Shown: one piece after another, positions 1 to 64,000 of the stretch
Numbering within the stretch: the first letter of the stretch is position 1
Layout: the number at the start of each line of letters is the position of its first letter
IMG/VR virus record: IMGVR_UViG_3300044640_001495
Location: 124,001-188,000 of that record
Strand: one strand, 5' to 3'
Length of the DNA stretch: 64,000 bases
Notes under the pieces: model-generated
Database searches by the model: none
What the model was told of the DNA's origin: nothing
What the model saw: only the letters and a program-made list of their open reading frames with translations
Made by a program: the position numbers and the translations under genes

Positions 1-19
1 CTGCTCTTTTTCGCTTCAT
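1..19 (-). CDS. 5' end of a minus-strand gene running off the window (MKRKRA...)
   Basis: ATG at 19-17 on -, strong SD (AAAGGAGGG, 38-30) upstream, TTAAATA at 97-91; only 6 codons visible. Confidence 0.55.
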
Positions 20-90
20 ATAAGGTTAGCCCTCCTTTTACGTGTAGGCACGGACCTCAAACCGTTTGTGTCCGTGGCCGAACACAAAAG

Positions 91-97
91 TATTTAA
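91..97 (-). promoter_or_regulatory. T4-like late promoter motif (TTAAATA)
   Basis: TAAATA core upstream of hairpin leader and SD. Confidence 0.45.
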
Positions 98-138
98 CGA
101 TAACTCAAAAAAGTAATGTGTAATGATTATGTTTTGAC

Positions 139-146
139 GATAAATA
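139..146 (+). promoter_or_regulatory. T4-like late promoter motif (GATAAATA)
   Basis: Matches TATAAATA core; followed by AGGAGA SD and ATG 162. Confidence 0.6.
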
Positions 147-161
147 CAATTAGGAGAAATC

Positions 162-692
162 ATGGCCGATATTAAAGACATCATTACAAACATAGAACAG
201 CTTTACGGCTCAAACAGCAGCTTGAACATGCTCAAAGATTTTGAACGTGTTGTAGATGAGTTGGATGTCTATGTTTACGAAAACTGGATCGATGGCGAAC
301 TGGTTGCCGGTCCCAAAGAATCACGCTACTTTGTAGAGTGTACGTTTATGTGGCCTGAAGAAAAAATGCCTGAACCTAAAGGTGGCAAGCGCCTACTAGA
401 CTACGGTTGCAAAGTTCAATATGCCGAAAGCAGTATTTCTAAAGTAAGAAAGATTAAAACCGTAGATGATGTTCGTCCGGGTACAAAGAAAGGCAAAATT
501 GATCATGAGCCTGTGTGGATGGTTAAAATTGTTATGCCTAAAAAATTAATGAACGACATCAATCGTGGTTATAAAAATCTTGATGCAAATAAGGTAGAAG
601 ATATACTAAATCAAAACGGAGTAGTGGCATCTCAACCAGAAGATGCTGCACCAGCAGAGGGAGCCGCAGATGCCGCACAACCAACAGCTTAA
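162..692 (+). CDS. hypothetical phage protein
   Basis: 176-aa ORF with SD, acidic/Ala-rich tail. Confidence 0.85.
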   Translation: MADIKDIITNIEQLYGSNSSLNMLKDFERVVDELDVYVYENWIDGELVAGPKESRYFVECTFMWPEEKMPEPKGGKRLLDYGCKVQYAESSISKVRKIKTVDDVRPGTKKGKIDHEPVWMVKIVMPKKLMNDINRGYKNLDANKVEDILNQNGVVASQPEDAAPAEGAADAAQPTA

Positions 693-1416
693 CGAAGGAC
701 TGCGTCCAATGGACCTAGCAGAGATGGTCAATGATACATTTGAAGTTGATACCTTTCGATCAAAGATGGGCGAGGATCGTGATGTATGCGTGTTAACATT
801 TACTGTCCTTGATAGAAATCCTGCAAAGGATCTAATGGAGTTTATTGAAAAGGGCTACGACTTTGTGTTAGACGCTGATGTCAGCAGTGGCGAAAATACC
901 AACGGCGAGTATAGTGTATTTGTTGAACTGTCAAGAACTAAAGACCTTGCTGAACAGATTAAAGAATTAACCTATGGTATTAAAAAACTTACAGGTATTA
1001 GTGATTGGGAATTTCGTTATCACAAAGACGGCAAGAAGTTTCAAGTATCTGAAGAAACTCTTAAGTCAGTTATTCCTCCAACGCCTGGAGCCTATGACGG
1101 CCTAATGAGCAAAATGCGTGTCGAAGGAATCAAACGTTTCTTTAGTAAAACACTAATGGACGACTTAACCTTAGATGGAGATGTAATTACCATTCACAAA
1201 CCGTTTAATCGACAGGTTAAACTTCGTATGGTTAAAGAAGCTGCCACTGATTCTATCCTAGAAGGTGTGGTAGATCCCATCACAATGGATGATGTTTCTA
1301 CTAGTGAAGTGTTTTGGCTAACTAAAGTTTTAGGTGACTATAATATCAACAAGGTTGGTAATAATTTTATGTTTGACAACAAGGGTCAAGCAATGCTACT
1401 TCAAAGGATGGAATAA
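670..1416 (+). CDS. hypothetical phage protein
   Basis: ORF 643-1416; ATG 670 (MPHNQQLNEG) preferred start; stop overlaps next ATG. Confidence 0.8.
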   Translation: MPHNQQLNEGLRPMDLAEMVNDTFEVDTFRSKMGEDRDVCVLTFTVLDRNPAKDLMEFIEKGYDFVLDADVSSGENTNGEYSVFVELSRTKDLAEQIKELTYGIKKLTGISDWEFRYHKDGKKFQVSEETLKSVIPPTPGAYDGLMSKMRVEGIKRFFSKTLMDDLTLDGDVITIHKPFNRQVKLRMVKEAATDSILEGVVDPITMDDVSTSEVFWLTKVLGDYNINKVGNNFMFDNKGQAMLLQRME

Positions 1417-2045
1417 TGAGCTTTACATTTAACTTCACAAAACAACAACTTAAAGAAATGATTCCAAAGAATCCCTATGTGGATCAATGGTTTGAAGCCA
1501 TAAGTGAAATACTTCCCGAGTATGAAATCACAACGCCCCAGCGTGTGGCAGCTTTCCTAGCACAGTGCGCTCACGAAAGCGGTGGCTTTGTTTTCCTAAA
1601 AGAAAACCTAAACTACAAGGCAGCTAGTCTACGCAGAGTGTTTCCTAAGTATTTTCCAGATGATGCCATTGCTGCTCAGTATGCAGGCAAGGGCGAAATG
1701 ATTGCCAACCGAGTCTATGCTAACCGTATGGGTAATGGTGACGAAGCCAGCGGTGACGGATGGCGCTACTGTGGTCGTGGTCTTATTCAATTGACTGGCA
1801 AGAACAACTATACATTCTTTGCAGGATCACTAGATATCCCTGTAGAAGAAGCCAGCGAATACCTACAGACATTTGAAGGCGCTGTGCAATCCGCCTGCTT
1901 CTTCTGGGAACAAAACAAATTGAACCAATGGGCAGATGCCGGTGACATTCTAACACTGACAAAAAGAATCAACGGTGGCACTATTGGTCTAGAAGATCGC
2001 ATCAAGCACTACGAACACGCTCTACATATCTTCGGAGCACACTAA
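1416..2045 (+). CDS. glycoside hydrolase family 19 (chitinase-like) endolysin
   Basis: AAFLAQCAHESGGF, ENLNY, GDGWRYCGRGLIQLTGKNNY, KRINGG motifs. Confidence 0.93.
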   Translation: MSFTFNFTKQQLKEMIPKNPYVDQWFEAISEILPEYEITTPQRVAAFLAQCAHESGGFVFLKENLNYKAASLRRVFPKYFPDDAIAAQYAGKGEMIANRVYANRMGNGDEASGDGWRYCGRGLIQLTGKNNYTFFAGSLDIPVEEASEYLQTFEGAVQSACFFWEQNKLNQWADAGDILTLTKRINGGTIGLEDRIKHYEHALHIFGAH

Positions 2046-2536
2046 TGACTCAGTTAGGATGGATGTTTGGCCTATTACCTGATGCTTTTTTAAATTGGTT
2101 TTATTGGGCTATAATTGTAGCTGGTATTACCGGAGTGCTTGCAGGATGGTTGGGCAAGTGGATTCCATTCTACGGAAACTATGTAAGGATATTACAACCA
2201 GTTGGCATCGTATTACTGGTACTAGGTGTATGGCTACGTGGTGGGTATGATACGGAAATGGCTTGGCGAGAGAAAGTTAAAGCTGCTGAAGAACGTGTAG
2301 CACTTGCTGAAAAGCAGGCCGAGGAGGCCAGCGGCAAAGTTGAAATTAAAGTTGTTGAAAAGACTAAAATACTTAAAGAAAAAGGCAACGACATTATCAA
2401 ATATGTTGATCGTGAAGTTATTAAGAAAGAAGAAATTATCAAATACATTGAAAGATGCCCAGTTCCTACTGAAATAATCAATCTACACAATCAAGCTACA
2501 GAACTTAACCGTGCAGCAGAAGGGCCAAAGAAATGA
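2045..2536 (+). CDS. putative inner-membrane spanin (Rz-like)
   Basis: N-terminal TM segments, coiled coil, C-terminal Cys; follows endolysin and precedes a lipoprotein. Confidence 0.7.
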   Translation: MTQLGWMFGLLPDAFLNWFYWAIIVAGITGVLAGWLGKWIPFYGNYVRILQPVGIVLLVLGVWLRGGYDTEMAWREKVKAAEERVALAEKQAEEASGKVEIKVVEKTKILKEKGNDIIKYVDREVIKKEEIIKYIERCPVPTEIINLHNQATELNRAAEGPKK

Positions 2537-2799
2537 AAATTTTAATTCTTAGCTTAACATTATTTTTAGTGAGTTGCGCTACATCTGTTCCTGTTGTACC
2601 TAAGTTTCCCGAGGCGCCGCAAGTTTTAAAAGAGAAATGCGAAAGCCTAAGAAAGATTGAAGGCGATAAAGTAGCTATTACAGAAATGTTAAAAGTTGTA
2701 ATACAGAATTACTCTTTGTACTACGAATGTTCAACTAAAGTTGAAGGTTGGCAGGAGTGGTATGATGCACAAAAGAAAATCTACGAAAGCATAAAATGA
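2533..2799 (+). CDS. putative outer-membrane spanin lipoprotein (Rz1-like)
   Basis: Signal peptide with lipobox LVSC, Pro-rich PVVPKFPEAP after Cys; 4-nt overlap with i-spanin. Confidence 0.75.
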   Translation: MKILILSLTLFLVSCATSVPVVPKFPEAPQVLKEKCESLRKIEGDKVAITEMLKVVIQNYSLYYECSTKVEGWQEWYDAQKKIYESIK

Positions 2800-3020
2800 A
2801 AATTATATTAATTATTGCGGCAGTGTTATTATCCGGGTGTGCAGCCACTAATCCGGAAGTTCAAAAATCATTGTCAAGAGATCAAACCATGGACAAGATG
2901 GCTAAAACAGCACTGATAAACGAAATGTTAAACAGTCCCGACCCCCATGTAAGATCTAAAGGTGCTGCAATTGCAGAAAAGTTTTTAACAGAACCGAAGA
3001 AGAACTTCTTTGGATTTTAA
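2796..3020 (+). CDS. small lipoprotein
   Basis: Lipobox LSGC at residues 12-15. Confidence 0.7.
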   Translation: MKIILIIAAVLLSGCAATNPEVQKSLSRDQTMDKMAKTALINEMLNSPDPHVRSKGAAIAEKFLTEPKKNFFGF

Positions 3021-3027
3021 TTAAATA
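3021..3027 (+). promoter_or_regulatory. late promoter motif (TTAAATA)
   Basis: Intergenic, upstream of AGGAG SD and ATG 3053. Confidence 0.5.
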
Positions 3028-3052
3028 CTAGTACATTAAGTAGGAGCGAGCG

Positions 3053-3616
3053 ATGTCAGTAGTTGATTCAGTATTAAAATTAATAACAAAAACCCCAAAA
3101 GATCCGGACGCACCTAAGCCGCCAGTAGGATCAAGATCAGAGCGCGAAGCAAAGATCAAAGATCGAGCAGGTATGGTAATCAGTGTGTTTGCACTGTTGC
3201 TGGCTGTAAACGCTTGGTATGGCGGCGGATTATCAAGCAAGGTATTAAACAATACCATTGCTGCCAACAATCAATGGTCGTGGTATCAGGCTAAAAACAT
3301 TCGTGCTGTGCTATACGAAACAGCCGCAGTAGAAGCTCGTAGTCCGGAAGTTAAAGCCAAGTTTGAAGCAGAAGCAGATCGTATGGAAGCAGACAAGAAA
3401 GAAATTGCGGTTAAAGCTAAACAACTTGAAGCAGAACGTGATCTAGCTAAACAGAAATCACCTTGGATTGGATATGCATCAACTGCATATCAAATGAGCA
3501 TTGTTATATTGTCAGCAAGTATTCTTGCTGTTAGTATGCCCCTATTCTGGGGAAGTTTTGCGGTAGCAGGCATTGGTATACTGTTAAGTAGCCAAGGTGT
3601 GTTGCTTTGGTTGTGA
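3053..3616 (+). CDS. DUF4337-like membrane protein
   Basis: TM, NNQWSWYQAKNIR motif, coiled coil, two C-terminal TMs. Confidence 0.65.
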   Translation: MSVVDSVLKLITKTPKDPDAPKPPVGSRSEREAKIKDRAGMVISVFALLLAVNAWYGGGLSSKVLNNTIAANNQWSWYQAKNIRAVLYETAAVEARSPEVKAKFEAEADRMEADKKEIAVKAKQLEAERDLAKQKSPWIGYASTAYQMSIVILSASILAVSMPLFWGSFAVAGIGILLSSQGVLLWL

Positions 3617-3636
3617 TAGACAAATAGGAGCGGAAA

Positions 3637-4182
3637 ATGAGCGAACAAGTTAAAAGCGCAAGCGAAACAAAGAAAGAAGATTGGATGAATTCAAAATGGC
3701 GTCCAATGATGGGGTGGATGTACATGTTAGTTTGTACTATGGACATGGTTATATTTCCCGTCCTATGGAGTCTGCTACAAACTACAACAGGCCACCCTTT
3801 AACCCAATGGAATCCATTGACACTTCAAGGCGCTGGTTTATTCCATATTGCCATGGGCGCGGTATTAGGTATTGCGGCATTTGGTCGCACACAAGAAAAA
3901 CTAGGTGGAGCAAACAATGGCGGAATACAAACACCAGGAACAGGATTTCAGAGCGGGGCTCCAGCATTTGGCCAACCTCAAGCAGGAGGCTTCGGCAACT
4001 CCGGTGGTTTTAATTCACCAGCACCAAGTAGCTTTGGCGGCAGTACAGGATTTGGATCGCCAACAAGTGGCGGGTTTAATCCAGCACCAAGCTGGGGTAC
4101 AACACCAGTATCAGCAGCACCAGTAGTAGCAGGTTTTGGCGGTAAGCCAGCACCTATGCAACCAGAACAACCACAAATTTAA
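3637..4182 (+). CDS. putative holin (3TM/GTA-holin-like) with G/S/F-rich tail
   Basis: KWRPMMGWMY...IFPVLW hydrophobic segments typical of 3TM holins; lysis cassette context. Confidence 0.65.
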   Translation: MSEQVKSASETKKEDWMNSKWRPMMGWMYMLVCTMDMVIFPVLWSLLQTTTGHPLTQWNPLTLQGAGLFHIAMGAVLGIAAFGRTQEKLGGANNGGIQTPGTGFQSGAPAFGQPQAGGFGNSGGFNSPAPSSFGGSTGFGSPTSGGFNPAPSWGTTPVSAAPVVAGFGGKPAPMQPEQPQI

Positions 4183-4192
4183 AGGAATTATT

Positions 4193-4429
4193 ATGAAAAA
4201 GTTTTTAATCGCATTAAACATTGTAATTTGGAGTTTTGTAGGATATCAAGCAACAGCTTTGGCTGCTGCCGAAGAACCAAAGACAAAACAAATTTGTGTA
4301 GATCTGCAAGGCAAGGACGGCAAGCCCGTAATTGACCCTAAGACTAAGAAGCCCAAGCAAGATTGCAAAACTGTCAAAATACACAAGAAACACGAAGGCA
4401 CCAAGCCCGAGGATGTTAAGAAAAAATAA
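4193..4429 (+). CDS. small exported basic protein
   Basis: AAGGA SD, signal peptide MKKFLIAL...ALA, two Cys, Lys-rich. Confidence 0.7.
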   Translation: MKKFLIALNIVIWSFVGYQATALAAAEEPKTKQICVDLQGKDGKPVIDPKTKKPKQDCKTVKIHKKHEGTKPEDVKKK

Positions 4430-4455
4430 TAGCAATCTAGTTTAGGTATTAAATA

Positions 4456-4483
4456 TAAGGCTGCTTGACGCAGCCTTACTTTT
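4456..4483 (+). terminator. probable intrinsic terminator
   Basis: 9-bp stem TAAGGCTGC/GCAGCCTTA, loop TTGAC, then CTTTT. Confidence 0.6.
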
Positions 4484-4493
4484 CGTATATAAT
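4465..4493 (+). promoter_or_regulatory. sigma70-type promoter for dnaJ operon
   Basis: TTGACG-N17-TATAAT; ATG 6 nt after -10. Confidence 0.8.
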
Positions 4494-4499
4494 ATAAAC

Positions 4500-5357
4500 A
4501 TGGACTACTATTCAACTCTCGGTTTACAAAGAAACGCCTCCGAAGACGATATCAAAAAAGCATATCGCAAAATGGCTATGAAACATCACCCCGATCGTGG
4601 AGGTGATGAAAAACAATTCAAACAGGTTTCCGAAGCCTACGAAATACTCAGCGATCCACAGAAAAAACAAATGGTGGACATGGGTGTTGATCCTAAGGCT
4701 CAACAGGCCGGAGGACACAGACATCAACAAGGACCATTTGAGTTCCACTTCAATACAGGAAATTTTGAAGATGTCTTTAGCAATTTTGGATTCGGCGGAG
4801 GTGGTCCGTTTGGATTCGGCGGAAGGCAACCGCAAAGAAACAAGACTATCAACATCACTGTGGATCTTTCGTTGGAAGACGTTTTGAAAGGCAAAGATCT
4901 AGATGCAGAACTTGCCGTGCCCGGGGGTAGAAAAAAAATAATTAATATAAGTATTCCTTCTGGGATTGAGGGTGGTCAGCAGATCAGATATCAAGGCATG
5001 GGAGATGCCAGCATTCAAGGCATACCGCCGGGCGATCTAATCGTTAACATACGTGTGGCACCACATCCCATATTCAGGCGAGAAGGCGATGCACTAATCA
5101 TCGAGAAAAATATTTCAGTGTGGGAAGCCATTCTAGGTTGTACCCTAGACCTACAAACCTTAGACGGAAAAAAATTAACTATCACGGTGCCGCCAGGCAC
5201 ACAGCCAGAAACTGTGTTGAGCTGTCGCAATGAGGGCTTGCCAAATATGCGAAATAGACAAAGAGGAAATCTATTGATAAACATCAAAGTGGTTATACCT
5301 AGAAATTTAACTGCTGCACAAATTGCTGCTGTCGAAAATTGTAAAAATGGATTTTAA
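4500..5357 (+). CDS. dnaJ: DnaJ-family co-chaperone (class II, no Zn finger)
   Basis: J domain with HPD (KHHPDRGG), G/F region, C-terminal GEGLP-like/RGNL domain; no CxxCxGxG repeats. Confidence 0.95.
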   Translation: MDYYSTLGLQRNASEDDIKKAYRKMAMKHHPDRGGDEKQFKQVSEAYEILSDPQKKQMVDMGVDPKAQQAGGHRHQQGPFEFHFNTGNFEDVFSNFGFGGGGPFGFGGRQPQRNKTINITVDLSLEDVLKGKDLDAELAVPGGRKKIINISIPSGIEGGQQIRYQGMGDASIQGIPPGDLIVNIRVAPHPIFRREGDALIIEKNISVWEAILGCTLDLQTLDGKKLTITVPPGTQPETVLSCRNEGLPNMRNRQRGNLLINIKVVIPRNLTAAQIAAVENCKNGF

Positions 5358-5850
5358 ACTAGATGCTCATGAGAGCTTGATGCAGGTGAGTGAGCCTTGG
5401 GATTTTACCACCCAAGATTCTAAAATGCATGCCAAGCATTTAGCCGATGCCATGATTGAATTCATGACTGCTCAAAAAGGAATAGGACTAGCTGCCAATC
5501 AAATCGGTATTGCACAACGTGTGTTTACCATGGGCAGTTATAACATCGAAGGATTTCCCATTCCTTTTGCTGTGTTTAATCCCAAGATTATAAGTACAAG
5601 TAACACACAAGAACTTGCAGAAGAAGGATGTTTAAGTTATCCTAATTTATGGTTGAAGGTTACCCGACCTTGCAGTATTGTAGCAGAATATCAAGACAGC
5701 GACAGCAACACGCATACCGTGGAAATGTCTGGACTTATTGCAAGATGCTTTCAACATGAATTAGATCACTTGAACGGTGTATGTTTTGTTGACAAAGTCT
5801 CTCCTATGAGACTACAATTAGCTATGAAGAAACTTAGGAAAAGGAAATAA
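5347..5850 (+). CDS. def: peptide deformylase
   Basis: GIGLAANQIG, EGCLS, QHELDHLNG motifs; ATG 5347 preferred. Confidence 0.96.
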   Translation: MDFKLDAHESLMQVSEPWDFTTQDSKMHAKHLADAMIEFMTAQKGIGLAANQIGIAQRVFTMGSYNIEGFPIPFAVFNPKIISTSNTQELAEEGCLSYPNLWLKVTRPCSIVAEYQDSDSNTHTVEMSGLIARCFQHELDHLNGVCFVDKVSPMRLQLAMKKLRKRK

Positions 5851-8184
5851 ATGATCGAGCCAAGTCAGAACTTACAGCGTATATTCGATAATGCTGTGCA
5901 AGTTGCCAAACAATTGCAACATGAATATATCACCATAGAACATTTAGTCTACAGTATCATATGTGACGAGGAGTCATTTAAGATAGTAGAAAACTATGGC
6001 GCCGATGCTAACTTTATCAAAAGCAATCTAGATCATTATATCAAAAATAATCTCAAAGAAATTGTTGTTGTAGAAACAGAGTATAAGCCCAAAAAGACTA
6101 GTTCAGTTGAACGTGTGTTAAATCGTTGTTTTACCCAAGTATTGTTTAGTGGACGCCAACGCATGGAAGTGGCTGACATCATAATCAGTGTGCTCAGTGA
6201 AAAAAATAGTTTCAGTTTTTACTTCCTGACCAAAGGTGGGTTAACCAAAGACAAATTTGTCAAATACTTTCAAGAAAATATTGTTGTAGAAGAAGAAGAA
6301 CAACCCATGCAGATAGTTAATAATAATCAGGTAGAAAGAATTCTCAATCAATTCTGTACCAATCTCAGTCTACATGCCAAACAACGCAAGATCGATCCTG
6401 TTATTGGTCGAGATGAAGAACTAGAAAAAATACAATTGATACTGGCTCGCCGTAGCAAATCTAATGTGTTAATGGTAGGTGATCCAGGGGTTGGCAAGAC
6501 TGCCATAGCTGAAGGATTGGCTCGCAAGATCTTTGAAAAGAAAGTTCCCAAGTTCATCCAGGATCATCAAGTATACACTCTTGATATCAGTGCGTTACTA
6601 GCTGGATCAAAATATCGTGGGGATTTCGAAGAAAGAATCAAGGCCGTGTTATCTGCACTAGAAAAGAAAGGCAAGATCATTCTTTTTATTGATGAGGCGC
6701 ACATGATGCAGGGTGCTGGTGCTGCTAATCAAAGTTCCAACGACATGGCCAATATGTTGAAACCTATACTTACCAAAGGTGTTCTCAAACTGATAGCATC
6801 AACAACATGGGAAGAATATCGCAAGCACTTTGAAAAAGATCGTGCATTGATGCGCAGATTCCAACGTGTTACAGTTGACGAGCCAAGTCCGGAAATGTCA
6901 GTAAAGATTCTCAAGGGCATTCGCAAATACTATGAGAAACATCACAACGTTAAGATTACAGATGCCGCAGTAGAACAGGCTGTTAAACTTTCTATTAAGT
7001 ATATGGCAGACAAAAAGTTGCCCGACAAGGCCATAGACATCATAGACTGTGCGGCTGCAAGATACAAACTCAAAGATGACGAAACCATGGATGGTGTTGA
7101 ACAACTTGTAGATGTTGAGCAGGTGGTATACGAACTTAGTAAAATGATCAACATGCCTTTAGAAAGTGTGGCACAAAAAGAAAGTAAAAATCTTGCAGAT
7201 CTAGAAGGCGGCATGAAAGCCGCAGTCTATGGACAGGATGGTGCTGTTGATACCCTGTTAGACAAAATATTTGTAGCGCAGGCCGGAATGAAATCACCAA
7301 ACAAACCTATAGGAAGTTTTTTATTCTTGGGACCCACGGGCTGCGGTAAAACAGAAACTGCCAAGCAATTGGCTGATAAGATGTCAATGACATTGGTAAG
7401 ATTTGACATGGGTGAGTATCAAGAAAAACATTCTGTGGCTCGATTGATAGGTGCACCTCCGGGCTATGTAGGCTACGAAGACAATGCCGGACAATTGATT
7501 ACAAAACTACAGGAAACACCCAACTGCATACTGTTATTGGATGAAATTGAAAAAGCTCATCCTGATGTCACAAACATCTTGTTGGCATTCATGGACAATG
7601 GCTTTGTCACAGGATCTAATGGCAAAGTGGCCGATGGCAGAAATTGTATTCTAATTATGACATCAAATCTTGGTGCCAGAGACAACGAAAACAACACTAT
7701 TGGTTTTGGAGAACTAGAAAAAGATGGTGAAGATGACAAAGCAGTGAAAAAATTCTTTGCGCCGGAGTTTCGTAATAGACTAGATGCTGTAATAAAGTTC
7801 TCTAAATTATCTCAGACTGTGGTTATACAGATTGTTAAAAAGTTTGTGGCAGAGCTCAATGATCAGTTAAAAGACAAAAACATTGAGATAGTTTTGAACA
7901 ATGAAGCTGTAAAGTGGCTGGCAGATCAAGGCTTTGATTCTAAAATGGGTGCAAGACCGCTGGCTCGTTTAATCGACAACAAGTTGAAATCGCCGTTGAG
8001 TCGTAAGGTATTATTCGGTGACCTTCAGAACGGTGGTAGGGTAAATGTGCAGTTACAAGATTCAGATTTAGTATTTGAAATTACGGAACTGCCTAAGCCA
8101 CTGTCTAAAGAAGAAAGAAAAGCTCTTAAAAGAACACAGCCAGTGGTAGAGGTCATTAAAGATGTTGAAAAGCAAGACAACTAG
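5851..8184 (+). CDS. clpA: ATP-dependent Clp protease ATP-binding subunit ClpA
   Basis: Two AAA+ domains (GDPGVGKT/FIDEAH; GPTGCGKT/LLDEIEKAH), IGF ClpP-docking loop, no ClpB middle domain. Confidence 0.95.
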   Translation: MIEPSQNLQRIFDNAVQVAKQLQHEYITIEHLVYSIICDEESFKIVENYGADANFIKSNLDHYIKNNLKEIVVVETEYKPKKTSSVERVLNRCFTQVLFSGRQRMEVADIIISVLSEKNSFSFYFLTKGGLTKDKFVKYFQENIVVEEEEQPMQIVNNNQVERILNQFCTNLSLHAKQRKIDPVIGRDEELEKIQLILARRSKSNVLMVGDPGVGKTAIAEGLARKIFEKKVPKFIQDHQVYTLDISALLAGSKYRGDFEERIKAVLSALEKKGKIILFIDEAHMMQGAGAANQSSNDMANMLKPILTKGVLKLIASTTWEEYRKHFEKDRALMRRFQRVTVDEPSPEMSVKILKGIRKYYEKHHNVKITDAAVEQAVKLSIKYMADKKLPDKAIDIIDCAAARYKLKDDETMDGVEQLVDVEQVVYELSKMINMPLESVAQKESKNLADLEGGMKAAVYGQDGAVDTLLDKIFVAQAGMKSPNKPIGSFLFLGPTGCGKTETAKQLADKMSMTLVRFDMGEYQEKHSVARLIGAPPGYVGYEDNAGQLITKLQETPNCILLLDEIEKAHPDVTNILLAFMDNGFVTGSNGKVADGRNCILIMTSNLGARDNENNTIGFGELEKDGEDDKAVKKFFAPEFRNRLDAVIKFSKLSQTVVIQIVKKFVAELNDQLKDKNIEIVLNNEAVKWLADQGFDSKMGARPLARLIDNKLKSPLSRKVLFGDLQNGGRVNVQLQDSDLVFEITELPKPLSKEERKALKRTQPVVEVIKDVEKQDN

Positions 8185-8839
8185 TAGAAAATTCTACGGT
8201 AAATGGTTATACAAGGCATCTATCAATATTCCAGGTGTTGCAATTCTACGTTCAAAATCTTTAGATGATATTATTGATTTTTTGATAAAACCTTTACCCC
8301 AAACTACAAATTATAGGCATAGTCTCAATGTCAAAGCACATACCAATGCTATATATTTGACCAAGTTATGCAAATTTTTAAAACCACTTGAAATTCAACT
8401 ATGGACAAAACGTATCGAAACCAATCAATTGGATTTCTATACCAACGACCAATCGATATACAATGATTTCTGTAAGAAATTTAGTTTGATTCTTACGCAA
8501 AAATTTGAACCTGCAGCTGATGATCTAGAATTACTTAATAATCAATATACAATTATAACTAAAAAATTACCGCACAACAGGTATAGATACAGAGCATTTC
8601 TTAGACCACATAAAATGAAAAGTGATCTAGATGCCAAACAGAAATACATAGAGTGGATCGAGCTGCAAGGTGATAAAGTGCGCCTAAGTAAGAGAGTCAA
8701 AGAGTGGTTTATTAAAACTGATTGGAATTGGGATCGTAGATACCTATTGGTAGAAGACACTCCAACCTTGCTAATGCTGCAAATGCGTAGTGGAGAGGCT
8801 ATAGGCAAGGTATACGAATACGTGGTAGTCGATAAATAA
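8162..8839 (+). CDS. hypothetical protein
   Basis: 225-aa ORF on coding strand. Confidence 0.75.
   Translation: MLKSKTTSRKFYGKWLYKASINIPGVAILRSKSLDDIIDFLIKPLPQTTNYRHSLNVKAHTNAIYLTKLCKFLKPLEIQLWTKRIETNQLDFYTNDQSIYNDFCKKFSLILTQKFEPAADDLELLNNQYTIITKKLPHNRYRYRAFLRPHKMKSDLDAKQKYIEWIELQGDKVRLSKRVKEWFIKTDWNWDRRYLLVEDTPTLLMLQMRSGEAIGKVYEYVVVDK
8831..8838 (+). promoter_or_regulatory. late promoter motif (GATAAATA)
   Basis: ATG 4 nt downstream, no SD. Confidence 0.6.
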
Positions 8840-8842
8840 CTG

Positions 8843-9199
8843 ATGTCCACTGAAAATCAAGTATTATTATCAAATATCACTGCCGAAGCAGCTGATTCTA
8901 CCTATGTGTATGGCTCTAAACAGCCAGGTGCAGGCTATCATAAACGTAGCGATAGCATGCATACAGCCACATATTCAGTGAATTCATTTGTCGGAGCAAT
9001 CAAACTCCAGGCCACATTGGCGTTGTATCCGGCAGATTCTGATTGGTTTGACATAGATGGCACAGATATAGGACTTGGTTCTGATAGTTCTGCATGGACC
9101 ATTACAAATTCTATTAATTTTACCGGGAATTTTGTATGGCTACGTGCTGCATACAATCTACAGAACGGTACTATTATAGAAATCCGATATAATTATTAA
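8843..9199 (+). CDS. hypothetical, beta-rich (possible virion protein)
   Basis: 118-aa ORF behind late motif. Confidence 0.75.
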   Translation: MSTENQVLLSNITAEAADSTYVYGSKQPGAGYHKRSDSMHTATYSVNSFVGAIKLQATLALYPADSDWFDIDGTDIGLGSDSSAWTITNSINFTGNFVWLRAAYNLQNGTIIEIRYNY

Positions 9200-9211
9200 C
9201 TCCTAACATTC

Positions 9212-9219
9212 GATAAATA
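9212..9219 (+). promoter_or_regulatory. late promoter motif (GATAAATA)
   Basis: 15-mer GATAAATATAGTATG identical to 13320-13334. Confidence 0.65.
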
Positions 9220-9246
9220 TAGTATGACCTTACGGAATCATATTAT

Positions 9247-9585
9247 ATGCTATTGAAAGAAATGTTTAGCCCAGTTGGCGCACCTAAAGACGAGCAGCCT
9301 GACATAGATTGGATCGGCGATCTTAAATTCTATATGGACAATAACGATCAAATGCTGAACAAGCATTTCTTCCCTGCGGTTAAACGACATAAAGAACACC
9401 GTGGCAATCCTAACGCATATAAAATTTATATTCGTACACTAGAAGGCTGCTTAGAAAGCTATTGCGAAAAGTACGAAGTTGAAGATCGTGAAGAAAAGTT
9501 CCCTAAAGAAAAACTAGAAGAGTTAGCAAAGCAAATAGCAACTCAACAAGAAAAGTTTATGGAAAAAGGCGACTACGATAAATGA
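9247..9585 (+). CDS. hypothetical protein (possible internal head protein)
   Basis: 112-aa ORF, N-terminus MLLKEMF. Confidence 0.8.
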   Translation: MLLKEMFSPVGAPKDEQPDIDWIGDLKFYMDNNDQMLNKHFFPAVKRHKEHRGNPNAYKIYIRTLEGCLESYCEKYEVEDREEKFPKEKLEELAKQIATQQEKFMEKGDYDK

Positions 9586-10763
9586 AACTCCTAGAACTTT
9601 TTGAACAATCAGGCAAAACTGCTGCTGTTGCATTTGGCAGGATGAACCCTCCTACAATTGGCCATCAGAAGGTGGTTGCTGCTATCTTGAAACAGAAAGC
9701 CGATGCTCATTTTCTATTTGTGTCGCAAACTCACAAACCAACTGGCAAGAACAAAACAAGATATGAAAACCCATTGCCGTTTGATGTTAAACTGGGATTT
9801 ATAGAAAAGGCATTTCCCGATATTGATATTGGTGATACTTCAGTGAGTACTGCTATCGGTCTACTGCAATTTTTAGAAAAACAGGGATTTGACAACGTTA
9901 TCTTTGTAGGCGGTTCGGATCGTGTAGCTAGTTTTACTGAACTGTTTAACAATCAAAACGGTGTTGATTACAATTTAAAATCAATTAAAGTTGTGTCTAG
10001 TGGTGCTAGAGATCCTGATGCTGAAGGTGCTGAAGGTATGAGTGCAAGCAAGATGAGAGCCGCTGCTATTGCCAATGACTTTGAATCATTTAAGACAGGA
10101 TTGCCAGCAGGACTGAGTGGCGATGCTGAAGAAGTGTTTGCTGCGGTTAGACAAGGACTCGAGCCTTGGCTAGAATATGCAGAAAGTTTAGATGAAGTTA
10201 GTTGGCAAGGAATTAAAAAAGGTGCTGCTGCTGCTGGACTTGCTGGGGCAATGGCTTTCGGTGCTTCTGGGGCCAATGCTCGAGTTACTCCTGGCGATGA
10301 TCCCAATATCAATCGATTAACAGGCAAACCAATCGCTACGCAACAGGCAACTGATACCGCACCTGCAAAAGCAGAAGCACCAAAAGGTTTCAGTAAAGAA
10401 TATCTACAGGCTGTAGTAGATGGTAAACATCCGAGACCTATGGTCAGTGTTGAAAAAGCAAAAGAATTATTAAAAAATATGACAGAAAAAGAATCTGTTG
10501 AAATTACAGAACTTGCTGATGACGATGCCTACTACAAATATATTGTAGCAAAAGTAAAAACCTCTAGACCTTTAAGTAATCGAGAAAAAGAGTTTTTAAA
10601 AACCTATACACTACTCAATAAAAAAACCGAGAGTTCAAAGATTCCCTTTGCTGGTGCCAAGGTAGGACATAAGGAAGGTCCTGCAGGTCAATGGCGTAAT
10701 AAAGGCCCTAAGGCAAACAAGCCAGCAAAAGTTGGAGACCTAGTAGGCGGATCGGCATCTTAA
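9582..10763 (+). CDS. cytidyltransferase-like (HIGH-family) nucleotidyltransferase with C-terminal extension
   Basis: FGRMNPPTIGH, VGGSDR, MSASKMR motifs as in T4-like phage cytidyltransferases. Confidence 0.85.
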   Translation: MKLLELFEQSGKTAAVAFGRMNPPTIGHQKVVAAILKQKADAHFLFVSQTHKPTGKNKTRYENPLPFDVKLGFIEKAFPDIDIGDTSVSTAIGLLQFLEKQGFDNVIFVGGSDRVASFTELFNNQNGVDYNLKSIKVVSSGARDPDAEGAEGMSASKMRAAAIANDFESFKTGLPAGLSGDAEEVFAAVRQGLEPWLEYAESLDEVSWQGIKKGAAAAGLAGAMAFGASGANARVTPGDDPNINRLTGKPIATQQATDTAPAKAEAPKGFSKEYLQAVVDGKHPRPMVSVEKAKELLKNMTEKESVEITELADDDAYYKYIVAKVKTSRPLSNREKEFLKTYTLLNKKTESSKIPFAGAKVGHKEGPAGQWRNKGPKANKPAKVGDLVGGSAS

Positions 10764-10781
10764 GGTGTTAAGGAAAATTAA

Positions 10782-11639
10782 ATGAAAGCAAAAGAATTTA
10801 TACCAGCAACTAAGCCTAGAAACTTTGTGGCAAAAAATCAAAAGACCGCAGGTGCTGGCCCACACAAAGATAAGAAACGGGCCGGGGCGCGGGGCGATAT
10901 TAAACATAAGGCTAAACAGTACGAGGAAGGTGTGGCGGAAGGTGACTATCCGGATGGATCATCTGTTAAAACACCAGATTCATCTGAATGGCAACAGCAG
11001 TATCAACAAGCAGTTGACAAAGTGAATAATGCCAAGACTCAACAAGAATACGAAGCCGCAAGTGAAAGAGCTGGCAAGATTAAAGATTTTCTAGCAAGCA
11101 AAGGAATTAAAGTAGGACCAGTATTAGGAAAAGGCATGGCGGAAGGTACGCCTGGTAATGACTTCCGTGTCGGACAACGAGTAATCTATACTACAGGCAG
11201 GGGAGAAAAGTTTCCTTCTATAGTTACTGCTGTTGATTTTGACGAAGACGCTGTTAAAATTAAAAGTGCAAACAACAAACCGTTCCCCAATAGTGGCGGC
11301 GATATTGAAATAGTAGTCGATCCAGGTTGGAAGTTTTTAACTCCGGAACCAGGTGTTGACCCTAATTCTGTTATTGCTGTGTCACCAAGTATGAGAAAAA
11401 CTACAGAACGAGTGCGAGATCCAGAAGATTGGGACGAAGGCAACACCGAACCTCCAAACAACTTCGCTGTATATATTAACGGCAAGAAATGGAAAGTATT
11501 CAAAGGTCGTGGACAGTATGCAGACGACGATCGTGAACAAGCTCACTATGAACAGCTAAAAGGTTGGGCTCGTAAGAAATCAGAAGAGACTGGCAAGAAG
11601 TGGGAGATTTCTATTACAGGCGAAGGTCCAACTGCATAA
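10782..11639 (+). CDS. modular hypothetical protein, probable internal head protein
   Basis: MKAKEFI N-terminus; modules separated by GVAEG/GMAEG. Confidence 0.8.
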   Translation: MKAKEFIPATKPRNFVAKNQKTAGAGPHKDKKRAGARGDIKHKAKQYEEGVAEGDYPDGSSVKTPDSSEWQQQYQQAVDKVNNAKTQQEYEAASERAGKIKDFLASKGIKVGPVLGKGMAEGTPGNDFRVGQRVIYTTGRGEKFPSIVTAVDFDEDAVKIKSANNKPFPNSGGDIEIVVDPGWKFLTPEPGVDPNSVIAVSPSMRKTTERVRDPEDWDEGNTEPPNNFAVYINGKKWKVFKGRGQYADDDREQAHYEQLKGWARKKSEETGKKWEISITGEGPTA

Positions 11640-11860
11640 TGGATGAACTTGCTGACATCAAACGCCTAGCAGGCATTACTGAGTTCAAAGGTTTAAAGCC
11701 TTACGGCGGTAGCAATATCAGTGTTACAGGAATGACCAATCAAGAACTTGAACGCAAGCACGATATTAGACCAGGAACACCAGAATGGTTCCAATTATGG
11801 TTTAGTTTGCCTTACCTAACCGGCGAAAAGAAAATAGGGGATACCAAATGGTTGAGATAA
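11639..11860 (+). CDS. hypothetical protein
   Basis: ATG 11639 overlaps previous stop (TAATG). Confidence 0.75.
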
Positions 11861-12174
11861 CAGAATCAGCAAAATCAAAGATTATGGATTTGCTGCTAGA
11901 AGAAGATAATCCAAAACTGGCATTACGTACCTTTGTACAAGGTGGCGGATGCAGTGGCTTTAGCTATGGCTTTACATTCGATGAAGAAAAGAATGAAGAT
12001 GATTTTGAATTTCCTATCAACGAACAATACAATGTGCTAGTGGATGCAATGAGCATGCAATATCTACAAGGTGCTGTTATTGATTACAAAGAAGAAGTTA
12101 TGGGTAGTCAATTTGTTATTACTAATCCCAATGCACAATCAACTTGTGGTTGTGGATCAAGTTTTTCAGTATGA
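11848..12174 (+). CDS. erpA: A-type Fe-S carrier (HesB/IscA/ErpA family)
   Basis: [32 protein letters not shown]. Confidence 0.93.
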
Positions 12175-12248
12175 ACCCAGATCAATATCCAGTGTATCCA
12201 GAAGATGACGGCCACGATAGATTTCGTAATCCCTATTCACCAGTATGA
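12171..12248 (+). CDS. 25-aa microprotein [25 protein letters not shown]
   Basis: Fills the gap exactly with ATGA overlaps at both ends; not in ORF track. Confidence 0.6.
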
Positions 12249-12583
12249 AAGCCAAAGAATTTATCATTGAAAGAAAAAAATCTAAACGTAGATCAAGAAG
12301 TGCTGCTTGGGGTCCTGATCCCTACGGTGGCTATGGTTATTATGCAGGATATAGCGGAGATTCAAGCGGTGAAGGTGGTGGTGAAGGTGGTGGTGAAAGC
12401 GTAGAACACGAAAACTTTGCTGACGGAAAGCGTCCACAGGACAAAGGCGATAGCAAGCGCCATGGGATAAATACCAAAGCATCAGTAAGTTCGCTTCGTA
12501 AAACTGCTAAACAGGGCGGTCGCAAAGGACAACTTGCACATTGGTTAGCTAATATGAAAGCTGGTAGGGCTAAGAAAAAATGA
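12245..12583 (+). CDS. basic hypothetical protein, probable internal head protein
   Basis: [10 protein letters not shown]-terminus, Gly-rich linker, Lys/Arg-rich C-terminus. Confidence 0.8.
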   Translation: MKAKEFIIERKKSKRRSRSAAWGPDPYGGYGYYAGYSGDSSGEGGGEGGGESVEHENFADGKRPQDKGDSKRHGINTKASVSSLRKTAKQGGRKGQLAHWLANMKAGRAKKK

Positions 12584-13137
12584 AATTATACGAAATTTTA
12601 ACAGAAGGTGTGGCAGGACCAAAAAACTGCTGGCCAGGCCATCGTAAAGTTGGTACACAGCCCGGTACTGGTAAGAACAAAGGCAAACGTGTCAACGACT
12701 GCGAAGAGATTAAAAAAGAAGATGTCGAAGAAGAATTTGACACTATTGAAGAAACAATCAATTACATAGCAGAAGCAAATGGCGTTGATCCTGAAGTTGT
12801 TTGGGAAGACTTAGAAACACTCACAGATGACGAGCTGTATGTATTTGCGTTCACACATGAGCCTGTTAACGAAGATTGGCAAAAGGCCAACAAGCGAGAC
12901 AAGACTGATGGTATGAGCAAGAAGGCTGTTAATGCCTATCGTCGCGAGAATCCAGGTAGCAAACTAAAGACTGCTGTGACTACCAAGCCAAGTAAGTTAA
13001 AGAAAGGTTCTAAAGCCAGTAAACGCAGATCAAGCTATTGCTCACGCAGCCGTGGACAAATGAAAATGCATAGCATTAGCTGTGCTAAAACTCCCGATAA
13101 AGCAATTTGTAAAGCCCGTAGACGCTGGAACTGCTAA
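12580..13137 (+). CDS. modular hypothetical protein, probable internal head protein
   Basis: MKLYEILTE N-terminus; acidic middle, very basic C-terminal module. Confidence 0.8.
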   Translation: MKLYEILTEGVAGPKNCWPGHRKVGTQPGTGKNKGKRVNDCEEIKKEDVEEEFDTIEETINYIAEANGVDPEVVWEDLETLTDDELYVFAFTHEPVNEDWQKANKRDKTDGMSKKAVNAYRRENPGSKLKTAVTTKPSKLKKGSKASKRRSSYCSRSRGQMKMHSISCAKTPDKAICKARRRWNC

Positions 13138-13143
13138 TAAATA
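13136..13143 (+). promoter_or_regulatory. late promoter motif (AATAAATA)
   Basis: ATG 13148 4 nt downstream. Confidence 0.55.
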
Positions 13144-13147
13144 CATT

Positions 13148-13324
13148 ATGAAAATTAAAGAGTTGTTTGAAACAGCATCTAGCATGGGTGCTGGCGATGT
13201 TGCTACATTTATCAAGGGTGGTTCTGGAACAGATGTAGGCACACTCTTTGGGGGTAGTTATCAGCAAAAAACTGTTAAAAAACCCAAGTCTAAGAAGCCT
13301 CGCGAAAGTATATTAAGAAGATAA
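13148..13324 (+). CDS. small hypothetical protein (MKIKELFE...)
   Basis: In-frame ATG within ORF 13082-13324. Confidence 0.7.
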   Translation: MKIKELFETASSMGAGDVATFIKGGSGTDVGTLFGGSYQQKTVKKPKSKKPRESILRR

Positions 13325-13327
13325 ATA
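13320..13327 (+). promoter_or_regulatory. late promoter motif (GATAAATA)
   Basis: ATG 13332 4 nt downstream. Confidence 0.6.
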
Positions 13328-13331
13328 TAGT

Positions 13332-13634
13332 ATGGACTTTAAAAAACACGATCACGAAGCAAGTATGGCAAAAGCAGAGCTAGCTCAAATAGCTAAAAAT
13401 GCCATGGCTGTTTATCGTATGATCAAAGAAGGCGACAATTTAGATGGTTGGATCAGCAGTTATATCTCTGTGGCCAATGATCATTTGAATTCTGTTCATG
13501 AAAAGATGGATTACGAATCTCAAGCACAAGGAGCCGTTAATCAGGGTCCTCGAGAATTTGAAGAAACAGTGCAGTACGAAATTAAAAGCAATCTGTGCGA
13601 GCAGTGGCTAGCGAAAAAATATCAAGGAAGATAA
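13332..13634 (+). CDS. hypothetical protein
   Basis: 100-aa ORF. Confidence 0.8.
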   Translation: MDFKKHDHEASMAKAELAQIAKNAMAVYRMIKEGDNLDGWISSYISVANDHLNSVHEKMDYESQAQGAVNQGPREFEETVQYEIKSNLCEQWLAKKYQGR

Positions 13635-13637
13635 AAA

Positions 13638-14624
13638 ATGGATTTCAAATCATTACTTAACAAATTAGACAGCATGGAAGCTCCTCCACAGACACCGGCT
13701 GCACCAGTTTTAGAAAAAGCTGTTCAACTAAACGAAGATGCACAATTACGTGTTCTAAGTGGACGTTCTACATATGTTGCTGAAGCTAAGAAAAAAGCCG
13801 AAGAAGATGTTAAAGAAGAAAAATCTTCAACTGGTGGCACTATTGATCGTTCTACAAAAGGTGTTACCAAACACAAAGAAAATCCCAATCGTTTCAGTGA
13901 TGAGCCACACACTGAACCAAAGTCAGGGGCCAAATCACAAAGTGCAGCAGACAAAGCAGATGACAAAGCTGCTGACAAAGCTGCCGCTAAAGATTCTAAA
14001 GATTACGAAAAGAAAAATCCAGGCACAGTAACTCGTGTTAAAGATGGCAAGAAAGTAGAAAGCATCGAACCACAATTCAAAAGCAAATTCATGAAGATGG
14101 TGGAAGCAGCTAAAGAACAAAGCGAAGCTGAAAAAGCAGAGGCCAAGAGAAAGAAAGAGCAAGAGAAAGAAGATAAGAAAAAGAAAATAGCCAAGATCAT
14201 GGACGAAGCAATGGATCCGGTTGGCAAGGAAGATGACGACGTCAACAACGATGGTGAGAAAAATAAGACCGATGACTATTTAAAGAATCGTCGTGCCGCA
14301 GTCAGCAAGGCTATTGGCGGCAAGAAAGAAGGCGGCAAGACAGGAATGAGTGCAAAGCAAGAAAAATTCTTTGGAAAAAAGAAGACTGTTAAAGAGTCAA
14401 TTGAAAATATCCTATCATTCAAAGACATGATCAAACTTGTGCAAGAGAGTGGCGGTCAACAACAAATTGATGCAGTTGATCAAGAACTGTTTGCATGGGC
14501 TCAACGTGTTGCAAAACAAAAAATTGGTGAAGGCCTAAAAGCTGATGTGTATGCAGGTATGGTATACGAGCGCATGGGTGGTGTATTTGAAATGTACGAT
14601 GTACTAAGCGAAGACCAAAAGTAA
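13638..14624 (+). CDS. Lys/Glu-rich hypothetical protein (possible internal/core protein)
   Basis: 328 aa, highly charged low-complexity middle. Confidence 0.85.
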   Translation: MDFKSLLNKLDSMEAPPQTPAAPVLEKAVQLNEDAQLRVLSGRSTYVAEAKKKAEEDVKEEKSSTGGTIDRSTKGVTKHKENPNRFSDEPHTEPKSGAKSQSAADKADDKAADKAAAKDSKDYEKKNPGTVTRVKDGKKVESIEPQFKSKFMKMVEAAKEQSEAEKAEAKRKKEQEKEDKKKKIAKIMDEAMDPVGKEDDDVNNDGEKNKTDDYLKNRRAAVSKAIGGKKEGGKTGMSAKQEKFFGKKKTVKESIENILSFKDMIKLVQESGGQQQIDAVDQELFAWAQRVAKQKIGEGLKADVYAGMVYERMGGVFEMYDVLSEDQK

Positions 14625-14641
14625 TTTAACCAATCGCACTC

Positions 14642-14673
14642 AAAAGCCGGCAATTTAGTTGACCGGCTTTTTT
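14642..14673 (+). terminator. intrinsic terminator
   Basis: AAAAGCCGG/CCGGCTTTT stem followed by T6. Confidence 0.85.
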
Positions 14674-14687
14674 GTTGACTATATAAT
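14659..14687 (+). promoter_or_regulatory. sigma70-type promoter
   Basis: TTGACC-N17-TATAAT, then AGGAG SD and ATG 14707. Confidence 0.8.
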
Positions 14688-14706
14688 AGCTATATAGGAG
14701 AAAATT

Positions 14707-14970
14707 ATGTCAACTAGAATGTACGGTCCCGAAGAAAAAGCAAAACTAGAACGTCTTATTAACGAAGGCGGAAATGTACTACGTGAAGTAGAAGATCTTA
14801 AAGAGGGACTTAAAGAAACTGTTAAAGCTGTTGCAGAAGAACTACAGATCAAGCCATCAGTTATTAACAAAGCAATTTCTATTGCACATAAAGACAACTG
14901 GAAAGATCACGAACAAGAATGGAATGACATTGAAATGATTCTTGGTGTCACTAAACGTCTACCAGAATGA
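14707..14970 (+). CDS. T4 DsbA-like dsDNA-binding protein
   Basis: 87 aa helical; AEELQIKPSVINKAISIAHKDN resembles T4 DsbA/GapR-type fold. Confidence 0.6.
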   Translation: MSTRMYGPEEKAKLERLINEGGNVLREVEDLKEGLKETVKAVAEELQIKPSVINKAISIAHKDNWKDHEQEWNDIEMILGVTKRLPE

Positions 14971-15260
14971 TTGACAAAATCTTTGCGCCAACTCTACAAT
15001 GGATAAAAGATGACTTTAAATCCCATCGAGTTCGCTTTGTTGTTGAGTTGCTTGCTTGGGCTATCAGTATTGGCTGTTCAATTACTATGGCACTTACCGT
15101 ACCCACACCTCCGTTACTTACTCTTTACCCTGTGTGGATCCTTGGTTGTGCTATGTATGCTTGGGCTAGTTGGACTAGGAAATCTTTTGGCATGCTGGCT
15201 AACTATATACTGTTGACCACAATTGATAGTGTTGGACTAGCAAGAATGCTAATTAATTAA
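14967..15260 (+). CDS. small membrane protein
   Basis: Three hydrophobic segments; ATGA coupling. Confidence 0.75.
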   Translation: MIDKIFAPTLQWIKDDFKSHRVRFVVELLAWAISIGCSITMALTVPTPPLLTLYPVWILGCAMYAWASWTRKSFGMLANYILLTTIDSVGLARMLIN

Positions 15261-15277
15261 ATAAAGTAAGAAGGTAG

Positions 15278-15330
15278 GCGTGGCCATAAACCGCACATTG
15301 GTATTTGCAAGCCCTAAATTGCATAGGAGA
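15278..15330 (+). promoter_or_regulatory. tandem-hairpin leader, candidate translational operator of DNA polymerase
   Basis: Two hairpins with 8-nt loops GCCATAAA and GCCCTAAA, the second abutting AGGAGA SD. Confidence 0.45.
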
Positions 15331-15335
15331 AAAAT

Positions 15336-18005
15336 TTGAGTTACGTAGACGCTTTCTATAATAGAGAGCAGGATATCATCAATGTTGTTGAACGCAATGA
15401 TAAAGGCGAACGACATTACAAAGAATATCCTGCACGACATGTTTTTTATTACCCGGATGCCAAGGGTAAATTTACAAGTATTTTTGGACAGTCATTGTCC
15501 AGAGTAAGTTCCAAAAATGTCAAAGAACATCGCAAAGAACTTGCAATTCATTCAAACAAAAAACTGTTTGAAAGTGATATCAACCCAATCTATCGTTGTC
15601 TAGAAGACAACTATCTTAATCAAGACGCACCAAAATTAAATGTAGCGTTCTTTGACATTGAGGTGGACTTTGATCCAGAACGTGGCTATGCATCACCTGA
15701 AGATGCGTTTATGCCAATCACTGCTATTGCTGTCTACCTACAATGGATGCAGACTATGGTCTGTTTAGCAATTCCCCCTAAGACATTGTCAATGGAAGAA
15801 GCTACTAAACAGGTAGCAGAATTTCCTAACACTATGCTGTTTGACAACGAAGCAGATATGTTAGACACATTCTTAGATCTAATACAAGATGCAGATGTAC
15901 TGAGTGGTTGGAACAGTGAGGGCTTTGATATTCCTTACACAGTTAATCGTGTGACCAAAGTTTTGAGCAAAGAGGACACACGCAGATTCTGCTTGTGGGA
16001 TCAATTCCCCAAGAAACGAGAGTATGAAAAATACGGCAAGGCCGCTGTCACATACGATCTAATTGGCCGTGTACACCTAGACAGTCTTGAACTATATCGC
16101 AAGTACACATACGAAGAACGCCATACCTATCGACTGGATGCTATTGGAGAGATGGAGATCGGTGAAAACAAGACTGTGTACGAAGGCACACTGGATCAAT
16201 TGTACAACAACGATTTCCGTAGATTTATCGAATACAACAGACAAGACTGTATGCTGTTAGAAAAACTAGACAAGAAGCTAAAGTTCTTGGATCTTGCTAA
16301 CACACTGGCACATGAATGTACTGTGCTGTTGCAGACCACAATGGGTGCGGTAGCTGTTACTGAGCAGGCCATTATTAACGAAGCTCACAAGCGTGGAATG
16401 ATTGTTCCTAATAGAATATCTCGTGAAGAAGGCTTTAGTAATCAGGCTGCTGGTGCGTATGTTGCCTATCCTAAGAAAGGTATTCATGAGTGGATCGGTT
16501 CACTAGATATTAACTCGCTGTATCCGTCAGCAATTCGTGCGCTCAACATGGGTCCAGAAACTATTATTGGGCAGTTGCGTCAAGATGGCACCAAGGCATT
16601 CATTGACGGTGAGATTGCCAAAGGCAAAAGTTTTGCATCAGCATGGGAAGGCATCTTTGGTTCATTAGAATATGCAGCCGTACTAGAAAAAAATGTTGGT
16701 CGTGAAATCGTTATTGACTGGGAAGACGGTGGCTCTGATACACTAAGTGCTGCTCAGGCCTATGATCTAATCTTTGAAAGTAATCAGCCGTGGATGGTTA
16801 GTGCCAACGGAACTATTTTCACTTATGAAAAAGAAGGTATTATTCCGGGCTTGCTCAAGCGTTGGTATGCAGAACGTAAAGACATGCAGGCCAAACTCAA
16901 AGACTGCATTGCAGCTGGCAACAAGATTGAAGAAGAATACTGGGACAAGCGTCAGTTGGTCAAGAAGATTAACTTAAACAGTTTGTATGGTGCTATTTTG
17001 AATCCAGGTTGCCGCTTCTTTGATAACCGTATTGGACAAAGTACCACGCTAACAGGTCGTGCCATTGCCAAGCATATGGCTGGCAAAGTCAATGAGATCA
17101 TTACCGGCGAAAACAATCACACAGGTAAAGCAATTATCTATGGTGATACAGACTCTTGTTATTTTTCGGCTTACACCACCCTTAAGAAAGAAATAGATCG
17201 AGGAGCTCTGCCGTGGACAAAAGAAAGTGTTGTTGAACTCTATGACACCATCGGTGAAGAAGTAAACTCAACATTTCCTAAGTTCATGCAGGATGCGTTT
17301 CACTGTCCTAAGACTCGTGGTGAAGTTATTAAAGCTGGTCGTGAAATTGTTGCCAGTCGTGGCTTATTCATTACTAAGAAACGATATGCTGTGCTTTACT
17401 ATGACAAAGAAGGCAAACGTGCAGACGTAGACGGTAAGCCGGGCAAGATCAAGGCCATGGGTTTAGATCTGAAGCGCAGTGATACTCCTGTGATTATCCA
17501 AGACTTCTTAAGTGAAGTCTTGACCAAGGTTTTAAATAACGGCACCAAAGAAGATGTGCTGGAATATATCACTAACTTTCGAACTGAGTTCAAGACTAGA
17601 CCAGGTTGGGAGAAAGGATCACCTAAACGTGCCAACAACATTACAGAGTACGCTGCTAAAGAAAAGAAAGCAGGTAAGACTAACATGCCCGGACACGTTC
17701 GTGCAAGTCTTAACTGGAATACACTAAAACGTATGATGGATGACAAATACTCTGTGGCAATTACCGACGGTGCTAAAGTGATCGTTTGTAAGGTCAAAGA
17801 TAATCCAATGGGGTATACATCAGTAGCCTACCCCGTAGATGAACTTAGACTACCTCAATGGTTTAAGGACTTGCCTTTCAACGATGCTGAAATGGAAAAT
17901 GCAGTTATCGATGAAAAGTTAGAAAACTTGATTGGTGTTTTGGAATGGGACATCAGTTCAACTCGCAGTGATAATACATTCGCAAAATTGTTTGACTTTG
18001 AGTAA
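15336..18005 (+). CDS. family B DNA polymerase (T4 gp43-like)
   Basis: Exo FDIEVD, GWNSEGFDIPY, YNRQD; pol SLDINSLYPS, KINLNSLYG, YGDTDS; TTG start with SD. Confidence 0.97.
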   Translation: MSYVDAFYNREQDIINVVERNDKGERHYKEYPARHVFYYPDAKGKFTSIFGQSLSRVSSKNVKEHRKELAIHSNKKLFESDINPIYRCLEDNYLNQDAPKLNVAFFDIEVDFDPERGYASPEDAFMPITAIAVYLQWMQTMVCLAIPPKTLSMEEATKQVAEFPNTMLFDNEADMLDTFLDLIQDADVLSGWNSEGFDIPYTVNRVTKVLSKEDTRRFCLWDQFPKKREYEKYGKAAVTYDLIGRVHLDSLELYRKYTYEERHTYRLDAIGEMEIGENKTVYEGTLDQLYNNDFRRFIEYNRQDCMLLEKLDKKLKFLDLANTLAHECTVLLQTTMGAVAVTEQAIINEAHKRGMIVPNRISREEGFSNQAAGAYVAYPKKGIHEWIGSLDINSLYPSAIRALNMGPETIIGQLRQDGTKAFIDGEIAKGKSFASAWEGIFGSLEYAAVLEKNVGREIVIDWEDGGSDTLSAAQAYDLIFESNQPWMVSANGTIFTYEKEGIIPGLLKRWYAERKDMQAKLKDCIAAGNKIEEEYWDKRQLVKKINLNSLYGAILNPGCRFFDNRIGQSTTLTGRAIAKHMAGKVNEIITGENNHTGKAIIYGDTDSCYFSAYTTLKKEIDRGALPWTKESVVELYDTIGEEVNSTFPKFMQDAFHCPKTRGEVIKAGREIVASRGLFITKKRYAVLYYDKEGKRADVDGKPGKIKAMGLDLKRSDTPVIIQDFLSEVLTKVLNNGTKEDVLEYITNFRTEFKTRPGWEKGSPKRANNITEYAAKEKKAGKTNMPGHVRASLNWNTLKRMMDDKYSVAITDGAKVIVCKVKDNPMGYTSVAYPVDELRLPQWFKDLPFNDAEMENAVIDEKLENLIGVLEWDISSTRSDNTFAKLFDFE

Positions 18006-18012
18006 ATTGCGG

Positions 18013-18041
18013 TTGCTTTTTACTCTAGATCTAAATATAAT
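18013..18041 (+). promoter_or_regulatory. sigma70-type promoter
   Basis: TTGCTT-N17-TATAAT (overlapping CTAAATA). Confidence 0.65.
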
Positions 18042-18064
18042 CTTAATATACAGGAGAACTTTCA

Positions 18065-18802
18065 ATGAAAGATATTTTACAAGACATCGTGTCACACACA
18101 CAAAACCTAGGCTTCTTAACCACAGTTAAAGTCACAGGCACAGACAAAGGCACAACTATCAACTCAATGGCCGATGACCGTTCAGTGATTATGGAGGCAG
18201 AAACTGCTAATCCGTACCCAGACATGATTGGTGTGTTTGGCATGCCACAATTAAACAAATTAAAATATTTGTTAGATGGTGCTGAATACAAAGAAAATGC
18301 TAAAATTTCTATTACCACAGCAGATCGCAATGGTGAAACAATTCCAACAGGCTTACACTTTGAAAACAAAGACGGCGATTTTAAAAACGACTATCGTTTT
18401 ATGAATGCTGAAATTATCAACGAAAAGATGAAGACTGTCAAGTTCCGTGGAGTTAAGTGGGATGTAGAACTAGAGCCAACTGTATCCGCAGTTCAACGTT
18501 TTAACTTCCAAGCAGGTGCTCATAACGAACATCCAACATTCTTGGCAAAGACAGACGGTGGCAACCTAAAGTTTATCTTTGGTGATGCATCAACACACGC
18601 AGGTGAGTTTATATTTGCACAAAACGTTGTAGGCAAACTTGATCGTGGTTGGACTTGGCCTGTTATGCCAATCTTAAGTATTCTTAAGATTGCAGATGTC
18701 AACAACACCAAGATGTCGTTGAGCAATGAAGGTGCTATTCAAATTACTCTTGACAGCGGCCTAGCATCATACAAATATATCATTCCAGCACAAGCGGCCT
18801 AA
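18065..18802 (+). CDS. probable sliding clamp (gp45/PCNA-like)
   Basis: 245 aa directly after polymerase; C-terminal YKYIIPA; polymerase ends in clamp-binding-like LFDF. Confidence 0.55.
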   Translation: MKDILQDIVSHTQNLGFLTTVKVTGTDKGTTINSMADDRSVIMEAETANPYPDMIGVFGMPQLNKLKYLLDGAEYKENAKISITTADRNGETIPTGLHFENKDGDFKNDYRFMNAEIINEKMKTVKFRGVKWDVELEPTVSAVQRFNFQAGAHNEHPTFLAKTDGGNLKFIFGDASTHAGEFIFAQNVVGKLDRGWTWPVMPILSILKIADVNNTKMSLSNEGAIQITLDSGLASYKYIIPAQAA

Positions 18803-18803
18803 T

Positions 18804-20348
18804 ATGAAAGAACCAGTCAATTTAACTCCACTACAAAAAGACTATGCGGTATACTTACCTGCTATTAGTTCTTTTTATAGTACCTACGTTGCTAAACAGC
18901 GATTAGAAGAATTTGTACCCAACGATCGTATTCCTGCAGGATTCGATCGTGGCATTGAAGGTATGAACTTTTTAAATCCCGAACAAGGCTACTTTACCTA
19001 CAAGTATGCTTTATATTCAGCAGGTCATGCACAATTAGATTTGAATAAGAGCATGACACAGGAGTCGATGATTCAACAGAGAGATCGTGCTAACACAATG
19101 ATCTTGGGCGACTCCGGTGGATACCAAATTGGTAAGGGTGTGTTAAAGTTTGATTGGCTCAACTTCGAAGGCCCCGCTGCAAACAAGACACGACAAAATA
19201 TTTTAGAGTGGCTTGAACTAACTGCTGATTGGTCCATGATGCTAGACGTTCCAACATGGGCATGTGATCACATTCACAGTCCCAAGACTGGATTGAAAAC
19301 ATTTGAAGATTGTCTAGAAAAGACACGATTCAATAACGATTACTTCTTGCAAAATCGTCTAGGCCAGACCAAATGGCTCAACGTACTGCAAGGCGGAGAC
19401 TGGGATACTGCTGAAAAGTGGTATAACGGCGTGAAAGAATTTAGTGATCCCAAAGGCAAATATGCCGGTAAGGAAGCAGAAGGTTGGGCAATGGGTGGCG
19501 CTAATATGTGCAAGATGCCCATTACACTAAAGAGGTTGATAACATTGAGAGACGAAGGTCTCTTAGAAGGCAAGGACTGGATGCACTTTTTAGGTACAGC
19601 ACAGCTTGACTGGTCGTGTTATCTTACATTAATTCAACGTGAAATTAAAAAGCACATAAATGAAAACTTTACCATCTCTTTTGATTGCGCCTCACCGTTC
19701 ATTGCAACAGCACACGGACTTGTCTACACCAACGCCCAGCACACCAACAAACGGTGGAGTGTTATCATGGACAAAGCCCCAGACACAAAAACCCTTAGCC
19801 AGAATTTTAACATCCCCTTCCCATTTGAAAGTGAATTCGGAAGTAGATTATCAATAGGCGATATCTGTTGGTACAAGCCTGGAATGCTTAACAAGATCAA
19901 CAAAGAAGGTAAAACTTCTTGGGATAGCTTCAGCTATGCACTAATGATGGGGCATAATGTTGAATGTCATATTAAGGCCGTACAACGTGCTCAACAATTC
20001 ATGGATATTGAATGTGCTAAACATAAGCCTGACTGGCGTATGTGGGGCGTTGAAGGCAAGAAAGAAATTGAATTCAGCGAATGGGTTCCACGCAAGATCC
20101 TTTACTTTGCCACATTCATTGAAGAATTGTTCAATACTAAAACTAAAGCCGAAGCATTTACATTGATCGACAATGCCAATCAATTCTTGACCAGTCTCGA
20201 AGGTGCTCGACTACAAGGCGGGCCAGTTGCCTATGGCAATAAAGATCTGTTTGATTGGGGTGATGCCAAGAAAGTTAAAGAAGAAGAATTTGATCAACAA
20301 GATGATGATGAGCTACGTGCATTGGAAGAAATCGTTCAAGGAGCATAA
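18804..20348 (+). CDS. dpdA: DpdA/tRNA-guanine transglycosylase-like protein
   Basis: TGT-fold motifs GDSGGYQ, MMLDVP, NVLQG, GWAMGG, HFLG, SFD; co-located with folE/queD/queE. Confidence 0.8.
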   Translation: MKEPVNLTPLQKDYAVYLPAISSFYSTYVAKQRLEEFVPNDRIPAGFDRGIEGMNFLNPEQGYFTYKYALYSAGHAQLDLNKSMTQESMIQQRDRANTMILGDSGGYQIGKGVLKFDWLNFEGPAANKTRQNILEWLELTADWSMMLDVPTWACDHIHSPKTGLKTFEDCLEKTRFNNDYFLQNRLGQTKWLNVLQGGDWDTAEKWYNGVKEFSDPKGKYAGKEAEGWAMGGANMCKMPITLKRLITLRDEGLLEGKDWMHFLGTAQLDWSCYLTLIQREIKKHINENFTISFDCASPFIATAHGLVYTNAQHTNKRWSVIMDKAPDTKTLSQNFNIPFPFESEFGSRLSIGDICWYKPGMLNKINKEGKTSWDSFSYALMMGHNVECHIKAVQRAQQFMDIECAKHKPDWRMWGVEGKKEIEFSEWVPRKILYFATFIEELFNTKTKAEAFTLIDNANQFLTSLEGARLQGGPVAYGNKDLFDWGDAKKVKEEEFDQQDDDELRALEEIVQGA

Positions 20349-20351
20349 TTT

Positions 20352-20537
20352 ATGTACGAACAGAGAATTAAACATTTGGAAGAAGCACATCATGCTTTGG
20401 ACAAACAAGTTGACACTTTGGAAAGAACAGGCCTGTTTGAAGACCTAAAATTAGAGCAATTGAAAAAAGAAAGGTTGCTCTTAAAGGATAAAATTGCTAT
20501 ACTAAAGCATAAGCAACAACTTCACACACAGGCATAA
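20352..20537 (+). CDS. DUF465/YdcH-like coiled-coil protein
   Basis: LEEAHHALDKQV...LKKERLLLKDKI pattern. Confidence 0.65.
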   Translation: MYEQRIKHLEEAHHALDKQVDTLERTGLFEDLKLEQLKKERLLLKDKIAILKHKQQLHTQA

Positions 20538-20538
20538 C

Positions 20539-20730
20539 ATGGTCCAACTGAACATATTTGAATTGAACAAAATTAAAACAATCTGCGAAGCTGTTGGCAC
20601 AGAGTATTTTACTCTTGAGCAAACAAATAGTTCAGGCATTGGTAGGGTATTAACAATGATTTATGATACAGAAATAGCAGACTATCCTGCTAGTGTTCGT
20701 GTCGAAGTATCTGGCGTGGAGACGTGGTAA
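20539..20730 (+). CDS. hypothetical protein
   Basis: 63-aa ORF in operon. Confidence 0.65.
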   Translation: MVQLNIFELNKIKTICEAVGTEYFTLEQTNSSGIGRVLTMIYDTEIADYPASVRVEVSGVETW

Positions 20731-21215
20731 TGAAACAAGAACTAGATAAGTTGTTGTGTGAGAAGTATCCTAAGATGATGGTGAACCGCAACAAGAACAT
20801 GCAGGAAACTTGTATGTGTTGGGGGTTCGAATGTGGCGATGGTTGGTTTAATATCCTAGATCAGCTTATGAGCAATATCCAACATCATATTGATTGGAAT
20901 AATCAAAATTTTGACAAAGGTTACAAGCAATACAAACAAGTTGCGCAGGTAACTCTGGATCAGGTTAAGGAAAAGTTTGGTACACTACGTTTTTACTACA
21001 CAGGTGGTGATGACATTATTGACGGTATGGTACGTATGGCAGAAAGCATGAGTGGATGTACCTGTGAGGAATGTGGCAATATCGGAAAAAGTCGCGGCGG
21101 CGGTTGGATCCATACTTACTGTGATCCTTGCGAAGAAGCACGTGAACTAGCACGTAAAAAGGCAGCTGATGAATACGAATTTAAAAAACTTCTCAAAGAA
21201 GGCAGTGAACAATGA
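20730..21215 (+). CDS. hypothetical protein with Cys pairs
   Basis: QVKEKFGTLRFY, CEECG, CDPC; TAATG coupling. Confidence 0.8.
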   Translation: MKQELDKLLCEKYPKMMVNRNKNMQETCMCWGFECGDGWFNILDQLMSNIQHHIDWNNQNFDKGYKQYKQVAQVTLDQVKEKFGTLRFYYTGGDDIIDGMVRMAESMSGCTCEECGNIGKSRGGGWIHTYCDPCEEARELARKKAADEYEFKKLLKEGSEQ

Positions 21216-21367
21216 AATGTACAACCTGTGGTCAAGCTATTTCAGAAACTTGTTCTTGGAACCAAGGACGATGCCCGCATCTGCCTAGTCTTGCAGAACA
21301 AATCATAAACAATCCCTACAAGGCACGTTTTCTTAATCTACTTAAATTTTTTAAAATCATAAAATGA
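21212..21367 (+). CDS. 51-aa Cys4 microprotein
   Basis: MKCTTCGQAISETCSWNQGRCPH...; ATGA overlaps at both ends; not in ORF track. Confidence 0.65.
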   Translation: MKCTTCGQAISETCSWNQGRCPHLPSLAEQIINNPYKARFLNLLKFFKIIK

Positions 21368-21891
21368 AAAGAAATTATTCCACTGGTATAGAAACTGCTA
21401 TAGAGTTTTTTACAGGCATTGAGATCGAAAAGACTCCTGCACATGGCATGAAAACACTGTTTGTTGTAGGAGTGCATGACGATCAAATTATTACCACCAT
21501 GGCCAAGAACAATGATTGCACACACATCTATTTTGGTGCTAATCAAAGTTTTAAAACCGATGGCGTTAATGATGCACACAATTGGCGCATGTGGGAAGAC
21601 ATGATCTATGTCTGCTTGGAAGAGGGCTACTGGTGTACACTAGACTTAGATGTCAGTGAAGTTGAAGGACTTCTTGAAAGCGGGCTTGTTGAGAAACAGC
21701 AGTTTATTCCGCAGATTTCGGTTAAACTGCCCTATTTACAACAGCTGGGATATAATGCTACAATAAAGATAGACGACAAAGATTTTAAGGCAACAAATCC
21801 TGGAGTGTGGTGCCATAACCTCCATGACCTACTTGGTAGAGACAAGTTTACCAGTTGGGATCAATATGGCAAAGATGAGATTATAAAATGA
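21364..21891 (+). CDS. hypothetical protein
   Basis: 175 aa, HIYFGANQSF motif; coupled in deazaguanine region. Confidence 0.85.
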   Translation: MKRNYSTGIETAIEFFTGIEIEKTPAHGMKTLFVVGVHDDQIITTMAKNNDCTHIYFGANQSFKTDGVNDAHNWRMWEDMIYVCLEEGYWCTLDLDVSEVEGLLESGLVEKQQFIPQISVKLPYLQQLGYNATIKIDDKDFKATNPGVWCHNLHDLLGRDKFTSWDQYGKDEIIK

Positions 21892-22268
21892 GTGGTGGAT
21901 ATGCAGTAGCATCAACAGCAAAGCAGAGACGGGTTCCGCGAATGACCGGCTCTAATCAAGTAAATCGTGCAAGACAATATATACAACAAAAACCTATGAA
22001 ATTATCAATTAGAGAACGAATTCGAAACTGGCTGTTAAAAGACGTTGACGACGCCGAGCTAGTATACGCTGAGGATTGCGACGGCGTTGACCTACATTCT
22101 CAAGGTTTCCGTTTACAAGTTTATGGTGCTAGCGGTGGTACTATTGTAGAGACAACTAAGTACGACCAAAAGAAAGATGAGAATCGTCACAGTCTATACG
22201 TGGTCACTGAAGACAAAGATCTCGGTCAAGAATTAGCAAAAATTATAACCATGGAGCAACTGCGATGA
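21888..22268 (+). CDS. hypothetical protein
   Basis: 126-aa coupled ORF. Confidence 0.8.
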   Translation: MSGGYAVASTAKQRRVPRMTGSNQVNRARQYIQQKPMKLSIRERIRNWLLKDVDDAELVYAEDCDGVDLHSQGFRLQVYGASGGTIVETTKYDQKKDENRHSLYVVTEDKDLGQELAKIITMEQLR

Positions 22269-22492
22269 AACATCCCAATCTAGATGTAAAAAAAATCACG
22301 ATAAAAGAAACTGATGCATACAGAGTTCGTGTTGAAAGTTGGGAAAGTATAAGTCCACAAGGACTGTTTGCAGTAGATATCATTCAAGAATGTTTAGACA
22401 CTGAGAAAAATATCACTGAATCCAGTACCTACAATTTTCACATGACTAGAGAAGAAATTAAAACGCTGTGCGAAGGACTGTTGTCATTATGA
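22265..22492 (+). CDS. hypothetical protein
   Basis: 75-aa coupled ORF. Confidence 0.75.
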   Translation: MKHPNLDVKKITIKETDAYRVRVESWESISPQGLFAVDIIQECLDTEKNITESSTYNFHMTREEIKTLCEGLLSL

Positions 22493-22878
22493 TTATCAAA
22501 CAAGACATTAGACCCAACAAAATGATTTGGGTTACCTTTCAGAAAGAAGGTATGCACAAATATCCAGCGGCGCTGACAGACCCAGCACTTGCTACAGGAG
22601 ATGAATATGATGTAAGTTTCCTAGGCTATCCGCATCGGCATATCTTCCACTTTAAAGTTTGGATTGGTGTTACCCACGATGATCGAGATATTGAGTTTAT
22701 TCAGTTTAAACGATGGTTGCTAAATCTTTATAAAGATGCTACACTTAGTTTAGACTACAAGAGTTGTGAAATGATGTCAGGCGATTTGTATGACGTCATT
22801 AACAAAAAGTATCCAGGTCGTGAGGTTTGGATTGAGGTCTCCGAAGACGGAGAAAATGGTTCATTTATTAAGTACTAA
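22489..22878 (+). CDS. queD: QueD-like 6-carboxytetrahydropterin synthase (T-fold)
   Basis: HxY...PHRHIFHF, IEF, SCEM, VSEDGENG; ATG 22489 coupled. Confidence 0.75.
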   Translation: MIIKQDIRPNKMIWVTFQKEGMHKYPAALTDPALATGDEYDVSFLGYPHRHIFHFKVWIGVTHDDRDIEFIQFKRWLLNLYKDATLSLDYKSCEMMSGDLYDVINKKYPGREVWIEVSEDGENGSFIKY

Positions 22879-22891
22879 AAGGAAAGCTATA

Positions 22892-23149
22892 ATGGCTAAG
22901 AATTACAGAGATTATTCCTATTTTGAAAATCGTCCCGACGTTGTTCGGATCTTTGATGACTTGGATACATATCTAGATTGGTGTAGATTAGAACTGCAAC
23001 CATTTAATCCTGCAGATCTCTATAAGAGAGATTCTGTAACTTATCAGTCTTACCTGGCAAGTCGTCGTCCAGCAAGACGCCCATATTTAGGCAACAAGCC
23101 TCGTTGGGACAATAACGGTCGTCGCAATGAGCAGAATTTTTCTCGTTGA
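22892..23149 (+). CDS. hypothetical protein
   Basis: ATG 22892 with AAGGA SD. Confidence 0.75.
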   Translation: MAKNYRDYSYFENRPDVVRIFDDLDTYLDWCRLELQPFNPADLYKRDSVTYQSYLASRRPARRPYLGNKPRWDNNGRRNEQNFSR

Positions 23150-24230
23150 TCTAGAAGCAGTTGAGACAAGGTACACGGGTCAATGGAAGACTCATGTACC
23201 TGCACTCTTACGAAAGGCAGGACACAATGTCAACATTATATCAGGTCCTACGGACATTCCTAGTGCTACCACTCCTGGGGCATTTCTCAACTTTGGCGGC
23301 ACTAATATCTACAAGGCTAGTCAAGTTGAGCAGATGGGCCGTTTATTTTGTTCCGGAGCAGTTAAGCCTGGCGATCATTTTTTGTTTACTGACGCTTGGC
23401 ATCCTGGTATCATAAACTTAAAGTATATGAGCGAGTTGCTGGGCATTCCAATAACAACACATGGCTTATGGCATGCTGGTTCATATGATCCGCAAGACTT
23501 CCTAGGACGTCTTGTTGGCAACAAGCCTTGGGTGCGTAATGCAGAGAAATCGTTCTTTTCTGCCTTTGATCACAACTACTTTGCCACTGACTTTCATATT
23601 GAATTGTTTAATAGAGAATTACTGAACAATGGGCATACTGTAGAAAATCCTTGGTACGAGGAAGAACTTAAAGAAATACTTGCAGGCGAGTATCCTAAGT
23701 TTGTACGCACAGGTTGGCCTATGGAGTATATGCAGGACACTTTGCTAATGTATAAGAACATGAAGAAGCGTGATCTTATTCTATTCCCGCATCGTGTTGC
23801 TCCAGAGAAACAGGTTGAAATATTCCGTGATCTAAAACATCAGTTGCCGCAATATGAATTTGTTGTTTGTCAAGATCAACAGTTGACCAAAAATGAATAT
23901 CACAATTTGTTAGGTGAAGCAAAAATGGTATTCAGTGCCAATCTACAAGAAACACTGGGTATCAGTTGGTACGAAGGTGCTATTGTGGATGCTATTCCAA
24001 TGGTGCCGGATCGCCTAAGCTATAGCGAAATGGCTCTTGATACATTTAAGTATCCTAGCAAATGGACTGAAAGTTTTGAAGCATATACTGTATATCGTCC
24101 AGACATCTGTAAAACAATTATAGAACATATGGAAAATTACAGAACTCGTATATCTAGCCTAAATAAACAGGTAGATATACTAAAAGAAAACTTTTTTAGT
24201 TGCAATAAACTATTAGAGATGTTAAAATAA
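23127..24230 (+). CDS. GT-B fold glycosyltransferase
   Basis: FTDAWHPG, HAGS, ILFPHR..PEKQ, ETLGISWYEG (ExFG...E-type signature). Confidence 0.8.
   Translation: MSRIFLVDLEAVETRYTGQWKTHVPALLRKAGHNVNIISGPTDIPSATTPGAFLNFGGTNIYKASQVEQMGRLFCSGAVKPGDHFLFTDAWHPGIINLKYMSELLGIPITTHGLWHAGSYDPQDFLGRLVGNKPWVRNAEKSFFSAFDHNYFATDFHIELFNRELLNNGHTVENPWYEEELKEILAGEYPKFVRTGWPMEYMQDTLLMYKNMKKRDLILFPHRVAPEKQVEIFRDLKHQLPQYEFVVCQDQQLTKNEYHNLLGEAKMVFSANLQETLGISWYEGAIVDAIPMVPDRLSYSEMALDTFKYPSKWTESFEAYTVYRPDICKTIIEHMENYRTRISSLNKQVDILKENFFSCNKLLEMLK
24200..24228 (+). promoter_or_regulatory. sigma70-type promoter upstream of folE
   Basis: TTGCAA-N17-TAAAAT. Confidence 0.55.
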
Positions 24231-24272
24231 TATAACAAATGTCATCCACGACATTAACTCGGAGAAATAAAA

Positions 24273-25016
24273 TTGACAAGTAAAGAAACAGGCTTGGACG
24301 CAATGGCAGGCGATGGCGGATATGAAGAAGCATACCTATCAGATGTACTTCGCTTTAAAATGAAGCGTGAAGGAAAACGCTTTTGGGCAGGCGATAACAT
24401 CAGCGACTATCTGTATGAAGGCGATATAGAACGACTAATTGACGAAGCAACGCCCGCATTTGAACAAGTGCTAGACAAGTTGCTCATTGATCGCGAGAAC
24501 GATCCTAACAGTAAAGGTACAGCCCGTCGACTGGCTAAAATGTACTTCAATGAAATCATGGAAGGTAGATATCAAGCTGCTCCAGATTGTACTGCTTTTC
24601 CCAACGATAGTGAGGATAGATATGAGGGTATGTTGGTTGTTCGCAGTGAGCTTCGTAGCATGTGCAGTCACCATCACCAGCCTGTGGCTGGCGTCGCGTA
24701 TATCGGTATCATCGCCGCACAAAAACTTATCGGCTTGTCAAAGTACACAAGAATAGCACAGTGGTGTGCTAGACGTGGTACTCTGCAAGAAGAACTATGT
24801 AACGACATTGCCCGTGAGATTAGCAAGGCAACTGATAGCGACAATGTAGCAGTCTATATACAGGCCACACATGGTTGCTGTGAGAATCGTGGCATCATGG
24901 CACACTCTAGTCTAACACAGACTACAGTACTTAAAGGTTCGTTTAAAGATGATCCTCACACAAAGAAAGAGTTTTTTGATAACATCAAACTACAACAAGA
25001 GTTTGCACCACGATAA
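24273..25016 (+). CDS. folE: GTP cyclohydrolase I
   Basis: SMCSHHHQP, IGLSKYTRI, LQEEL, HGCCENRG; TTG start with GGAG SD. Confidence 0.95.
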   Translation: MTSKETGLDAMAGDGGYEEAYLSDVLRFKMKREGKRFWAGDNISDYLYEGDIERLIDEATPAFEQVLDKLLIDRENDPNSKGTARRLAKMYFNEIMEGRYQAAPDCTAFPNDSEDRYEGMLVVRSELRSMCSHHHQPVAGVAYIGIIAAQKLIGLSKYTRIAQWCARRGTLQEELCNDIAREISKATDSDNVAVYIQATHGCCENRGIMAHSSLTQTTVLKGSFKDDPHTKKEFFDNIKLQQEFAPR

Positions 25017-25024
25017 GGAATATC

Positions 25025-25528
25025 ATGAGCCAAGTATATGTAATTAAACCTCTAGAGAAGAAAAGCATTGTCTACCATGTAGAAATGTATCGTAATAATC
25101 CAGACGGTAGCGTCGGTTGGTTTAACCTCGACGAAACATATCGTTGGGGGCAAGGCTTTGTAGAAGGCGACCTAGATTGCAATCTTCCTTGGGAAGGTGA
25201 CGATGTTGCCTATGCCAGAGCAGATGTGGGCTGGGGTTGCGAGTTCGATGATAGTTGTAGCATCGAATTTGAATTCAGCGATGATATCGACGAGGCTGAA
25301 CAAGAATCTATTCGTGAAGCCTATTACGAAGGCGGCGCTGGCTGGCTGTTTGACGGTGAGCATGAATGGCTGGAAGAAGACACTGCTGTACACATCATTG
25401 CGCCTTATCAGGTAGATCTGTGCGAAGATGATGGTACAGTCATTGAAGAAAATGTTAAACTTAAACCAAGGCCTGATCCAAGAACTTCTTGGCCGTGGAG
25501 TGTAGATAATCCTAAACCAGAAGAATAG
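25025..25528 (+). CDS. acidic hypothetical protein
   Basis: 167 aa, SD AAGGA. Confidence 0.8.
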   Translation: MSQVYVIKPLEKKSIVYHVEMYRNNPDGSVGWFNLDETYRWGQGFVEGDLDCNLPWEGDDVAYARADVGWGCEFDDSCSIEFEFSDDIDEAEQESIREAYYEGGAGWLFDGEHEWLEEDTAVHIIAPYQVDLCEDDGTVIEENVKLKPRPDPRTSWPWSVDNPKPEE

Positions 25529-25532
25529 CATT

Positions 25533-25751
25533 ATGACTACCGCAAAAGAACTAACCGATAATTTAATTAATCGTGCAAAAAACTTGCAGGAGTTTGTTGT
25601 AGAACGAGACTGGGATTTAATTCCCGCTGGTGTAATCAAATATAACATACAGCACACTGTGGGCCAACCTGCACGTATCTTTGTACACGCAATGACACAA
25701 CAAGAAGCAGAGCGTCAAGTAGATGATTGGTTTGGTGAAGGTGTAGAATGA
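25533..25751 (+). CDS. hypothetical protein
   Basis: 72-aa ORF. Confidence 0.7.
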   Translation: MTTAKELTDNLINRAKNLQEFVVERDWDLIPAGVIKYNIQHTVGQPARIFVHAMTQQEAERQVDDWFGEGVE

Positions 25752-26167
25752 TTAAACCTCTACGTAATGACCTAATGGTACAACAACAGGTAGACGATGC
25801 TTGGCAGCATTTTGTCGGTGTAATCATGCTGAATCAAACTGGACGCAAAGCTGTAAAGACCACGCTACCAGAATTCCTATATTGGTTTCCTACAGCACTA
25901 TCTTTGTTACACGCAGACGAAGAGTTTGTCAAAAGCATTATCCAACCCTTGGGAATGGTTAATGTTCGCTATAGTCGTTTGATTAGAATGAGTCAAGACT
26001 ATTTGACTTGGGACGGAAATGATGCTACAAAGTTATATGGCATTGGAAAATACGGCAGCGACAGCTATGAAATTTTTTACAAGAACAATTATGGCGTAAT
26101 GCCTACGGACAAAGAATTAATAAGATACCTCAAGGAAGAAGTTGAAAATGTTTTTGAAACTGCTTGA
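25748..26167 (+). CDS. MBD4-like HhH-GPD DNA glycosylase
   Basis: WQHFVGVIMLNQT, FP, QPLGM, LYGIGKYGSDSYEIF, VMPTDKEL (catalytic Asp position). Confidence 0.85.
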   Translation: MIKPLRNDLMVQQQVDDAWQHFVGVIMLNQTGRKAVKTTLPEFLYWFPTALSLLHADEEFVKSIIQPLGMVNVRYSRLIRMSQDYLTWDGNDATKLYGIGKYGSDSYEIFYKNNYGVMPTDKELIRYLKEEVENVFETA

Positions 26168-26600
26168 ACAGTTAGGTCGCAAACGTATCATTTTTGATCG
26201 TGTTTGCAACGAGCCTTACCTAGAACGCTACTATGTGTTTTTAAAAGATCGAACGCACTTTCCATTCAACATATTCTTACACAAATTCCTAAAAGGTGAT
26301 CCCGATGATGTACATGATCATCCGTGGCCTTACGCCACTCTAATTTTAAAAGGAGGTTACTACGAATACACTCCTAATTTTGAATATGGCAAAATGGTCG
26401 GAGAAACTAAGCATTGGCGCGGGCCTGGACACTTTCGAATCTGTAGTTCTAATAGCTATCATCGTATCGAATTAAAACAAGGAGTCACTGCTTGGACTCT
26501 GTTCATGCCCGGCCCACACAAACGCGATTGGGGATTTTTAGTCAACAACAAATGGATTCAACACGAGCAGTATCTTAAGGAGCGTCATGGAAAAGCGTAA
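26148..26600 (+). CDS. cupin-fold protein
   Basis: LHKF..GD..VHDHPW..LKGGY.E and YHRI...WTLF motifs. Confidence 0.7.
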   Translation: MFLKLLEQLGRKRIIFDRVCNEPYLERYYVFLKDRTHFPFNIFLHKFLKGDPDDVHDHPWPYATLILKGGYYEYTPNFEYGKMVGETKHWRGPGHFRICSSNSYHRIELKQGVTAWTLFMPGPHKRDWGFLVNNKWIQHEQYLKERHGKA

Positions 26601-27132
26601 AGTAAGTTGGCAAGAGTTTCAAGGCCTAGTGGCAAAGATTTGTAGAGATATTTCTCTAAATAAATGGCGCCCAGATTACGTAGTAGGCATTACCCGAGGC
26701 GGGCTATTGCCTGCTGTCATGATCAGTCAGTATTTTAATATTCCCTGCGAAACACTGAAAGTAAGTCTACGAGACAACGGCGGTGATCATGCCACTGAAA
26801 GCAATCTTTGGATGTCTGAAGATGCATTCGGTTATCCTATATACGACCTTATGGTGTCAGGCGGTGAAAAAAAGAATATACTGGTAGTAGACGATATCAA
26901 CGATACAGGTGCAACTATTAACTGGATTTTAAACGATTGGCAATCTGGATGTTTACCCGATGACGAAAGATGGCTTGACGAAATATGGAATCAAAATGTA
27001 AAGTTTGCCACAATATTCGATAACCTTGCCAGCGAGTCCAAAGTCAAAATGGACTATGTTGGGGAAGAGATCAACAAAGCAGAAAATCCTGTATGGATTG
27101 AATTTCCCTTTGAAGAGTGGTGGACTAAATGA
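26587..27132 (+). CDS. type I phosphoribosyltransferase (purine PRT-like)
   Basis: VVGITRGGLLPA, ILVVDDINDTGAT PRPP-binding motif. Confidence 0.88.
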   Translation: MEKRKVSWQEFQGLVAKICRDISLNKWRPDYVVGITRGGLLPAVMISQYFNIPCETLKVSLRDNGGDHATESNLWMSEDAFGYPIYDLMVSGGEKKNILVVDDINDTGATINWILNDWQSGCLPDDERWLDEIWNQNVKFATIFDNLASESKVKMDYVGEEINKAENPVWIEFPFEEWWTK

Positions 27133-27509
27133 GAAAAGAAGATTACATACTAGCAGATGCAGAGAAGGAAGGTATTGCACCGTGGAAGGACTTGGTCCGG
27201 GAAGACTTCCATGTCAAGGTCTTTAAAGATAAGTACCCTGTATCCGAAGGTCATTTGTTGTTTGTGCCGCAGTATGCAGCCGATGGAGTGATTGTCGACT
27301 GCTTTAGTGATGCACTAACACACGGCAAAGATATGGTAGAGAAAGGTGAGTGGGATGGATTTAATATTGGAATCAATTGGGGTGAGGCAGCGGGTCAGAC
27401 CGTAATGTACCCGCATATACATCTAATTCCAAGACGCAAAGGAGACATGGCGGATCCTCGTGGCGGTGTTAGACATGTTATTCCAGAAAAAGGAAATTAT
27501 AAAAAATGA
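27129..27509 (+). CDS. HIT-family hydrolase
   Basis: KYPVSEGHLLFVP, GFNIGIN.G.AAGQTV..PHIHLIPRR. Confidence 0.9.
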   Translation: MRKEDYILADAEKEGIAPWKDLVREDFHVKVFKDKYPVSEGHLLFVPQYAADGVIVDCFSDALTHGKDMVEKGEWDGFNIGINWGEAAGQTVMYPHIHLIPRRKGDMADPRGGVRHVIPEKGNYKK

Positions 27510-28324
27510 GCAGAGCTTTATTCATAGGTGATAGTCAAACTTGTGGCTACTGGAGTCACCCGACTAAAGTAGGGCCGGGTAGTTATTCTTATTGGAACGA
27601 CAACAACTATGCAGAAATCTACGGAGAAGATAATAACAAACCCGTAGCTATATATGCAATGGCAGGTGTTTGTAATCGAGTCTACACTGATTGGCTAGCT
27701 AACATGTTTAAAAAATATGATGATATAGACGAAGTGTTTATATGTCTAGCACCATTCAATAGATTTAGACTGGCTTTTGACGGTGAGTTGTCTGACGAAA
27801 TTATACCCATTGACTACTTTACCGAAAAGATGAGTGCGTCCGATGGTGTCGTTGATAGGTATTGTGATCAAACTATACAAAATGAAAAAATACAACTATT
27901 TCAGAAATCACGCGATAAAGACTACAGTAATTTTCCCGGGCTAGATATTGACATGGGCAAAGGACTGGCATCACCAAATCTTCGTAAAAACACCTATATG
28001 GAAGTTAAGTTATTTTTTGAACTTAATACATTTTTAGAAAAACGTGATTTTTTACTAGATGTCTATGTATGGGATCGCATGTGTGCGGAACATGGTGCCA
28101 AACTTTATCTTTTTAATTTTACAGAACGATTAAAATTTCCTAGTAATTTTGAATATTATGGAAAATTAAACAATACTGTGATTGCTACTAAAACCGTTGA
28201 AGCCTATCTCGCTGACAAACTAATAGACCATACAAAATTCTATCTAGAAGACAACGAACATTATAATCGTGAATATCACAAGTATATCTCGGATAAATAT
28301 CTGCCCTGGTTAAAGACACAATGA
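27506..28324 (+). CDS. SGNH/GDSL-like protein
   Basis: FIGDSQ N-terminal motif and C-terminal DNEH. Confidence 0.6.
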   Translation: MSRALFIGDSQTCGYWSHPTKVGPGSYSYWNDNNYAEIYGEDNNKPVAIYAMAGVCNRVYTDWLANMFKKYDDIDEVFICLAPFNRFRLAFDGELSDEIIPIDYFTEKMSASDGVVDRYCDQTIQNEKIQLFQKSRDKDYSNFPGLDIDMGKGLASPNLRKNTYMEVKLFFELNTFLEKRDFLLDVYVWDRMCAEHGAKLYLFNFTERLKFPSNFEYYGKLNNTVIATKTVEAYLADKLIDHTKFYLEDNEHYNREYHKYISDKYLPWLKTQ

Positions 28325-28896
28325 AAATATTGATTGCGGGAGACAGTTTTGCTACTGTATGGCCGAATGCCGAGTTGGGTTGGCCTACACTGCTCGCTGC
28401 AAAATACAATGTGGTTAATCTAGCACAGGCGGGCATAGGAGAATACAAGATTCTAAAACAAATCGAATCTCAGCATGTTGCAAGTTTTGACATGGTGATT
28501 GTGAGTCATACCAGTCCCAGTCGACTGCATACCCCGCAACATCCCATACATAAACAAGGGCTGCATAAAGATTGTGATTTGATTTTAAATGATCTGCTCG
28601 ATAGGTCTTCATTTAGAAATCCCAGTCTTAAGGCCGCACAAGAATATTTCAAATATCATTATGATGATCAATATCAAATAGACATTTATAATTTAATTAG
28701 AAAACAGATCAAACTGTTGATCACTGTGCCATATATCAGCATGAGTCATATTGATATTGTTAATCAACTTGCAGTAGAAAACAATCATATTGATTTTAGT
28801 GGCCTTTGGTCTAAGGAGCGAGGAAATATAAATCATTATACCATTGAAGGCAATTCTAAAATATTTGAAACATTAAAGGACATCATCAGTGCATGA
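28321..28896 (+). CDS. SGNH/GDSL-like protein
   Basis: IAGDSF, NLAQAG, NHY motifs. Confidence 0.65.
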   Translation: MKILIAGDSFATVWPNAELGWPTLLAAKYNVVNLAQAGIGEYKILKQIESQHVASFDMVIVSHTSPSRLHTPQHPIHKQGLHKDCDLILNDLLDRSSFRNPSLKAAQEYFKYHYDDQYQIDIYNLIRKQIKLLITVPYISMSHIDIVNQLAVENNHIDFSGLWSKERGNINHYTIEGNSKIFETLKDIISA

Positions 28897-29086
28897 AATT
28901 CTGGTTCCGTGGAATAAAGAACAAACTGGGTTTTGGTGGAATGAAACTTGTGCTATGGTATTGGAACACTTTGGCCTGCCAGGCGATCGATATACCAGTC
29001 ATCCAGAGACCGATCAGATGACATTTAAATTTCATAACGAACACGATGCTATGATGTGCAAAATATTGTTAAGCGACAGAATATGA
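28889..29086 (+). CDS. hypothetical protein
   Basis: 65-aa coupled ORF. Confidence 0.7.
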   Translation: MHEILVPWNKEQTGFWWNETCAMVLEHFGLPGDRYTSHPETDQMTFKFHNEHDAMMCKILLSDRI

Positions 29087-29280
29087 TCAAATACATTGTT
29101 GGATTTATTGTTGCTTGCGTCCTTTGGATAATTGTACTTTCTCGAGTAGAGCTTCCCGAATATCGAGTGTACGATTGTAGTATGGCTGAATGGCATCCTG
29201 ATATTCCCATCGATGTAAAAGAAGAATGTCGTAAGCGTAGATATCAAGATTGGAAACATAAAAACGACAATGCCATTTAA
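29083..29280 (+). CDS. small membrane-anchored protein
   Basis: N-terminal TM then YDC..EWHP...C. Confidence 0.7.
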   Translation: MIKYIVGFIVACVLWIIVLSRVELPEYRVYDCSMAEWHPDIPIDVKEECRKRRYQDWKHKNDNAI

Positions 29281-29287
29281 TTAGGAG

Positions 29288-29476
29288 TTGAAATTGAAAA
29301 ATTGGACAGTTACCGTTGAAGAAGATCTCGACACAGGTGATCTTGTTTTGCCGTTACCTCAAGATATGCTCAATCTACAAGGTTGGGTAGAAGGCGACAC
29401 ATTAGAATGGATAGATCAAAAAGATGGTAGTTGGCAACTCAAAAAGGTTGACACAACTAGTGAAAAGAGTGTATAA
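29288..29476 (+). CDS. AbrB/MazE-like swapped-hairpin protein
   Basis: GDLVLPLPQ...GW.EGDTLEW; TTG start with AGGAG SD. Confidence 0.6.
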   Translation: MKLKNWTVTVEEDLDTGDLVLPLPQDMLNLQGWVEGDTLEWIDQKDGSWQLKKVDTTSEKSV

Positions 29477-29477
29477 T
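29448..29477 (+). promoter_or_regulatory. sigma70-type promoter for queE
   Basis: TTGACA-N18-TATAAT; ATG 5 nt after -10. Confidence 0.8.
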
Positions 29478-29482
29478 ATACT

Positions 29483-30346
29483 ATGAGCAAAATTAAAATC
29501 GCAGAGCTGTTTTACAGCATACAAGGTGAAGGTAGATACATGGGTGTGCCTAGTGTATTCTTACGCACATTCGGGTGTAACTTTAAATGTGCCGGCTTCG
29601 GTATGCCTCGTGGGGAAGTAAGTCACGAAGCTACTGACATTGCGGCTACACATAAAATGATTACGCCTTTTACAAAGTATGAAGATTTACCATTAGTTAG
29701 TACTGGATGTGACAGCTACGCTAGTTGGCATCCTGACTTTAAAGAGTTGTCGCCTATGCTTACTAGCGAAGCAATCGTAGAACGAATTATGGAAATTATT
29801 CCGTTTGAAGAATGGCGTGATGAACATCTGGTTATCACAGGTGGCGAACCTTTGCTAGGTTGGCAACGTGCTTATCCTGATTTGTTGAATCATCCAAAGA
29901 TGGGCAAGTTAAAAGAAATTACTTTTGAAACAAATGGTACTCAGAAACTAACTCCAGAGTTTAAACAGTATCTAAAACAATGGGCACAGAATCCGCCATT
30001 TGCCTCTAGAGAAATTACATTCTCAGTAAGTGCTAAACTTCCTTGCAGTGGCGAAAAGTGGGAAGAAGCTATCCTTCCAGAAGTCGTTTGCGAGTACGAA
30101 GAAGTTGGTACAGCATATTTGAAGTTTGTTATTGCTACAGAACAAGACTTTGCTGATGCCGAGTGTGCGATTGCCGCATATCGTAAAGTAGGCTTTACAG
30201 GTCATGTATATCTAATGCCGGTAGGCGGCGTGGAAAGTGTCTACGCATTAAACAATAAGAATGTAGCATTGCTAGCAATGAAAAACGGACTACGTTATAG
30301 TGACCGTTTACAAGTGCCGCTGTTTAAAAATGAGTGGGGTACCTAA
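29483..30346 (+). CDS. queE: 7-carboxy-7-deazaguanine synthase (radical SAM)
   Basis: ELFYSIQGEG..G.PSVFLRTFGC, CDS, VITGGEP, ETNG, LMP, RLQV. Confidence 0.9.
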   Translation: MSKIKIAELFYSIQGEGRYMGVPSVFLRTFGCNFKCAGFGMPRGEVSHEATDIAATHKMITPFTKYEDLPLVSTGCDSYASWHPDFKELSPMLTSEAIVERIMEIIPFEEWRDEHLVITGGEPLLGWQRAYPDLLNHPKMGKLKEITFETNGTQKLTPEFKQYLKQWAQNPPFASREITFSVSAKLPCSGEKWEEAILPEVVCEYEEVGTAYLKFVIATEQDFADAECAIAAYRKVGFTGHVYLMPVGGVESVYALNNKNVALLAMKNGLRYSDRLQVPLFKNEWGT

Positions 30347-30786
30347 TGAAGAAGTTTATAGAAAAACTGTTTGGCATTGACAAGATCAAGGCCGAAACTG
30401 CGGCAGCAGTACAACTGGCCGAGGCCTCAACAAAAATTGCCAAAGATGCAGTCGAGGCTGCGGAACGTGCTGTAGAAGCAGAAGAAACTGCTAAACTAAG
30501 TCCAAAAGATCGTGCTACCAAACTAAAGGAACCTTGGGTAGGTGTACTTAACACTCACGTTAATAAAGATAATATCCGCAATGGCTTTTTTGAGCTTGAC
30601 TGGAACGAGCAGTTTGTGTTAAAATTAAAGCAAGAAGGATATGGTTTCGACGGCGATAAAGACGAAGAGATTGTAGATCGTTGGTTCCGTGAACTATGTG
30701 CTAATGTAGTAGTTGACGGAGATTTTGGCGGCGCTGTAAACACTGGCGTTATTGATATTAATGAAGTTCGAAAGAAGAATCTATGA
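30346..30786 (+). CDS. hypothetical protein
   Basis: ATG 30346 (TAATG coupling). Confidence 0.8.
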   Translation: MKKFIEKLFGIDKIKAETAAAVQLAEASTKIAKDAVEAAERAVEAEETAKLSPKDRATKLKEPWVGVLNTHVNKDNIRNGFFELDWNEQFVLKLKQEGYGFDGDKDEEIVDRWFRELCANVVVDGDFGGAVNTGVIDINEVRKKNL

Positions 30787-31769
30787 CATATATTTTAGTT
30801 GATACTGCAAACACCTTTTTTCGTGCAAGACACGTTATCAACGGTGACGCTGATATCAAACTAGGCATGGCATTTCATATCACACTTAACAGTATTAAGA
30901 AAGCATGGCAAGACTTTGATGGGAAACATGTGGTATTCTTCTTAGAGGGGCGCAGCTGGCGTAAAGATTTTTACAAACCCTACAAGGCACAACGCACTGC
31001 GGCTCGGGCGGCACATACAGAGCGAGAAGCAGAAGAAGAACGTGTATTTTGGGAAGCCTTTGACACATTTAAAGATTTTGTTACAGAAAAAACTAACTGC
31101 ACAGTACTACAACATCCACGCCTAGAAGCTGATGATTTAATTGCAGGTTGGATACAAAGTCATCCTAGCGATAATCATGTGATCATTTCAACAGATACAG
31201 ATTTCGTACAACTAATTTCACCTAATGTAAAACAATATAATGGCGTCACAGAAACCACAATCACGCACGAAGGCTACTTTGATAAAAAAAATAAGCCCAT
31301 CATTGATAAAAAAACTCAAGAAGTCAAAGCGGCTCCGGATCCACAATGGCTACTTTTTGAAAAGTGCATGCGAGGCGATACCTCAGACAATGTATTCTCT
31401 GCATATCCGGGAGTACGTGAAAAAGGCACAAAGAATAAGGTTGGTCTCCGTGAAGCCTACGGTGATAGAGACTCAAAAGGCTATGCGTGGAACAATCTCA
31501 TGCTTCAACGCTGGTCCGACCACAACGGTCAAGAACATCGTGTGCTAGATGACTACGAACGCAATCGTCAATTGATTGATCTGGCTGCACAACCAGCCGA
31601 GATTAAACAAATTATGGTTGACACAATTACAACAGCAACGCAGGCAAATAAAAACGTCAGCCAAGTTGGTATTAGATTAATGAAATTTTGCAATCTGTAT
31701 GATCTTAAAAAGATTGCCGATCAGGCACAAGCCTATGCTGAGCCACTGAATGCGAGATATATACTATGA
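30783..31769 (+). CDS. rnh: T4 RNase H-like 5'-3' exonuclease
   Basis: LVDTAN..FR, EADDLIA, STDTDF.QL, GDTSDNV. Confidence 0.9.
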   Translation: MTYILVDTANTFFRARHVINGDADIKLGMAFHITLNSIKKAWQDFDGKHVVFFLEGRSWRKDFYKPYKAQRTAARAAHTEREAEEERVFWEAFDTFKDFVTEKTNCTVLQHPRLEADDLIAGWIQSHPSDNHVIISTDTDFVQLISPNVKQYNGVTETTITHEGYFDKKNKPIIDKKTQEVKAAPDPQWLLFEKCMRGDTSDNVFSAYPGVREKGTKNKVGLREAYGDRDSKGYAWNNLMLQRWSDHNGQEHRVLDDYERNRQLIDLAAQPAEIKQIMVDTITTATQANKNVSQVGIRLMKFCNLYDLKKIADQAQAYAEPLNARYIL

Positions 31770-32242
31770 CAGATTTACACGCAAAACCAATCATTGAAAA
31801 TAAATTCTGGATTGTTGAACGAGATGGTACAAAATTTGCCACTTTAAGAAAGAACGAAGACAATCGTTTTGTTCTTAGCAACGAATTAGGAATTAAAATC
31901 TATGACACCAAAGAAAGTCTAACTCGTCAATTTGGTAAAGATTTCTTTGTTGCAAAAATTATTAAAGAAGCAGACAATGCACTGCCAAACGAAATTCATG
32001 GATACTCAACAAGTACTGAACCGCACAATGCAATGTTTGATATCAAACGTAAATTACCTTTGTTTACAAAAAGCATTGATTCAAAAAGTTTGTATTGTGC
32101 AGGTTACTATGTAATTAAATTTGACAAAGGATGGGTTAAATCATTTTGCCCTAAGTTAATTACCCTGCAAAGATATACCTATCAAGGTCCCTTTAAAACT
32201 GAACTAGAAATGCGGCAGGTTCTGGCAAATGTCTCAAAGTAA
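31766..32242 (+). CDS. hypothetical protein
   Basis: 158-aa coupled ORF. Confidence 0.8.
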   Translation: MTDLHAKPIIENKFWIVERDGTKFATLRKNEDNRFVLSNELGIKIYDTKESLTRQFGKDFFVAKIIKEADNALPNEIHGYSTSTEPHNAMFDIKRKLPLFTKSIDSKSLYCAGYYVIKFDKGWVKSFCPKLITLQRYTYQGPFKTELEMRQVLANVSK

Positions 32243-32483
32243 TTTACCTACAAATTTACCTAGTGTTGAAAGATTGCTGGCCAGAGTAGCTGCCGCTGAA
32301 CGTAGTCAACAAAAAGACATTAGAATATCAATACAAGAAGCCAAAGACTTAACCGCTGAATTAGCGGTATTAACATCTAAGTTAGGTCGTACAGTTCAAG
32401 AAATACATGCTATGCTAGCGGAAATACGTGAATCGACCACTAAAATTGACGTTAAGTTCGATGGAGGCGGGTTCGGTTCTTGA
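32229..32483 (+). CDS. hypothetical coiled-coil protein
   Basis: 84-aa ORF. Confidence 0.75.
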   Translation: MSQSNLPTNLPSVERLLARVAAAERSQQKDIRISIQEAKDLTAELAVLTSKLGRTVQEIHAMLAEIRESTTKIDVKFDGGGFGS

Positions 32484-32517
32484 TAAATATATACGTGGTT
32501 AATTAGGAAACACGTAT
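32482..32517 (+). promoter_or_regulatory. late promoter motif overlapping an RBS-enclosing hairpin
   Basis: GATAAATA 32482-89; stem ATACGTG/CACGTAT (32491-97/32511-17) around AGGA. Confidence 0.5.
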
Positions 32518-32519
32518 TA

Positions 32520-32804
32520 ATGAGTAGACCAAAACCCAAAGTTATATTAGAACATGCTAATAAGGACACTTTTAAGATTGAACAAATTCTTGAGAGCGAT
32601 GCCATCTGGGCTGTGTTTTATAAAGGCGAGCCATTCAATCTAAAGAGTGGTAGTCTAGTGGCTAGCTATCCCGGTCCTAAATACAAAAAAGTTTCATTTA
32701 GCAATCCTGGCCATGCACACAACCTTGCAAAAAAACTTAATCGACTTTTCAAGACTCAAGACTTTGCAGTTTATAAACTCAGTCAAGGTGAAAAGATAGA
32801 GTAA
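32520..32804 (+). CDS. hypothetical protein
   Basis: 94-aa ORF. Confidence 0.8.
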   Translation: MSRPKPKVILEHANKDTFKIEQILESDAIWAVFYKGEPFNLKSGSLVASYPGPKYKKVSFSNPGHAHNLAKKLNRLFKTQDFAVYKLSQGEKIE

Positions 32805-32807
32805 GAT

Positions 32808-33206
32808 ATGGACCGTAAGGATACCTATACTTCGGTATTCCTCAAAGCTGCGGGACAACCGCATGATGCTGAATACGTCAAAAAATTTCGTGCCGTTTGG
32901 TGGTTAAGTACTCGAGGCAAAGACGTAGGTGGATTACGAATGACCGATCAATGCCTAGAGTTTGTAGAAACCAAATCAGAAATTAAAACTTATAAAATAG
33001 AACTTCCAAAAGATCTAACAATAGGACCGCAAGTTTTAGTTTGGATGGATCAATATCTAGATTCGCCCTTCCATTTACAAAAACGATATATTAAAGTCTT
33101 ATCAGAAAAAGCAGCCTTTGAACTGTATCTATTTGCTGGCGATGTTAGAAAAATGGGTGCTGCTAAGGCGTTGAATAAAAGGCTAAGCCAAGAATCATCT
33201 CAATAA
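32808..33206 (+). CDS. hypothetical protein
   Basis: 132-aa ORF. Confidence 0.8.
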   Translation: MDRKDTYTSVFLKAAGQPHDAEYVKKFRAVWWLSTRGKDVGGLRMTDQCLEFVETKSEIKTYKIELPKDLTIGPQVLVWMDQYLDSPFHLQKRYIKVLSEKAAFELYLFAGDVRKMGAAKALNKRLSQESSQ

Positions 33207-33230
33207 ATTATCTTTGAATTAAATATCACT

Positions 33231-33506
33231 ATGTTAAAACTAAACGCTCTTGACATCTTAAATCATAGACAGGTTGATTCAGTAGCTCCACATTTTGCTA
33301 AAATAAAACTGGCTGATGTAGACCTATTTGGGTCAGATGTTGAAACTTGGATCAGATCCAAATTGGTAGGAAGATTCTACATAAAAAGACAGCCTGGCAT
33401 TTCACAAGATGGAAAACTTAAGACTGCCACATATGTAGGATTTGAAGATCACAAAGAGCTGACTTATTTTATGCTAGCATGTCCACATATAAGGAGAAAC
33501 ACATGA
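33231..33506 (+). CDS. hypothetical protein
   Basis: 91 aa; TTAAATA 5 nt upstream. Confidence 0.75.
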   Translation: MLKLNALDILNHRQVDSVAPHFAKIKLADVDLFGSDVETWIRSKLVGRFYIKRQPGISQDGKLKTATYVGFEDHKELTYFMLACPHIRRNT

Positions 33507-33721
33507 CCGAAGAAGTTAAAGCACCAGAAGCAGCAGCCGCTGCCCCAGAGACACAACCAGCAGCACCCGATTTGAATATCAACGACTTGTCCGCACTGAG
33601 AAGCATATTAGATGTGGCTAGTCAACGAGGAGCGTTCAAAGCAGCCGAACTAGAAGCAGTTGGTAAGATTTATAACAAACTTAACTCATTCTTGGAAGCT
33701 GTTACTAAAAAGGAACAGTGA
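33503..33721 (+). CDS. hypothetical protein
   Basis: ATG 33503 with AAGGAG SD. Confidence 0.8.
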   Translation: MTEEVKAPEAAAAAPETQPAAPDLNINDLSALRSILDVASQRGAFKAAELEAVGKIYNKLNSFLEAVTKKEQ

Positions 33722-34362
33722 TGAAATCATTAAAACATGTAGGAAAAATGAAAAAAGCAGGCTCTAAGGTTCTAGTGGCTTTTAGAACATTACCCGGCGA
33801 ATCCAATCAAGCATTAGTTATTCCAGTATCCAGTCTGTCAGACAACTATCATGACGATATCATGAAGTTGGTTGAGACCACCGAAGCACAATCTGCTTTT
33901 GAATTTGGTGAAGTATTATTTACAAGATCATTTTCCGACGGCCGTCCAATGTTACAAGCTCTGAGAGCTGATAACAGAATGGTTAAGGTTCCTACAGACG
34001 ATGTGTTGATGATGCCATCGCCTGGCAGCGAAATTGCTCTGCACCAGCTTAATACACTTATTGCTGAACAAAAAAACTGTGCAGTGGATGACTTATGTAC
34101 ATTTGTTTCCGGTTCTAAGAAAGACACTCCGGAAGTTCAAGAACTTGTAACGGTTAAAGACCTTGCTCCTCCGTCAACACCTGCAGTGGCACCTCTCAAG
34201 GCAGCCGCTAATGAAGTTTTATCTGATAAAGATATTGCTAAAAGTTATCGCAGTCAAGCTGATTCGATGTACAAAGAAGCTGCCCGTCTACGTAAAGAAG
34301 CAGATGACTTAGATCCGCCGGTAAAGAAAGCGGCAAAGGCCAAAGAAGCCGAAAGTGCCTAA
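33718..34362 (+). CDS. hypothetical protein
   Basis: 214-aa coupled ORF. Confidence 0.85.
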   Translation: MMKSLKHVGKMKKAGSKVLVAFRTLPGESNQALVIPVSSLSDNYHDDIMKLVETTEAQSAFEFGEVLFTRSFSDGRPMLQALRADNRMVKVPTDDVLMMPSPGSEIALHQLNTLIAEQKNCAVDDLCTFVSGSKKDTPEVQELVTVKDLAPPSTPAVAPLKAAANEVLSDKDIAKSYRSQADSMYKEAARLRKEADDLDPPVKKAAKAKEAESA

Positions 34363-34663
34363 ACCGTTATTTAAACCGCCAAAGCATCTTGTTCAGGAAT
34401 GGCCAGAAGTCTTTGAAGATCTTTATATGAATACCATGCCGGTTCACTACCTAGAATCAATTAGGTTGGAATTCGGTAATGGTAGGATATGGGAAATTAA
34501 TATTGCTGAACAGCTGTCTAGCAGTCACAGTGATATAATTGCCAATAGATTGGTAGAAACATTTGCTGAATACAAAGAAGATATTAAAAAAATTGATTTT
34601 AAAATTGATGTTGAAAAATTAAAAAAAGATATACAAAATCAATCTAATGACTTTTTTAAATAA
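34355..34663 (+). CDS. hypothetical protein
   Basis: 102 aa, GTG start. Confidence 0.75.
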   Translation: MPKPLFKPPKHLVQEWPEVFEDLYMNTMPVHYLESIRLEFGNGRIWEINIAEQLSSSHSDIIANRLVETFAEYKEDIKKIDFKIDVEKLKKDIQNQSNDFFK

Positions 34664-34785
34664 AACGGTTGAAACAAAAAGAATACTTTTTTAGGAATTT
34701 CGAATCACCTAAAAAAATTAATTGATGATATTAGTCTCACTCAATTTACGTGACCAAGTTATAATAAGATGAAAACAATTATCAT

Positions 34786-36120
34786 ATGAGTGAACACGAA
34801 AAATTTCAAAAAGTTATTCCAATCCTAAATGCTGTTAGTCCTAGTTTTTGTTTAGCCAAATGGTATCAACTAACATTATATCTCCAAAACGGTTTTAACC
34901 ATAGTTGCCACCATCCATCACCTCATAAGATTCCATTAGACGAGTTAGAGCAAAATCACAAGGCTCTACATAATACTAATTTTAAAAAAGAACAAATGCA
35001 AAAAATGCTCGATGGCGTTAGACCCGCCGAGTGTGACTATTGTTGGACCGCTGAAGATAACGGGCATGTAAGTGATAGAAGTTATAAAAGTGCAACATCT
35101 TGGGCCTATCCTCACATTGGCGAAGTTGTTAAAAATAAAACAGCTGATGTTGAACCTACATACGTTGAAATTAGTTTTAGCAATGTGTGTAATTTTAAAT
35201 GCGCTTATTGTAGTCCAGATCTTAGTAGTCAATGGTATGAAGAAATAGACAAGCACGGTGGGTATCCTACTAGTCAAAACTTTAATGGGTTTGATTGGTT
35301 TAAACAAGTTGGAAAGATGCCTATCAAGCATAGCGATCACAATCCTTATGTCGATGCGTTTTGGAAATGGTGGCCGGAACTTTATCCTAAATTAAACACG
35401 CTAAGACTAACAGGCGGGGAACCACTGTTGAGCAAAGATGTCTGGCGTATGTTAGATGCTATAGAAGCTGATCCCAAACCAGAGTTTTGCTTTGCTATTA
35501 ACACTAACTTAGGAATCCCAGACGAGTTAATTAATCGTATGATTATAAAGCTCAATAGTATTTCTAGTAAAATTAAAGAAGTACAAATCTTTACCAGCGG
35601 AGAAGCAGTTGGCGCTCCTGCTGAATATATTAGATATGGATTAGATTATTCAGCATGGACTAAAAACTTAGAAAAAGTTTTAAATAATACCAATAACATT
35701 GTTGCTGTAATGACTACTGTTAATTTAACTAGCATTACAACCTATTGTAGTTTTATACGATACTTGTTAGACTTGCGTAAGCATTATAATAAGAATGCCA
35801 CATTTAATAAAGTTCAGTTTATGACTAACTTTTTACGGTATCCAGAATTTCTGTCATTACCTATTTTAGACTCTGCTAGCAAACAAAGATTTACAAAAGA
35901 AGTAGCAAAATTAATTTTAGAAAGACCTGACTTATCAGAAAGTGAAATAGATCAGTTGCGTCGTATGATTGACTATATGAACAGCACTGATATCAAGGAA
36001 TTACAATTAAGAAAAGACTTTGCATCTTTTATCACTGAATATGATATTAGACGGGGAACCAACTTTAATAAAACATTCCCTGAACTTACAGAATTTTATC
36101 AACTATGTCAACAAATGTAA
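34786..36120 (+). CDS. radical SAM protein with N-terminal twitch/SPASM-like Cys cluster
   Basis: FCLAKW...SCHH, CDYC; CNFKCAYC; TGGEP. Confidence 0.9.
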   Translation: MSEHEKFQKVIPILNAVSPSFCLAKWYQLTLYLQNGFNHSCHHPSPHKIPLDELEQNHKALHNTNFKKEQMQKMLDGVRPAECDYCWTAEDNGHVSDRSYKSATSWAYPHIGEVVKNKTADVEPTYVEISFSNVCNFKCAYCSPDLSSQWYEEIDKHGGYPTSQNFNGFDWFKQVGKMPIKHSDHNPYVDAFWKWWPELYPKLNTLRLTGGEPLLSKDVWRMLDAIEADPKPEFCFAINTNLGIPDELINRMIIKLNSISSKIKEVQIFTSGEAVGAPAEYIRYGLDYSAWTKNLEKVLNNTNNIVAVMTTVNLTSITTYCSFIRYLLDLRKHYNKNATFNKVQFMTNFLRYPEFLSLPILDSASKQRFTKEVAKLILERPDLSESEIDQLRRMIDYMNSTDIKELQLRKDFASFITEYDIRRGTNFNKTFPELTEFYQLCQQM

Positions 36121-37433
36121 AACGCACAATAGAAATTATTAACGAAATAAGTCCTAGCTTTTGTGCCGCAAAGTGGTACAATGCTACTATATGGTTAGGC
36201 AACGGACGAACAGCCAGCTGTCATTTGCCACCTGCTCATACTATACCCATAGCTGAAATCAAACGAAACCCGTCTGCTCTACACAATACCGTCTTTAAGA
36301 AGGACCGCCGATTAGAAATGCTAATAGGTGAGCGATGTGACGAGTGCGCTTATTGCTGGACTGTTGAGGATAATGCAGCACCTGATGTATATAGTGATCG
36401 AGTTTATAAGACTAGGATTTATGAAGAAGAAGAAATACTTCAGCTGGCTAAATTAGATCCTGGATCAGATGTTGACCCAAAAACTTTAGAGATCAGTTTT
36501 GATAATTTATGTAATTTAAGTTGTAGTTATTGTAATGCAGAGTTCAGTACTACTTGGGCTAGTGATATTAAGGTTAATGGTCCGTACATTGAATTAAAAA
36601 CATCAGGTGGTGGTGCGTTTCAAAATGCCGGGGAACATGCGTTACCTTACGGGATTAAAAATGAAAACAATCCCTACATCGAAGCGTTCTTTACATGGTT
36701 TCATGCTAGCCTTAAAAATAATTTACAAGAACTAAGAATCACCGGGGGTGAGCCTACTCGTAGTCCATCATTTTGGAAATTGTTAGACGAATGCGAAGGT
36801 ACAAATTTTGATTTTGCTGTTAACAGTAATCTTATAATGGATCAAGTAAAGTTAAATCAACTTATTAGTGCTAGTAAAAAGTTTAAGAAATTTGATCTAT
36901 ATACCAGCGGTGAAGGCTACGGGGCCCACGGAGAGTTTATTCGTCATGGGTTAGACTATACATTATGGCGTAACAACTTAATACAATTTGCCAAAGAAGG
37001 TCAATATAATATGATACATGTTATGATGACTATTAGTGCTCTAAGCATTTGGACCGTAACAGAGTTTATGACAGATATGTTAGAGCTACGTAAACAATTT
37101 GGTGGCCATCAGTTCCATATGAGTCTTAATTTAGTACGCTTTCCTAGTTTTCAAAACTTAAACGTATTACCTGAACACTTAAAACAAACACAAGCGGCCA
37201 AGATTGAAACTTGGCTAAGTAGTGTTGTTGGGCTAAGTCCTGCCGAAGCTAATCAAATAGAGAGAATAGCTGTGTATCTTCGAAACGTTGATCGTAGTCA
37301 AGAAGATACCGACAGCCAAAACAATAAGGTGCATGATTTAAAAAGTTTTACACAACAATATGCTGATAGAAAAAATATCACATTAGCTAGGGTATTCCCA
37401 ACAGAATTTATAGAATGGTTTAACACAATATGA
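36105..37433 (+). CDS. radical SAM protein with N-terminal twitch/SPASM-like Cys cluster
   Basis: FCAAKW...SCH, CAYC; CNLSCSYC; TGGEP; paralog of 34786. Confidence 0.9.
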   Translation: MSTNVKRTIEIINEISPSFCAAKWYNATIWLGNGRTASCHLPPAHTIPIAEIKRNPSALHNTVFKKDRRLEMLIGERCDECAYCWTVEDNAAPDVYSDRVYKTRIYEEEEILQLAKLDPGSDVDPKTLEISFDNLCNLSCSYCNAEFSTTWASDIKVNGPYIELKTSGGGAFQNAGEHALPYGIKNENNPYIEAFFTWFHASLKNNLQELRITGGEPTRSPSFWKLLDECEGTNFDFAVNSNLIMDQVKLNQLISASKKFKKFDLYTSGEGYGAHGEFIRHGLDYTLWRNNLIQFAKEGQYNMIHVMMTISALSIWTVTEFMTDMLELRKQFGGHQFHMSLNLVRFPSFQNLNVLPEHLKQTQAAKIETWLSSVVGLSPAEANQIERIAVYLRNVDRSQEDTDSQNNKVHDLKSFTQQYADRKNITLARVFPTEFIEWFNTI

Positions 37434-38644
37434 GCGAAGACAAATTTTGTATAGTGCCATGGATACATCTTAATACAGAACCTAACGGTCGTGTTAAGCC
37501 TTGTTGTGCGTATCTTGGACAAGATTTTGGAAACTTAAAAGATACTACACTAGAAGAAATATGGAATAACGAACATACTAAATCTATGCGTAGAAGCTTT
37601 TTAGAAAATAAAATTCCAGAAGGATGTCTAACCTGTACTAAAAAAGAAGACAGCGGTGGTGTAAGCTATAGAATGGCGGTTACTGAAAGATTCAGCCATC
37701 ATATTGAAAAAGCTAAAAGTAACACATTGCCCGACGGTACTTATGAAACGTTTGAAATAATTTTTTGGGATTTTAGATTCAGCAATATCTGTAACTTTAA
37801 ATGTCGTATGTGCGGACATGGTAGTAGTAGTTCTTGGTTTGACGACTTTACACCTGAAGAAAAGAAAACTAAGGTAAAGTTCCTTGACAGTGCGTATTAT
37901 GGAACTAATTTAATGAAATATGTTGATCAGTTTATTGACGATGTTGAAGAAATCTATTTTGCTGGCGGTGAACCATTACTTATGGCCGAACACTATCAGA
38001 TACTAGATAAGCTAATTGCCAAAGAACGATATGATGTATTTTTGCGTTACAACACCAATATGAGTACTATCAAGTATAAAGATTACGACCTGGTTGATAT
38101 CTGGAAACGATTCAAAGATGTTAGAATTTTTGCAAGTATTGACGGCATTGATGAAAATGCAGAGTACAGTAGATCTGGAACTGACTGGCCTAGAGTAGAA
38201 GAAAACTTAGTCCGTTTATCACAATCAAATGTTGATTATGTAGTATCAACTACTATAAACATTCTCACAGTTTTTAATTTTACTAAACTAGTTGATCGAC
38301 TAATAGAATTAAAAATGTCGACTAGGAAAGTACTAGTAAGTCACGTTAACTGGCCTAAGCACTATATGTCGTCAATTTTGCCCGAAGAGCTAAAAGATCA
38401 AATACGTTTACAACTGGATCAACATTTAGAAAAAATAACGCTGGCCGTAACCGAAGAAGAAAGTCGATGGTTAGCTAACCTATACAACGAAATTAAATTT
38501 TATTTAATCTCAACAACATCAACAGAAGAAACCACGACCTTACAACAGCGATTTAAAAGAGATACTATTAAGTTAGACCGTATTAGAAAAGAAGATATAA
38601 GAACGGCTGTACCAGAATTAGCCGAATGGTTTGATACATTATGA
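37430..38644 (+). CDS. radical SAM protein with N-terminal twitch/SPASM-like Cys cluster
   Basis: FCIVPWIH...PCC, CLTC; CNFKCRMC; AGGEP. Confidence 0.9.
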   Translation: MSEDKFCIVPWIHLNTEPNGRVKPCCAYLGQDFGNLKDTTLEEIWNNEHTKSMRRSFLENKIPEGCLTCTKKEDSGGVSYRMAVTERFSHHIEKAKSNTLPDGTYETFEIIFWDFRFSNICNFKCRMCGHGSSSSWFDDFTPEEKKTKVKFLDSAYYGTNLMKYVDQFIDDVEEIYFAGGEPLLMAEHYQILDKLIAKERYDVFLRYNTNMSTIKYKDYDLVDIWKRFKDVRIFASIDGIDENAEYSRSGTDWPRVEENLVRLSQSNVDYVVSTTINILTVFNFTKLVDRLIELKMSTRKVLVSHVNWPKHYMSSILPEELKDQIRLQLDQHLEKITLAVTEEESRWLANLYNEIKFYLISTTSTEETTTLQQRFKRDTIKLDRIRKEDIRTAVPELAEWFDTL

Positions 38645-39849
38645 GTGATAAATTTATTTGTGATTTTCCCTGGATTCATTTAAGTGTGTTTCCACAGGGC
38701 AACTGTACTGTATGCTGTGTGGCTAAACATTCGGGTAAGGGCAACGGACATAGTTGGAACAGAGTCAGTGAGGATAAAACTAAAACTATAACAGTTATGA
38801 ATAGTTCTATACCAGAGATTGTTAACTGCGATAATTATAAAACTATTAGACTAGATATGTTAGCAGGCAAGGTACCGACTGCATGTGAGGGGTGCCATCA
38901 AATTGAACAGGCTGGTGGAAAAAGTAAACGACAGCAAGAAACTACTCGAAATTTAGATCATGCGGCATTGACCTCAGTTGACGGTTCTATCAAGACAGAT
39001 CTTCGTCACATTGAATTACGATTAGGAAATTTTTGTAATTTAAAATGTCGAAGCTGTAACGCAGACTCTAGTACAAGCTGGATTCAAGATTACTATAAAT
39101 TAAAAGATACAGTCAAGTTAGCTAGTGGTTATCATTGGATTAAAAGTAATCCTGATTTTAGTTTTGATTGGGTAGACGATGAATCTTTTTACAACAGATT
39201 AACAGAATTTGCTCCTAATCTAGAACAAATACATATAAGTGGTGGCGAACCATTCCTTGTACCTACTCACTTTAAACTATTAGAAAAATTAGTGCGAGAT
39301 GGTAAAACAGATATCGCTATTCACTACCATACAAATTTAAATTATAAATGGGATAAAATTACTCCAGCATTGGATCTATTGACTAAATTTAAAGAAGTAC
39401 ATATTAGTTTCAGCATTGATGATGTTGGAGAGCGCAACACTTATATTAGAAGTTTAAGCGATTGGGATTTAACCATTAGTAACTTAAAATTATTTTTAAA
39501 TAATTACAAATTCATTTATCGTGTAACTCAAACTGTCAGCGTCTATAATTTTATGTATGTTGAAGAATTAGAAAGGTATTTAGCCAACAATAAAATACGT
39601 ATTAGAGTAGGTTTAAATCATGTTCAGAGCCCAGACTACTTATCAGCTAATATATTATCTAAACAAATGCGACAAGATAAAATTAATTCACTATACGGTA
39701 TTATTGATCGACGCAATTGGGAAGATCTTTATGGCCATTACTATACTCCAAAAGACAACGGACAGTGGGAATACTTTAAATATTTTACAGAAAAAATTGA
39801 TACTGTGCGTAACGAAGATTTAAATAGTATTTTTCCAAAACTAGCATGA
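38641..39849 (+). CDS. radical SAM protein with N-terminal twitch/SPASM-like Cys cluster
   Basis: ICDFPWIH...VCC, CEGC; CNLKCRSC; SGGEP. Confidence 0.9.
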   Translation: MSDKFICDFPWIHLSVFPQGNCTVCCVAKHSGKGNGHSWNRVSEDKTKTITVMNSSIPEIVNCDNYKTIRLDMLAGKVPTACEGCHQIEQAGGKSKRQQETTRNLDHAALTSVDGSIKTDLRHIELRLGNFCNLKCRSCNADSSTSWIQDYYKLKDTVKLASGYHWIKSNPDFSFDWVDDESFYNRLTEFAPNLEQIHISGGEPFLVPTHFKLLEKLVRDGKTDIAIHYHTNLNYKWDKITPALDLLTKFKEVHISFSIDDVGERNTYIRSLSDWDLTISNLKLFLNNYKFIYRVTQTVSVYNFMYVEELERYLANNKIRIRVGLNHVQSPDYLSANILSKQMRQDKINSLYGIIDRRNWEDLYGHYYTPKDNGQWEYFKYFTEKIDTVRNEDLNSIFPKLA

Positions 39850-40646
39850 AATTTATTTTTTTAAAATCGGGCGACTATTTAGAATTAGAACCCAACAACA
39901 CTCCTATAGCATCTGTTTGGTTTGAAAGCATTTTTTCTAAAAAAATGAATATGAGTTATTTTGCTAGAGATACTTCGTTTATAACTCGTTCTAACGAGAC
40001 TATTAATAATCTAAATACTGCAATTGATATAGTTAATAAGTTTGCTGTAGAAAAAAATCTACCTCAAATCATGTTTGATAAAATTGTTGGTATTGATCAA
40101 CAATGGCTCAATGCGTCACATAAAAAATGGGTATTGCACACTGACAGATTAAAGAATATAGTTAATGGCGACGATACAAAACAAAACTATCCCGGCTTTG
40201 TGAAATCTTGGCAAAATATCAATTTATACATTCATTCTTTAGAATATTATTATTCTGTTTATTTTACTAATACAAAAGGAGCATATTTAGAAAATATTGA
40301 TATTAAAATACAGCCGGAAGATTGCGAATACTCACAACACGATCTAATTTTAAGATTTGACGATTTAGGAAAACATCAGTATGACCAATGGATTACTGGA
40401 AGCGCAGTTGATGAAGAAACTAGCAATTACAAAACAATTTCGGCTAGATTTGAATATGCATTTAATCCGCAATTAAATAAAGGAATTCTTCCTAATCCAG
40501 CATATATAGAGTGGTGTAATCAAAATAATTTACAAGTTATGCCACCGTGGATTATTTTAGGAAACTTTAAAAAGAATAAATGGGAAATTAAACAACTCAT
40601 ACATCAAAATTTATCTCGAGGATTAGAAGTAGGATTTGAATTATGA
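39846..40646 (+). CDS. hypothetical protein
   Basis: 266-aa ORF coupled to rSAM array. Confidence 0.8.
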   Translation: MKFIFLKSGDYLELEPNNTPIASVWFESIFSKKMNMSYFARDTSFITRSNETINNLNTAIDIVNKFAVEKNLPQIMFDKIVGIDQQWLNASHKKWVLHTDRLKNIVNGDDTKQNYPGFVKSWQNINLYIHSLEYYYSVYFTNTKGAYLENIDIKIQPEDCEYSQHDLILRFDDLGKHQYDQWITGSAVDEETSNYKTISARFEYAFNPQLNKGILPNPAYIEWCNQNNLQVMPPWIILGNFKKNKWEIKQLIHQNLSRGLEVGFEL

Positions 40647-41506
40647 AAATTTATGTAAATGGAGATAGTTTTACTGCTGGCGACGGATTGTCTGATCCAG
40701 AAGTTTTTCCAGATTTGTATCCAGGGCATCATTCTTGCGACATAGAATTTGACGTAGCATGGTGTAATAAAAGGCATGCAATGCTAGATAAAAATCTTGA
40801 TTTACACAATCACTGGCAAATTAATAATAAGAAATATGTGTGGTCTACAATATTAGGAGAGCTAGTTAATACTATGTTAGTTAATGACAGCGTTACTGTA
40901 GTTAATGGTGCCATTGGCGGATCATGTATGACAGGCATATCAACTAGAACTATTGCCTATCTTGAATCATTAAGAAGTCGAGCAGACTTGCCAGATCATG
41001 TTTTCATAGGCTTAACAAGCATTGGAAGATTAGGTTGGTATCACGAAGATACACAAGATATTGGTAAAATTTTTAATTGGGTTAAATCGACTATTCCAGG
41101 ATTTCATTATCGAGGACATGAAAGTAAACATAAAAAATTGTTTGAAACTATTTGGACAACACTCAGTGATGAAGAACTGCTTATTAATTATCTAAAAGAA
41201 TGTTTACAAATTAAAAATTATGTCAAGAGAAGAATTGGACGAGATCCTATTTTCTTAAACACTGTGGGTGAATTTTGGCAATACAAAGAAATAGTCAATA
41301 ACTCTAAAAATCAATGGCTTCGAATGCTTTGGTTTGATTTATTAGAATTTGATAAGATTAACAATCGATGGTTCAATAAAGGAGCGTTTGAACAAATGAC
41401 TGCGTGTGGACACGTACTTCCGCCTGGTCATGCTGAATATGCTAGAGATTTAGCAAGAGAACATTTTGGATGGGGTAAAAATCCGGATGATAGGGATGCC
41501 AATTAA
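40643..41506 (+). CDS. SGNH/GDSL-like protein
   Basis: YVNGDSFTAG, NGAIGG, CGH..P.GH. Confidence 0.65.
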   Translation: MKIYVNGDSFTAGDGLSDPEVFPDLYPGHHSCDIEFDVAWCNKRHAMLDKNLDLHNHWQINNKKYVWSTILGELVNTMLVNDSVTVVNGAIGGSCMTGISTRTIAYLESLRSRADLPDHVFIGLTSIGRLGWYHEDTQDIGKIFNWVKSTIPGFHYRGHESKHKKLFETIWTTLSDEELLINYLKECLQIKNYVKRRIGRDPIFLNTVGEFWQYKEIVNNSKNQWLRMLWFDLLEFDKINNRWFNKGAFEQMTACGHVLPPGHAEYARDLAREHFGWGKNPDDRDAN

Positions 41507-41523
41507 GTATCTAGTATAGATTA

Positions 41524-43509
41524 TTATTTTTTTACTAAGGATTGAAATGTATTAAATTGCTTTTGCAACCATTCAAAATCGTTAATTTTTCTTAACTGAT
41601 CGGCATCAGCAATATTCAATAATCCGTACTGTTTTCCAGCTCGAGCTCCTGCTATACTATATTCTCCATAAAGTTTATCAGATCCAATACTACACCAAGT
41701 AATTAATCGATCTTCAGTTTCTTCTTGATATCCAGAATCAACAGGACGGCTGGCTAATTTTACACACTCTCTAAACGCAGATTTCCAAGTATTAAACGGA
41801 TCGGTATTAAAAACTGTTAGATTACTAACTTCTTTTATAACTTTAAATTTTTTGCTTATTGCCATAGTCATGTCAACACTAGACATGTCCATATTAATAG
41901 TTAAGTTTTTAGGCAATAATTTAACACCGCCATAGCCGTATGTTAATCCGTTGATAGGATTTTTGCTTAACCAAACATGAACAATATCTGTATCGTGTTT
42001 AGGTAGTAGTAGGTCAAATTGAAAATCATCTTCTATTATTGCATCACCGTCTACTACCCAAAACATTGGAGTTGTTGCTAATTTTGCGGCTGCAATGTGT
42101 GCTTGGTGAATACCTTTTACGCCGTGTACACGTTTGGCTCTCGGAAATTGATCAATTAATTTAGCAAAATTTTCATCTGCATTAGGTTCGTTATAAGATA
42201 TAAACACAATATCGTATAATTTTAATTTACTTGCCACAAGGTCATATTCTTTTTTTTCAATCAAATATCTATATTCAACTTCTCTTGCAGAAATAAGTCT
42301 TTTCTTCGATAATAACATTATACCGTTGTACTTAATTTCTTCAACATCAATATTTTTAAAGACGTGATTTATACTAAGCTCATACTTATTTTGGTATGGA
42401 AATTGAAGATCAAATTTAAAATCTGGCGCAGGTTCAACTTCCGGAGGAATCGCCCAAAACATATCTGTATCAGCTGTGTTAAGAGCATGTTCGTAATCAC
42501 TAAACGTATCGATTACAAATTTGTCGTACGGTTTATATTTGCTGGCCACTAGATCGTGTTCTTTTTTATCTATAAAAAATCTATGTTCAATCTCTTTCTT
42601 AGATACTGGCTTATTTGTAGAAAATAACACAACACCGTTAACGAACGATTCCTGATCGTTAGATATATTTTTAAACACGTGATTTTCGTTTCGATCATAG
42701 GAATTATGGTGACTAAAATAAGTTTCAAAAATTTGATCATTAATTATTTCAATATTTGGCCATACTCCCCAAAACATTGTTAAAGGTGAATTTTCTAATG
42801 CAGATCGATATTCTTCATAATTGTTAATAATAAAAATAGGATATGTTTTAGGTTTACTAGCTACTATATCAATTTCTTTTTTGTTAACATAAAATCTATG
42901 ATCAAATTCTTTTTTACTAATTTCTTTGTATTTTGAAAACAACGCTATTCCGTCAAAAAATTCTCCGTTTTTAAATACATGAGTTATGTTTCGATGAAAT
43001 GCATCGTATGTTGGAACATAATAATCAAAAAGAAAATTTTCGGCTACAACAACATCATCCCATACTGCCCAGAACATCGCTGTTGAAGATTGCTCTTTTG
43101 CATTTAAATAATCGTTGTATGTTTTTATATTATGAATTTCAAATTTCTTAGGAGTTGATGCAATTACATCCATCTCCTTTTTGTTCATAAAAAATCTATG
43201 ATCAAATTCTTTTTGTGTAGTATTGGCTGTTTTAGGAAATAGATTTATTCCGTCAAATGTTGTTCCGTTTAACCAAACGTGGGTATATTCTTCGTCCCAC
43301 TTAGATACTCTGTATTCAAAATTAAAATCGTCAGCTACAACAACATCATCCCATACGACCCAAAAGAATTTTGTAAATGCTTTCTTTTTAATGTCATCGA
43401 ACGATTTTACATTATCAATTTTTTGAGAAGATGGAAATTTAGAACGAAATTGTTTCCAATTTTGTTCATCAATAATATTTTTACTTACATAAAAAATATC
43501 ATAGACCAT
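41524..43509 (-). CDS. multi-repeat glycosyltransferase-like protein (four partial repeats plus C-terminal GT-A domain)
   Basis: C-terminal DIVFISY..E, AH..AA, WVVDGD (DxD), GYGGVKL; repeated MFW/HVFKN/HRF/KKE units. Confidence 0.75.
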   Translation of the reverse strand: MVYDIFYVSKNIIDEQNWKQFRSKFPSSQKIDNVKSFDDIKKKAFTKFFWVVWDDVVVADDFNFEYRVSKWDEEYTHVWLNGTTFDGINLFPKTANTTQKEFDHRFFMNKKEMDVIASTPKKFEIHNIKTYNDYLNAKEQSSTAMFWAVWDDVVVAENFLFDYYVPTYDAFHRNITHVFKNGEFFDGIALFSKYKEISKKEFDHRFYVNKKEIDIVASKPKTYPIFIINNYEEYRSALENSPLTMFWGVWPNIEIINDQIFETYFSHHNSYDRNENHVFKNISNDQESFVNGVVLFSTNKPVSKKEIEHRFFIDKKEHDLVASKYKPYDKFVIDTFSDYEHALNTADTDMFWAIPPEVEPAPDFKFDLQFPYQNKYELSINHVFKNIDVEEIKYNGIMLLSKKRLISAREVEYRYLIEKKEYDLVASKLKLYDIVFISYNEPNADENFAKLIDQFPRAKRVHGVKGIHQAHIAAAKLATTPMFWVVDGDAIIEDDFQFDLLLPKHDTDIVHVWLSKNPINGLTYGYGGVKLLPKNLTINMDMSSVDMTMAISKKFKVIKEVSNLTVFNTDPFNTWKSAFRECVKLASRPVDSGYQEETEDRLITWCSIGSDKLYGEYSIAGARAGKQYGLLNIADADQLRKINDFEWLQKQFNTFQSLVKK

Positions 43510-44410
43510 CAGTGGTCCTCATATATGTATTTGTTAATTTAATAGTTTCTTCGTACAAATCTAAAGTATATTTGCTCTGTTGACTATCTAGATAGGGATA
43601 ATCAAAACCTAGTTCTAATTTAATTTTTTCACCTAATGATTTAATTTCATCATCTAGACCATCACCGCCTACTTCTTCAAATGGGCGGCCATATTGATTC
43701 CAAATACCTTTAAGGATTTCAAAGTCTCGAACCTCTACATAATTCCAGTCGGTACAGTTTGCTAACCAAGTGCCTAATCTAGCACCATATATAGCATAAA
43801 GTCCGTTTTCTTCATGAGCACCAACTGTTGACCACATACGTAATCTATGCAAATTGTGCCACCAAACACGTTCGCTAATCTCTTGTGGTGACACTTTAAC
43901 TCCATCGAGTAAGGTCATTTTAACGCCTTCACGAAATCCTGCTCTCCATGCTTGAAAAGGACTTCCGGTAATATCAGTATCACTATAACATTCTTTAAAT
44001 TGACGATACCCATCTTCCCAACAAAAGTCTACTTGAGCGCGATCGCTTTCACTAGCTTCATGGGTTTTCATATTGAGAATAAAATCTCGTTTCCATATTT
44101 TAAGCCCGCCATTACCGTAGAGTAAGCCATTAAGTTTGTTTTTTCCTAGCCAACTATATACCTGTATCTTAGGATTACTTGTATCGATGTCTAGATTAAA
44201 AAATTTAGGATTAACTATATTATCAGCGTCAACCGTAATAACCCATTCAGTTTCACTTAACTCAGCTGCTGCCTTATGTGCAGCATCACTACCCTTCACC
44301 CCGTGAACTCGTTTAGCCCAAGGAAGTTTATTACATAAATCAGCATAATGCTTATCTGCATTGGGTTCGTCATAACTTAAAAATACAATGTCAAGTTCTA
44401 TTGTTTTCAT
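43499..44410 (-). CDS. GT-A fold glycosyltransferase
   Basis: DIVFLSYDEP, VHGVKG..AH, TVDAD (DxD), YGNGGLK. Confidence 0.78.
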   Translation of the reverse strand: MKTIELDIVFLSYDEPNADKHYADLCNKLPWAKRVHGVKGSDAAHKAAAELSETEWVITVDADNIVNPKFFNLDIDTSNPKIQVYSWLGKNKLNGLLYGNGGLKIWKRDFILNMKTHEASESDRAQVDFCWEDGYRQFKECYSDTDITGSPFQAWRAGFREGVKMTLLDGVKVSPQEISERVWWHNLHRLRMWSTVGAHEENGLYAIYGARLGTWLANCTDWNYVEVRDFEILKGIWNQYGRPFEEVGGDGLDDEIKSLGEKIKLELGFDYPYLDSQQSKYTLDLYEETIKLTNTYMRTTDGL

Positions 44411-45000
44411 ATTGTTTCAAATATATATTTGTCAAAAATTCGCCTTGTATAAACACTAAATCTATTTGGCAAATCTAATGTAAATAATTTTGTATTTTCT
44501 GTAATGTCGCCTGCCCTAATGCTTAACATATGAAGGAGGACATTGGGGTCGTTGTAATCAGTTACTAAAAAAATCATTTCAGTTGCACCGTCCCAAATAA
44601 TATTATTTGAGTATTTGTCGCTCATTGAAAATATTAATGTACTATTTTTTGTATCATGTGAAATTGTGATATCAGGATCTTGCATATTTGACCACTTTTT
44701 ATCTATTATTCTATGCAAGATGTCATCGATCTTTATTAGACTATGGGTGGAAAATTTGTTTAATTTAACTAATTTCTTAGTTGGTAAATCAACCCTATAA
44801 GAAAATAGATTTTCCTCTCCTGTAGAAACTGCTGTGGCAATTTCTTCATCAATTTTTATATTATTTGTATTATCAAATACCGCATGAGAAGGATATATTC
44901 CAATTAAAGATCCGTCATCTTTAAATGTTGCATAGTATTCGACGGTTTGATTGACTGGTAATTTAATCCACTCGTCAAAGTCCATTAATTCTTGTTCCAT
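44407..45000 (-). CDS. hypothetical protein
   Basis: 197 aa, coupled inside GT operon. Confidence 0.8.
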   Translation of the reverse strand: MEQELMDFDEWIKLPVNQTVEYYATFKDDGSLIGIYPSHAVFDNTNNIKIDEEIATAVSTGEENLFSYRVDLPTKKLVKLNKFSTHSLIKIDDILHRIIDKKWSNMQDPDITISHDTKNSTLIFSMSDKYSNNIIWDGATEMIFLVTDYNDPNVLLHMLSIRAGDITENTKLFTLDLPNRFSVYTRRIFDKYIFETI

Positions 45001-45827
45001 GCAATCTCCTCTAACATACTAACTATTTCGTCATTAACTAGATCTTTTTCAACATAATGCACAATATTATATTGCTGATAATTTCCAATTTTTAAATTTC
45101 CCTGTGTATTAAAATAAAAACCTGCATGTTCAGTGACCCTTTCGGCAGTCCAGGGCCAATTTTGAATCATCGGTTTCATATGTACTATATTAGGAAACGC
45201 TAAATCATAACTTATAATATCACTTATATCTAAAATCTTTGCGCTTAGAGCGAATGCTTCATCTGTTCCAACAACTTTTGGTTTATGTTTAGTAAGATAT
45301 AAATTACTAAACTCTAAAGGGTTTTTTATAATATATCTACCTAAATTGAAAAATTCTGTTGCAAGCTCGGATCCTTGTTTAAAAAAAGTAAACATGGAAT
45401 ATAAATTAGGAAGATTGTTTTTTGTAAATGTTTTTCTATAAAAATCATTTATGATTGTTTCACCTCTATAGGTTAAGGCCTTTGGAGGAATGTATAATTC
45501 ACAATTTTCAATAAAGTAATCAATCCAATGGCTATGATCCCTAAGAAAAAGCATGTCTGCATCAAGGCATACTGTATTTTCAAAAGGAGATAGTTGATCC
45601 ATCCAGCTACGGCCATCCCAATGTGTTTCTTTATCCCAGGTAATTACATGATCAAAAACCCAAGGACTTTTTAAATTATTAACTAGCTGAGGTTTATCGA
45701 TTACTAAAGCAACTTTATTGTATCCTGGTTTCTGAGTATTTTTAATACTTAATGCAAGAGCATAGGCCAGTTTAAGATAGTCTATATTATCATTCGAAGC
45801 AACAAAAATTAAGTAACCAAAGTTCAT
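44985..45827 (-). CDS. GT8-like nucleotide-diphospho-sugar transferase
   Basis: A..LALSIK, TVCLDADMLF (DxD), TDEAF, HMK. Confidence 0.65.
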   Translation of the reverse strand: MNFGYLIFVASNDNIDYLKLAYALALSIKNTQKPGYNKVALVIDKPQLVNNLKSPWVFDHVITWDKETHWDGRSWMDQLSPFENTVCLDADMLFLRDHSHWIDYFIENCELYIPPKALTYRGETIINDFYRKTFTKNNLPNLYSMFTFFKQGSELATEFFNLGRYIIKNPLEFSNLYLTKHKPKVVGTDEAFALSAKILDISDIISYDLAFPNIVHMKPMIQNWPWTAERVTEHAGFYFNTQGNLKIGNYQQYNIVHYVEKDLVNDEIVSMLEEIAWNKN

Positions 45828-46684
45828 ATTAACTCCAGTAGTTTTTCTTTATTTCTAATAATACTTTGTTTGTTCATAACGTGAACATCAGAACCTTGTG
45901 TAGTTGCAGCCCAAAAATCTCCGCAATTAAGTGGTTTGTCAATTAGGAACGTTAGCCGATCTCCATTTACATCATGTAAAATATCTTTATCAAATACTGT
46001 TAGAATAGGAGGTAATGTATAAACAAACTCAGTTTCAAACCCGTTCATGATATGTTTGGCAACGCTAAATGAAATGTCGTTTCGATATTGCCTTGGGTCA
46101 AATCTAAATAGGTCGGCATAATATCTATAATTGTCTTTAATATAATCAACTAATTTAAAAAAGAATCTACTTTCTTCGTTTTTAGTAAACATTACAGTAG
46201 TGGCCCAAAACATATGAACTCCGGTTTCACTTACACGTTGATCTAATATACCGCTGCGGTCACCTGTTATATCATTCATAGAATGTCCTAACATCACACT
46301 ACTATCTGTGTTCCAGTACTCATTTAGTTTGTTAGAAAAGATTAAATAATCACTGTCAACTAACAGGGTTTGATCGTAAGGACTTAAATCCCAAACTGAA
46401 AATCTATTTGAATTTACAAAAGGAATTGTCTGGCTGTAAAAACCATCATGAAGTTTTCTTGTATTTTTTGTTCTAGGCTTTTCAATTTCAATAATCTTAT
46501 CAAAAATAGATTCGGCTCTAGCATACATCTCTGATTCTTTTAACCAAGCAATTGTCCATTTGTCTGTTATTAAACTAACTGGTAATCCCAAATGTTTTTT
46601 TGCTAGGCCGCCAGAAATTATACCCATTACACCATAATCTACTTCTGGGCCATTATGAGCAAAAATTAATACGCCTTTAGTCAT
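45824..46684 (-). CDS. GT8-like nucleotide-diphospho-sugar transferase
   Basis: SPYDQTLLVDSDY (DxD), RNDISF, HVMNK; paralogous to 44985. Confidence 0.65.
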   Translation of the reverse strand: MTKGVLIFAHNGPEVDYGVMGIISGGLAKKHLGLPVSLITDKWTIAWLKESEMYARAESIFDKIIEIEKPRTKNTRKLHDGFYSQTIPFVNSNRFSVWDLSPYDQTLLVDSDYLIFSNKLNEYWNTDSSVMLGHSMNDITGDRSGILDQRVSETGVHMFWATTVMFTKNEESRFFFKLVDYIKDNYRYYADLFRFDPRQYRNDISFSVAKHIMNGFETEFVYTLPPILTVFDKDILHDVNGDRLTFLIDKPLNCGDFWAATTQGSDVHVMNKQSIIRNKEKLLELI

Positions 46685-47031
46685 ATATTCAATAATTTTT
46701 CTACGGTTCTGCTAGATTTAATTTTTTCGTATTCTTCGTGATATTCGTAGGTGGCAGTAAAATACCTATCTAGAATTTCATCTCGAAATATTTGTAGGTC
46801 TGGAATTAAAATTGGGTTTTCATTTTGATCAATTAAGGGAACATTTTCTGTTCTGTCTTGATCAATTAGCATTTGAACAAAAACTAATAGTGTTCTATCA
46901 ATCTTAAATATACCGCCGGAGTGGCCGTAAGTCAATTTACCCTCAATTTTTTCTTTAAGGGTTTTTCTTTGAATTGCTAGGGTTTGTCTATAATTAGAAA
47001 AATCTAAGGCAGCTTTTAGACGGTCGTCCAT
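46681..47031 (-). CDS. hypothetical protein (weakly DUF4376/fibre-assembly-like)
   Basis: 116 aa; GGIFKID...LID.N.NPI pattern; GGAG SD. Confidence 0.7.
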   Translation of the reverse strand: MDDRLKAALDFSNYRQTLAIQRKTLKEKIEGKLTYGHSGGIFKIDRTLLVFVQMLIDQDRTENVPLIDQNENPILIPDLQIFRDEILDRYFTATYEYHEEYEKIKSSRTVEKLLNI

Positions 47032-47056
47032 GGTATCTCCTATAAAACACGCACAT

Positions 47057-47064
47057 TATTTATA
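47057..47064 (-). promoter_or_regulatory. perfect T4 late promoter TATAAATA
   Basis: Reverse complement of TATTTATA, intergenic, upstream of GT operon. Confidence 0.75.
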
Positions 47065-47088
47065 TGGCGTCTTATAGAGGATTAAAAT

Positions 47089-48000
47089 TTATGAACCAGA
47101 AATTGCGCTCAAAGAAGACGACGAGGGGCCTACAGTGGTAAATGTCCCACTTGGTTGTAAAAATCCAGAAGGACGAACCTGATCAACTGTTAGAGTAAGC
47201 GTACCGTCAACTAAATCTCCAGGAGGAATTGCCGGTGTTCCGCCTCCTGGCACTGGATCAGTGTATGCATCTAACCACGTTATTCTAAAATTAACAATGT
47301 TTGCTGTTCCTAACAAGTTATTAGAAACATTACAAGACGCTTCTAACCGCCATTTATTATTAGAATATGCCGAGCTACCTGAAATTTCAGCAAAAGTTTG
47401 AAAACTACTAGTTAAAGAAAAGAAATTAATTCCAGAGGGGCCACCTACAAATGCTTGAGCTCCTGCAGAATTCAATAAATTACTCCACGATGTATTTTGT
47501 GCTTCACCGTTGCCGCCAGTTCTAGTACTAGCGAATCGAATTTTTCCGCCGGCATTAAAGAAGAATCTTGCCTGTTCTGCTGTAGAAAATGTAACTGATG
47601 CTGTAGCACTAACTGATTGATACCACGAAGAAGTAAATGATGTGCTGTTGATTGCTTCTGTAACAAATTGTCCTGTACCTAGGTCAAATCTATTTGTAGT
47701 TGCTGTATCTGCAAAGGTATTGTATTGAAAATTAGGTTGGCTGGCACCAAATCTCACCACATCGCCTACAGCCACTGTGGTCAATGCGGCAGCTGATCCT
47801 GTTTGATGTAACAGCGCATTATAGATATCATATCTCAAGGCATCCCATTGAGTCTTTGTTACTGAATTTCCTGCTGCTACTAAAGAACTGAATGTGTTTT
47901 GTCCGTAACCAGAATTACCAGCTCCCGTGGCCATTACATTGAATATTTTTGTTCTGATTGTGTTATAATCAGTTGCAGAAATAAAATCACCGATTGCCAT
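47089..48000 (-). CDS. virion structural protein (tail/fibre-associated)
   Basis: 303 aa S/T/G-rich; follows fibre genes. Confidence 0.7.
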   Translation of the reverse strand: MAIGDFISATDYNTIRTKIFNVMATGAGNSGYGQNTFSSLVAAGNSVTKTQWDALRYDIYNALLHQTGSAAALTTVAVGDVVRFGASQPNFQYNTFADTATTNRFDLGTGQFVTEAINSTSFTSSWYQSVSATASVTFSTAEQARFFFNAGGKIRFASTRTGGNGEAQNTSWSNLLNSAGAQAFVGGPSGINFFSLTSSFQTFAEISGSSAYSNNKWRLEASCNVSNNLLGTANIVNFRITWLDAYTDPVPGGGTPAIPPGDLVDGTLTLTVDQVRPSGFLQPSGTFTTVGPSSSSLSAISGS

Positions 48001-48009
48001 AAATTTTCC

Positions 48010-49764
48010 TTATAATACCAATGCTTCAACTAGTTTGCGATCTAGGTCTGTGTTTGATTCTAATGCAATAGCAAACACATCGTTGTCCTGCGGTTCGGCT
48101 GCCACGGCATTGCCATTATTTGCAGCTACAAGACGTTGACCTTTTTTCACTGCTCCTGTAACATACACAGGCACACGCCCTTTGAGAGCAATATATGTTC
48201 CGCCTTCAAGATCTTTGTTCATCATAAATCCAGGATTGGCCGATACCACTCCTACAGCTCGGTCGCCATACTGTGCAGCGGTGACTTCTTTGTCTCCGCC
48301 TACTGCTACCACTGTGCCTACTTCATATTCTTTATCTGCTAGATATTTTTCAGCAAGATCTGCATATTGCGCTGCGGTTGCTGTGCCGTCGAAGGTATTG
48401 GCCAATAAATTTCCTGAACCATCTCTAGCTGCAATTGTGTTGGCTGTTTTTGTAGTCTTAGCAGACCTGTAATCGGGATCTGTGTCTACTGCTGCATCAT
48501 TTATCCTAGTTCTATCTGATTTATCTACAACCCCAATAAATCTAGTAGCAGTAATATTACCACTGCCATCTCTCAAAGCCACAGAAGTTGCCACTGCGCC
48601 AAGTTCTCCAACTAGACTGTTCAAAGTCAAAGCGTTGGTGGCTGTACCTGTGACTGAACCTATCACGTTGCCTGTGAGTGTTCCCGAGAAGCTGCCTGAG
48701 AATATTTTTGTAACCGCGGTATAGGCCACAGAATTGTCGTCAGCAAGTATATTACCTTTGTGTACACCTGTGGTATTTCCGGTTACATTACCAGTTAACG
48801 CACCTGTAAATGTGGTTGAATGCACGTTGGCCCATTTGGAAACAGCAGAACCAAGAGTAAAGAAATTGTCTGTACCTGGAATCATGCCGGTTGCGGTTAT
48901 AATGCCAACATTGCGAAGATCACTATCCGATACTCTTATTCTCAAGGTTATAGTGTTGCCTAATCTGTTTTCAATAATAGGTTCATCGCCGTTTTCAACA
49001 CGGATTCTTAAATCATTTTGATCGCCTACTGTAAGACCGGCATCGGCGAAAGCAATTGCATTGGTAAAGGATACCTCACCCAGTCTAACATATTCACTAG
49101 CAGGAAAGCCGCCTAATCTCAACGCATTACTTGCTGATCCCCAGAAATAATGATCTGTGGTTGTTACTCCGGTAGTTCCGTTAGTGTTAACTAAGTTGAC
49201 ACCTTTTTTGATCACCGAAAATCCTGTTATAGGATTTAAAACGCTGTTTAAGGTAAATGCATCTTTGCTGACGATTGATATTACATCACCGCCAGATTGA
49301 AATTTTACTATGGTATGATTGTTGTTGAGAGTGTCTTTGACTACCTGTGCTTGTACTGCTGATGCACCTAGATCTGGCAAGGTTTCAGGGCCAATTAATA
49401 CAAATTCAGTGCCAGTATAGGCATACAGTTGTTCGGCTCCGGTATCAAACCAAAAATCTCCGGCCTGCAATCCGCTAGGAGGAGTAGGTCCTATCTCTGC
49501 GCCGCTGGCTGTTCTAAATTTTGTGCCGTCGTAAAATCGTAGTTTTTTTAGGCCACTGTCATACCAAATTTGACCAGTTACTCTTTTTGGAGGGGCTGAT
49601 GTATTGGCAAAGTTTTCCAGCAAATGTAGGAAATTCTCGTTCTGTACTTCGCCGTAGCCAGCGTAATTTTTACCTACAAAACGCAAATCAGTGGTGGTAT
49701 CAATGGTACCGTCGTCGACAGAGACTAAGAACGTTCCATTAAATTTGTCTACTTGATATGCCAT
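48010..49764 (-). CDS. tail fibre protein
   Basis: Shared N-terminal GxNYxGYGE.QNENFL.LLENFA domain, G-x-L-T-G-N-V repeats, C-terminal AQYADLAEKY domain. Confidence 0.85.
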   Translation of the reverse strand: MAYQVDKFNGTFLVSVDDGTIDTTTDLRFVGKNYAGYGEVQNENFLHLLENFANTSAPPKRVTGQIWYDSGLKKLRFYDGTKFRTASGAEIGPTPPSGLQAGDFWFDTGAEQLYAYTGTEFVLIGPETLPDLGASAVQAQVVKDTLNNNHTIVKFQSGGDVISIVSKDAFTLNSVLNPITGFSVIKKGVNLVNTNGTTGVTTTDHYFWGSASNALRLGGFPASEYVRLGEVSFTNAIAFADAGLTVGDQNDLRIRVENGDEPIIENRLGNTITLRIRVSDSDLRNVGIITATGMIPGTDNFFTLGSAVSKWANVHSTTFTGALTGNVTGNTTGVHKGNILADDNSVAYTAVTKIFSGSFSGTLTGNVIGSVTGTATNALTLNSLVGELGAVATSVALRDGSGNITATRFIGVVDKSDRTRINDAAVDTDPDYRSAKTTKTANTIAARDGSGNLLANTFDGTATAAQYADLAEKYLADKEYEVGTVVAVGGDKEVTAAQYGDRAVGVVSANPGFMMNKDLEGGTYIALKGRVPVYVTGAVKKGQRLVAANNGNAVAAEPQDNDVFAIALESNTDLDRKLVEALVL

Positions 49765-49786
49765 TGATCAACTCCGTTGTAACTAT

Positions 49787-49794
49787 TATTTATC
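49787..49794 (-). promoter_or_regulatory. late promoter motif (GATAAATA)
   Basis: Intergenic, upstream of GGAG SD of 49764. Confidence 0.6.
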
Positions 49795-49808
49795 GTAAAT
49801 ACACCCAT

Positions 49809-51626
49809 TTAAACTCTGCCCACTGCTACTTCTATAACACCACTTACACCATCAAAATCAACTAGAGCTTTACCTATAATTGTACCTATTTGAGGATTAA
49901 TTGCTTTTCTAGCATATCCTTCGCCTGCACTCATTAGCATATCACCTTTAGATATTTTACCGCGGACCTTACAAGGGGCTCTACCCTGTAATGCAATGGC
50001 AACTACATAGTTACCACTACATTCGCTGTTCATTAGGTATGCAGGATCTGTTGAGACAATACCCGCTAGTCTATTTGTGCCGTCTTCTGCTAGAGTTACT
50101 TCAAACTCACCACCAAATTCAAGTACTGTACCTGGCTCATAATCTTGATCTGCTACATATTTTTCAGCAAGATCTGCGTATTGTGCAGCAGTGGCTGTAC
50201 CTACAAAAAAGTTGGCATGCACGTTGTTCCATTTTGCAGTGGATATTCCTAGATCGGTAGTAGCAGTATTTACTGGGATCATAGCTGGAGCATTGAGTCC
50301 CCCTAACGCCAATGCGGTAGCTGCATTTACCATAGAGATTGCAGCCGTACTTGACGGTTGCGTTGGATCAAGAATTGTGAAATGTATTCCAGAATTACGT
50401 GAATGTAATGTTGGTATTGTGGATGCGTCTAAATATATTCTCAAAGGCGCCACACTGGTGCTAGGTCCTCCGAGTGTAATGCCGGTTGCGCCAGCGACAT
50501 CTAGAGAAGATAGAGTTCCTACATTAGTAAGGTCGGAATCTACTATGTTGGTTGCCAATTGAGTGCCAGTCAATGTGTTGCCGTCTGCAGGTACTGTGAT
50601 ATTTGCACTACCGTCAAACAGTACTGTGTTGATTGTTCTTGCTGTTTGTAATTTTGTAGCTGTGAATGCATTACCGGATAAAGTGGCCCCTATAAATTCG
50701 TTGGCTGATACTATGTTAAAAGTACTAGTTCCACTGGCAGTGGTCACGTTACCTGAGACATTGCCAAGTAGATTAGCAGTGATTGTTCCTGCTGAAAAAT
50801 CTCCGGCACTATCTCTAGCCACAATTTTACCTATGACATTACTGGGGCTAGCATCCACACTCCAAGTAGTGGCTGTTGATCCATTAAAATTTGCACCTGT
50901 AAGATACGTGCCTCTTGATAATGTGTTTGTGGTGTTGGATGTTATGGTTATGTCTGTTTGGCCATCGAAATACACCCCGTTAATGAGTCTACCAGGATTC
51001 AATTTACTGGCAGATTCTGCATTTCCCACCAGTGAGCCTATTACTGGCCTAGCTGTTGAGATATTGGTTCCTGCCTGCAGGATTGAAAATCCAGGTATAG
51101 CGTTGGCATCATCAATGGTAAAGGCATCATCGACACATACCGCCAACACTGTGCCATCTACTACCACCTTGATAGCTGCATGTTCAGTGCCATTGCTATC
51201 CATAATTTTTTCAGCTAGAACTTTGGTTGTATCAAAACCTTCAATAGCTTCAGGTCCTATCAATTTCCAAAATCCAGAATCATATACAAAAAGTTGATCT
51301 GTGATATCTTTGTACCAAATGCCGCCGTCGAATCCTTCTGGTTCAGTGTCACTAATAACAGCAGATCCCACAGGAGTCCAGGCTGTACCATTATAAACAT
51401 TCAGTGCGCCAACATCGGTGTTATACCATGTTTGTCCTGTGATTGGTCTAGACGGTGGATTTTCATTGGCAAAATTTTCAAGCAAAAACAAAAAATTTTC
51501 ATTTTGTGTTTCACCATAGCCAGTGTAGTTTCTGCCAAGCAATCCTAGACTGGTTGAGGTATCTAGTGTGCCATCTTCTAGCACTACTAATTGCTGACCG
51601 CTAAATCTGTTTATGATATATGCCAT
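49809..51626 (-). CDS. tail fibre protein
   Basis: Same N-terminal domain, ARTINxVxFDG repeats, C-terminal AQYADLAEKY domain. Confidence 0.85.
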   Translation of the reverse strand: MAYIINRFSGQQLVVLEDGTLDTSTSLGLLGRNYTGYGETQNENFLFLLENFANENPPSRPITGQTWYNTDVGALNVYNGTAWTPVGSAVISDTEPEGFDGGIWYKDITDQLFVYDSGFWKLIGPEAIEGFDTTKVLAEKIMDSNGTEHAAIKVVVDGTVLAVCVDDAFTIDDANAIPGFSILQAGTNISTARPVIGSLVGNAESASKLNPGRLINGVYFDGQTDITITSNTTNTLSRGTYLTGANFNGSTATTWSVDASPSNVIGKIVARDSAGDFSAGTITANLLGNVSGNVTTASGTSTFNIVSANEFIGATLSGNAFTATKLQTARTINTVLFDGSANITVPADGNTLTGTQLATNIVDSDLTNVGTLSSLDVAGATGITLGGPSTSVAPLRIYLDASTIPTLHSRNSGIHFTILDPTQPSSTAAISMVNAATALALGGLNAPAMIPVNTATTDLGISTAKWNNVHANFFVGTATAAQYADLAEKYVADQDYEPGTVLEFGGEFEVTLAEDGTNRLAGIVSTDPAYLMNSECSGNYVVAIALQGRAPCKVRGKISKGDMLMSAGEGYARKAINPQIGTIIGKALVDFDGVSGVIEVAVGRV

Positions 51627-51652
51627 TTATCGCTCCGTTACATATTTAACCA

Positions 51653-53491
51653 TTAAGATACAAATACCCATGCTCCAGAAATAATCTGGAATGTTTTAAC
51701 TATCCTTGAAACCACCAAGCCAGGCGCTGCCACTGTAGCAGTGGTAAAACTAACGTTGTTTATACCAAACGCTGTGCCTGTTGGAGTCACAAATTCAGTT
51801 GAAGAAGTTGATAACAATGGATTAATATCAAGATTGGTAGTACTGTTGATCAACAGTGAACACAGCACTCTAGCAATGGTGCCATTGTTGTATTCTGCTA
51901 CCGGTGATATTTGTTCTAATAGTGTGGCAATACCTGCATTAGAAATACCGTCGGATATGTCTAGGCTGAGCACAATACTTCTAGCTTTGATGGTATTATC
52001 AACATAATTTTTTGTGGCAGCATCTTGTGCAGAAGTTGGGTCTGCTACTGATTTGATCTTTTTGCTGCCTAGGTTAAGGCCACCTGTGCCGTCAATAAGC
52101 AATGACAGATCAGTGTTTGATGTTGTTACTTGTATAGCTGCATCATTGAGATATAGACTATCCACAGATAATTGTGTTTGTACACCGAAGCTGGTTACAC
52201 CTGGAATGCTGGTAATTCCAGGACCCAGTGATGTACCCGACAACACAGTCACTCCGTCAATTTTAAATTCTTTGCCTGTGGCTAAATTTATGTGTTCTGA
52301 ACTAGTCCATGCAGCACTGGCCAATGCAGGTAGAGCATCATTGTAGCCTTCGGCAGTTGCAGTACCGCTGGTAGCCTGTGCTGCTTGACCTACATCATGC
52401 CATAAAAATACATGGCTAGCAGCTCCTTGTAGTACCACTCCGCCGCTAGCCGCATTTGCATCTGTGGGCACAATACCGGTTTGTTTGGCCAACACTATGT
52501 TTTTGTCTTCAATAGTCACAGTACTGGTATTCACTGTGACTACATCTCCATTCACAGTTAGGTCTCCCTGCACTGTGAGACTTCCACCTATTTGTACTTC
52601 ACTAGTAGGAAAGCCATCATATAAACTAATTCGACGAGCATCAGCTTCTATGGTGACTGCTGATTCTGCGATAACATCTCGTCTAACGTTGAAAGTCATC
52701 TGCTTGTTTGAAGCAATGTTGGCAATGATTAAATTACCGTCTTGAACTTGAAATTGTCCTTGGTTGGCATCTCCAATAATCAAACCTAAATTTGATGAAA
52801 TAATAATCTGTCCGTTAACAATATTACTTGTATCGTTTCTAACATATAGGCTTGCAGGTTGTCCTCCAAGTTTTTCACTGTTTGTCACAGTGACGTTGAA
52901 TTTAAGATTAGTCAATGTTCCTGCGCTGAATCCAGGTATGATGCTGCCACTGAATCCATCAATGGGAAGTTTGGGAGTGAATGCGTCTTTGGAAAAAATA
53001 CCCAGCAATATACCGTTGGCATAGAGATATACCACCACTCGATTTTGATTTAGTGAGTCTAGAATATTCACTACCTTTAAACCACTAATACCTTGAGTTA
53101 CAGAATAATCTGGCCCTAATAATATTGTGTTTGTGCCGTCAAAGAAATACAACTGCTTAGCCACATCATTGAACCATAGATCTCCCACACCCAGATTCAA
53201 GGGTTGTTGACTGGATATTGTAGCAGAGCTTACTGGTACAAAGCCGGTTCCGCTGTAGACTTTTAATTTTAATTCACTTACATCGAACCAAATCTGTCCT
53301 CTAATAGGACTTGTAGGTTGGCTAGAGCTGGAAAAATTTTCCAACAGTTTGACAAAATTTTCATTAATTGATTCACCAAAGCCACTGTAGTTTTTTCCTA
53401 CCAGTGTAAGATCTGTTGATAACTCATCTATCTGACCATCTGCCACTGTGGCTAAAATTGTTCCGTCAGTTTTGTTAATTGTATATGCCAT
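51653..53491 (-). CDS. tail fibre protein
   Basis: Same N-terminal domain; VADPTSAQDAATKNYVD motif. Confidence 0.85.
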   Translation of the reverse strand: MAYTINKTDGTILATVADGQIDELSTDLTLVGKNYSGFGESINENFVKLLENFSSSSQPTSPIRGQIWFDVSELKLKVYSGTGFVPVSSATISSQQPLNLGVGDLWFNDVAKQLYFFDGTNTILLGPDYSVTQGISGLKVVNILDSLNQNRVVVYLYANGILLGIFSKDAFTPKLPIDGFSGSIIPGFSAGTLTNLKFNVTVTNSEKLGGQPASLYVRNDTSNIVNGQIIISSNLGLIIGDANQGQFQVQDGNLIIANIASNKQMTFNVRRDVIAESAVTIEADARRISLYDGFPTSEVQIGGSLTVQGDLTVNGDVVTVNTSTVTIEDKNIVLAKQTGIVPTDANAASGGVVLQGAASHVFLWHDVGQAAQATSGTATAEGYNDALPALASAAWTSSEHINLATGKEFKIDGVTVLSGTSLGPGITSIPGVTSFGVQTQLSVDSLYLNDAAIQVTTSNTDLSLLIDGTGGLNLGSKKIKSVADPTSAQDAATKNYVDNTIKARSIVLSLDISDGISNAGIATLLEQISPVAEYNNGTIARVLCSLLINSTTNLDINPLLSTSSTEFVTPTGTAFGINNVSFTTATVAAPGLVVSRIVKTFQIISGAWVFVS

Positions 53492-53502
53492 TTGTTTTTA
53501 CC

Positions 53503-55575
53503 TTAGAATGCTGGCGGACCAGAATGAATAATATAATTCAATGTCAAAAACGGATTTATAACTGAAAATTCTTGCCCCAGTGTTCCGGATGTTTTAATGC
53601 CTCCCGAACTGGGGATATATTGACTTTGTCCCACAGTGGTTGGACCTTTTTCTGAGAAAGATCCCACATCACTAGGTATGGCACTATCTACTCTAGTTGC
53701 AAAGTATTGTTGTCCAGTTGATCCTTTCATGTTGTGTTCATGATCTGGTAAATTCAATACAGTAAGCGTGTTGGCACTTTGTCCACCGCTGTCACCGAGA
53801 TTGTCGGGAGCGGTGCCGGATACTCTATCTACATTTCCGCCACCTGCATCAATAAAGCCACCTGTGCTATTAGGCACAGTAAAAGCATTATCCATATTGT
53901 CTTTGCCAAGAGGAAATCTACCTCTGAGATCCGGTACCTTAAACGTATTGATACCGTTAAGAGCTGCCGCTCCATTGTAGGTTGTGCCAATAACATCATA
54001 TAAATCAGAATATTTTGTCTGTTCAAGTTCGCTGCCGTCGCATAAGATATAACCATATGGAGCTTCTGCCCCGGCATACGGCAATATAGCTCCAATCGGC
54101 ACAGCTAAATCAGCAACAAAGGTGTTTCGTGTTTCTTTGATCAGACCAATACTAGGTCGAAAAACCAATACAGTATCTTGCGGGGTCGATATTAAAGGAA
54201 AAGGTTCGTCTTTGCTACTGATTAATGCAGAGGTCAAGGTAGTAGTAAATGTTTTAGTATTTCCGCCCACCTGTCCATCGAATATAAAAGATGGAGCTGT
54301 TACGTCTCCTTCCATTTTAAATGTTGATGTAAATTTTAAGTTTGTTGCCGTAGATGCATTGCCGACAATGTTTCCGGTCAAAACTCCTTCAATAGTTTCA
54401 GCTATTAAATTTTTAGTTCTAACATTTTTCCAACGTTTCAACACCGTACCACTGTCATAAAAATCTGTAGCAGACGGCTGTATATTATCAAATTCGCTGA
54501 CTCCGGTAACTTTGAGCCCATCTCCAATAATTAGATTCTTTGTAATAGCTGCGCCGCCGGCAGTTCTAAATGTACCGTTATTGAAATTAGAACTTGCTGT
54601 GGTGCCTGTTAGAATTAGTGAACCATTGGTTTTAATATTGCCATCAACATGTAGGGCCTCATCTGGCGATAACACATTGATACCCACGGTGTTGCCAATT
54701 ACTCGTAGTACTGTGGATGGAATACCATCATTATTAATTTGCAAATCGATACTGCCGCCGGGAGTTGAATCATAAATCCTAGAAGCTACATCTGAAGTGG
54801 TAAGACTAAATGTACCATTGACTCCGATAGTAACACCTTGATTATTTCTAACATTGATGCCAAATTCGGTGGTATTGACAATATCAGAGCGCAAGAATTT
54901 GGCTGCAGGAATTTCAACATCTGAAACAATCAGTGACTCGGCAGATGTTGCAGCTCCATATATTTTGGTATCAAATCCGCCAAGACCAATATTGTTTTCT
55001 GTAATGTTTAGTCCAGACTTGATGGTAATAAATCCTGAAAGAGATAATTTTGGAGTAAAACTATCCTTGCTGAATATAATTACTGGAATATCTTCAATGT
55101 AAAATATCAATATCACTCTAGATACGTTATCTGAATCTGTAATAGATTCCACTATAGGACCGCTTCGTAGTCCTGTTGAAAAGTTAGGTCCTACTAGAAT
55201 CCAGCGTGTGCCACTGTAGACATATAGCTGTTGATTGGTGGTGTCTACCCATAGTTCTCCAACTTTTGACTGTTCAGTAGAAGGTTCAACTCCACCTTTC
55301 TGGATGTTGCTGGCTGCCTTCCAGGCTGTACTGTCCCACAACTGAAGTACACCGTCAGTTGTGTTATACCACAGTTGACCTTCAACAGGATTTACTGGTT
55401 GTGTTTCTTTGGCAAAATTTTCTAACAGTGCTAAAAAATTTTCAGCTATTGTCTGACCGTATCCTGTTACGTTTCTACCAGGGAATGTTAAACTGGTGTC
55501 TGTGCTGGAAGTATTGTCGTATACCGTGATTGGTAACTTGTTGTCTTTGTCTGTAAAATTAACAATATATGGCAT
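53503..55575 (-). CDS. tail fibre protein with tail-collar domain
   Basis: Same N-terminal domain; PIGAILPYAG..AP.GY.LCDG...FKVPDLRGRF collar motif. Confidence 0.88.
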   Translation of the reverse strand: MPYIVNFTDKDNKLPITVYDNTSSTDTSLTFPGRNVTGYGQTIAENFLALLENFAKETQPVNPVEGQLWYNTTDGVLQLWDSTAWKAASNIQKGGVEPSTEQSKVGELWVDTTNQQLYVYSGTRWILVGPNFSTGLRSGPIVESITDSDNVSRVILIFYIEDIPVIIFSKDSFTPKLSLSGFITIKSGLNITENNIGLGGFDTKIYGAATSAESLIVSDVEIPAAKFLRSDIVNTTEFGINVRNNQGVTIGVNGTFSLTTSDVASRIYDSTPGGSIDLQINNDGIPSTVLRVIGNTVGINVLSPDEALHVDGNIKTNGSLILTGTTASSNFNNGTFRTAGGAAITKNLIIGDGLKVTGVSEFDNIQPSATDFYDSGTVLKRWKNVRTKNLIAETIEGVLTGNIVGNASTATNLKFTSTFKMEGDVTAPSFIFDGQVGGNTKTFTTTLTSALISSKDEPFPLISTPQDTVLVFRPSIGLIKETRNTFVADLAVPIGAILPYAGAEAPYGYILCDGSELEQTKYSDLYDVIGTTYNGAAALNGINTFKVPDLRGRFPLGKDNMDNAFTVPNSTGGFIDAGGGNVDRVSGTAPDNLGDSGGQSANTLTVLNLPDHEHNMKGSTGQQYFATRVDSAIPSDVGSFSEKGPTTVGQSQYIPSSGGIKTSGTLGQEFSVINPFLTLNYIIHSGPPAF

Positions 55576-55577
55576 TT

Positions 55578-56237
55578 TTAGACCTCAGTGAAACTGGTTA
55601 AACTTTGAATACGTATCGTGTAGTCAATTTGTAACAGTCTATTTAATGACTTTTGCACAGGATGGAATATCACATGCGTTAACAGCTTTCCGGTTCCCAA
55701 TGGGTCAAAGGATACTAATCCTAATTCATCAAACACAAAATTGCCACTCATATCCACACTGTTGTCAAATGCTTCCTGACCGTCTGGCTCACCGTAGTCT
55801 AATATGCAACTGATGATGATATCACTATAGGTAGCTCCGCTGACATGGCGAATCTGCATTTTATTTCTTATAGGATCTACGTTTTCTATAGCAGTTTGAT
55901 CTATGACTTTTTGGAATGTTTGATTATATAGGCTGGTGTTTATGCCCACTGTATTGGGTGTTAGATACGTGATAAGACCTGTGGGATCAACGTTTGTGCC
56001 ACCATTGCCAAACACCATTTGATATAGCGTGCCTTGGCCTTGATTGCTAAGACTGTTTACCATGGCCACACTCATATTTTCATAATGAATTGCGTTTCTT
56101 TTGTCGATTAAAACTTCACCGCTGGTTGGATCAAATATCTTTATATGACCTTCAAAATGAAATCCACCGGTTTCATTAGGCAGTTTTTCAGGTTTTTCGC
56201 TATTGTTTGGCATGATGTTTTCTTGTTGGTTATTCAT
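55578..56237 (-). CDS. baseplate/fibre-attachment structural protein
   Basis: 219 aa between baseplate-like giant and fibres; FDELGL motif; AATAAATA 5 nt upstream. Confidence 0.65.
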   Translation of the reverse strand: MNNQQENIMPNNSEKPEKLPNETGGFHFEGHIKIFDPTSGEVLIDKRNAIHYENMSVAMVNSLSNQGQGTLYQMVFGNGGTNVDPTGLITYLTPNTVGINTSLYNQTFQKVIDQTAIENVDPIRNKMQIRHVSGATYSDIIISCILDYGEPDGQEAFDNSVDMSGNFVFDELGLVSFDPLGTGKLLTHVIFHPVQKSLNRLLQIDYTIRIQSLTSFTEV

Positions 56238-56245
56238 AGTAGTAT

Positions 56246-59200
56246 TTATTCGGGCAATTCAGAGGTCTTGGCAGCAATGAATTCTGCAATAGGAGTGCGA
56301 TTAGACAACAGTGTTACACCCTTGCTAGCAGAAAACTCACTTCTTTCATACCATATTCTTCCCAATTTCCTTATAATTGTAATTTTAGCTCCCACTGCTA
56401 CAGGTTCGGTCAATCTAATGTATGGAGTAGTTCCATTCACTGAAAATTCAGCTTCTACAATCTCGTCGGCCGATGGACTGCTGGCTCCATTAGATTCCAT
56501 GTATATATCTAAAGGATTTTTACGTAATCGTCTGCCTGAAACAAACACCTCCACTTGATCGCAGGCACCATAGCTAGAAGGAATAGAATGTCTGTACCAA
56601 CTGGTTCGAACTGCCTGAGTTGGTGTAAAATCTAAAGGGCCAATTAACAATGTACTACCGTCACTGATAAAATTAGATTTTTCTTGATTCTCTGTATAGG
56701 GCAGAGTATCATCGGCACCTGCATTAATAACATAACTGCCTGCGGCATGAATTTCTGCAATACCTGTGCCAAAACAACCACGACGTATCTGTGACAAAAT
56801 ATTGCCATTCTTTTCAAAATAGTCAATACGCTCATTATTGATGATAACCACTCCGGGAATTCTTCTACTCGGTATAGGATCAGATAATTCACTGCTGTCA
56901 GTGACTTCAATTTCTGTGTCATAGTAAGTCAGTGCTTTGGCCAGGCTAATAGAGTTAGATATTGAATGCCGTTTGTAATGATAGTTGTTAAGCATATCTT
57001 TGAAAATTTCAAATGCACGATTTGGTTTGTATATAATGTTGCCAAACTGCACTATTTTTATAAGATCATCAACTGTTGAATCTTCTGTGAGATATATCAC
57101 TGATCTTGGAGCATCTAATCTGTAGTCTGCATCTTTGGTCAGTCGTTGACCATTTTTATACACCCAAACAAAATTCTCATCTATGGGTTGTCTTGGCAAT
57201 TGAAACTGTACCCGACCTCCGGTATATTCATCTGTAATCATATTCAGTGTGGGATACTCACTAAAACAGATTATCTGTATATCATCATTGAGAGACAGAT
57301 TTACTGTGGCAGGAATTACTAGATTATTTCCAACTATAGAATATTCGGCTCTCACATTAGTTTCTATTCTTATAATATCTCCTAGTGTGAGATTTTCTGT
57401 GGGAATGTTGATTAAATTTGCGTTTCCGTTATAGGTAAAATCAATCACAAACTGCTGTAGTACTTCGTTGATATAGACCTTTATACCACCTGACGTAATA
57501 GTTCCAATAGACTCTGCAGGATCTACTCCCAAGGTGATATTATTGTTTGTGCCATCGTATACGAGATAGGTGGTATCGATTCCCTGCAAGAAAGTTCCAT
57601 TGACATTGACTAGCACCGAAGATATTTCAGATGACCTTTGTAAATTAACAAATTGATCTACAGGAATACTACGAGTGCTGCCGTCAAATGGCACAGTCTG
57701 TTGATTTATTCTAACAAAACTGAGATTATTAGAATTGGCATATTCGCTGGATTCAAAGCATATTATTTTTATCACTTGCCTGAATCCCGGAGCTATTCCA
57801 AATTGAACCATGGTTTTATTTTCAACGCTGATAAAATCAGAGCTGTTTACAAATCCGGTATCTATTTCTTCGCCATCTAATGTGACCAGTACTGCTGAAG
57901 TCTGCGCATACTGAGCATTGGTTAAAAATAAGTTTGTTGTGCCATCTGCTACAAATTCTTGATAGTCAATTATTCCAATACCGCCTATGCCTATAGATAC
58001 AATTTCTATTATATCGCTGATTGCAGGAGCAAGATTGAATTCAATTTCATTAGCCACAAAATCAATACTGAAATTAATGGTGCTGTCTCCAATATATTCC
58101 TGTTTGATTTTATTCACATACACTGTGACTGCTTTAGATTCTACTATAGTAAGTCCAATTTTAAATCTACGAGTGGACCCATCACCTATGTATCCACGAT
58201 GTTGCAAAGGAGCGGCTCCTGGATCAGTTTTGTTAAAAACTTTTATACTCACACTGTCTAGAATTTGACCTGGAACATTTTCCTCAGGTGCTGGTACCTG
58301 GTCCGGACTGACAAATTTTTCACCATCTATGACTATTTCTTCTGGAGTCATTCCAGATGCTGAAACATAAGCACCGCCTATATTGGACAGTGTACCTCCA
58401 CTAATCCTAGTGTCTAGAAGATTTACATCACTGATTGTTACAGATCCGTCACTGTCTAATTTCCTAAAGATCAAGGTGTCGCCAGGCTGAGTACTCAGGT
58501 ATCTGTGTATTTCTATAATTTTTGTAGAACCATCGCCGATAAATGTTGGCATTTCTGCGTTGGCATTTGTGCGCACACTAGAATCTAAACTAGGATCGTA
58601 TAATGGATCGTCAATTCTAATAGGTCGACTAGTTCCTAACCGTTGGATATAGATTGATATTAGCTGATTGTTTTCTGGAGTATAGGGCAAAGATACGAAT
58701 GTGGTGCTGCCGTCTGCAACATAATAAAAATCGTTGCTGGATTCTACACTGTCCCAACTGTCAGTGAACCATGGAAGAGCATCCCAACCTCCAGTAACTT
58801 CAAAGGTTGTACCCTGAACTTGTACACCTCCAAAATCTATACCGGTCATTAGCTGGACTAATTCTTGTCCTTTCATGCCACTTGTAGGAGCATAGTATTT
58901 GTTGATTCTATCAATGCTGTCTAATAATAGATCATTCTTTTCATAGGTAATAACAATTATATCTCCAGCCAATGGCGGTATATAGAATTTTATTTTTCCT
59001 TTTAATAAACCATAGGTGTCCGTGCTGGATGTGTAAAGATTTATTTCATAGTCTGTGTTCAACACTGTTTGATTGTTTTTTGTTACTGAAATCTTGGTTT
59101 TATCTCTAGTAGGTGCATAGATTAAATCGAAGATTGCACTCGAACCAGTGGCTGTAAACGATTGAGTATTTGACAGTTGACTATATGTTCCTGTTTTGTT

Positions 59201-62200
59201 AGTTCTGTCAAATCTCATAGTAATGTCAAAAGATCTTACCTTGCTGTTACCCAGCACTGCTGCTGCTTTTGCAATGTTGACTGATGCTCCATTACCGCCA
59301 ACAAGACTAACTACAGGAATATCTGTGTACCCAGATCCTTGAGTGATGACCTGTATGCCTGATACTTTGCCGCTGGAAACGTATGCCTGTGCTGTGGCTC
59401 CTGATCCGTTGCCTTGAATTAATACCGTAGGAGGGGATGTGTAGTCACCACCACCATAGGACACAGAGATAGCAGTGATAGAATATCCGTTGTTTTCTTG
59501 CCAAGACTTCCAAGGATATTCATCAAATCTATTGTAGTATTGATTTACGGGCAGTATCTTTCCATCTCTAACCGAATATGCTGGTGGCAGATCAAAGTCA
59601 GAAGTTGCAGCTCCGTTAACATCAAGATTAGTGTATCTGCTAGTATATTCTCTAATGCTAGTTCTATACGGTTTTACTTCTTCTATGTATTGTTGAAAAC
59701 TTTGTAGATTATCATTTTTATAATTTTTAGGTTGCTCTAATGCGCCAACGTTATGTATAGCATTTAAGAAGCTGGTCTTGAATGCCCAATCAATGTAGGT
59801 CTGTTCTGAGAAAGCATACTTGATGGATGAGAAAAACAATTTGTTCCATTCCACCGTGAGATCATCAACAAAAATATTTTCTTTGGCGGCCTTGAGAATA
59901 AATCTTAGTTCTTTGGTTGGTTGAAGATCGTACAGAGCAGCGTCATAGGATCCCACATTGTCGTAACCCAAGCTATTGACCATTCTATTGTACAATATAT
60001 CTTTGATTTTTATTGTGCCACGCTGTTTACCCACAAGATTGTAGTTGTCCAACAGGGTTCCTTGACCCTCTTCTGTTTTCGCCAATACGGCCCACCCGCC
60101 GTTAGAATATTCTTTTATTCTAATTAGATCTCCCACTTGGGCTTCTATAGAAGGTTCTTGATAGATATTGCCAATTTCTTTGATTATTCGTGAGCTTGGA
60201 GAATATCCTTGATCCCACCAATCTATAAATTCCCAATAGACCGTGGTATCGTAACCCTGAGATTTGCTACGGTAAAAAATTCTGCGTTGTTGGTCCCAAC
60301 CATAAATGCTCCAAAATCCATTGGCTGTGCTGTCACTGACCAGCAGCACTGAAAATGGTCTAATTTTCACTATGGCTGTGGAGTATTTTCTTCCTTTTGA
60401 TGTTACTGTTATAGAGTTAACCTTGCCCTGAGTGTTAAGTGTTATCACTGCTGTGGCGCCAAATCCATCTCCTTGGATTTCTACATATGGCACAGTTCTA
60501 TATCCAAATCCTGGATCTACAATATCAATGGTATCAATTTCGCCGTTGATGATATTTGCAGAAAACTCTGCTTGGCGCACTTTTACAGTGCCCACTTGTT
60601 CGAGATCAATATTAGAATCAACAATAACATCGTACTGATTTAATAACTCTCCAGGAATAGGATCTAATTTATTAAGATTTTCAAAGTTGATAGTATCTGC
60701 AAACGGTCTAGTCAATAAAATATCATTGATATTGTCTATGGCAATTTTCAATGCTTTGTCTCTGTTCACAAACATGCTTTGACGGGGTCTTACGCTAAGT
60801 CCATATTTTTTCTTTGCAGGAAGTTTTGGATCTGGGACTGTATTGCCGGCGCGATCCTCACCCACAAGACTATCTAACCATTTTTCTTCAAGCGTAGCCG
60901 TAGGCAGGCTGTCAGCAACACCGTTGGTCAACAATTGGTATTCTCTGTGAACTGCATTCAATTGCTTACGATTTTTAATGTATTCAAAATTAATTAAAGC
61001 GGTATCAGTGCTTATCACCGTAGGCAAATTATAGGCCAGGAATTTGTCCTCACCAATCACTGCCATAAATGCAGCACCCGAACCTATGGGATTTTCAATG
61101 GCCAACTGTATATCTCTGGCGGAAATTTTTCGCTGAGCTAATGACGGCACGATAGTTTTAGATTTTACCCAATAATAGTGTAGTGTGCCTGTAGCAAGAC
61201 CAGTATTGGGGTTGAAAAATACTTTAGTGTTGTACACCGTATCATCTATGAATTTTGGCTGACCAGATATACCCTCTGCAAGACCTTCTACGGTATCTGC
61301 TAAGATGCTCCATTCTGATGGCAGTAACGGACTTGCCACCCATTCATAGATATCTATAGAAGACCCCACTACCTGTGAATTCCAATTGCCAATTCTGTAG
61401 GCAAAATCATCTTGTTCATAATTCAAATATTTTACCGTGCTAAGGTCCCACCATATCTGTCCCACAGGTTTTTCAAACCATGCCTGAGTTTCATCTATAA
61501 CTTGTTCTTCTGTGGCAGTGATATAGATCGCAGGATCATACACAGTTTTAAAGCTGATTTCCTGTTCGGCCTGACCCAATATTTTTAGTTTATATCCATC
61601 TACAATGTCCAGATCGGTGATTTTTATGTTGTTAACATTGTCAAATAATTCAATGTTTTGCAGTAGATCAATATCTGTAAGTTTGCTTTGTTGACCAATA
61701 GTTTTGAAACTATCTGTATCGGCGGATGTTTTAAACAGTCTTACTCGTCCCGCTGGAGCACCGTCAACTTGATAAGTGGGTGATCCCACCACAATGATTG
61801 AGCTGGTAGTGTCGATAGAGTACCCAAACGATTCTCCTGACTGAAACTCTGCTTCTAGTTTTTCTACCAAGAAATAACCTGTGTCTTTTCTTTGGTAGAC
61901 ATAGACCTGTCCAGGAAAACCTCTTGGATCGGAAAATGTAGTTCTACGTTTGTCAAAGGTTGTAAAATTAAATTGCGTGGTAATGGAGTATCCTGCATTC
62001 TTGGCAGCCACTACAATTTTTTCTGTGGATGGACTTATAGATATGCTAGAACCAAAATATTCATTGGTAAAATATTCAAAACTTTGTAATTTTTGTTTCA
62101 ATCTAAATTGACGCACAGAAGAATCGCTGTCAAATTTAAACACATAGGCAGCGCCTTGATTCTGCTTGGTAATATCTGCCAACGGGCTGCTGGCCACAAT

Positions 62201-64000
62201 GGTAGTAGCAGCAGCGTCTATGTCTATGGCAAATCCAAATTGATCTCCAGATGCTATGATTCCACCATTGCTAGTGTCGTTGATATCTGACAGTGAATCT
62301 GCAGTTATGGTCTGTAACAGGGAATATCGGTTACCGGCATCTCTTTCATATATAAAAATCTTGCCGGTGGAGGGTGACGCACTATCTCCTACATTTGACC
62401 AAGGCAATCCCGCATCTGGATACTGTGCTAGACTAGTTATAGATGATGTAGTTGCGTCTATCAACCTGTGATATCCGCCCTGCCATTTGACTACATCGCC
62501 TTCTGTGTATTCCTGGTACAGATTCCAATTACCCTTGTAATTAGAAAAATACTGTCCGTCTGAATTAGGTGCTCCTACAACTAGAACCGCACCATCTCGA
62601 CTCATGGTCAAACTTATACCAAATTGATCTCCGTCCTTGACTAGTTCTGCCAACTGACTTGAACTCAACAGGCCTTCTGCAAGTGTTGATCCGTCATCAT
62701 CCATAGCCACATTTGTTGGCAATGAACATTGTGTGGACACAGGATCTAATTTTCTCCAATTAGTTGGCACGGTAGGCAATATTATGCCGCCTTGATTGTC
62801 AACTACAGATTCATACAAATCTCCCTGATACCATACTATCGATTCAGCTGGATAAAATACTAGAGACGATGATTGATATAATCCTAGATACTTGGTATTT
62901 TCTAAATGCTGCCATTCTGTACCGTTGTAGAAATATAGATATACTCGACCTCGACCTGTATTAGCGCCTAGTGCTGGATCGCACAACGACCCCACTGCTG
63001 ACACTGCCATATAATAGGTATTGCCGGACACACCAATTGAAATAGCACTACCAAATTGTTCAAACGCTGCTTGGCGGGGACTTACAAAACTATGAGCAAT
63101 TTCCCACTGTCCTTGAGAATATCTATACAAAGAGATCATGCCCTGATCTGTAAAGCCATTTCCTCTGGCTGCTGGATTGGCATTCACTATAGTAGCTGGT
63201 TTCCAATCTTCACTGTTGAAATTTATAGAACTGCCATCTCCTGCACTGATATTATTCACGGCTTCCCAAAGTTTGCCCTGATACAATACAGTTTCGCCTA
63301 CAAGATAACTGACAAACTGATTTAACTCTCCTAGATAGCCACTTTTTACACCGCTGGCATTTGGTGAGCCAACTGCTAACCATCTATGATCAGGACTTAC
63401 TGCCAATACCTTACCAAATGATCCTAGTACTGCTGTATCAAAACCGTCAGGTGGGGGTACTATCTGTTTCAATATCAATTGTGATCCAGCAGTCTGTGCT
63501 GTATAAATCATCACGTATCCAGAGTCCGGTATGCTGGTGGCAATTTGTTTGAGGCTGTCTAGATACAACACCGCGGTACCTGTGCCGAGAGGGGCGGTAA
63601 TTCCGTATTCAGCAAATTCAAAAGTTGAATATTGTTTGGTTTTTTCTATGACTTCCCACTTGTTGTCGCCATTGTTGTCCACCCATAGTTTTGATCCAAG
63701 ACCAAGCAGTGCAGTTTTTTGGTCATCTAATTGTGCGTATGTTGCGAATCTCACTGTGGTGAAAATTCCTACCACTGCCGAGGTGCTGTCTTCTATTTCT
63801 GGATCATCTGTAGACGACGGTGCTATAATAATGGTGTTGCGTGTTACCGCAGTAATCTTAAAGAATCCATTGAGATTTAGCACATAGGTGATGCCTACAA
63901 TATCGTTAACTGAAAAATTATGCAGTCTTTCAAAAGTTAGTTCTATTTCAGTTTCGGATAATTTTTCAACTCTGCTGATTCTCAACGCTAATTCTTCATT
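56246..64000 (-). CDS. giant baseplate/tail structural protein (5'-truncated by window)
   Basis: Frame is open to 64000 (NEELAL before TTG 63985); >2580 aa; FG-GAP-like repeats and G.GY...P.V.I.G.G.GA.A repeats. Confidence 0.85.
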   Translation of the reverse strand, partial: NEELALRISRVEKLSETEIELTFERLHNFSVNDIVGITYVLNLNGFFKITAVTRNTIIIAPSSTDDPEIEDSTSAVVGIFTTVRFATYAQLDDQKTALLGLGSKLWVDNNGDNKWEVIEKTKQYSTFEFAEYGITAPLGTGTAVLYLDSLKQIATSIPDSGYVMIYTAQTAGSQLILKQIVPPPDGFDTAVLGSFGKVLAVSPDHRWLAVGSPNASGVKSGYLGELNQFVSYLVGETVLYQGKLWEAVNNISAGDGSSINFNSEDWKPATIVNANPAARGNGFTDQGMISLYRYSQGQWEIAHSFVSPRQAAFEQFGSAISIGVSGNTYYMAVSAVGSLCDPALGANTGRGRVYLYFYNGTEWQHLENTKYLGLYQSSSLVFYPAESIVWYQGDLYESVVDNQGGIILPTVPTNWRKLDPVSTQCSLPTNVAMDDDGSTLAEGLLSSSQLAELVKDGDQFGISLTMSRDGAVLVVGAPNSDGQYFSNYKGNWNLYQEYTEGDVVKWQGGYHRLIDATTSSITSLAQYPDAGLPWSNVGDSASPSTGKIFIYERDAGNRYSLLQTITADSLSDINDTSNGGIIASGDQFGFAIDIDAAATTIVASSPLADITKQNQGAAYVFKFDSDSSVRQFRLKQKLQSFEYFTNEYFGSSISISPSTEKIVVAAKNAGYSITTQFNFTTFDKRRTTFSDPRGFPGQVYVYQRKDTGYFLVEKLEAEFQSGESFGYSIDTTSSIIVVGSPTYQVDGAPAGRVRLFKTSADTDSFKTIGQQSKLTDIDLLQNIELFDNVNNIKITDLDIVDGYKLKILGQAEQEISFKTVYDPAIYITATEEQVIDETQAWFEKPVGQIWWDLSTVKYLNYEQDDFAYRIGNWNSQVVGSSIDIYEWVASPLLPSEWSILADTVEGLAEGISGQPKFIDDTVYNTKVFFNPNTGLATGTLHYYWVKSKTIVPSLAQRKISARDIQLAIENPIGSGAAFMAVIGEDKFLAYNLPTVISTDTALINFEYIKNRKQLNAVHREYQLLTNGVADSLPTATLEEKWLDSLVGEDRAGNTVPDPKLPAKKKYGLSVRPRQSMFVNRDKALKIAIDNINDILLTRPFADTINFENLNKLDPIPGELLNQYDVIVDSNIDLEQVGTVKVRQAEFSANIINGEIDTIDIVDPGFGYRTVPYVEIQGDGFGATAVITLNTQGKVNSITVTSKGRKYSTAIVKIRPFSVLLVSDSTANGFWSIYGWDQQRRIFYRSKSQGYDTTVYWEFIDWWDQGYSPSSRIIKEIGNIYQEPSIEAQVGDLIRIKEYSNGGWAVLAKTEEGQGTLLDNYNLVGKQRGTIKIKDILYNRMVNSLGYDNVGSYDAALYDLQPTKELRFILKAAKENIFVDDLTVEWNKLFFSSIKYAFSEQTYIDWAFKTSFLNAIHNVGALEQPKNYKNDNLQSFQQYIEEVKPYRTSIREYTSRYTNLDVNGAATSDFDLPPAYSVRDGKILPVNQYYNRFDEYPWKSWQENNGYSITAISVSYGGGDYTSPPTVLIQGNGSGATAQAYVSSGKVSGIQVITQGSGYTDIPVVSLVGGNGASVNIAKAAAVLGNSKVRSFDITMRFDRTNKTGTYSQLSNTQSFTATGSSAIFDLIYAPTRDKTKISVTKNNQTVLNTDYEINLYTSSTDTYGLLKGKIKFYIPPLAGDIIVITYEKNDLLLDSIDRINKYYAPTSGMKGQELVQLMTGIDFGGVQVQGTTFEVTGGWDALPWFTDSWDSVESSNDFYYVADGSTTFVSLPYTPENNQLISIYIQRLGTSRPIRIDDPLYDPSLDSSVRTNANAEMPTFIGDGSTKIIEIHRYLSTQPGDTLIFRKLDSDGSVTISDVNLLDTRISGGTLSNIGGAYVSASGMTPEEIVIDGEKFVSPDQVPAPEENVPGQILDSVSIKVFNKTDPGAAPLQHRGYIGDGSTRRFKIGLTIVESKAVTVYVNKIKQEYIGDSTINFSIDFVANEIEFNLAPAISDIIEIVSIGIGGIGIIDYQEFVADGTTNLFLTNAQYAQTSAVLVTLDGEEIDTGFVNSSDFISVENKTMVQFGIAPGFRQVIKIICFESSEYANSNNLSFVRINQQTVPFDGSTRSIPVDQFVNLQRSSEISSVLVNVNGTFLQGIDTTYLVYDGTNNNITLGVDPAESIGTITSGGIKVYINEVLQQFVIDFTYNGNANLINIPTENLTLGDIIRIETNVRAEYSIVGNNLVIPATVNLSLNDDIQIICFSEYPTLNMITDEYTGGRVQFQLPRQPIDENFVWVYKNGQRLTKDADYRLDAPRSVIYLTEDSTVDDLIKIVQFGNIIYKPNRAFEIFKDMLNNYHYKRHSISNSISLAKALTYYDTEIEVTDSSELSDPIPSRRIPGVVIINNERIDYFEKNGNILSQIRRGCFGTGIAEIHAAGSYVINAGADDTLPYTENQEKSNFISDGSTLLIGPLDFTPTQAVRTSWYRHSIPSSYGACDQVEVFVSGRRLRKNPLDIYMESNGASSPSADEIVEAEFSVNGTTPYIRLTEPVAVGAKITIIRKLGRIWYERSEFSASKGVTLLSNRTPIAEFIAAKTSELPE

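Follow-up and report, generated by a model that had tools for sequence, protein, structure and literature searches.

A phage array of radical SAM enzymes beside glycosyltransferase-like genes

Radical SAM (rSAM) enzymes of the twitch type carry one auxiliary [4Fe-4S] cluster, and several of them, such as BtrN, AprD4, NeoN/HygY, BlsE and SpeY, act on sugars. In these enzymes the twitch domain follows the radical SAM core, and they occur singly in antibiotic pathways, not as arrays in viruses. The SPASM-domain peptide maturases (anSME, PqqE, SkfB, sactisynthases) bind two auxiliary clusters through seven to eight conserved Cys. On the viral side, soluble GT-A enzymes encoded next to structural genes glycosylate virions, as described for chlorovirus PBCV-1 (A64R and partners) and for mycobacteriophage capsids and tail tubes (Freeman et al. 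2023), and these systems are not known to contain radical SAM enzymes. Finally, many rSAM genes were noted before in marine T4-like phages (Nishimura 2017; Zaragoza-Solas 2020). The hypervariable host-recognition cluster of pelagimyophages harbours tail fibres, glycosyltransferases and “radical SAM cassettes” (PMC7029224), and a 183-kb T4-like environmental genome carries 12 rSAM genes and an A-type Fe-S carrier (PMC5332604). Those papers only count or mention the genes; family identity, paralog structure, conserved order, array-terminal protein and linkage to glycosyltransferases were not worked out there, and we found no assigned function in the literature we could search.

Here, we analysed a window of 64,000 nucleotides of a large uncultured phage (positions 124,001 to 188,000 of IMG/VR record IMGVR_UViG_3300044640_001495). 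A first-pass annotation, made from the sequence alone, had pointed to four overlapping twitch/SPASM rSAM genes in two paralog pairs, followed by an unknown ORF and an SGNH protein, without precursor peptide and converging on a glycosyltransferase operon. We could confirm this observation. Six genes, all on the + strand and overlapping by 4-16 nt, encode rSAM r1 (34786-36120, 444 aa), r2 (36105-37433, 442 aa), r3 (37430-38644, 404 aa), r4 (38641-39849, 402 aa), ORF5 (39846-40646, 266 aa) and the SGNH-like ORF6 (40643-41506, 287 aa). The two pairs are real, since r1 and r2 share 36% identity, r3 and r4 share 27%, and identities across pairs are 23-25%. The motifs reported for each pair are also present (SFCLAKW/SFCAAKW and FCIVPWIH/ICDFPWIH).

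All four enzymes match the NCBIfam model NF033640, “twitch domain-containing radical SAM protein” (N_Twi_rSAM), end to end (model positions 1-2 to 394-398 of 398), with 344.5, 272.9, 382.7 and 326.3 bits for r1 to r4, respectively, against a cut-off of 170. This family is only a bioinformatic definition: we found no paper that names it or assigns a reaction, no characterised member, and, in anything we could search, no description under that name of phage arrays of 4-8 paralogs, of their fixed order or of their companion genes. The accessory domain lies at residues ~1-90, before the CX3CX2C motif found at 121-142. Among the four proteins, CX3CX2C (C121/C125/C128 in r3), the GGEP motif (G179-G180-E181-P182 in r3) and four N-terminal Cys are invariant. 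Within each subfamily clade (52-113 sequences), the Cys triad is 100% conserved and four (r1/r2 types) or five (r3/r4 types) N-terminal Cys are conserved at 97-100%, while the extra Cys of r2 and r4 are found in only 4-16% of clade members. In r1, C22/C41/C83/C86 and C135/C139/C142 are 100% conserved and C441 is 91% conserved. These proteins therefore fit the twitch subclass, with one predicted auxiliary cluster, rather than the two-cluster SPASM subclass, although Pfam SPASM (PF13186) matches residues 7-70 of r3 (E 5e-12) and 7-86 of r4; Pfam Radical_SAM matches residues 117-280 of r3. Their domain order is also reversed relative to the SPASM peptide maturases.

The interpretation given in the first-pass annotation, a multi-step radical pathway making unusual sugars or modifying virion proteins by analogy with BtrN, is only partly supported. 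While the C-x17/18-C...C-x2-C ligand pattern and the carbohydrate gene context of related loci recall the sugar-modifying twitch enzymes, the domain order is reversed, no such enzyme appears among the NCBIfam or PDB hits, and no sequence relationship could be detected beyond the superfamily. The BtrN analogy is thus a lead and not evidence, and nothing in our data shows whether the substrate is a sugar or a virion protein. On the other hand, a multi-enzyme set of ancient, distinct paralogs rather than recent duplicates is supported, as is its position facing genes that are glycosyltransferase-like by fold or profile. In agreement with the first-pass annotation, we found no characterised pathway of this shape in the literature. 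Nonetheless, the arrangement is not rare.

Indeed, the cassette is one diverged copy of a module that recurs in most of the 81 related, non-redundant IMG/VR loci that we compared, in which the median is five N-terminal-twitch rSAM paralogs in a row. With the companion protein families labelled c1, c2 and so on, the usual order is tail fibre, c5 (Thr-rich), c4, two c2 (GT8-like), the small protein c7, c1 (GT-A), the rSAM array, c8 (array-terminal), c6 (SGNH-like) and carbamoyltransferase; the latter and nucleotide-sugar enzymes are frequent additions. In our window, the array is inverted and converges on this string. The four paralogs fall in separate old clades that keep their array position. 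The r1 clade comprises 70 sequences, 59 of them first in their array; the r2 clade comprises 54 sequences (support 0.997), 35 of them at position 2; r3 defines the core subfamily; and the clade of r4, which is last in the array, is richer in bacterial members. Minimal versions exist in close relatives at the same junction: loci L042 and L046 carry only the r3 type, and L027, L037, L067, L076 and L081 carry the r1 type plus the r3 type. This is what would be expected of a stepwise tailoring pathway.

ORF5 gave no Pfam, NCBIfam or PHROG hit. Its AF2 model (pLDDT 86) has no PDB match (best E 0.28), but five uncharacterised phage proteins in BFVD match it at E 2e-5 to 5e-4, and its family counts 146 representative clusters in 1.84 billion proteins. 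A profile of that family recovers 33 c8 proteins, nearly all placed directly after the last rSAM, and hhalign links ORF5 to c8 with 61% probability (E 8e-5), in line with ORF5 being a short member of c8. For ORF6, the SGNH assignment is supported only indirectly. The protein has no direct Pfam or PDB hit and no D-x-x-H block V, but it harbours a GDSFT block at residues 7-11, with G7 and S9 invariant, and conserved N88, G93, H257 and H263. hhalign links it to c6 at 99.1% probability (E 8e-19), the c6 profile in turn hits the GDSL-family structures 4rsh and 4rw0 at E 6e-5, and the nearest ESM Atlas clusters carry DUF6071/Lipase_GDSL. ORF6 might thus be an SGNH/GDSL-like hydrolase or acyltransferase.

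The string of genes on the minus strand gave no Pfam, PHROG or NCBIfam hit, and its glycosyltransferase character is supported by fold for the c1 proteins and only weakly by profile for the c2 proteins. The c1 protein (43499-44410, 303 aa), from a family found in 66 of 81 viral loci and normally encoded directly upstream of the rSAM array, has an AF2 model with a pLDDT of 90.2 and 40 Foldseek PDB hits at E<=1e-3. These are overwhelmingly GT-A glycosyltransferases, with a few nucleotidyltransferases of the same fold, and the best is the PBCV-1 capsid-glycosylating enzyme A64R (2p6w, E 8e-6); TM-scores are low (0.24-0.39) because only the N-terminal half of c1 aligns. Of its DxD motif, D61 is nearly invariant and D63 invariant. 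c1 is thus predicted to adopt the GT-A fold with a DxD motif, its activity being inferred. The adjacent 661-aa protein (41524-43509, minus strand) contains four degenerate N-terminal repeats of a half GT-A unit that lost the DxD, plus one intact c1-type GT-A domain at residues 431-655: the c1 profile hits residues 431-655 at iE 5e-48 and residues 3-87 at 2e-5. The repeat motif FW[VAG][VI] starts at 49, 146, 351 and 483, with DGD only in the last, and a further copy, FWGVWPNIEIINDQIF, was seen by eye between 146 and 351. The two c2 paralogs (44985-46684, minus strand; 280 and 286 aa) belong to a family found in 54 of 81 viral loci, usually as a tandem pair. In a profile search against the PDB, c2 hit only glycogenin-1 and -2 (GT8), at E 0.002-0.9 over profile positions 8-102, glycogenin-1 being hit at E 0.002 over the N-terminal half through the LDAD motif. 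This motif contains an invariant Asp, and invariant His and Lys lie near the C terminus. This evidence is weak, and c2 proteins remain GT8-like candidates.

Altogether, the reading that we tentatively favour is a cytoplasmic radical tailoring of an unusual glycan, possibly placed on host-recognition proteins. In this view, each rSAM would cleave SAM at the CX3CX2C cluster in the infected cell, and the resulting 5'-deoxyadenosyl radical would abstract a hydrogen from a defined sugar carbon, either on a nucleotide sugar or on a growing glycan. The N-terminal auxiliary [4Fe-4S] cluster would then take up or return the electron, giving oxidation, epimerisation, dehydration or C-C rearrangement depending on the subfamily. 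SGNH-type esterases or acyltransferases would add or remove acyl groups, carbamoyl, methyl and amino groups would be added as well in other phages, and soluble GT-A and GT8-like glycosyltransferases would place the product on an acceptor, most plausibly the Thr-rich c5 protein or the tail fibres encoded next door. The array-terminal ORF5/c8 protein is proposed to work with these enzymes. Our analysis establishes family membership, conservation of the cluster ligands, array structure and order, cassette mobility, synteny with GT-like and sugar-pathway genes and absence of membrane components, while cluster binding, glycosyltransferase activity, the sugar substrate, the individual reactions and the acceptor are all inferred.

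Several features of related loci are consistent with this proposal. Arrays in related phages are flanked by GT7N/7C+LamG glycosyltransferases, three NDP-sugar epimerase/dehydratases, a dTDP-sugar isomerase, a TPP enzyme, a cytidylyltransferase, a carbamoyltransferase, UDP-Glc/GDP-Man dehydrogenase, a B12-rSAM, an APS-kinase-like protein and a DegT aminotransferase. In our window, the array and the GT string share one low-GC island (32-36% against about 40% elsewhere). The six-gene unit is found intact in two different genomic contexts, which indicates a mobile cassette. However, in the second context (loci L001, L166 and L167), which also holds an Fe-S_biosyn gene, no recognisable GT lies within 10 kb of the cassette. 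Also against this proposal, the array in our window is on the strand of the replication and nucleotide genes, and its upstream region lacks the ATAAATA element seen before the GT string and a fibre gene.

Direct modification of a phage protein (tail fibre, c5, c4/c7 or another virion protein) is the main rival, although we consider it rather doubtful. The rSAMs would install crosslinks, epimerised residues or oxidised side chains, as most SPASM/twitch enzymes do on peptides, and glycosylation would be a separate or subsequent step. Besides the SPASM match, most NCBIfam cross-hits are peptide maturases, and the best PDB sequence hit of the rSAM profile is the peptide maturase SkfB, though weakly (E 8e-4). 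In Hyphomicrobiales genomes, single homologues sit with PqqD (a peptide-recognition element), an HPr-kinase-like protein, NTP_transf_5 and an ABC exporter, a RiPP-like context, and GT2 is also encoded with bacterial single-copy homologues. Moreover, the conserved small proteins c4 and c7 and the Thr-rich c5 sit just upstream of the arrays. On the other hand, the PqqD-family cluster is confined to bacterial genome loci and was found in no viral locus, and neither the window's rSAMs nor ORF5 and ORF6 show an RRE/PqqD match. No precursor-like gene is evident in the window: the gaps flanking the cassette are only 122 nt and 17 nt, no Cys-rich or repeat-type candidate was found, and the only small Cys-rich ORF in 33-48 kb is antisense inside another gene. 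Other substrate proteins cannot be excluded, but the companions that recur with the arrays are carbohydrate enzymes.

It was also proposed, for glycosyltransferases in the host-recognition cluster of pelagimyophages, that the host envelope is remodelled during infection. Zaragoza-Solas et al. 2020 (PMC7029224) place GT8-type glycosyltransferases and the “radical SAM cassettes” in that cluster and favour O-chain modification. The weakly GT8-like c2 and the hypervariability of the island between close relatives would be coherent with a module building or altering an O-chain or capsule, for example to block superinfection. We consider this unlikely. None of the window's module proteins and almost none of the companion-family members has a predicted membrane helix, and none has two or more, so there is no flippase, polymerase or GT-C; no lipid-carrier transferase or ligase is found among the companion families either. 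In addition, the module is co-directional with, and directly follows, the tail-fibre genes in most loci.

A role in nucleotide or DNA hypermodification, in which the rSAMs would act on nucleotides or on sugar-modified bases of phage DNA and the glycosyltransferases would decorate DNA, seems the least likely. Phage glycosyltransferases that hypermodify DNA are known (Pyle et al. 2024, cited in PMC12619734). In the window, the array lies on the strand, and at the end, of a block with GTP cyclohydrolase I, a QueE-like rSAM, a phosphoribosyltransferase, HIT, HhH-GPD and an exonuclease, and there are weak NCBIfam cross-hits to viperin-type enzymes. However, the canonical position of the module is in the fibre operon and not among replication genes, the viperin cross-hits are far below cut-off (17-26 bits against 180), and no hydroxymethylase or TET-type gene was seen next to the arrays.

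The remaining genes of the minus-strand string extend to the tail fibres. The c30 protein (44407-45000, 197 aa) occupies by synteny the slot of c7, with which it aligns weakly at its N terminus, and gave no family hit. The conserved small protein c4 (46681-47031, 116 aa) is present in 45 of 81 loci, and the window's only TATAAATA lies in the gap just upstream of it, at 47057-47064 on the minus strand. The c5 protein (47089-48000, 303 aa), which lies between the tail fibres and the GT string, belongs to a phage-only, Thr/Gly/Ala/Ser-rich family present in 42 of 81 loci, with 17% Thr overall and 22% in the last 40 residues. It has virus-only Atlas clusters and no PDB sequence hit, and we infer that it is a candidate virion protein and glycan acceptor. 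Four tail-fibre paralogs follow (48010-55575, minus strand; 584, 605, 612 and 690 aa), assigned to PHROG tail-fibre families and similar, by eye, over their N-terminal ~90 residues. A second SGNH-like gene (28321-28896, + strand, 191 aa) lies 6 kb upstream of the array and clusters with c6, which is present in 36 of 81 viral loci and has the consensus GCSFT...G.GN...HP....H. Finally, the DNA polymerase of this phage is closest to those of Phosso, Atu_ph07 and RaK2-like jumbo phages.

Between 34786 and 41506, six plus-strand ORFs of 444, 442, 404, 402, 266 and 287 aa overlap each other by 4-16 nt. The first four (r1 to r4) hit Pfam Radical_SAM, and the third and fourth also carry a Pfam SPASM match at their extreme N terminus. 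All four match NCBIfam NF033640 (“twitch domain-containing radical SAM protein”, N_Twi_rSAM) from end to end, with scores of 273-383 bits against a cut-off of 170, while every other radical SAM model scores far below its own cut-off. The array of four enzymes followed by two further proteins described in the first-pass annotation is therefore confirmed, and the two paralog pairs that it proposed are real: r1 and r2 share 36% identity, r3 and r4 27%, and identity across pairs is 23-25%. An alignment of the four enzymes shows that C7, C26, C66 and C69 (r3 numbering; a C-x18-C...C-x2-C pattern), the CX3CX2C motif at 121-128 and the GGEP motif are invariant. Within each subfamily clade (52-113 sequences), exactly these Cys are 97-100% conserved, plus an adjacent fifth Cys in the r3 and r4 types, while the extra Cys of r2 and r4 are not conserved. 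Each enzyme thus most likely holds the SAM cluster and one auxiliary cluster, as inferred from sequence, which makes it a twitch and not a SPASM enzyme, with a domain order that is the reverse of that of BtrN and of the peptide maturases. In addition, a C-terminal Cys (C441 in r1, 34786-36120) is conserved in 91% of position-1 enzymes and is absent from the other three types. Some radical SAM epimerases use such a Cys as a hydrogen donor, but for r1 this is a lead only.

The window belongs to a large phage. The region carries a T4-type DNA polymerase, whose best matches are Sinorhizobium phage Phosso (50%) and Agrobacterium phage Atu_ph07 (46%), with RaK2-like jumbo phages at 43%. It also holds four tail-fibre paralogs and a virion protein of more than 2,500 aa on the minus strand. 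Over its full length, r3 is 100% identical to a match in IMG/VR contig IMGVR_UViG_3300042869_000672 (187,679 bp), and in a 21-kb locus of that contig the four rSAMs, ORF5 and ORF6 (the 266-aa and 287-aa proteins) score identically to those of the window. By contrast, no match was found at the DNA level when the cassette and window positions 1-25000 were searched against 50,697 phage records. At the protein level, cultured phages yielded only distant homologues (22-26% identity) in KVP40-like Vibrio phages and RsoM2USA, with uninformative annotated neighbourhoods. The array and the facing minus-strand genes together form a low-GC island of 32-36% over 34-47 kb, against about 40% elsewhere.

We found that the array is one instance of a common module. 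The family is large, since r3 has more than 4,700 relatives at E<=1e-10 among the candidates scored, and a scan of IMG/VR gave at least 568 confirmed relatives. ORFs were called in the 80 best loci and searched with a profile of the four window enzymes. The 81 non-redundant viral loci (the window included) hold a median of five N-twitch rSAMs within 10 kb, and up to seven. As these loci were chosen as the best matches to r3, they are biased toward r3-containing arrays. Clustering of all neighbouring ORFs (simple ORF calls, grouped by single-linkage BLAST) revealed a conserved and usually co-directional order of companion families: tail fibre, c5 (~317 aa), c4 (~105 aa), two c2 (~265 aa each), c7 (~115 aa), c1 (~310 aa), the rSAM array, c8 (~350 aa), one or two copies of c6, and carbamoyltransferase. 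Copies of family c3, extra radical SAM genes and sugar-nucleotide enzymes are interspersed. Within the 81 loci, c1 occurs in 66, c2 in 54, c3 in 53, c4 in 45, c5 in 42, c6 in 36, c8 in 32 and carbamoyltransferase in 29. These are lower bounds, because many contigs end inside the module and only 10-kb flanks were considered.

The window fits this order closely. Its minus-strand genes from 55575 to 41524 are exactly the string of four fibres, c5, c4, c2, c2, c30 (the window's protein in the slot of c7), c1 and c1. The array sits where it should, directly after c1, but it is inverted, so that the two halves converge with 17 nt between their stop codons. Direct Pfam, NCBIfam and PHROG scans of ORF5, ORF6 and the minus-strand ORFs of 41524-48000 returned nothing. 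Nonetheless, ORF6 is a c6 homologue, as hhalign gives 99.1% probability and E 8e-19. ORF5 looked lineage-restricted at first, with only 30 close homologues, but a profile search of 1.84 billion representatives found 146 clusters. A profile built from those recovers 33 c8 proteins in our loci, with E down to 6e-11, and nearly every one is the gene immediately after the last rSAM. The direct hhalign comparison with c8 gave 61% probability (E 8e-5), and a fold search with the ORF5 model found no significant match in the PDB. The six genes are therefore the canonical unit composed of the rSAM array, an array-terminal protein and an SGNH-like protein, the SGNH assignment being indirect and resting on the c6 homology.

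This six-gene unit is found intact, and in the same order, in two genomic settings. One is the setting of the window (loci L168 and L169). In the other (loci L001, L166 and L167), it follows DNA ligase, PRA-PH and Bax1-I and is itself followed, within about 7 kb, by PTPS (QueD-like), UvdE, Fe-superoxide dismutase and an A-type Fe-S carrier gene (PF01521), and then by a 3,500-aa protein. The unit therefore moves as a cassette. The PTPS, UvdE, superoxide dismutase and Fe-S carrier genes of the second setting are possible support functions for oxygen-sensitive Fe-S enzymes in aerobic hosts. Close relatives at the window's own junction carry only an r3-type gene (locus L042) or r1-type plus r3-type genes (locus L037).

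The paralogs are old and ordered. In a maximum-likelihood tree of 475 family members, r1 falls in a clade of 70 sequences, of which 59 are first in their array, and r2 in a clade of 54 (support 0.997), of which 35 are second. r3 falls in a clade dominated by third positions and single-copy genes, and r4 in a clade richer in bacterial members. This is the signature of a multi-step pathway with distinct enzymes and not of recent amplification. Arrays of N-twitch rSAMs are also carried by genome contigs of the predatory Bdellovibrionota, of up to 0.9 Mb (loci L136, L156, L088 and L090). L136 has c1-type GT-A and c8-type genes, and L156 a B12-rSAM and a QueC-like gene, but the genes flanking these chromosomal arrays gave no clear pathway. 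They might be cellular versions of the module or prophages. The bacterial loci of our set include phage contigs binned into MAGs (for example L091 and L092).

Concerning the companions, c1 had no sequence-level annotation, and profile searches of the PDB with c1, c3 and c5 gave nothing useful, while ORF6 gave only noise. However, an AlphaFold2 model of c1 from a 24-sequence alignment (pLDDT 90.2) gives 40 PDB matches at E<=1e-3, which are overwhelmingly GT-A glycosyltransferases with a few nucleotidyltransferases of the same fold. The best is the chlorovirus PBCV-1 enzyme that glycosylates its major capsid protein (2p6w, E 8e-6). Only the N-terminal half aligns, so that TM-scores are 0.24-0.39, but a DxD motif is conserved. 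The 661-aa ORF at 41524-43509 (minus strand) ends in an intact c1 domain (iE 5e-48) and begins with four degenerate copies of the half-domain that have lost DxD. It could be a pseudo-enzyme scaffold or an acceptor-binding array. The c2 profile hits only glycogenin (GT8), at E 0.002 and through the LDAD motif, which is suggestive but weak, whereas c6 matches GDSL-family structures at E 6e-5. In related loci, the annotated genes include three GT7N/7C+LamG glycosyltransferases, three NDP-sugar epimerase/dehydratases, a dTDP-sugar isomerase, a TPP enzyme and a cytidylyltransferase. Others carry a NodU-type carbamoyltransferase, UDP-Glc/GDP-Man dehydrogenase, a B12-binding rSAM and an APS-kinase-like protein, or a DegT aminotransferase. 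In the ESM Atlas, c1 and c5 returned only unnamed virus clusters. c5 is a virus-only, Thr-rich protein with 17% Thr overall and 22% in the last 40 residues. Its 0.70-score link to a “modification target Cys-rich repeat” family was rejected, since this score is at chance level and c5 has a single Cys. Finally, none of the window's module proteins has a predicted transmembrane helix; only a few members of the companion families have one, and none has two or more.

The recurrent company of glycosyltransferase-like and sugar-tailoring genes points to a soluble pathway of glycan building and tailoring, expressed with or beside the fibre genes. The absence of any export or lipid-carrier machinery and the position next to host-recognition genes point in the same direction. 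On this reading, which we favour over the others but hold only tentatively, the N-twitch enzymes would each perform a radical step on a sugar. That the acceptor is a virion protein such as c5 or a fibre is less certain again. While family membership, conserved cysteines, the order and mobility of the array and its synteny come directly from our analysis, the sugar substrate, the reactions, the acceptor and the expression of the module are inferred from sequence and predicted structure alone. The interpretation of the first-pass annotation, a multi-step radical pathway making unusual sugars or modifying virion proteins, is thus only partly supported.

The main rival, which we consider less likely, is direct protein modification, since SPASM and twitch enzymes are mostly peptide maturases. 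In Hyphomicrobiales genomes, single homologues lie with PqqD, an HPr-kinase-like protein, NTP_transf_5, GT2 and an ABC exporter. A PDB search with the rSAM profile gave only weak hits, to the peptide maturase SkfB and to viperin. On the other hand, no PqqD-type or precursor-like gene was found to accompany the phage arrays. Remodelling of the host O-chain is the explanation offered in the literature for the glycosyltransferases of this island (PMC7029224), but it fits poorly with the lack of membrane components and appears improbable here.

Nucleotide or DNA modification is the least likely of these possibilities. It is suggested only by the local strand context of the window and is contradicted by the canonical position of the arrays. 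A nucleotide/7-deazaguanine-type block lies on the plus strand at 24273-31769, with GTP cyclohydrolase I (24273-25016), an HhH-GPD glycosylase-like gene (25748-26167), a phosphoribosyltransferase (26587-27132), HIT (27129-27509), a QueE-like radical SAM (29483-30346) and a 5′-3′ exonuclease (30783-31769). The same order appears in a 144-kb relative, and no DpdA/TGT-like gene was seen in the ORFs scanned. A link between the arrays and the 7-deazaguanine pathway was considered and rejected, because the arrays occur mostly without those genes.

The existence of multiple radical SAM genes in such phages was already known. Nishimura et al. 2017 recorded a 183-kb T4-like marine viral genome with 12 radical SAM genes and Fe-S assembly genes (PMC5332604), and Zaragoza-Solas et al. 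2020 mentioned “radical SAM cassettes” and glycosyltransferases in the host-recognition cluster of pelagimyophages (PMC7029224). In the passages that we consulted, neither study identified the family, the paralog structure, the array-terminal protein or the link to GT-A proteins. Literature searches for the family name and for phage rSAM or glycan pathways found no functional study, and no paper naming NF033640 or assigning it a reaction.

Radical SAM enzymology has very few carbohydrate-modifying members, and none with this domain order is known to us. A bolder possibility, which we regard as unlikely although it is not excluded, is that N-terminal-twitch enzymes are a new class of carbohydrate-tailoring radical enzymes. 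In this view, phages would use ordered arrays of four to eight of them, with a dedicated array-terminal protein, as an assembly line for a hyper-modified glycan on their own host-recognition fibres, and cassette gain and loss would diversify this glycan between closely related phages. Ordered arrays are found beside glycosyltransferases and tail fibres in most of the 81 uncultured-phage contigs compared. If the products are virion glycans, phage host-recognition structures could carry chemically elaborate sugars, which would bear on receptor binding, on evasion of defence or grazing, and on how hypervariable “host recognition” islands evolve. The arrays would also be a source of several new radical reactions, and the four subfamilies together with the minimal one-gene and two-gene versions make the question tractable.

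As to regulation, terminator and promoter scans gave counts that were not above those of the shuffled controls. The T4-type late promoter element TATAAATA occurs once in the window, against 5.95 expected by chance, and is therefore not usable as evidence of timing. Its single occurrence, at 47057-47064 on the minus strand, lies in the 57-nt gap before c4 and the GT string, and a similar GATAAATAATAG precedes a fibre gene, upstream of 49764, while the gap before r1 instead has TATAATAAG. This may mean that the inverted array is timed differently from the GT string, although the motif count is not above chance. A near-perfect TTGACA-17-TATAAT lies just upstream of the QueE-like gene.

The four consecutive tail-fibre paralogs (48010-55575, minus strand) have visibly similar N-terminal ~90 residues but different distal parts, and one carries a Peptidase_G2 intramolecular-chaperone-type C terminus. 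This is consistent with a branched or multi-specificity fibre set, as in RaK2-like phages. Furthermore, at 4500-8184 on the plus strand, the phage encodes a full DnaJ (J domain plus C-terminal domain) and a 777-aa Lon-like ATP-dependent protease.

What the first reader, a model, noticed from the sequence alone, without database searches (positions are those of the whole stretch)
41524..47064. Late-promoter glycosyltransferase operon directly behind the tail fibre genes: candidate virion glycosylation system
Seen: the perfect TATAAATA (47064-57) heads six minus-strand genes joined by 4-16 nt overlaps: a small fibre-assembly-like ORF, two GT8-like genes, an unknown, a GT-A and a multi-repeat GT-A. 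They follow four S/T-rich fibres and face the rSAM/SGNH array. Established: DNA-modifying GTs are expressed early, and virion glycosylation is known in giant viruses and some actinophages. Inference: late, soluble GTs build a glycan on fibres or baseplate, with rSAM/SGNH enzymes supplying or tailoring sugars. This is the best candidate for an undescribed system here.
Basis: partly seen in the sequence, partly recalled or inferred. Interest (0 to 1): 0.85.

Follow-up and report, generated by a model that had tools for sequence, protein, structure and literature searches.

The report
Glycosyltransferase cassette behind phage tail fibres
A large environmental phage carries, right after its tail-fibre genes, a conserved six-gene cassette with four sugar-transferring enzymes from unannotated families, linked to unusual radical-SAM enzymes; it probably decorates virion proteins with sugars, but the target is unproven.

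Summary
The sequence features are real. Six overlapping minus-strand genes (41524-47031) follow a TATAAATA at 47057-47064. No Pfam, PHROG or NCBIfam model names any of the six proteins. High-confidence structure models and profiles show four glycosyltransferase-fold proteins:
- two glycogenin-like (GT8-like) paralogues;
- two paralogues of an unclassified DxD GT-A family, one preceded by four degenerate repeats of its own core.

TATAAATA alone is not above chance. It belongs to a (G/T)ATAAATA motif whose 11 copies are all sense-oriented and lie just upstream of ORFs, including virion genes. The same motif precedes fibre genes in distant relatives.

The cassette sits directly behind the fibre cluster in Ralstonia jumbo phage RsoM2USA and in every metagenomic relative with enough sequence. 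It usually has an N-terminal-twitch radical SAM gene inside it.

- at least six distant relatives have sigma70-consensus promoters in front of the cassette;
- near-identical fibres occur with diverged cassettes;
- a module of two GT-A genes plus a radical SAM gene occurs in Bdellovibrionales chromosomes without fibres;
- "SGNH" and "fibre-assembly-like" found no support.

Virion glycosylation is the best single reading (about 0.4) but is unproven. Host-envelope or DNA glycosylation remain open.

The parts
47057..47064 (-). TATAAATA, one instance of the phage's (G/T)ATAAATA promoter-like motif, 25 nt before the first start codon
   Evidence: The same motif sits before the orthologous gene in L086 and L062.
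46681..47031 (-). g116: small conserved first gene of the cassette, function unknown
   Evidence: Homologues at 25-62% identity head the cassette in 10 distant loci. No family or PDB match.
45824..46684 (-). g286: glycogenin-like (GT8-like) glycosyltransferase; D110-x-D112, H268 and K272 are invariant
   Evidence: AF2 model pLDDT 93. Foldseek top hits are glycogenin, GlyE, UGGT and AgtA. Invariant columns.
44985..45827 (-). g280: paralogue of g286, with a (D/E)-x-D motif
   Evidence: hhalign 99.8%, E 1.9e-30. The joint profile hits only glycogenin-1/2 in PDB, E 5.5e-7.
44407..45000 (-). g197: poorly conserved unknown ORF filling a variable slot
   Evidence: Found only in closer relatives, at 31-98% identity. 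The Atlas gives only unnamed viral clusters.
43499..44410 (-). g303: unclassified GT-A-fold DxD enzyme (near-invariant D61, invariant D63; H117/E118 near-invariant) with a helical C-terminal domain
   Evidence: AF2 model pLDDT 95. Foldseek PDB top hit is PBCV-1 A64R, followed by other GT-A enzymes. Conservation. 1229 clusters at 50% identity.
42217..43503 (-). g661 N-terminal part: four degenerate repeats of the GT-A core; the DxD position reads WDD, WDD, WPN, PPE
41527..42216 (-). g661 C-terminal domain: complete paralogue of g303 (DGD motif)
   Evidence: 38% identity over 240 aa, E 3e-39. In relatives it is a stand-alone gene of about 230 aa.
34786..39849 (+). Four paralogous N-terminal-twitch radical SAM genes (34786-36120, 36105-37433, 37430-38644, 38641-39849), probable partners of the cassette
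   Evidence: NCBIfam NF033640, E 5e-81 to 2e-114, above the cut-off. Each has CxxxCxxC plus N-terminal cysteines. In relatives one copy lies inside the cassette.
39846..41506 (+).
47089..48000 (-). f303: Ser/Thr-rich (24%) conserved ORF directly upstream of the cassette; candidate virion protein or acceptor
   Evidence: Syntenic in relatives.
48010..55575 (-). Four tail-fibre-like paralogues (584, 605, 612, 690 aa) with a shared N-terminal domain
   Evidence: PHROG tail-fibre families and a Peptidase_G2/IMC domain. A GATAAATA lies at 49787-49793.

Best explanation
The cassette is one transcription unit. It encodes four soluble, metal-dependent (DxD) sugar-nucleotide glycosyltransferases: two glycogenin-like GT8-type enzymes and two members of an unannotated GT-A family. 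Two small proteins of unknown role complete it.

The cassette is a fixed part of the virion and host-recognition gene block of a widespread lineage of large environmental myophages. It works together with N-terminal-twitch radical SAM enzymes.

Most likely the radical SAM enzymes make or tailor an unusual sugar, either as the nucleotide sugar or after transfer. The four transferases then build a short mixed oligosaccharide on a phage-encoded protein made at the same time. The candidates are the Ser/Thr-rich fibre or baseplate proteins encoded directly upstream. That would be virion glycosylation.

Shown: the enzyme folds, the catalytic motifs, the operon structure, the synteny and the promoter-motif class.

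Inferred: the sugar chemistry, the acceptor and the timing.
For: - Folds and motifs.
- The cassette proteins have no transmembrane-like segment and are acidic, pI 4.8-5.8.
- The nearest solved structures are mostly protein-directed transferases: PBCV-1 A64R, SunS/ThuS, glycogenin, GlyE, UGGT and Skp1 AgtA. The mycobacteriophage Che8 glycosyltransferase is among the viral hits.
- The cassette directly follows the fibre cluster on the same strand, with no terminator-like site between them.
- This order holds in RsoM2USA and in 16 distinct distant phage contigs.
- It also holds in 18 of 18 loci that were fetched through the unrelated f219 gene and have at least 2.4 kb beyond the f303 homologue.
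- The (G/T)ATAAATA motif precedes a virion structural gene (162-692), f219 and f584 in the window. It precedes fibre genes in 10 distant loci.
- The cassette is conserved across phages from soil, freshwater and marine samples. One is a Ralstonia phage; others are contigs binned with Bacteroidota and Alphaproteobacteria. By inference this fits a conserved phage-encoded acceptor better than hypervariable host glycans.
- Fusion of the g303-type domain to a GT-B transferase (P0245) supports a role in multi-step glycan assembly.
Against: - There are no data on virion glycans.
- Structural similarity is modest (TM 0.3-0.5) and cannot identify an acceptor.
- In L083, L084, L087, L091, L094 and L114 the cassette is preceded by TTGACA-type sigma70 promoters, while the neighbouring fibre genes keep the late-type motif. 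Late timing is therefore not a conserved property.
- L041-L044 have fibres 91-97% identical to the window's, but cassette proteins only 43-79% identical and a different radical SAM complement.
- The module of g303, the g661 C-terminal domain and a radical SAM gene occurs in Bdellovibrionales chromosomes without fibres.
- g303 homologues sit in ordinary glycosyltransferase clusters of Rhodobacteraceae.
- One relative (L083) has the cassette without any radical SAM gene nearby.
Confidence: 0.4

Rival explanations
1. Host-envelope remodelling. The transferases act at the inner face of the membrane on LPS core, O-unit or capsule intermediates. This changes the cell surface, for example to block superinfection or to stop progeny being trapped on debris.
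For: - GT8 is a classic LPS-core family (general knowledge).
- GT8 and radical SAM cassettes among the tail-fibre genes of pelagimyophages have been interpreted this way (PMC7029224).
- Sigma70-consensus promoters stand before the cassette in at least six relatives.
- Cellular g303 homologues sit next to GT1 and GT28-like genes.
Against: - No membrane protein, flippase, polymerase or Gtr-type partner is in the cassette, and no hydrophobic segments are present.
- The window's copy carries the late-type motif.
- The same four-enzyme set is kept in phages of very different habitats and presumably different hosts, whose surface glycans differ.
Confidence: 0.22
2. DNA hypermodification. The enzymes, with radical SAM help, attach and elaborate sugars on modified bases of the phage genome to evade restriction.
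For: - Multi-enzyme DNA glycosylation by phages is established (cited in PMC12619734).
- DNA is an acceptor common to all hosts, which fits the wide conservation.
- Some relatives have early-type promoters.
- RsoM2USA is reported to encode two thymidylate-synthase-family genes, which is the usual source of hydroxymethyl pyrimidines.
- In KVP40, distant radical SAM homologues lie near a GT1-like gene and a QueC-like gene in a non-structural region.
Against: - The cassette sits inside the virion gene block rather than with nucleotide metabolism.
- The window's copy has the late-type motif.
- All cassette proteins are acidic.
- The nearest structures are not DNA transferases.
- No hydroxymethylase was seen in this 64 kb window, although most of the genome is unseen.
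Confidence: 0.12
3. A self-contained glycan, glycopeptide or small-molecule pathway. The module of two GT-A genes plus a radical SAM gene makes a product whose acceptor is neither virion, envelope nor DNA. Examples are a glycosylated peptide or metabolite, or self-glucosylation as in glycogenin. In phages this module is extended by two GT8-like enzymes.
For: - The three-gene module stands alone in Bdellovibrionales.
- SunS/ThuS peptide S-glycosyltransferases are among the structural neighbours.
- Glycogenin is self-glucosylating (general knowledge).
- The cassette and the fibres evolve independently.
Against: - No precursor-peptide-like ORF, protease or exporter is in the cassette.
- The fixed position behind the fibres is then unexplained.
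Confidence: 0.14

Closest known systems
Mycobacteriophage virion glycosylation (Che8, Corndog, Myrna; Freeman et al. 2023, cited in PMC12619734)
   Same: Phage-encoded GT-A-type transferases lie next to structural genes. The Che8 glycosyltransferase Q855A2 is a structural neighbour of g303.
   Different: - The hosts are actinobacteria.
- The enzyme families are different, annotated ones, and no radical SAM partner is known there.
- The acceptors there (capsid and tail-tube C-termini) are demonstrated; here nothing is.
PBCV-1 A64R and chlorovirus capsid glycosylation
   Same: A soluble viral DxD GT-A enzyme that glycosylates a virion protein. It is the best PDB match of g303 (E 2.8e-6, probability 1.0).
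   Different: - It is a virus of eukaryotes.
- The match covers only the N-terminal 190 or so residues, with TM 0.29/0.38 and 16% identity.
- The helical C-domain of g303 is unmatched.
GT8 family: glycogenin, and GlyE of serine-rich-repeat adhesin glycosylation
   Same: GT-A fold, a DxD motif and a C-terminal His/Lys motif. Profile match to glycogenin at E 5.5e-7 and fold match at E 2e-7.
   Different: - No member reaches any Pfam GT8 score, even at E<=1.
- The sequence match covers only the N-terminal half.
- The canonical HxxGxxKPW motif is replaced by HxMNK.
Host recognition cluster of pelagimyophages and cyanomyophages (PMC7029224)
   Same: Glycosyltransferases (GT8 is the commonest) and radical SAM cassettes are interspersed with tail-fibre genes of T4-like aquatic phages.
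   Different: - That region is described as hypervariable; here the cassette is a fixed core element.
- The cultured pelagiphage records gave no tblastn match to g303 or g286.
- Function there is also only inferred.
NCBIfam NF033640, twitch domain-containing radical SAM protein (N_Twi_rSAM)
   Same: All four plus-strand radical SAM proteins are full-length members, well above the cut-off.
   Different: The family itself has no assigned reaction. The partnership with the two GT-A families was not found in the papers searched.
T4 late promoter TATAAATA
   Same: The octamer is identical. There is no -35 element, and the motif is used before virion genes.
   Different: - The phage's own consensus is GATAAATA (8 of 11).
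- No gp55/gp33 homologue was looked for.
- Several copies sit only 4-5 nt before an ATG.

Membership tests
GT8 (CAZy) / Pfam Glyco_transf_8 | GT-A fold close to glycogenin or LgtC | tested here: met
   The g286 model (pLDDT 93) has glycogenin as top hit, E 1.9e-7, TM 0.44-0.52.
GT8 (CAZy) / Pfam Glyco_transf_8 | Sequence score above the curated family threshold | tested here: not met
   No Pfam hit at E<=0.01 for g286 or g280. None of 38 family members hits PF01501, even at E<=1. Only a custom profile reaches glycogenin, and only over the N-terminal half.
GT8 (CAZy) / Pfam Glyco_transf_8 | DxD metal and nucleotide-sugar motif plus a C-terminal His | tested here: met
   D110, D112 and H268 are invariant in the g286 family. 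D91 and H257 are invariant in g280, whose first acidic residue is D or E in 15 of 17. Equivalence to the glycogenin ligands is inferred, not superposed.
GT-A fold, GT2-like glycosyltransferase (g303 and the g661 C-terminal domain) | Rossmann-like GT-A fold with DxD | tested here: met
   Model pLDDT 95. The listed Foldseek PDB hits are GT-A glycosyltransferases or related nucleotidyltransferases. D63 is invariant and D61 near-invariant.
GT-A fold, GT2-like glycosyltransferase (g303 and the g661 C-terminal domain) | Membership of Pfam GT2 models | tested here: not met
   Best E-value is 0.1 for g303 itself. 13 of 66 relatives give sub-threshold PF00535 hits, the best at 0.0011. The family is unclassified.
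NCBIfam NF033640 N_Twi_rSAM | Full-length score above the 170-bit cut-off, a CxxxCxxC motif and an N-terminal Cys cluster | tested here: met
   Scores are 273-383 bits. Motifs lie at residues 121-143, and each protein has 4-7 Cys upstream of the CxxxCxxC motif.
T4-type late promoter | TATAAATA-like element recurring upstream of late (virion) genes, in sense orientation | tested here: met
   11 of 11 copies are sense and 10 lie within 30 nt of a start. The motif precedes the virion structural gene at 162, f219 and f584. It precedes fibre genes in 10 relatives.
T4-type late promoter | Dependence on a gp55-type late sigma factor and late timing | not testable with these tools
   No expression data exist.
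Phage virion glycosylation system | Glycosyltransferase genes embedded in or adjoining the structural gene block | tested here: met
Phage virion glycosylation system | Glycan covalently attached to virion proteins | not testable with these tools
   This needs virions. The RsoM2USA proteomics paper reports no glycan analysis.
Phage virion glycosylation system | Enzyme set co-varies with the presumed acceptor proteins | tested here: not met
   L041-L044 have fibres 91-97% identical but cassette proteins 43-79% identical. L009-L013 show the reverse.
   No hit in Pfam, NCBIfam, PHROGs or PDB.

The most novel reading that the evidence does not exclude
The pairing of two unclassified GT-A paralogues with an N-terminal-twitch radical SAM enzyme is a new, widespread glycoconjugate-building system. 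It is shared by Bdellovibrionales and a large lineage of aquatic and soil jumbo phages. Radical chemistry would create a previously unseen sugar or linkage. The phages have extended the system with two glycogenin-like enzymes to coat their tail fibres. This would be the first virion glycosylation system in phages of Gram-negative hosts and the first reaction assigned to NF033640.
Probability: 0.15. Interest if true: 0.85.

Novelty: new variant of a known kind. Interest (0 to 1): 0.58.

Why it matters
- The g303 family alone has more than 8000 metagenomic sequences and 1229 clusters at 50% identity, yet no family model or name.
- Its constant partner, the N-terminal-twitch radical SAM family, has no known reaction.
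- Glycans on tail fibres would affect host recognition, enzyme resistance and antibody recognition of an abundant group of large environmental phages. They would extend virion glycosylation beyond actinophages and giant viruses.
- RsoM2USA is a cultured phage with the cassette, so the question can be tested directly.
- If the target is instead DNA or the host envelope, the cassette still defines new enzyme families with a testable radical SAM and sugar chemistry.

Tried and rejected
- Direct Pfam and PHROG scans of all six proteins, an NCBIfam scan of the four GT-fold proteins, and single-sequence PDB searches of three of them gave nothing. Only alignments and structure models were informative.
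- Megablast of the region against phage records found no match.
I rebuilt it without that row.
- The Atlas searches returned only unnamed viral clusters. A 0.70-score hit of f303 to a radical-SAM-target repeat family is below the lead threshold and was dropped.
- A profile of g116 against PDB gave nothing.
- The 'SGNH' label was rejected.
- I suspected a 7-deazaguanine module around the QueE-like gene at 29483. Its neighbours are not Que genes; one is a 5'-3' exonuclease.
- I considered that the window belongs to the 'moraphages', which have four core glycosyltransferase orthogroups (PMC12619734). I could not test this without their sequences. Their reported kinship with Lak/ERM phages does not obviously fit the RsoM2USA-like genes here.
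- The consensus scans found fewer sigma70-like and terminator-like sites than in shuffled sequence in 33-52 kb, and no terminator between f303 and g116 or at the convergent junction.
- The C-terminal Ser-rich tail of f303 is conserved as a sequence segment. I do not count it as evidence for an acceptor site.


Full report
**What is there.** The minus strand between 41524 and 47031 carries six ORFs of 116, 286, 280, 197, 303 and 661 aa. Their ends overlap by 4, 4, 16, 4 and 11 nt. A 57-nt gap separates the first ORF from the preceding ORF. The gap holds TATAAATA at 47064-47057, then an AGGAG and the ATG 25 nt after the motif. No terminator-like site lies between the upstream ORF and the cassette, or at the 17-nt junction with the converging plus-strand genes. 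The region is AT-richer (32% G+C) than the rest of the window (about 40%).

**The enzymes.** None of the six proteins matches a Pfam or PHROG model at E<=0.01, and the four GT-fold proteins match no NCBIfam model. Single-sequence searches of PDB with g303, g286 and g280 were empty. Alignments and models were needed.

All are unnamed.
  - A 66-sequence alignment shows an invariant D63 and near-invariant D61 (a DxD motif). It also shows E15, R34, a YGNGG loop, H117/E118 and an RxGxREG motif.
  - The AlphaFold model has pLDDT 95.
  - Its best PDB match is PBCV-1 A64R, the chlorovirus capsid-glycosylating enzyme (E 2.8e-6, probability 1.0). WrtF, SunS/ThuS, chondroitin polymerase and SpsA follow, all GT-A enzymes.
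  - The match covers only the N-terminal 190 or so residues (TM 0.29/0.38). The helical C-terminal half is unmatched.
  - Thirteen of 66 relatives give sub-threshold Pfam GT2 hits.
- *g661.* The C-terminal 230 residues of the 661-aa protein are a paralogue of g303 (38% identity, E 3e-39). Its first 430 residues are four copies (about 100-120 aa each) of the GT-A core. In them the DxD position reads WDD, WDD, WPN and PPE. Probably only the last copy is catalytic.
- *g286 and g280.* These are paralogues (hhalign 99.8%, E 1.9e-30).
  - Their joint profile hits only glycogenin-1 and -2 in PDB (E 5.5e-7, N-terminal half).
  - The g286 model (pLDDT 93) matches glycogenin, GlyE, UGGT and the Skp1 galactosyltransferase (E about 2e-7, TM 0.4-0.5).
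  - D110, D112, H268 and K272 are invariant.
- *Common properties.* All four proteins lack hydrophobic segments and are acidic.

None of the proteins passes a curated family threshold.

**The promoter.** The exact octamer occurs once in 64 kb, where shuffles give about 6. It proves nothing alone.

- The core ATAAATA is under-represented (11 copies against 23.4 expected). All 11 copies lie on the coding strand, and 10 lie within 30 nt upstream of an ORF start. Eight read GATAAATA.
- Genes behind the motif include a PHROG 'virion structural protein' (162-692), f219 and the fibre gene f584.
- In distant relatives the same motif precedes fibre genes or f219 in 10 loci.
- Two perfect sigma70-type promoters (TTGAC[AG]-N17-TATAAT) stand before other genes of the window. 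The phage thus has two promoter classes, as T4 does. The cassette carries the virion-gene class.
- The motif is kept before g116 in L086 and L062.
- However, L083, L084, L087, L091, L094 and L114 have TTGACA-type -35 elements with TATAAT-like -10 boxes in that position, while their fibre genes keep the late-type motif. Late timing is plausible for this window but is not a conserved property of the cassette.

**Context and conservation.**

- Upstream on the same strand lie a 2579-aa ORF, f219, four paralogous tail-fibre-like proteins and the Ser/Thr-rich f303. The four fibre-like proteins have PHROG tail-fibre hits and a shared N-terminal domain, and one has an intramolecular-chaperone domain.
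- The only cultured phage with homologues is Ralstonia jumbo phage RsoM2USA. There ORF354-348 repeat the order g116, g286, g280, a small ORF, g303, a radical SAM gene, and a stand-alone g661 C-domain. They follow a fibre-like ORF, the sheath gene and a 2541-aa structural protein.
- Sixteen further distinct contigs keep the same order. Most are phage contigs binned into bacterial or archaeal MAGs, with g303 at 42-74% identity.
- Loci fetched independently through f219 show the cassette behind the f303 homologue in 18 of 18 cases with at least 2.4 kb of sequence beyond it. The cassette is a core, fixed-position element, not a hypervariable island.

**Radical SAM partners.**

- The four converging plus-strand genes are all full-length members of NCBIfam NF033640, N-terminal-twitch radical SAM (273-383 bits against a cut-off of 170). 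They have CxxxCxxC motifs and N-terminal cysteines.
- In RsoM2USA and most relatives, one such gene lies inside the cassette between the two GT-A paralogues.
- The window's clade has expanded the set to four, inverted it, and added two orphan ORFs for which 'SGNH' finds no support.
- One relative (L083) has the cassette but no radical SAM gene.
- In Bdellovibrionales chromosomes the trio of a g303-like gene, a g661C-like gene and an N-twitch radical SAM gene stands alone, with no fibres or GT8-like genes.
- In Rhodobacteraceae a g303 homologue follows a GT1 gene near a GT28-like protein.
- One metagenomic protein fuses a GT-B domain to the g303-type domain.

**Interpretation.** It is well supported that the cassette glycosylates something, with radical-SAM-tailored chemistry. 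The acceptor is not established.

- *For a virion protein:* the fixed place behind the fibres; the promoter class; soluble enzymes whose nearest structures mostly act on proteins; and conservation across phages of very different habitats, which suits a phage-encoded acceptor better than host glycans.
- *Against:* the sigma70-type promoters in relatives; the cellular modules; and the lack of co-variation with fibres. L041-L044 have fibres 91-97% identical to the window's, but cassette proteins only 43-79% identical and one in-operon radical SAM gene. L009-L013 show the opposite pattern.
- *Published readings of comparable clusters:* GT8 and radical SAM cassettes in pelagimyophage host-recognition clusters were read as LPS O-chain modification (PMC7029224). 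A 2025 survey of large aquatic phages listed four core glycosyltransferase groups and left DNA, serotype or virion targets open (PMC12619734).
- *My estimates:* virion glycosylation about 0.4, host-envelope modification about 0.22, another glycoconjugate pathway about 0.14, DNA modification about 0.12.

**Novelty.** Virus-encoded virion glycosylation is known in chloroviruses, mimiviruses and mycobacteriophages. Glycosyltransferases beside fibre genes have been noticed before. Three things are new here:
- two abundant transferase families are defined that no library names;
- they have a constant partnership with an uncharacterised radical SAM family, in phages and in Bdellovibrionales;
- the cassette has core status behind the fibre cluster, and a cultured phage (RsoM2USA) carries it, so the question can be tested.

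Noticed in passing
window 8832-8845, 13321-13334, 56237-56249 (-), 13137-13151; also 4465-4502 and 29448-29485: Several promoter-like elements ((G/T)ATAAATA or TATAAT) end only 4-7 nt before an ATG. This suggests leaderless or near-leaderless transcripts in this phage.
   Followed up: partly
window 4465-4493 and 29448-29476 (+): Two perfect sigma70-type promoters (TTGAC[AG]-N17-TATAAT) form a second promoter class, distinct from the ATAAATA class.
   Followed up: partly
window 29483-30346 (+): A fifth radical SAM gene matches the PHROG 'QueE-like' family (E 2e-48). No other queuosine-pathway genes are beside it; a neighbour is a 5'-3' exonuclease.
   Followed up: partly
window 5851-8184 (+): A 777-aa ClpA/ClpB-type AAA+ chaperone gene is shared at about 43% identity with PA5oct-like and other jumbo phages.
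   Followed up: no
window 56246-63985 (-): A giant 2579-aa ORF lies upstream of the fibre block. RsoM2USA has a 2541-aa virion structural protein (ORF361) in the corresponding position.
   Followed up: no
window 9582-10763 (+): A 393-aa protein matches PHROG 'cytidyltransferase' families (E 3e-47). It may act in nucleotide or nucleotide-sugar metabolism, or in NAD salvage.
   Followed up: no
L041-L044 versus L009-L013 (IMG/VR relatives): There is mosaicism between the fibre block and the cassette. Nearly identical fibres occur with diverged cassettes, and the reverse. This implies recombination at or near the f303/g116 boundary.
   Followed up: partly
L083-L095, L099, L101, L112-L114, L142, L147 (genome contigs): Many clearly phage-like contigs with fibres plus the cassette are binned into MAGs. 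The MAGs are labelled Bifidobacterium, Rickettsiales, Neomarinimicrobiota, Haliscomenobacter, Fischerella and even Pacearchaeota. These are probably binning artefacts or host hints.
   Followed up: no
L243 (Vibrio phage KVP40 127268-146152): Distant radical SAM homologues in KVP40 sit in a non-structural region. One is two genes from a GT1-like protein (KVP40.0274-0272). Others are near QueC-like and NadV genes. This is another radical SAM and glycosyltransferase pairing of unknown function.
   Followed up: no
L164, L172, L181, L224 and others: An extra gene of about 1-1.4 kb is sometimes inserted between the f303 homologue and g116. That boundary is therefore an insertion hot spot.
   Followed up: no
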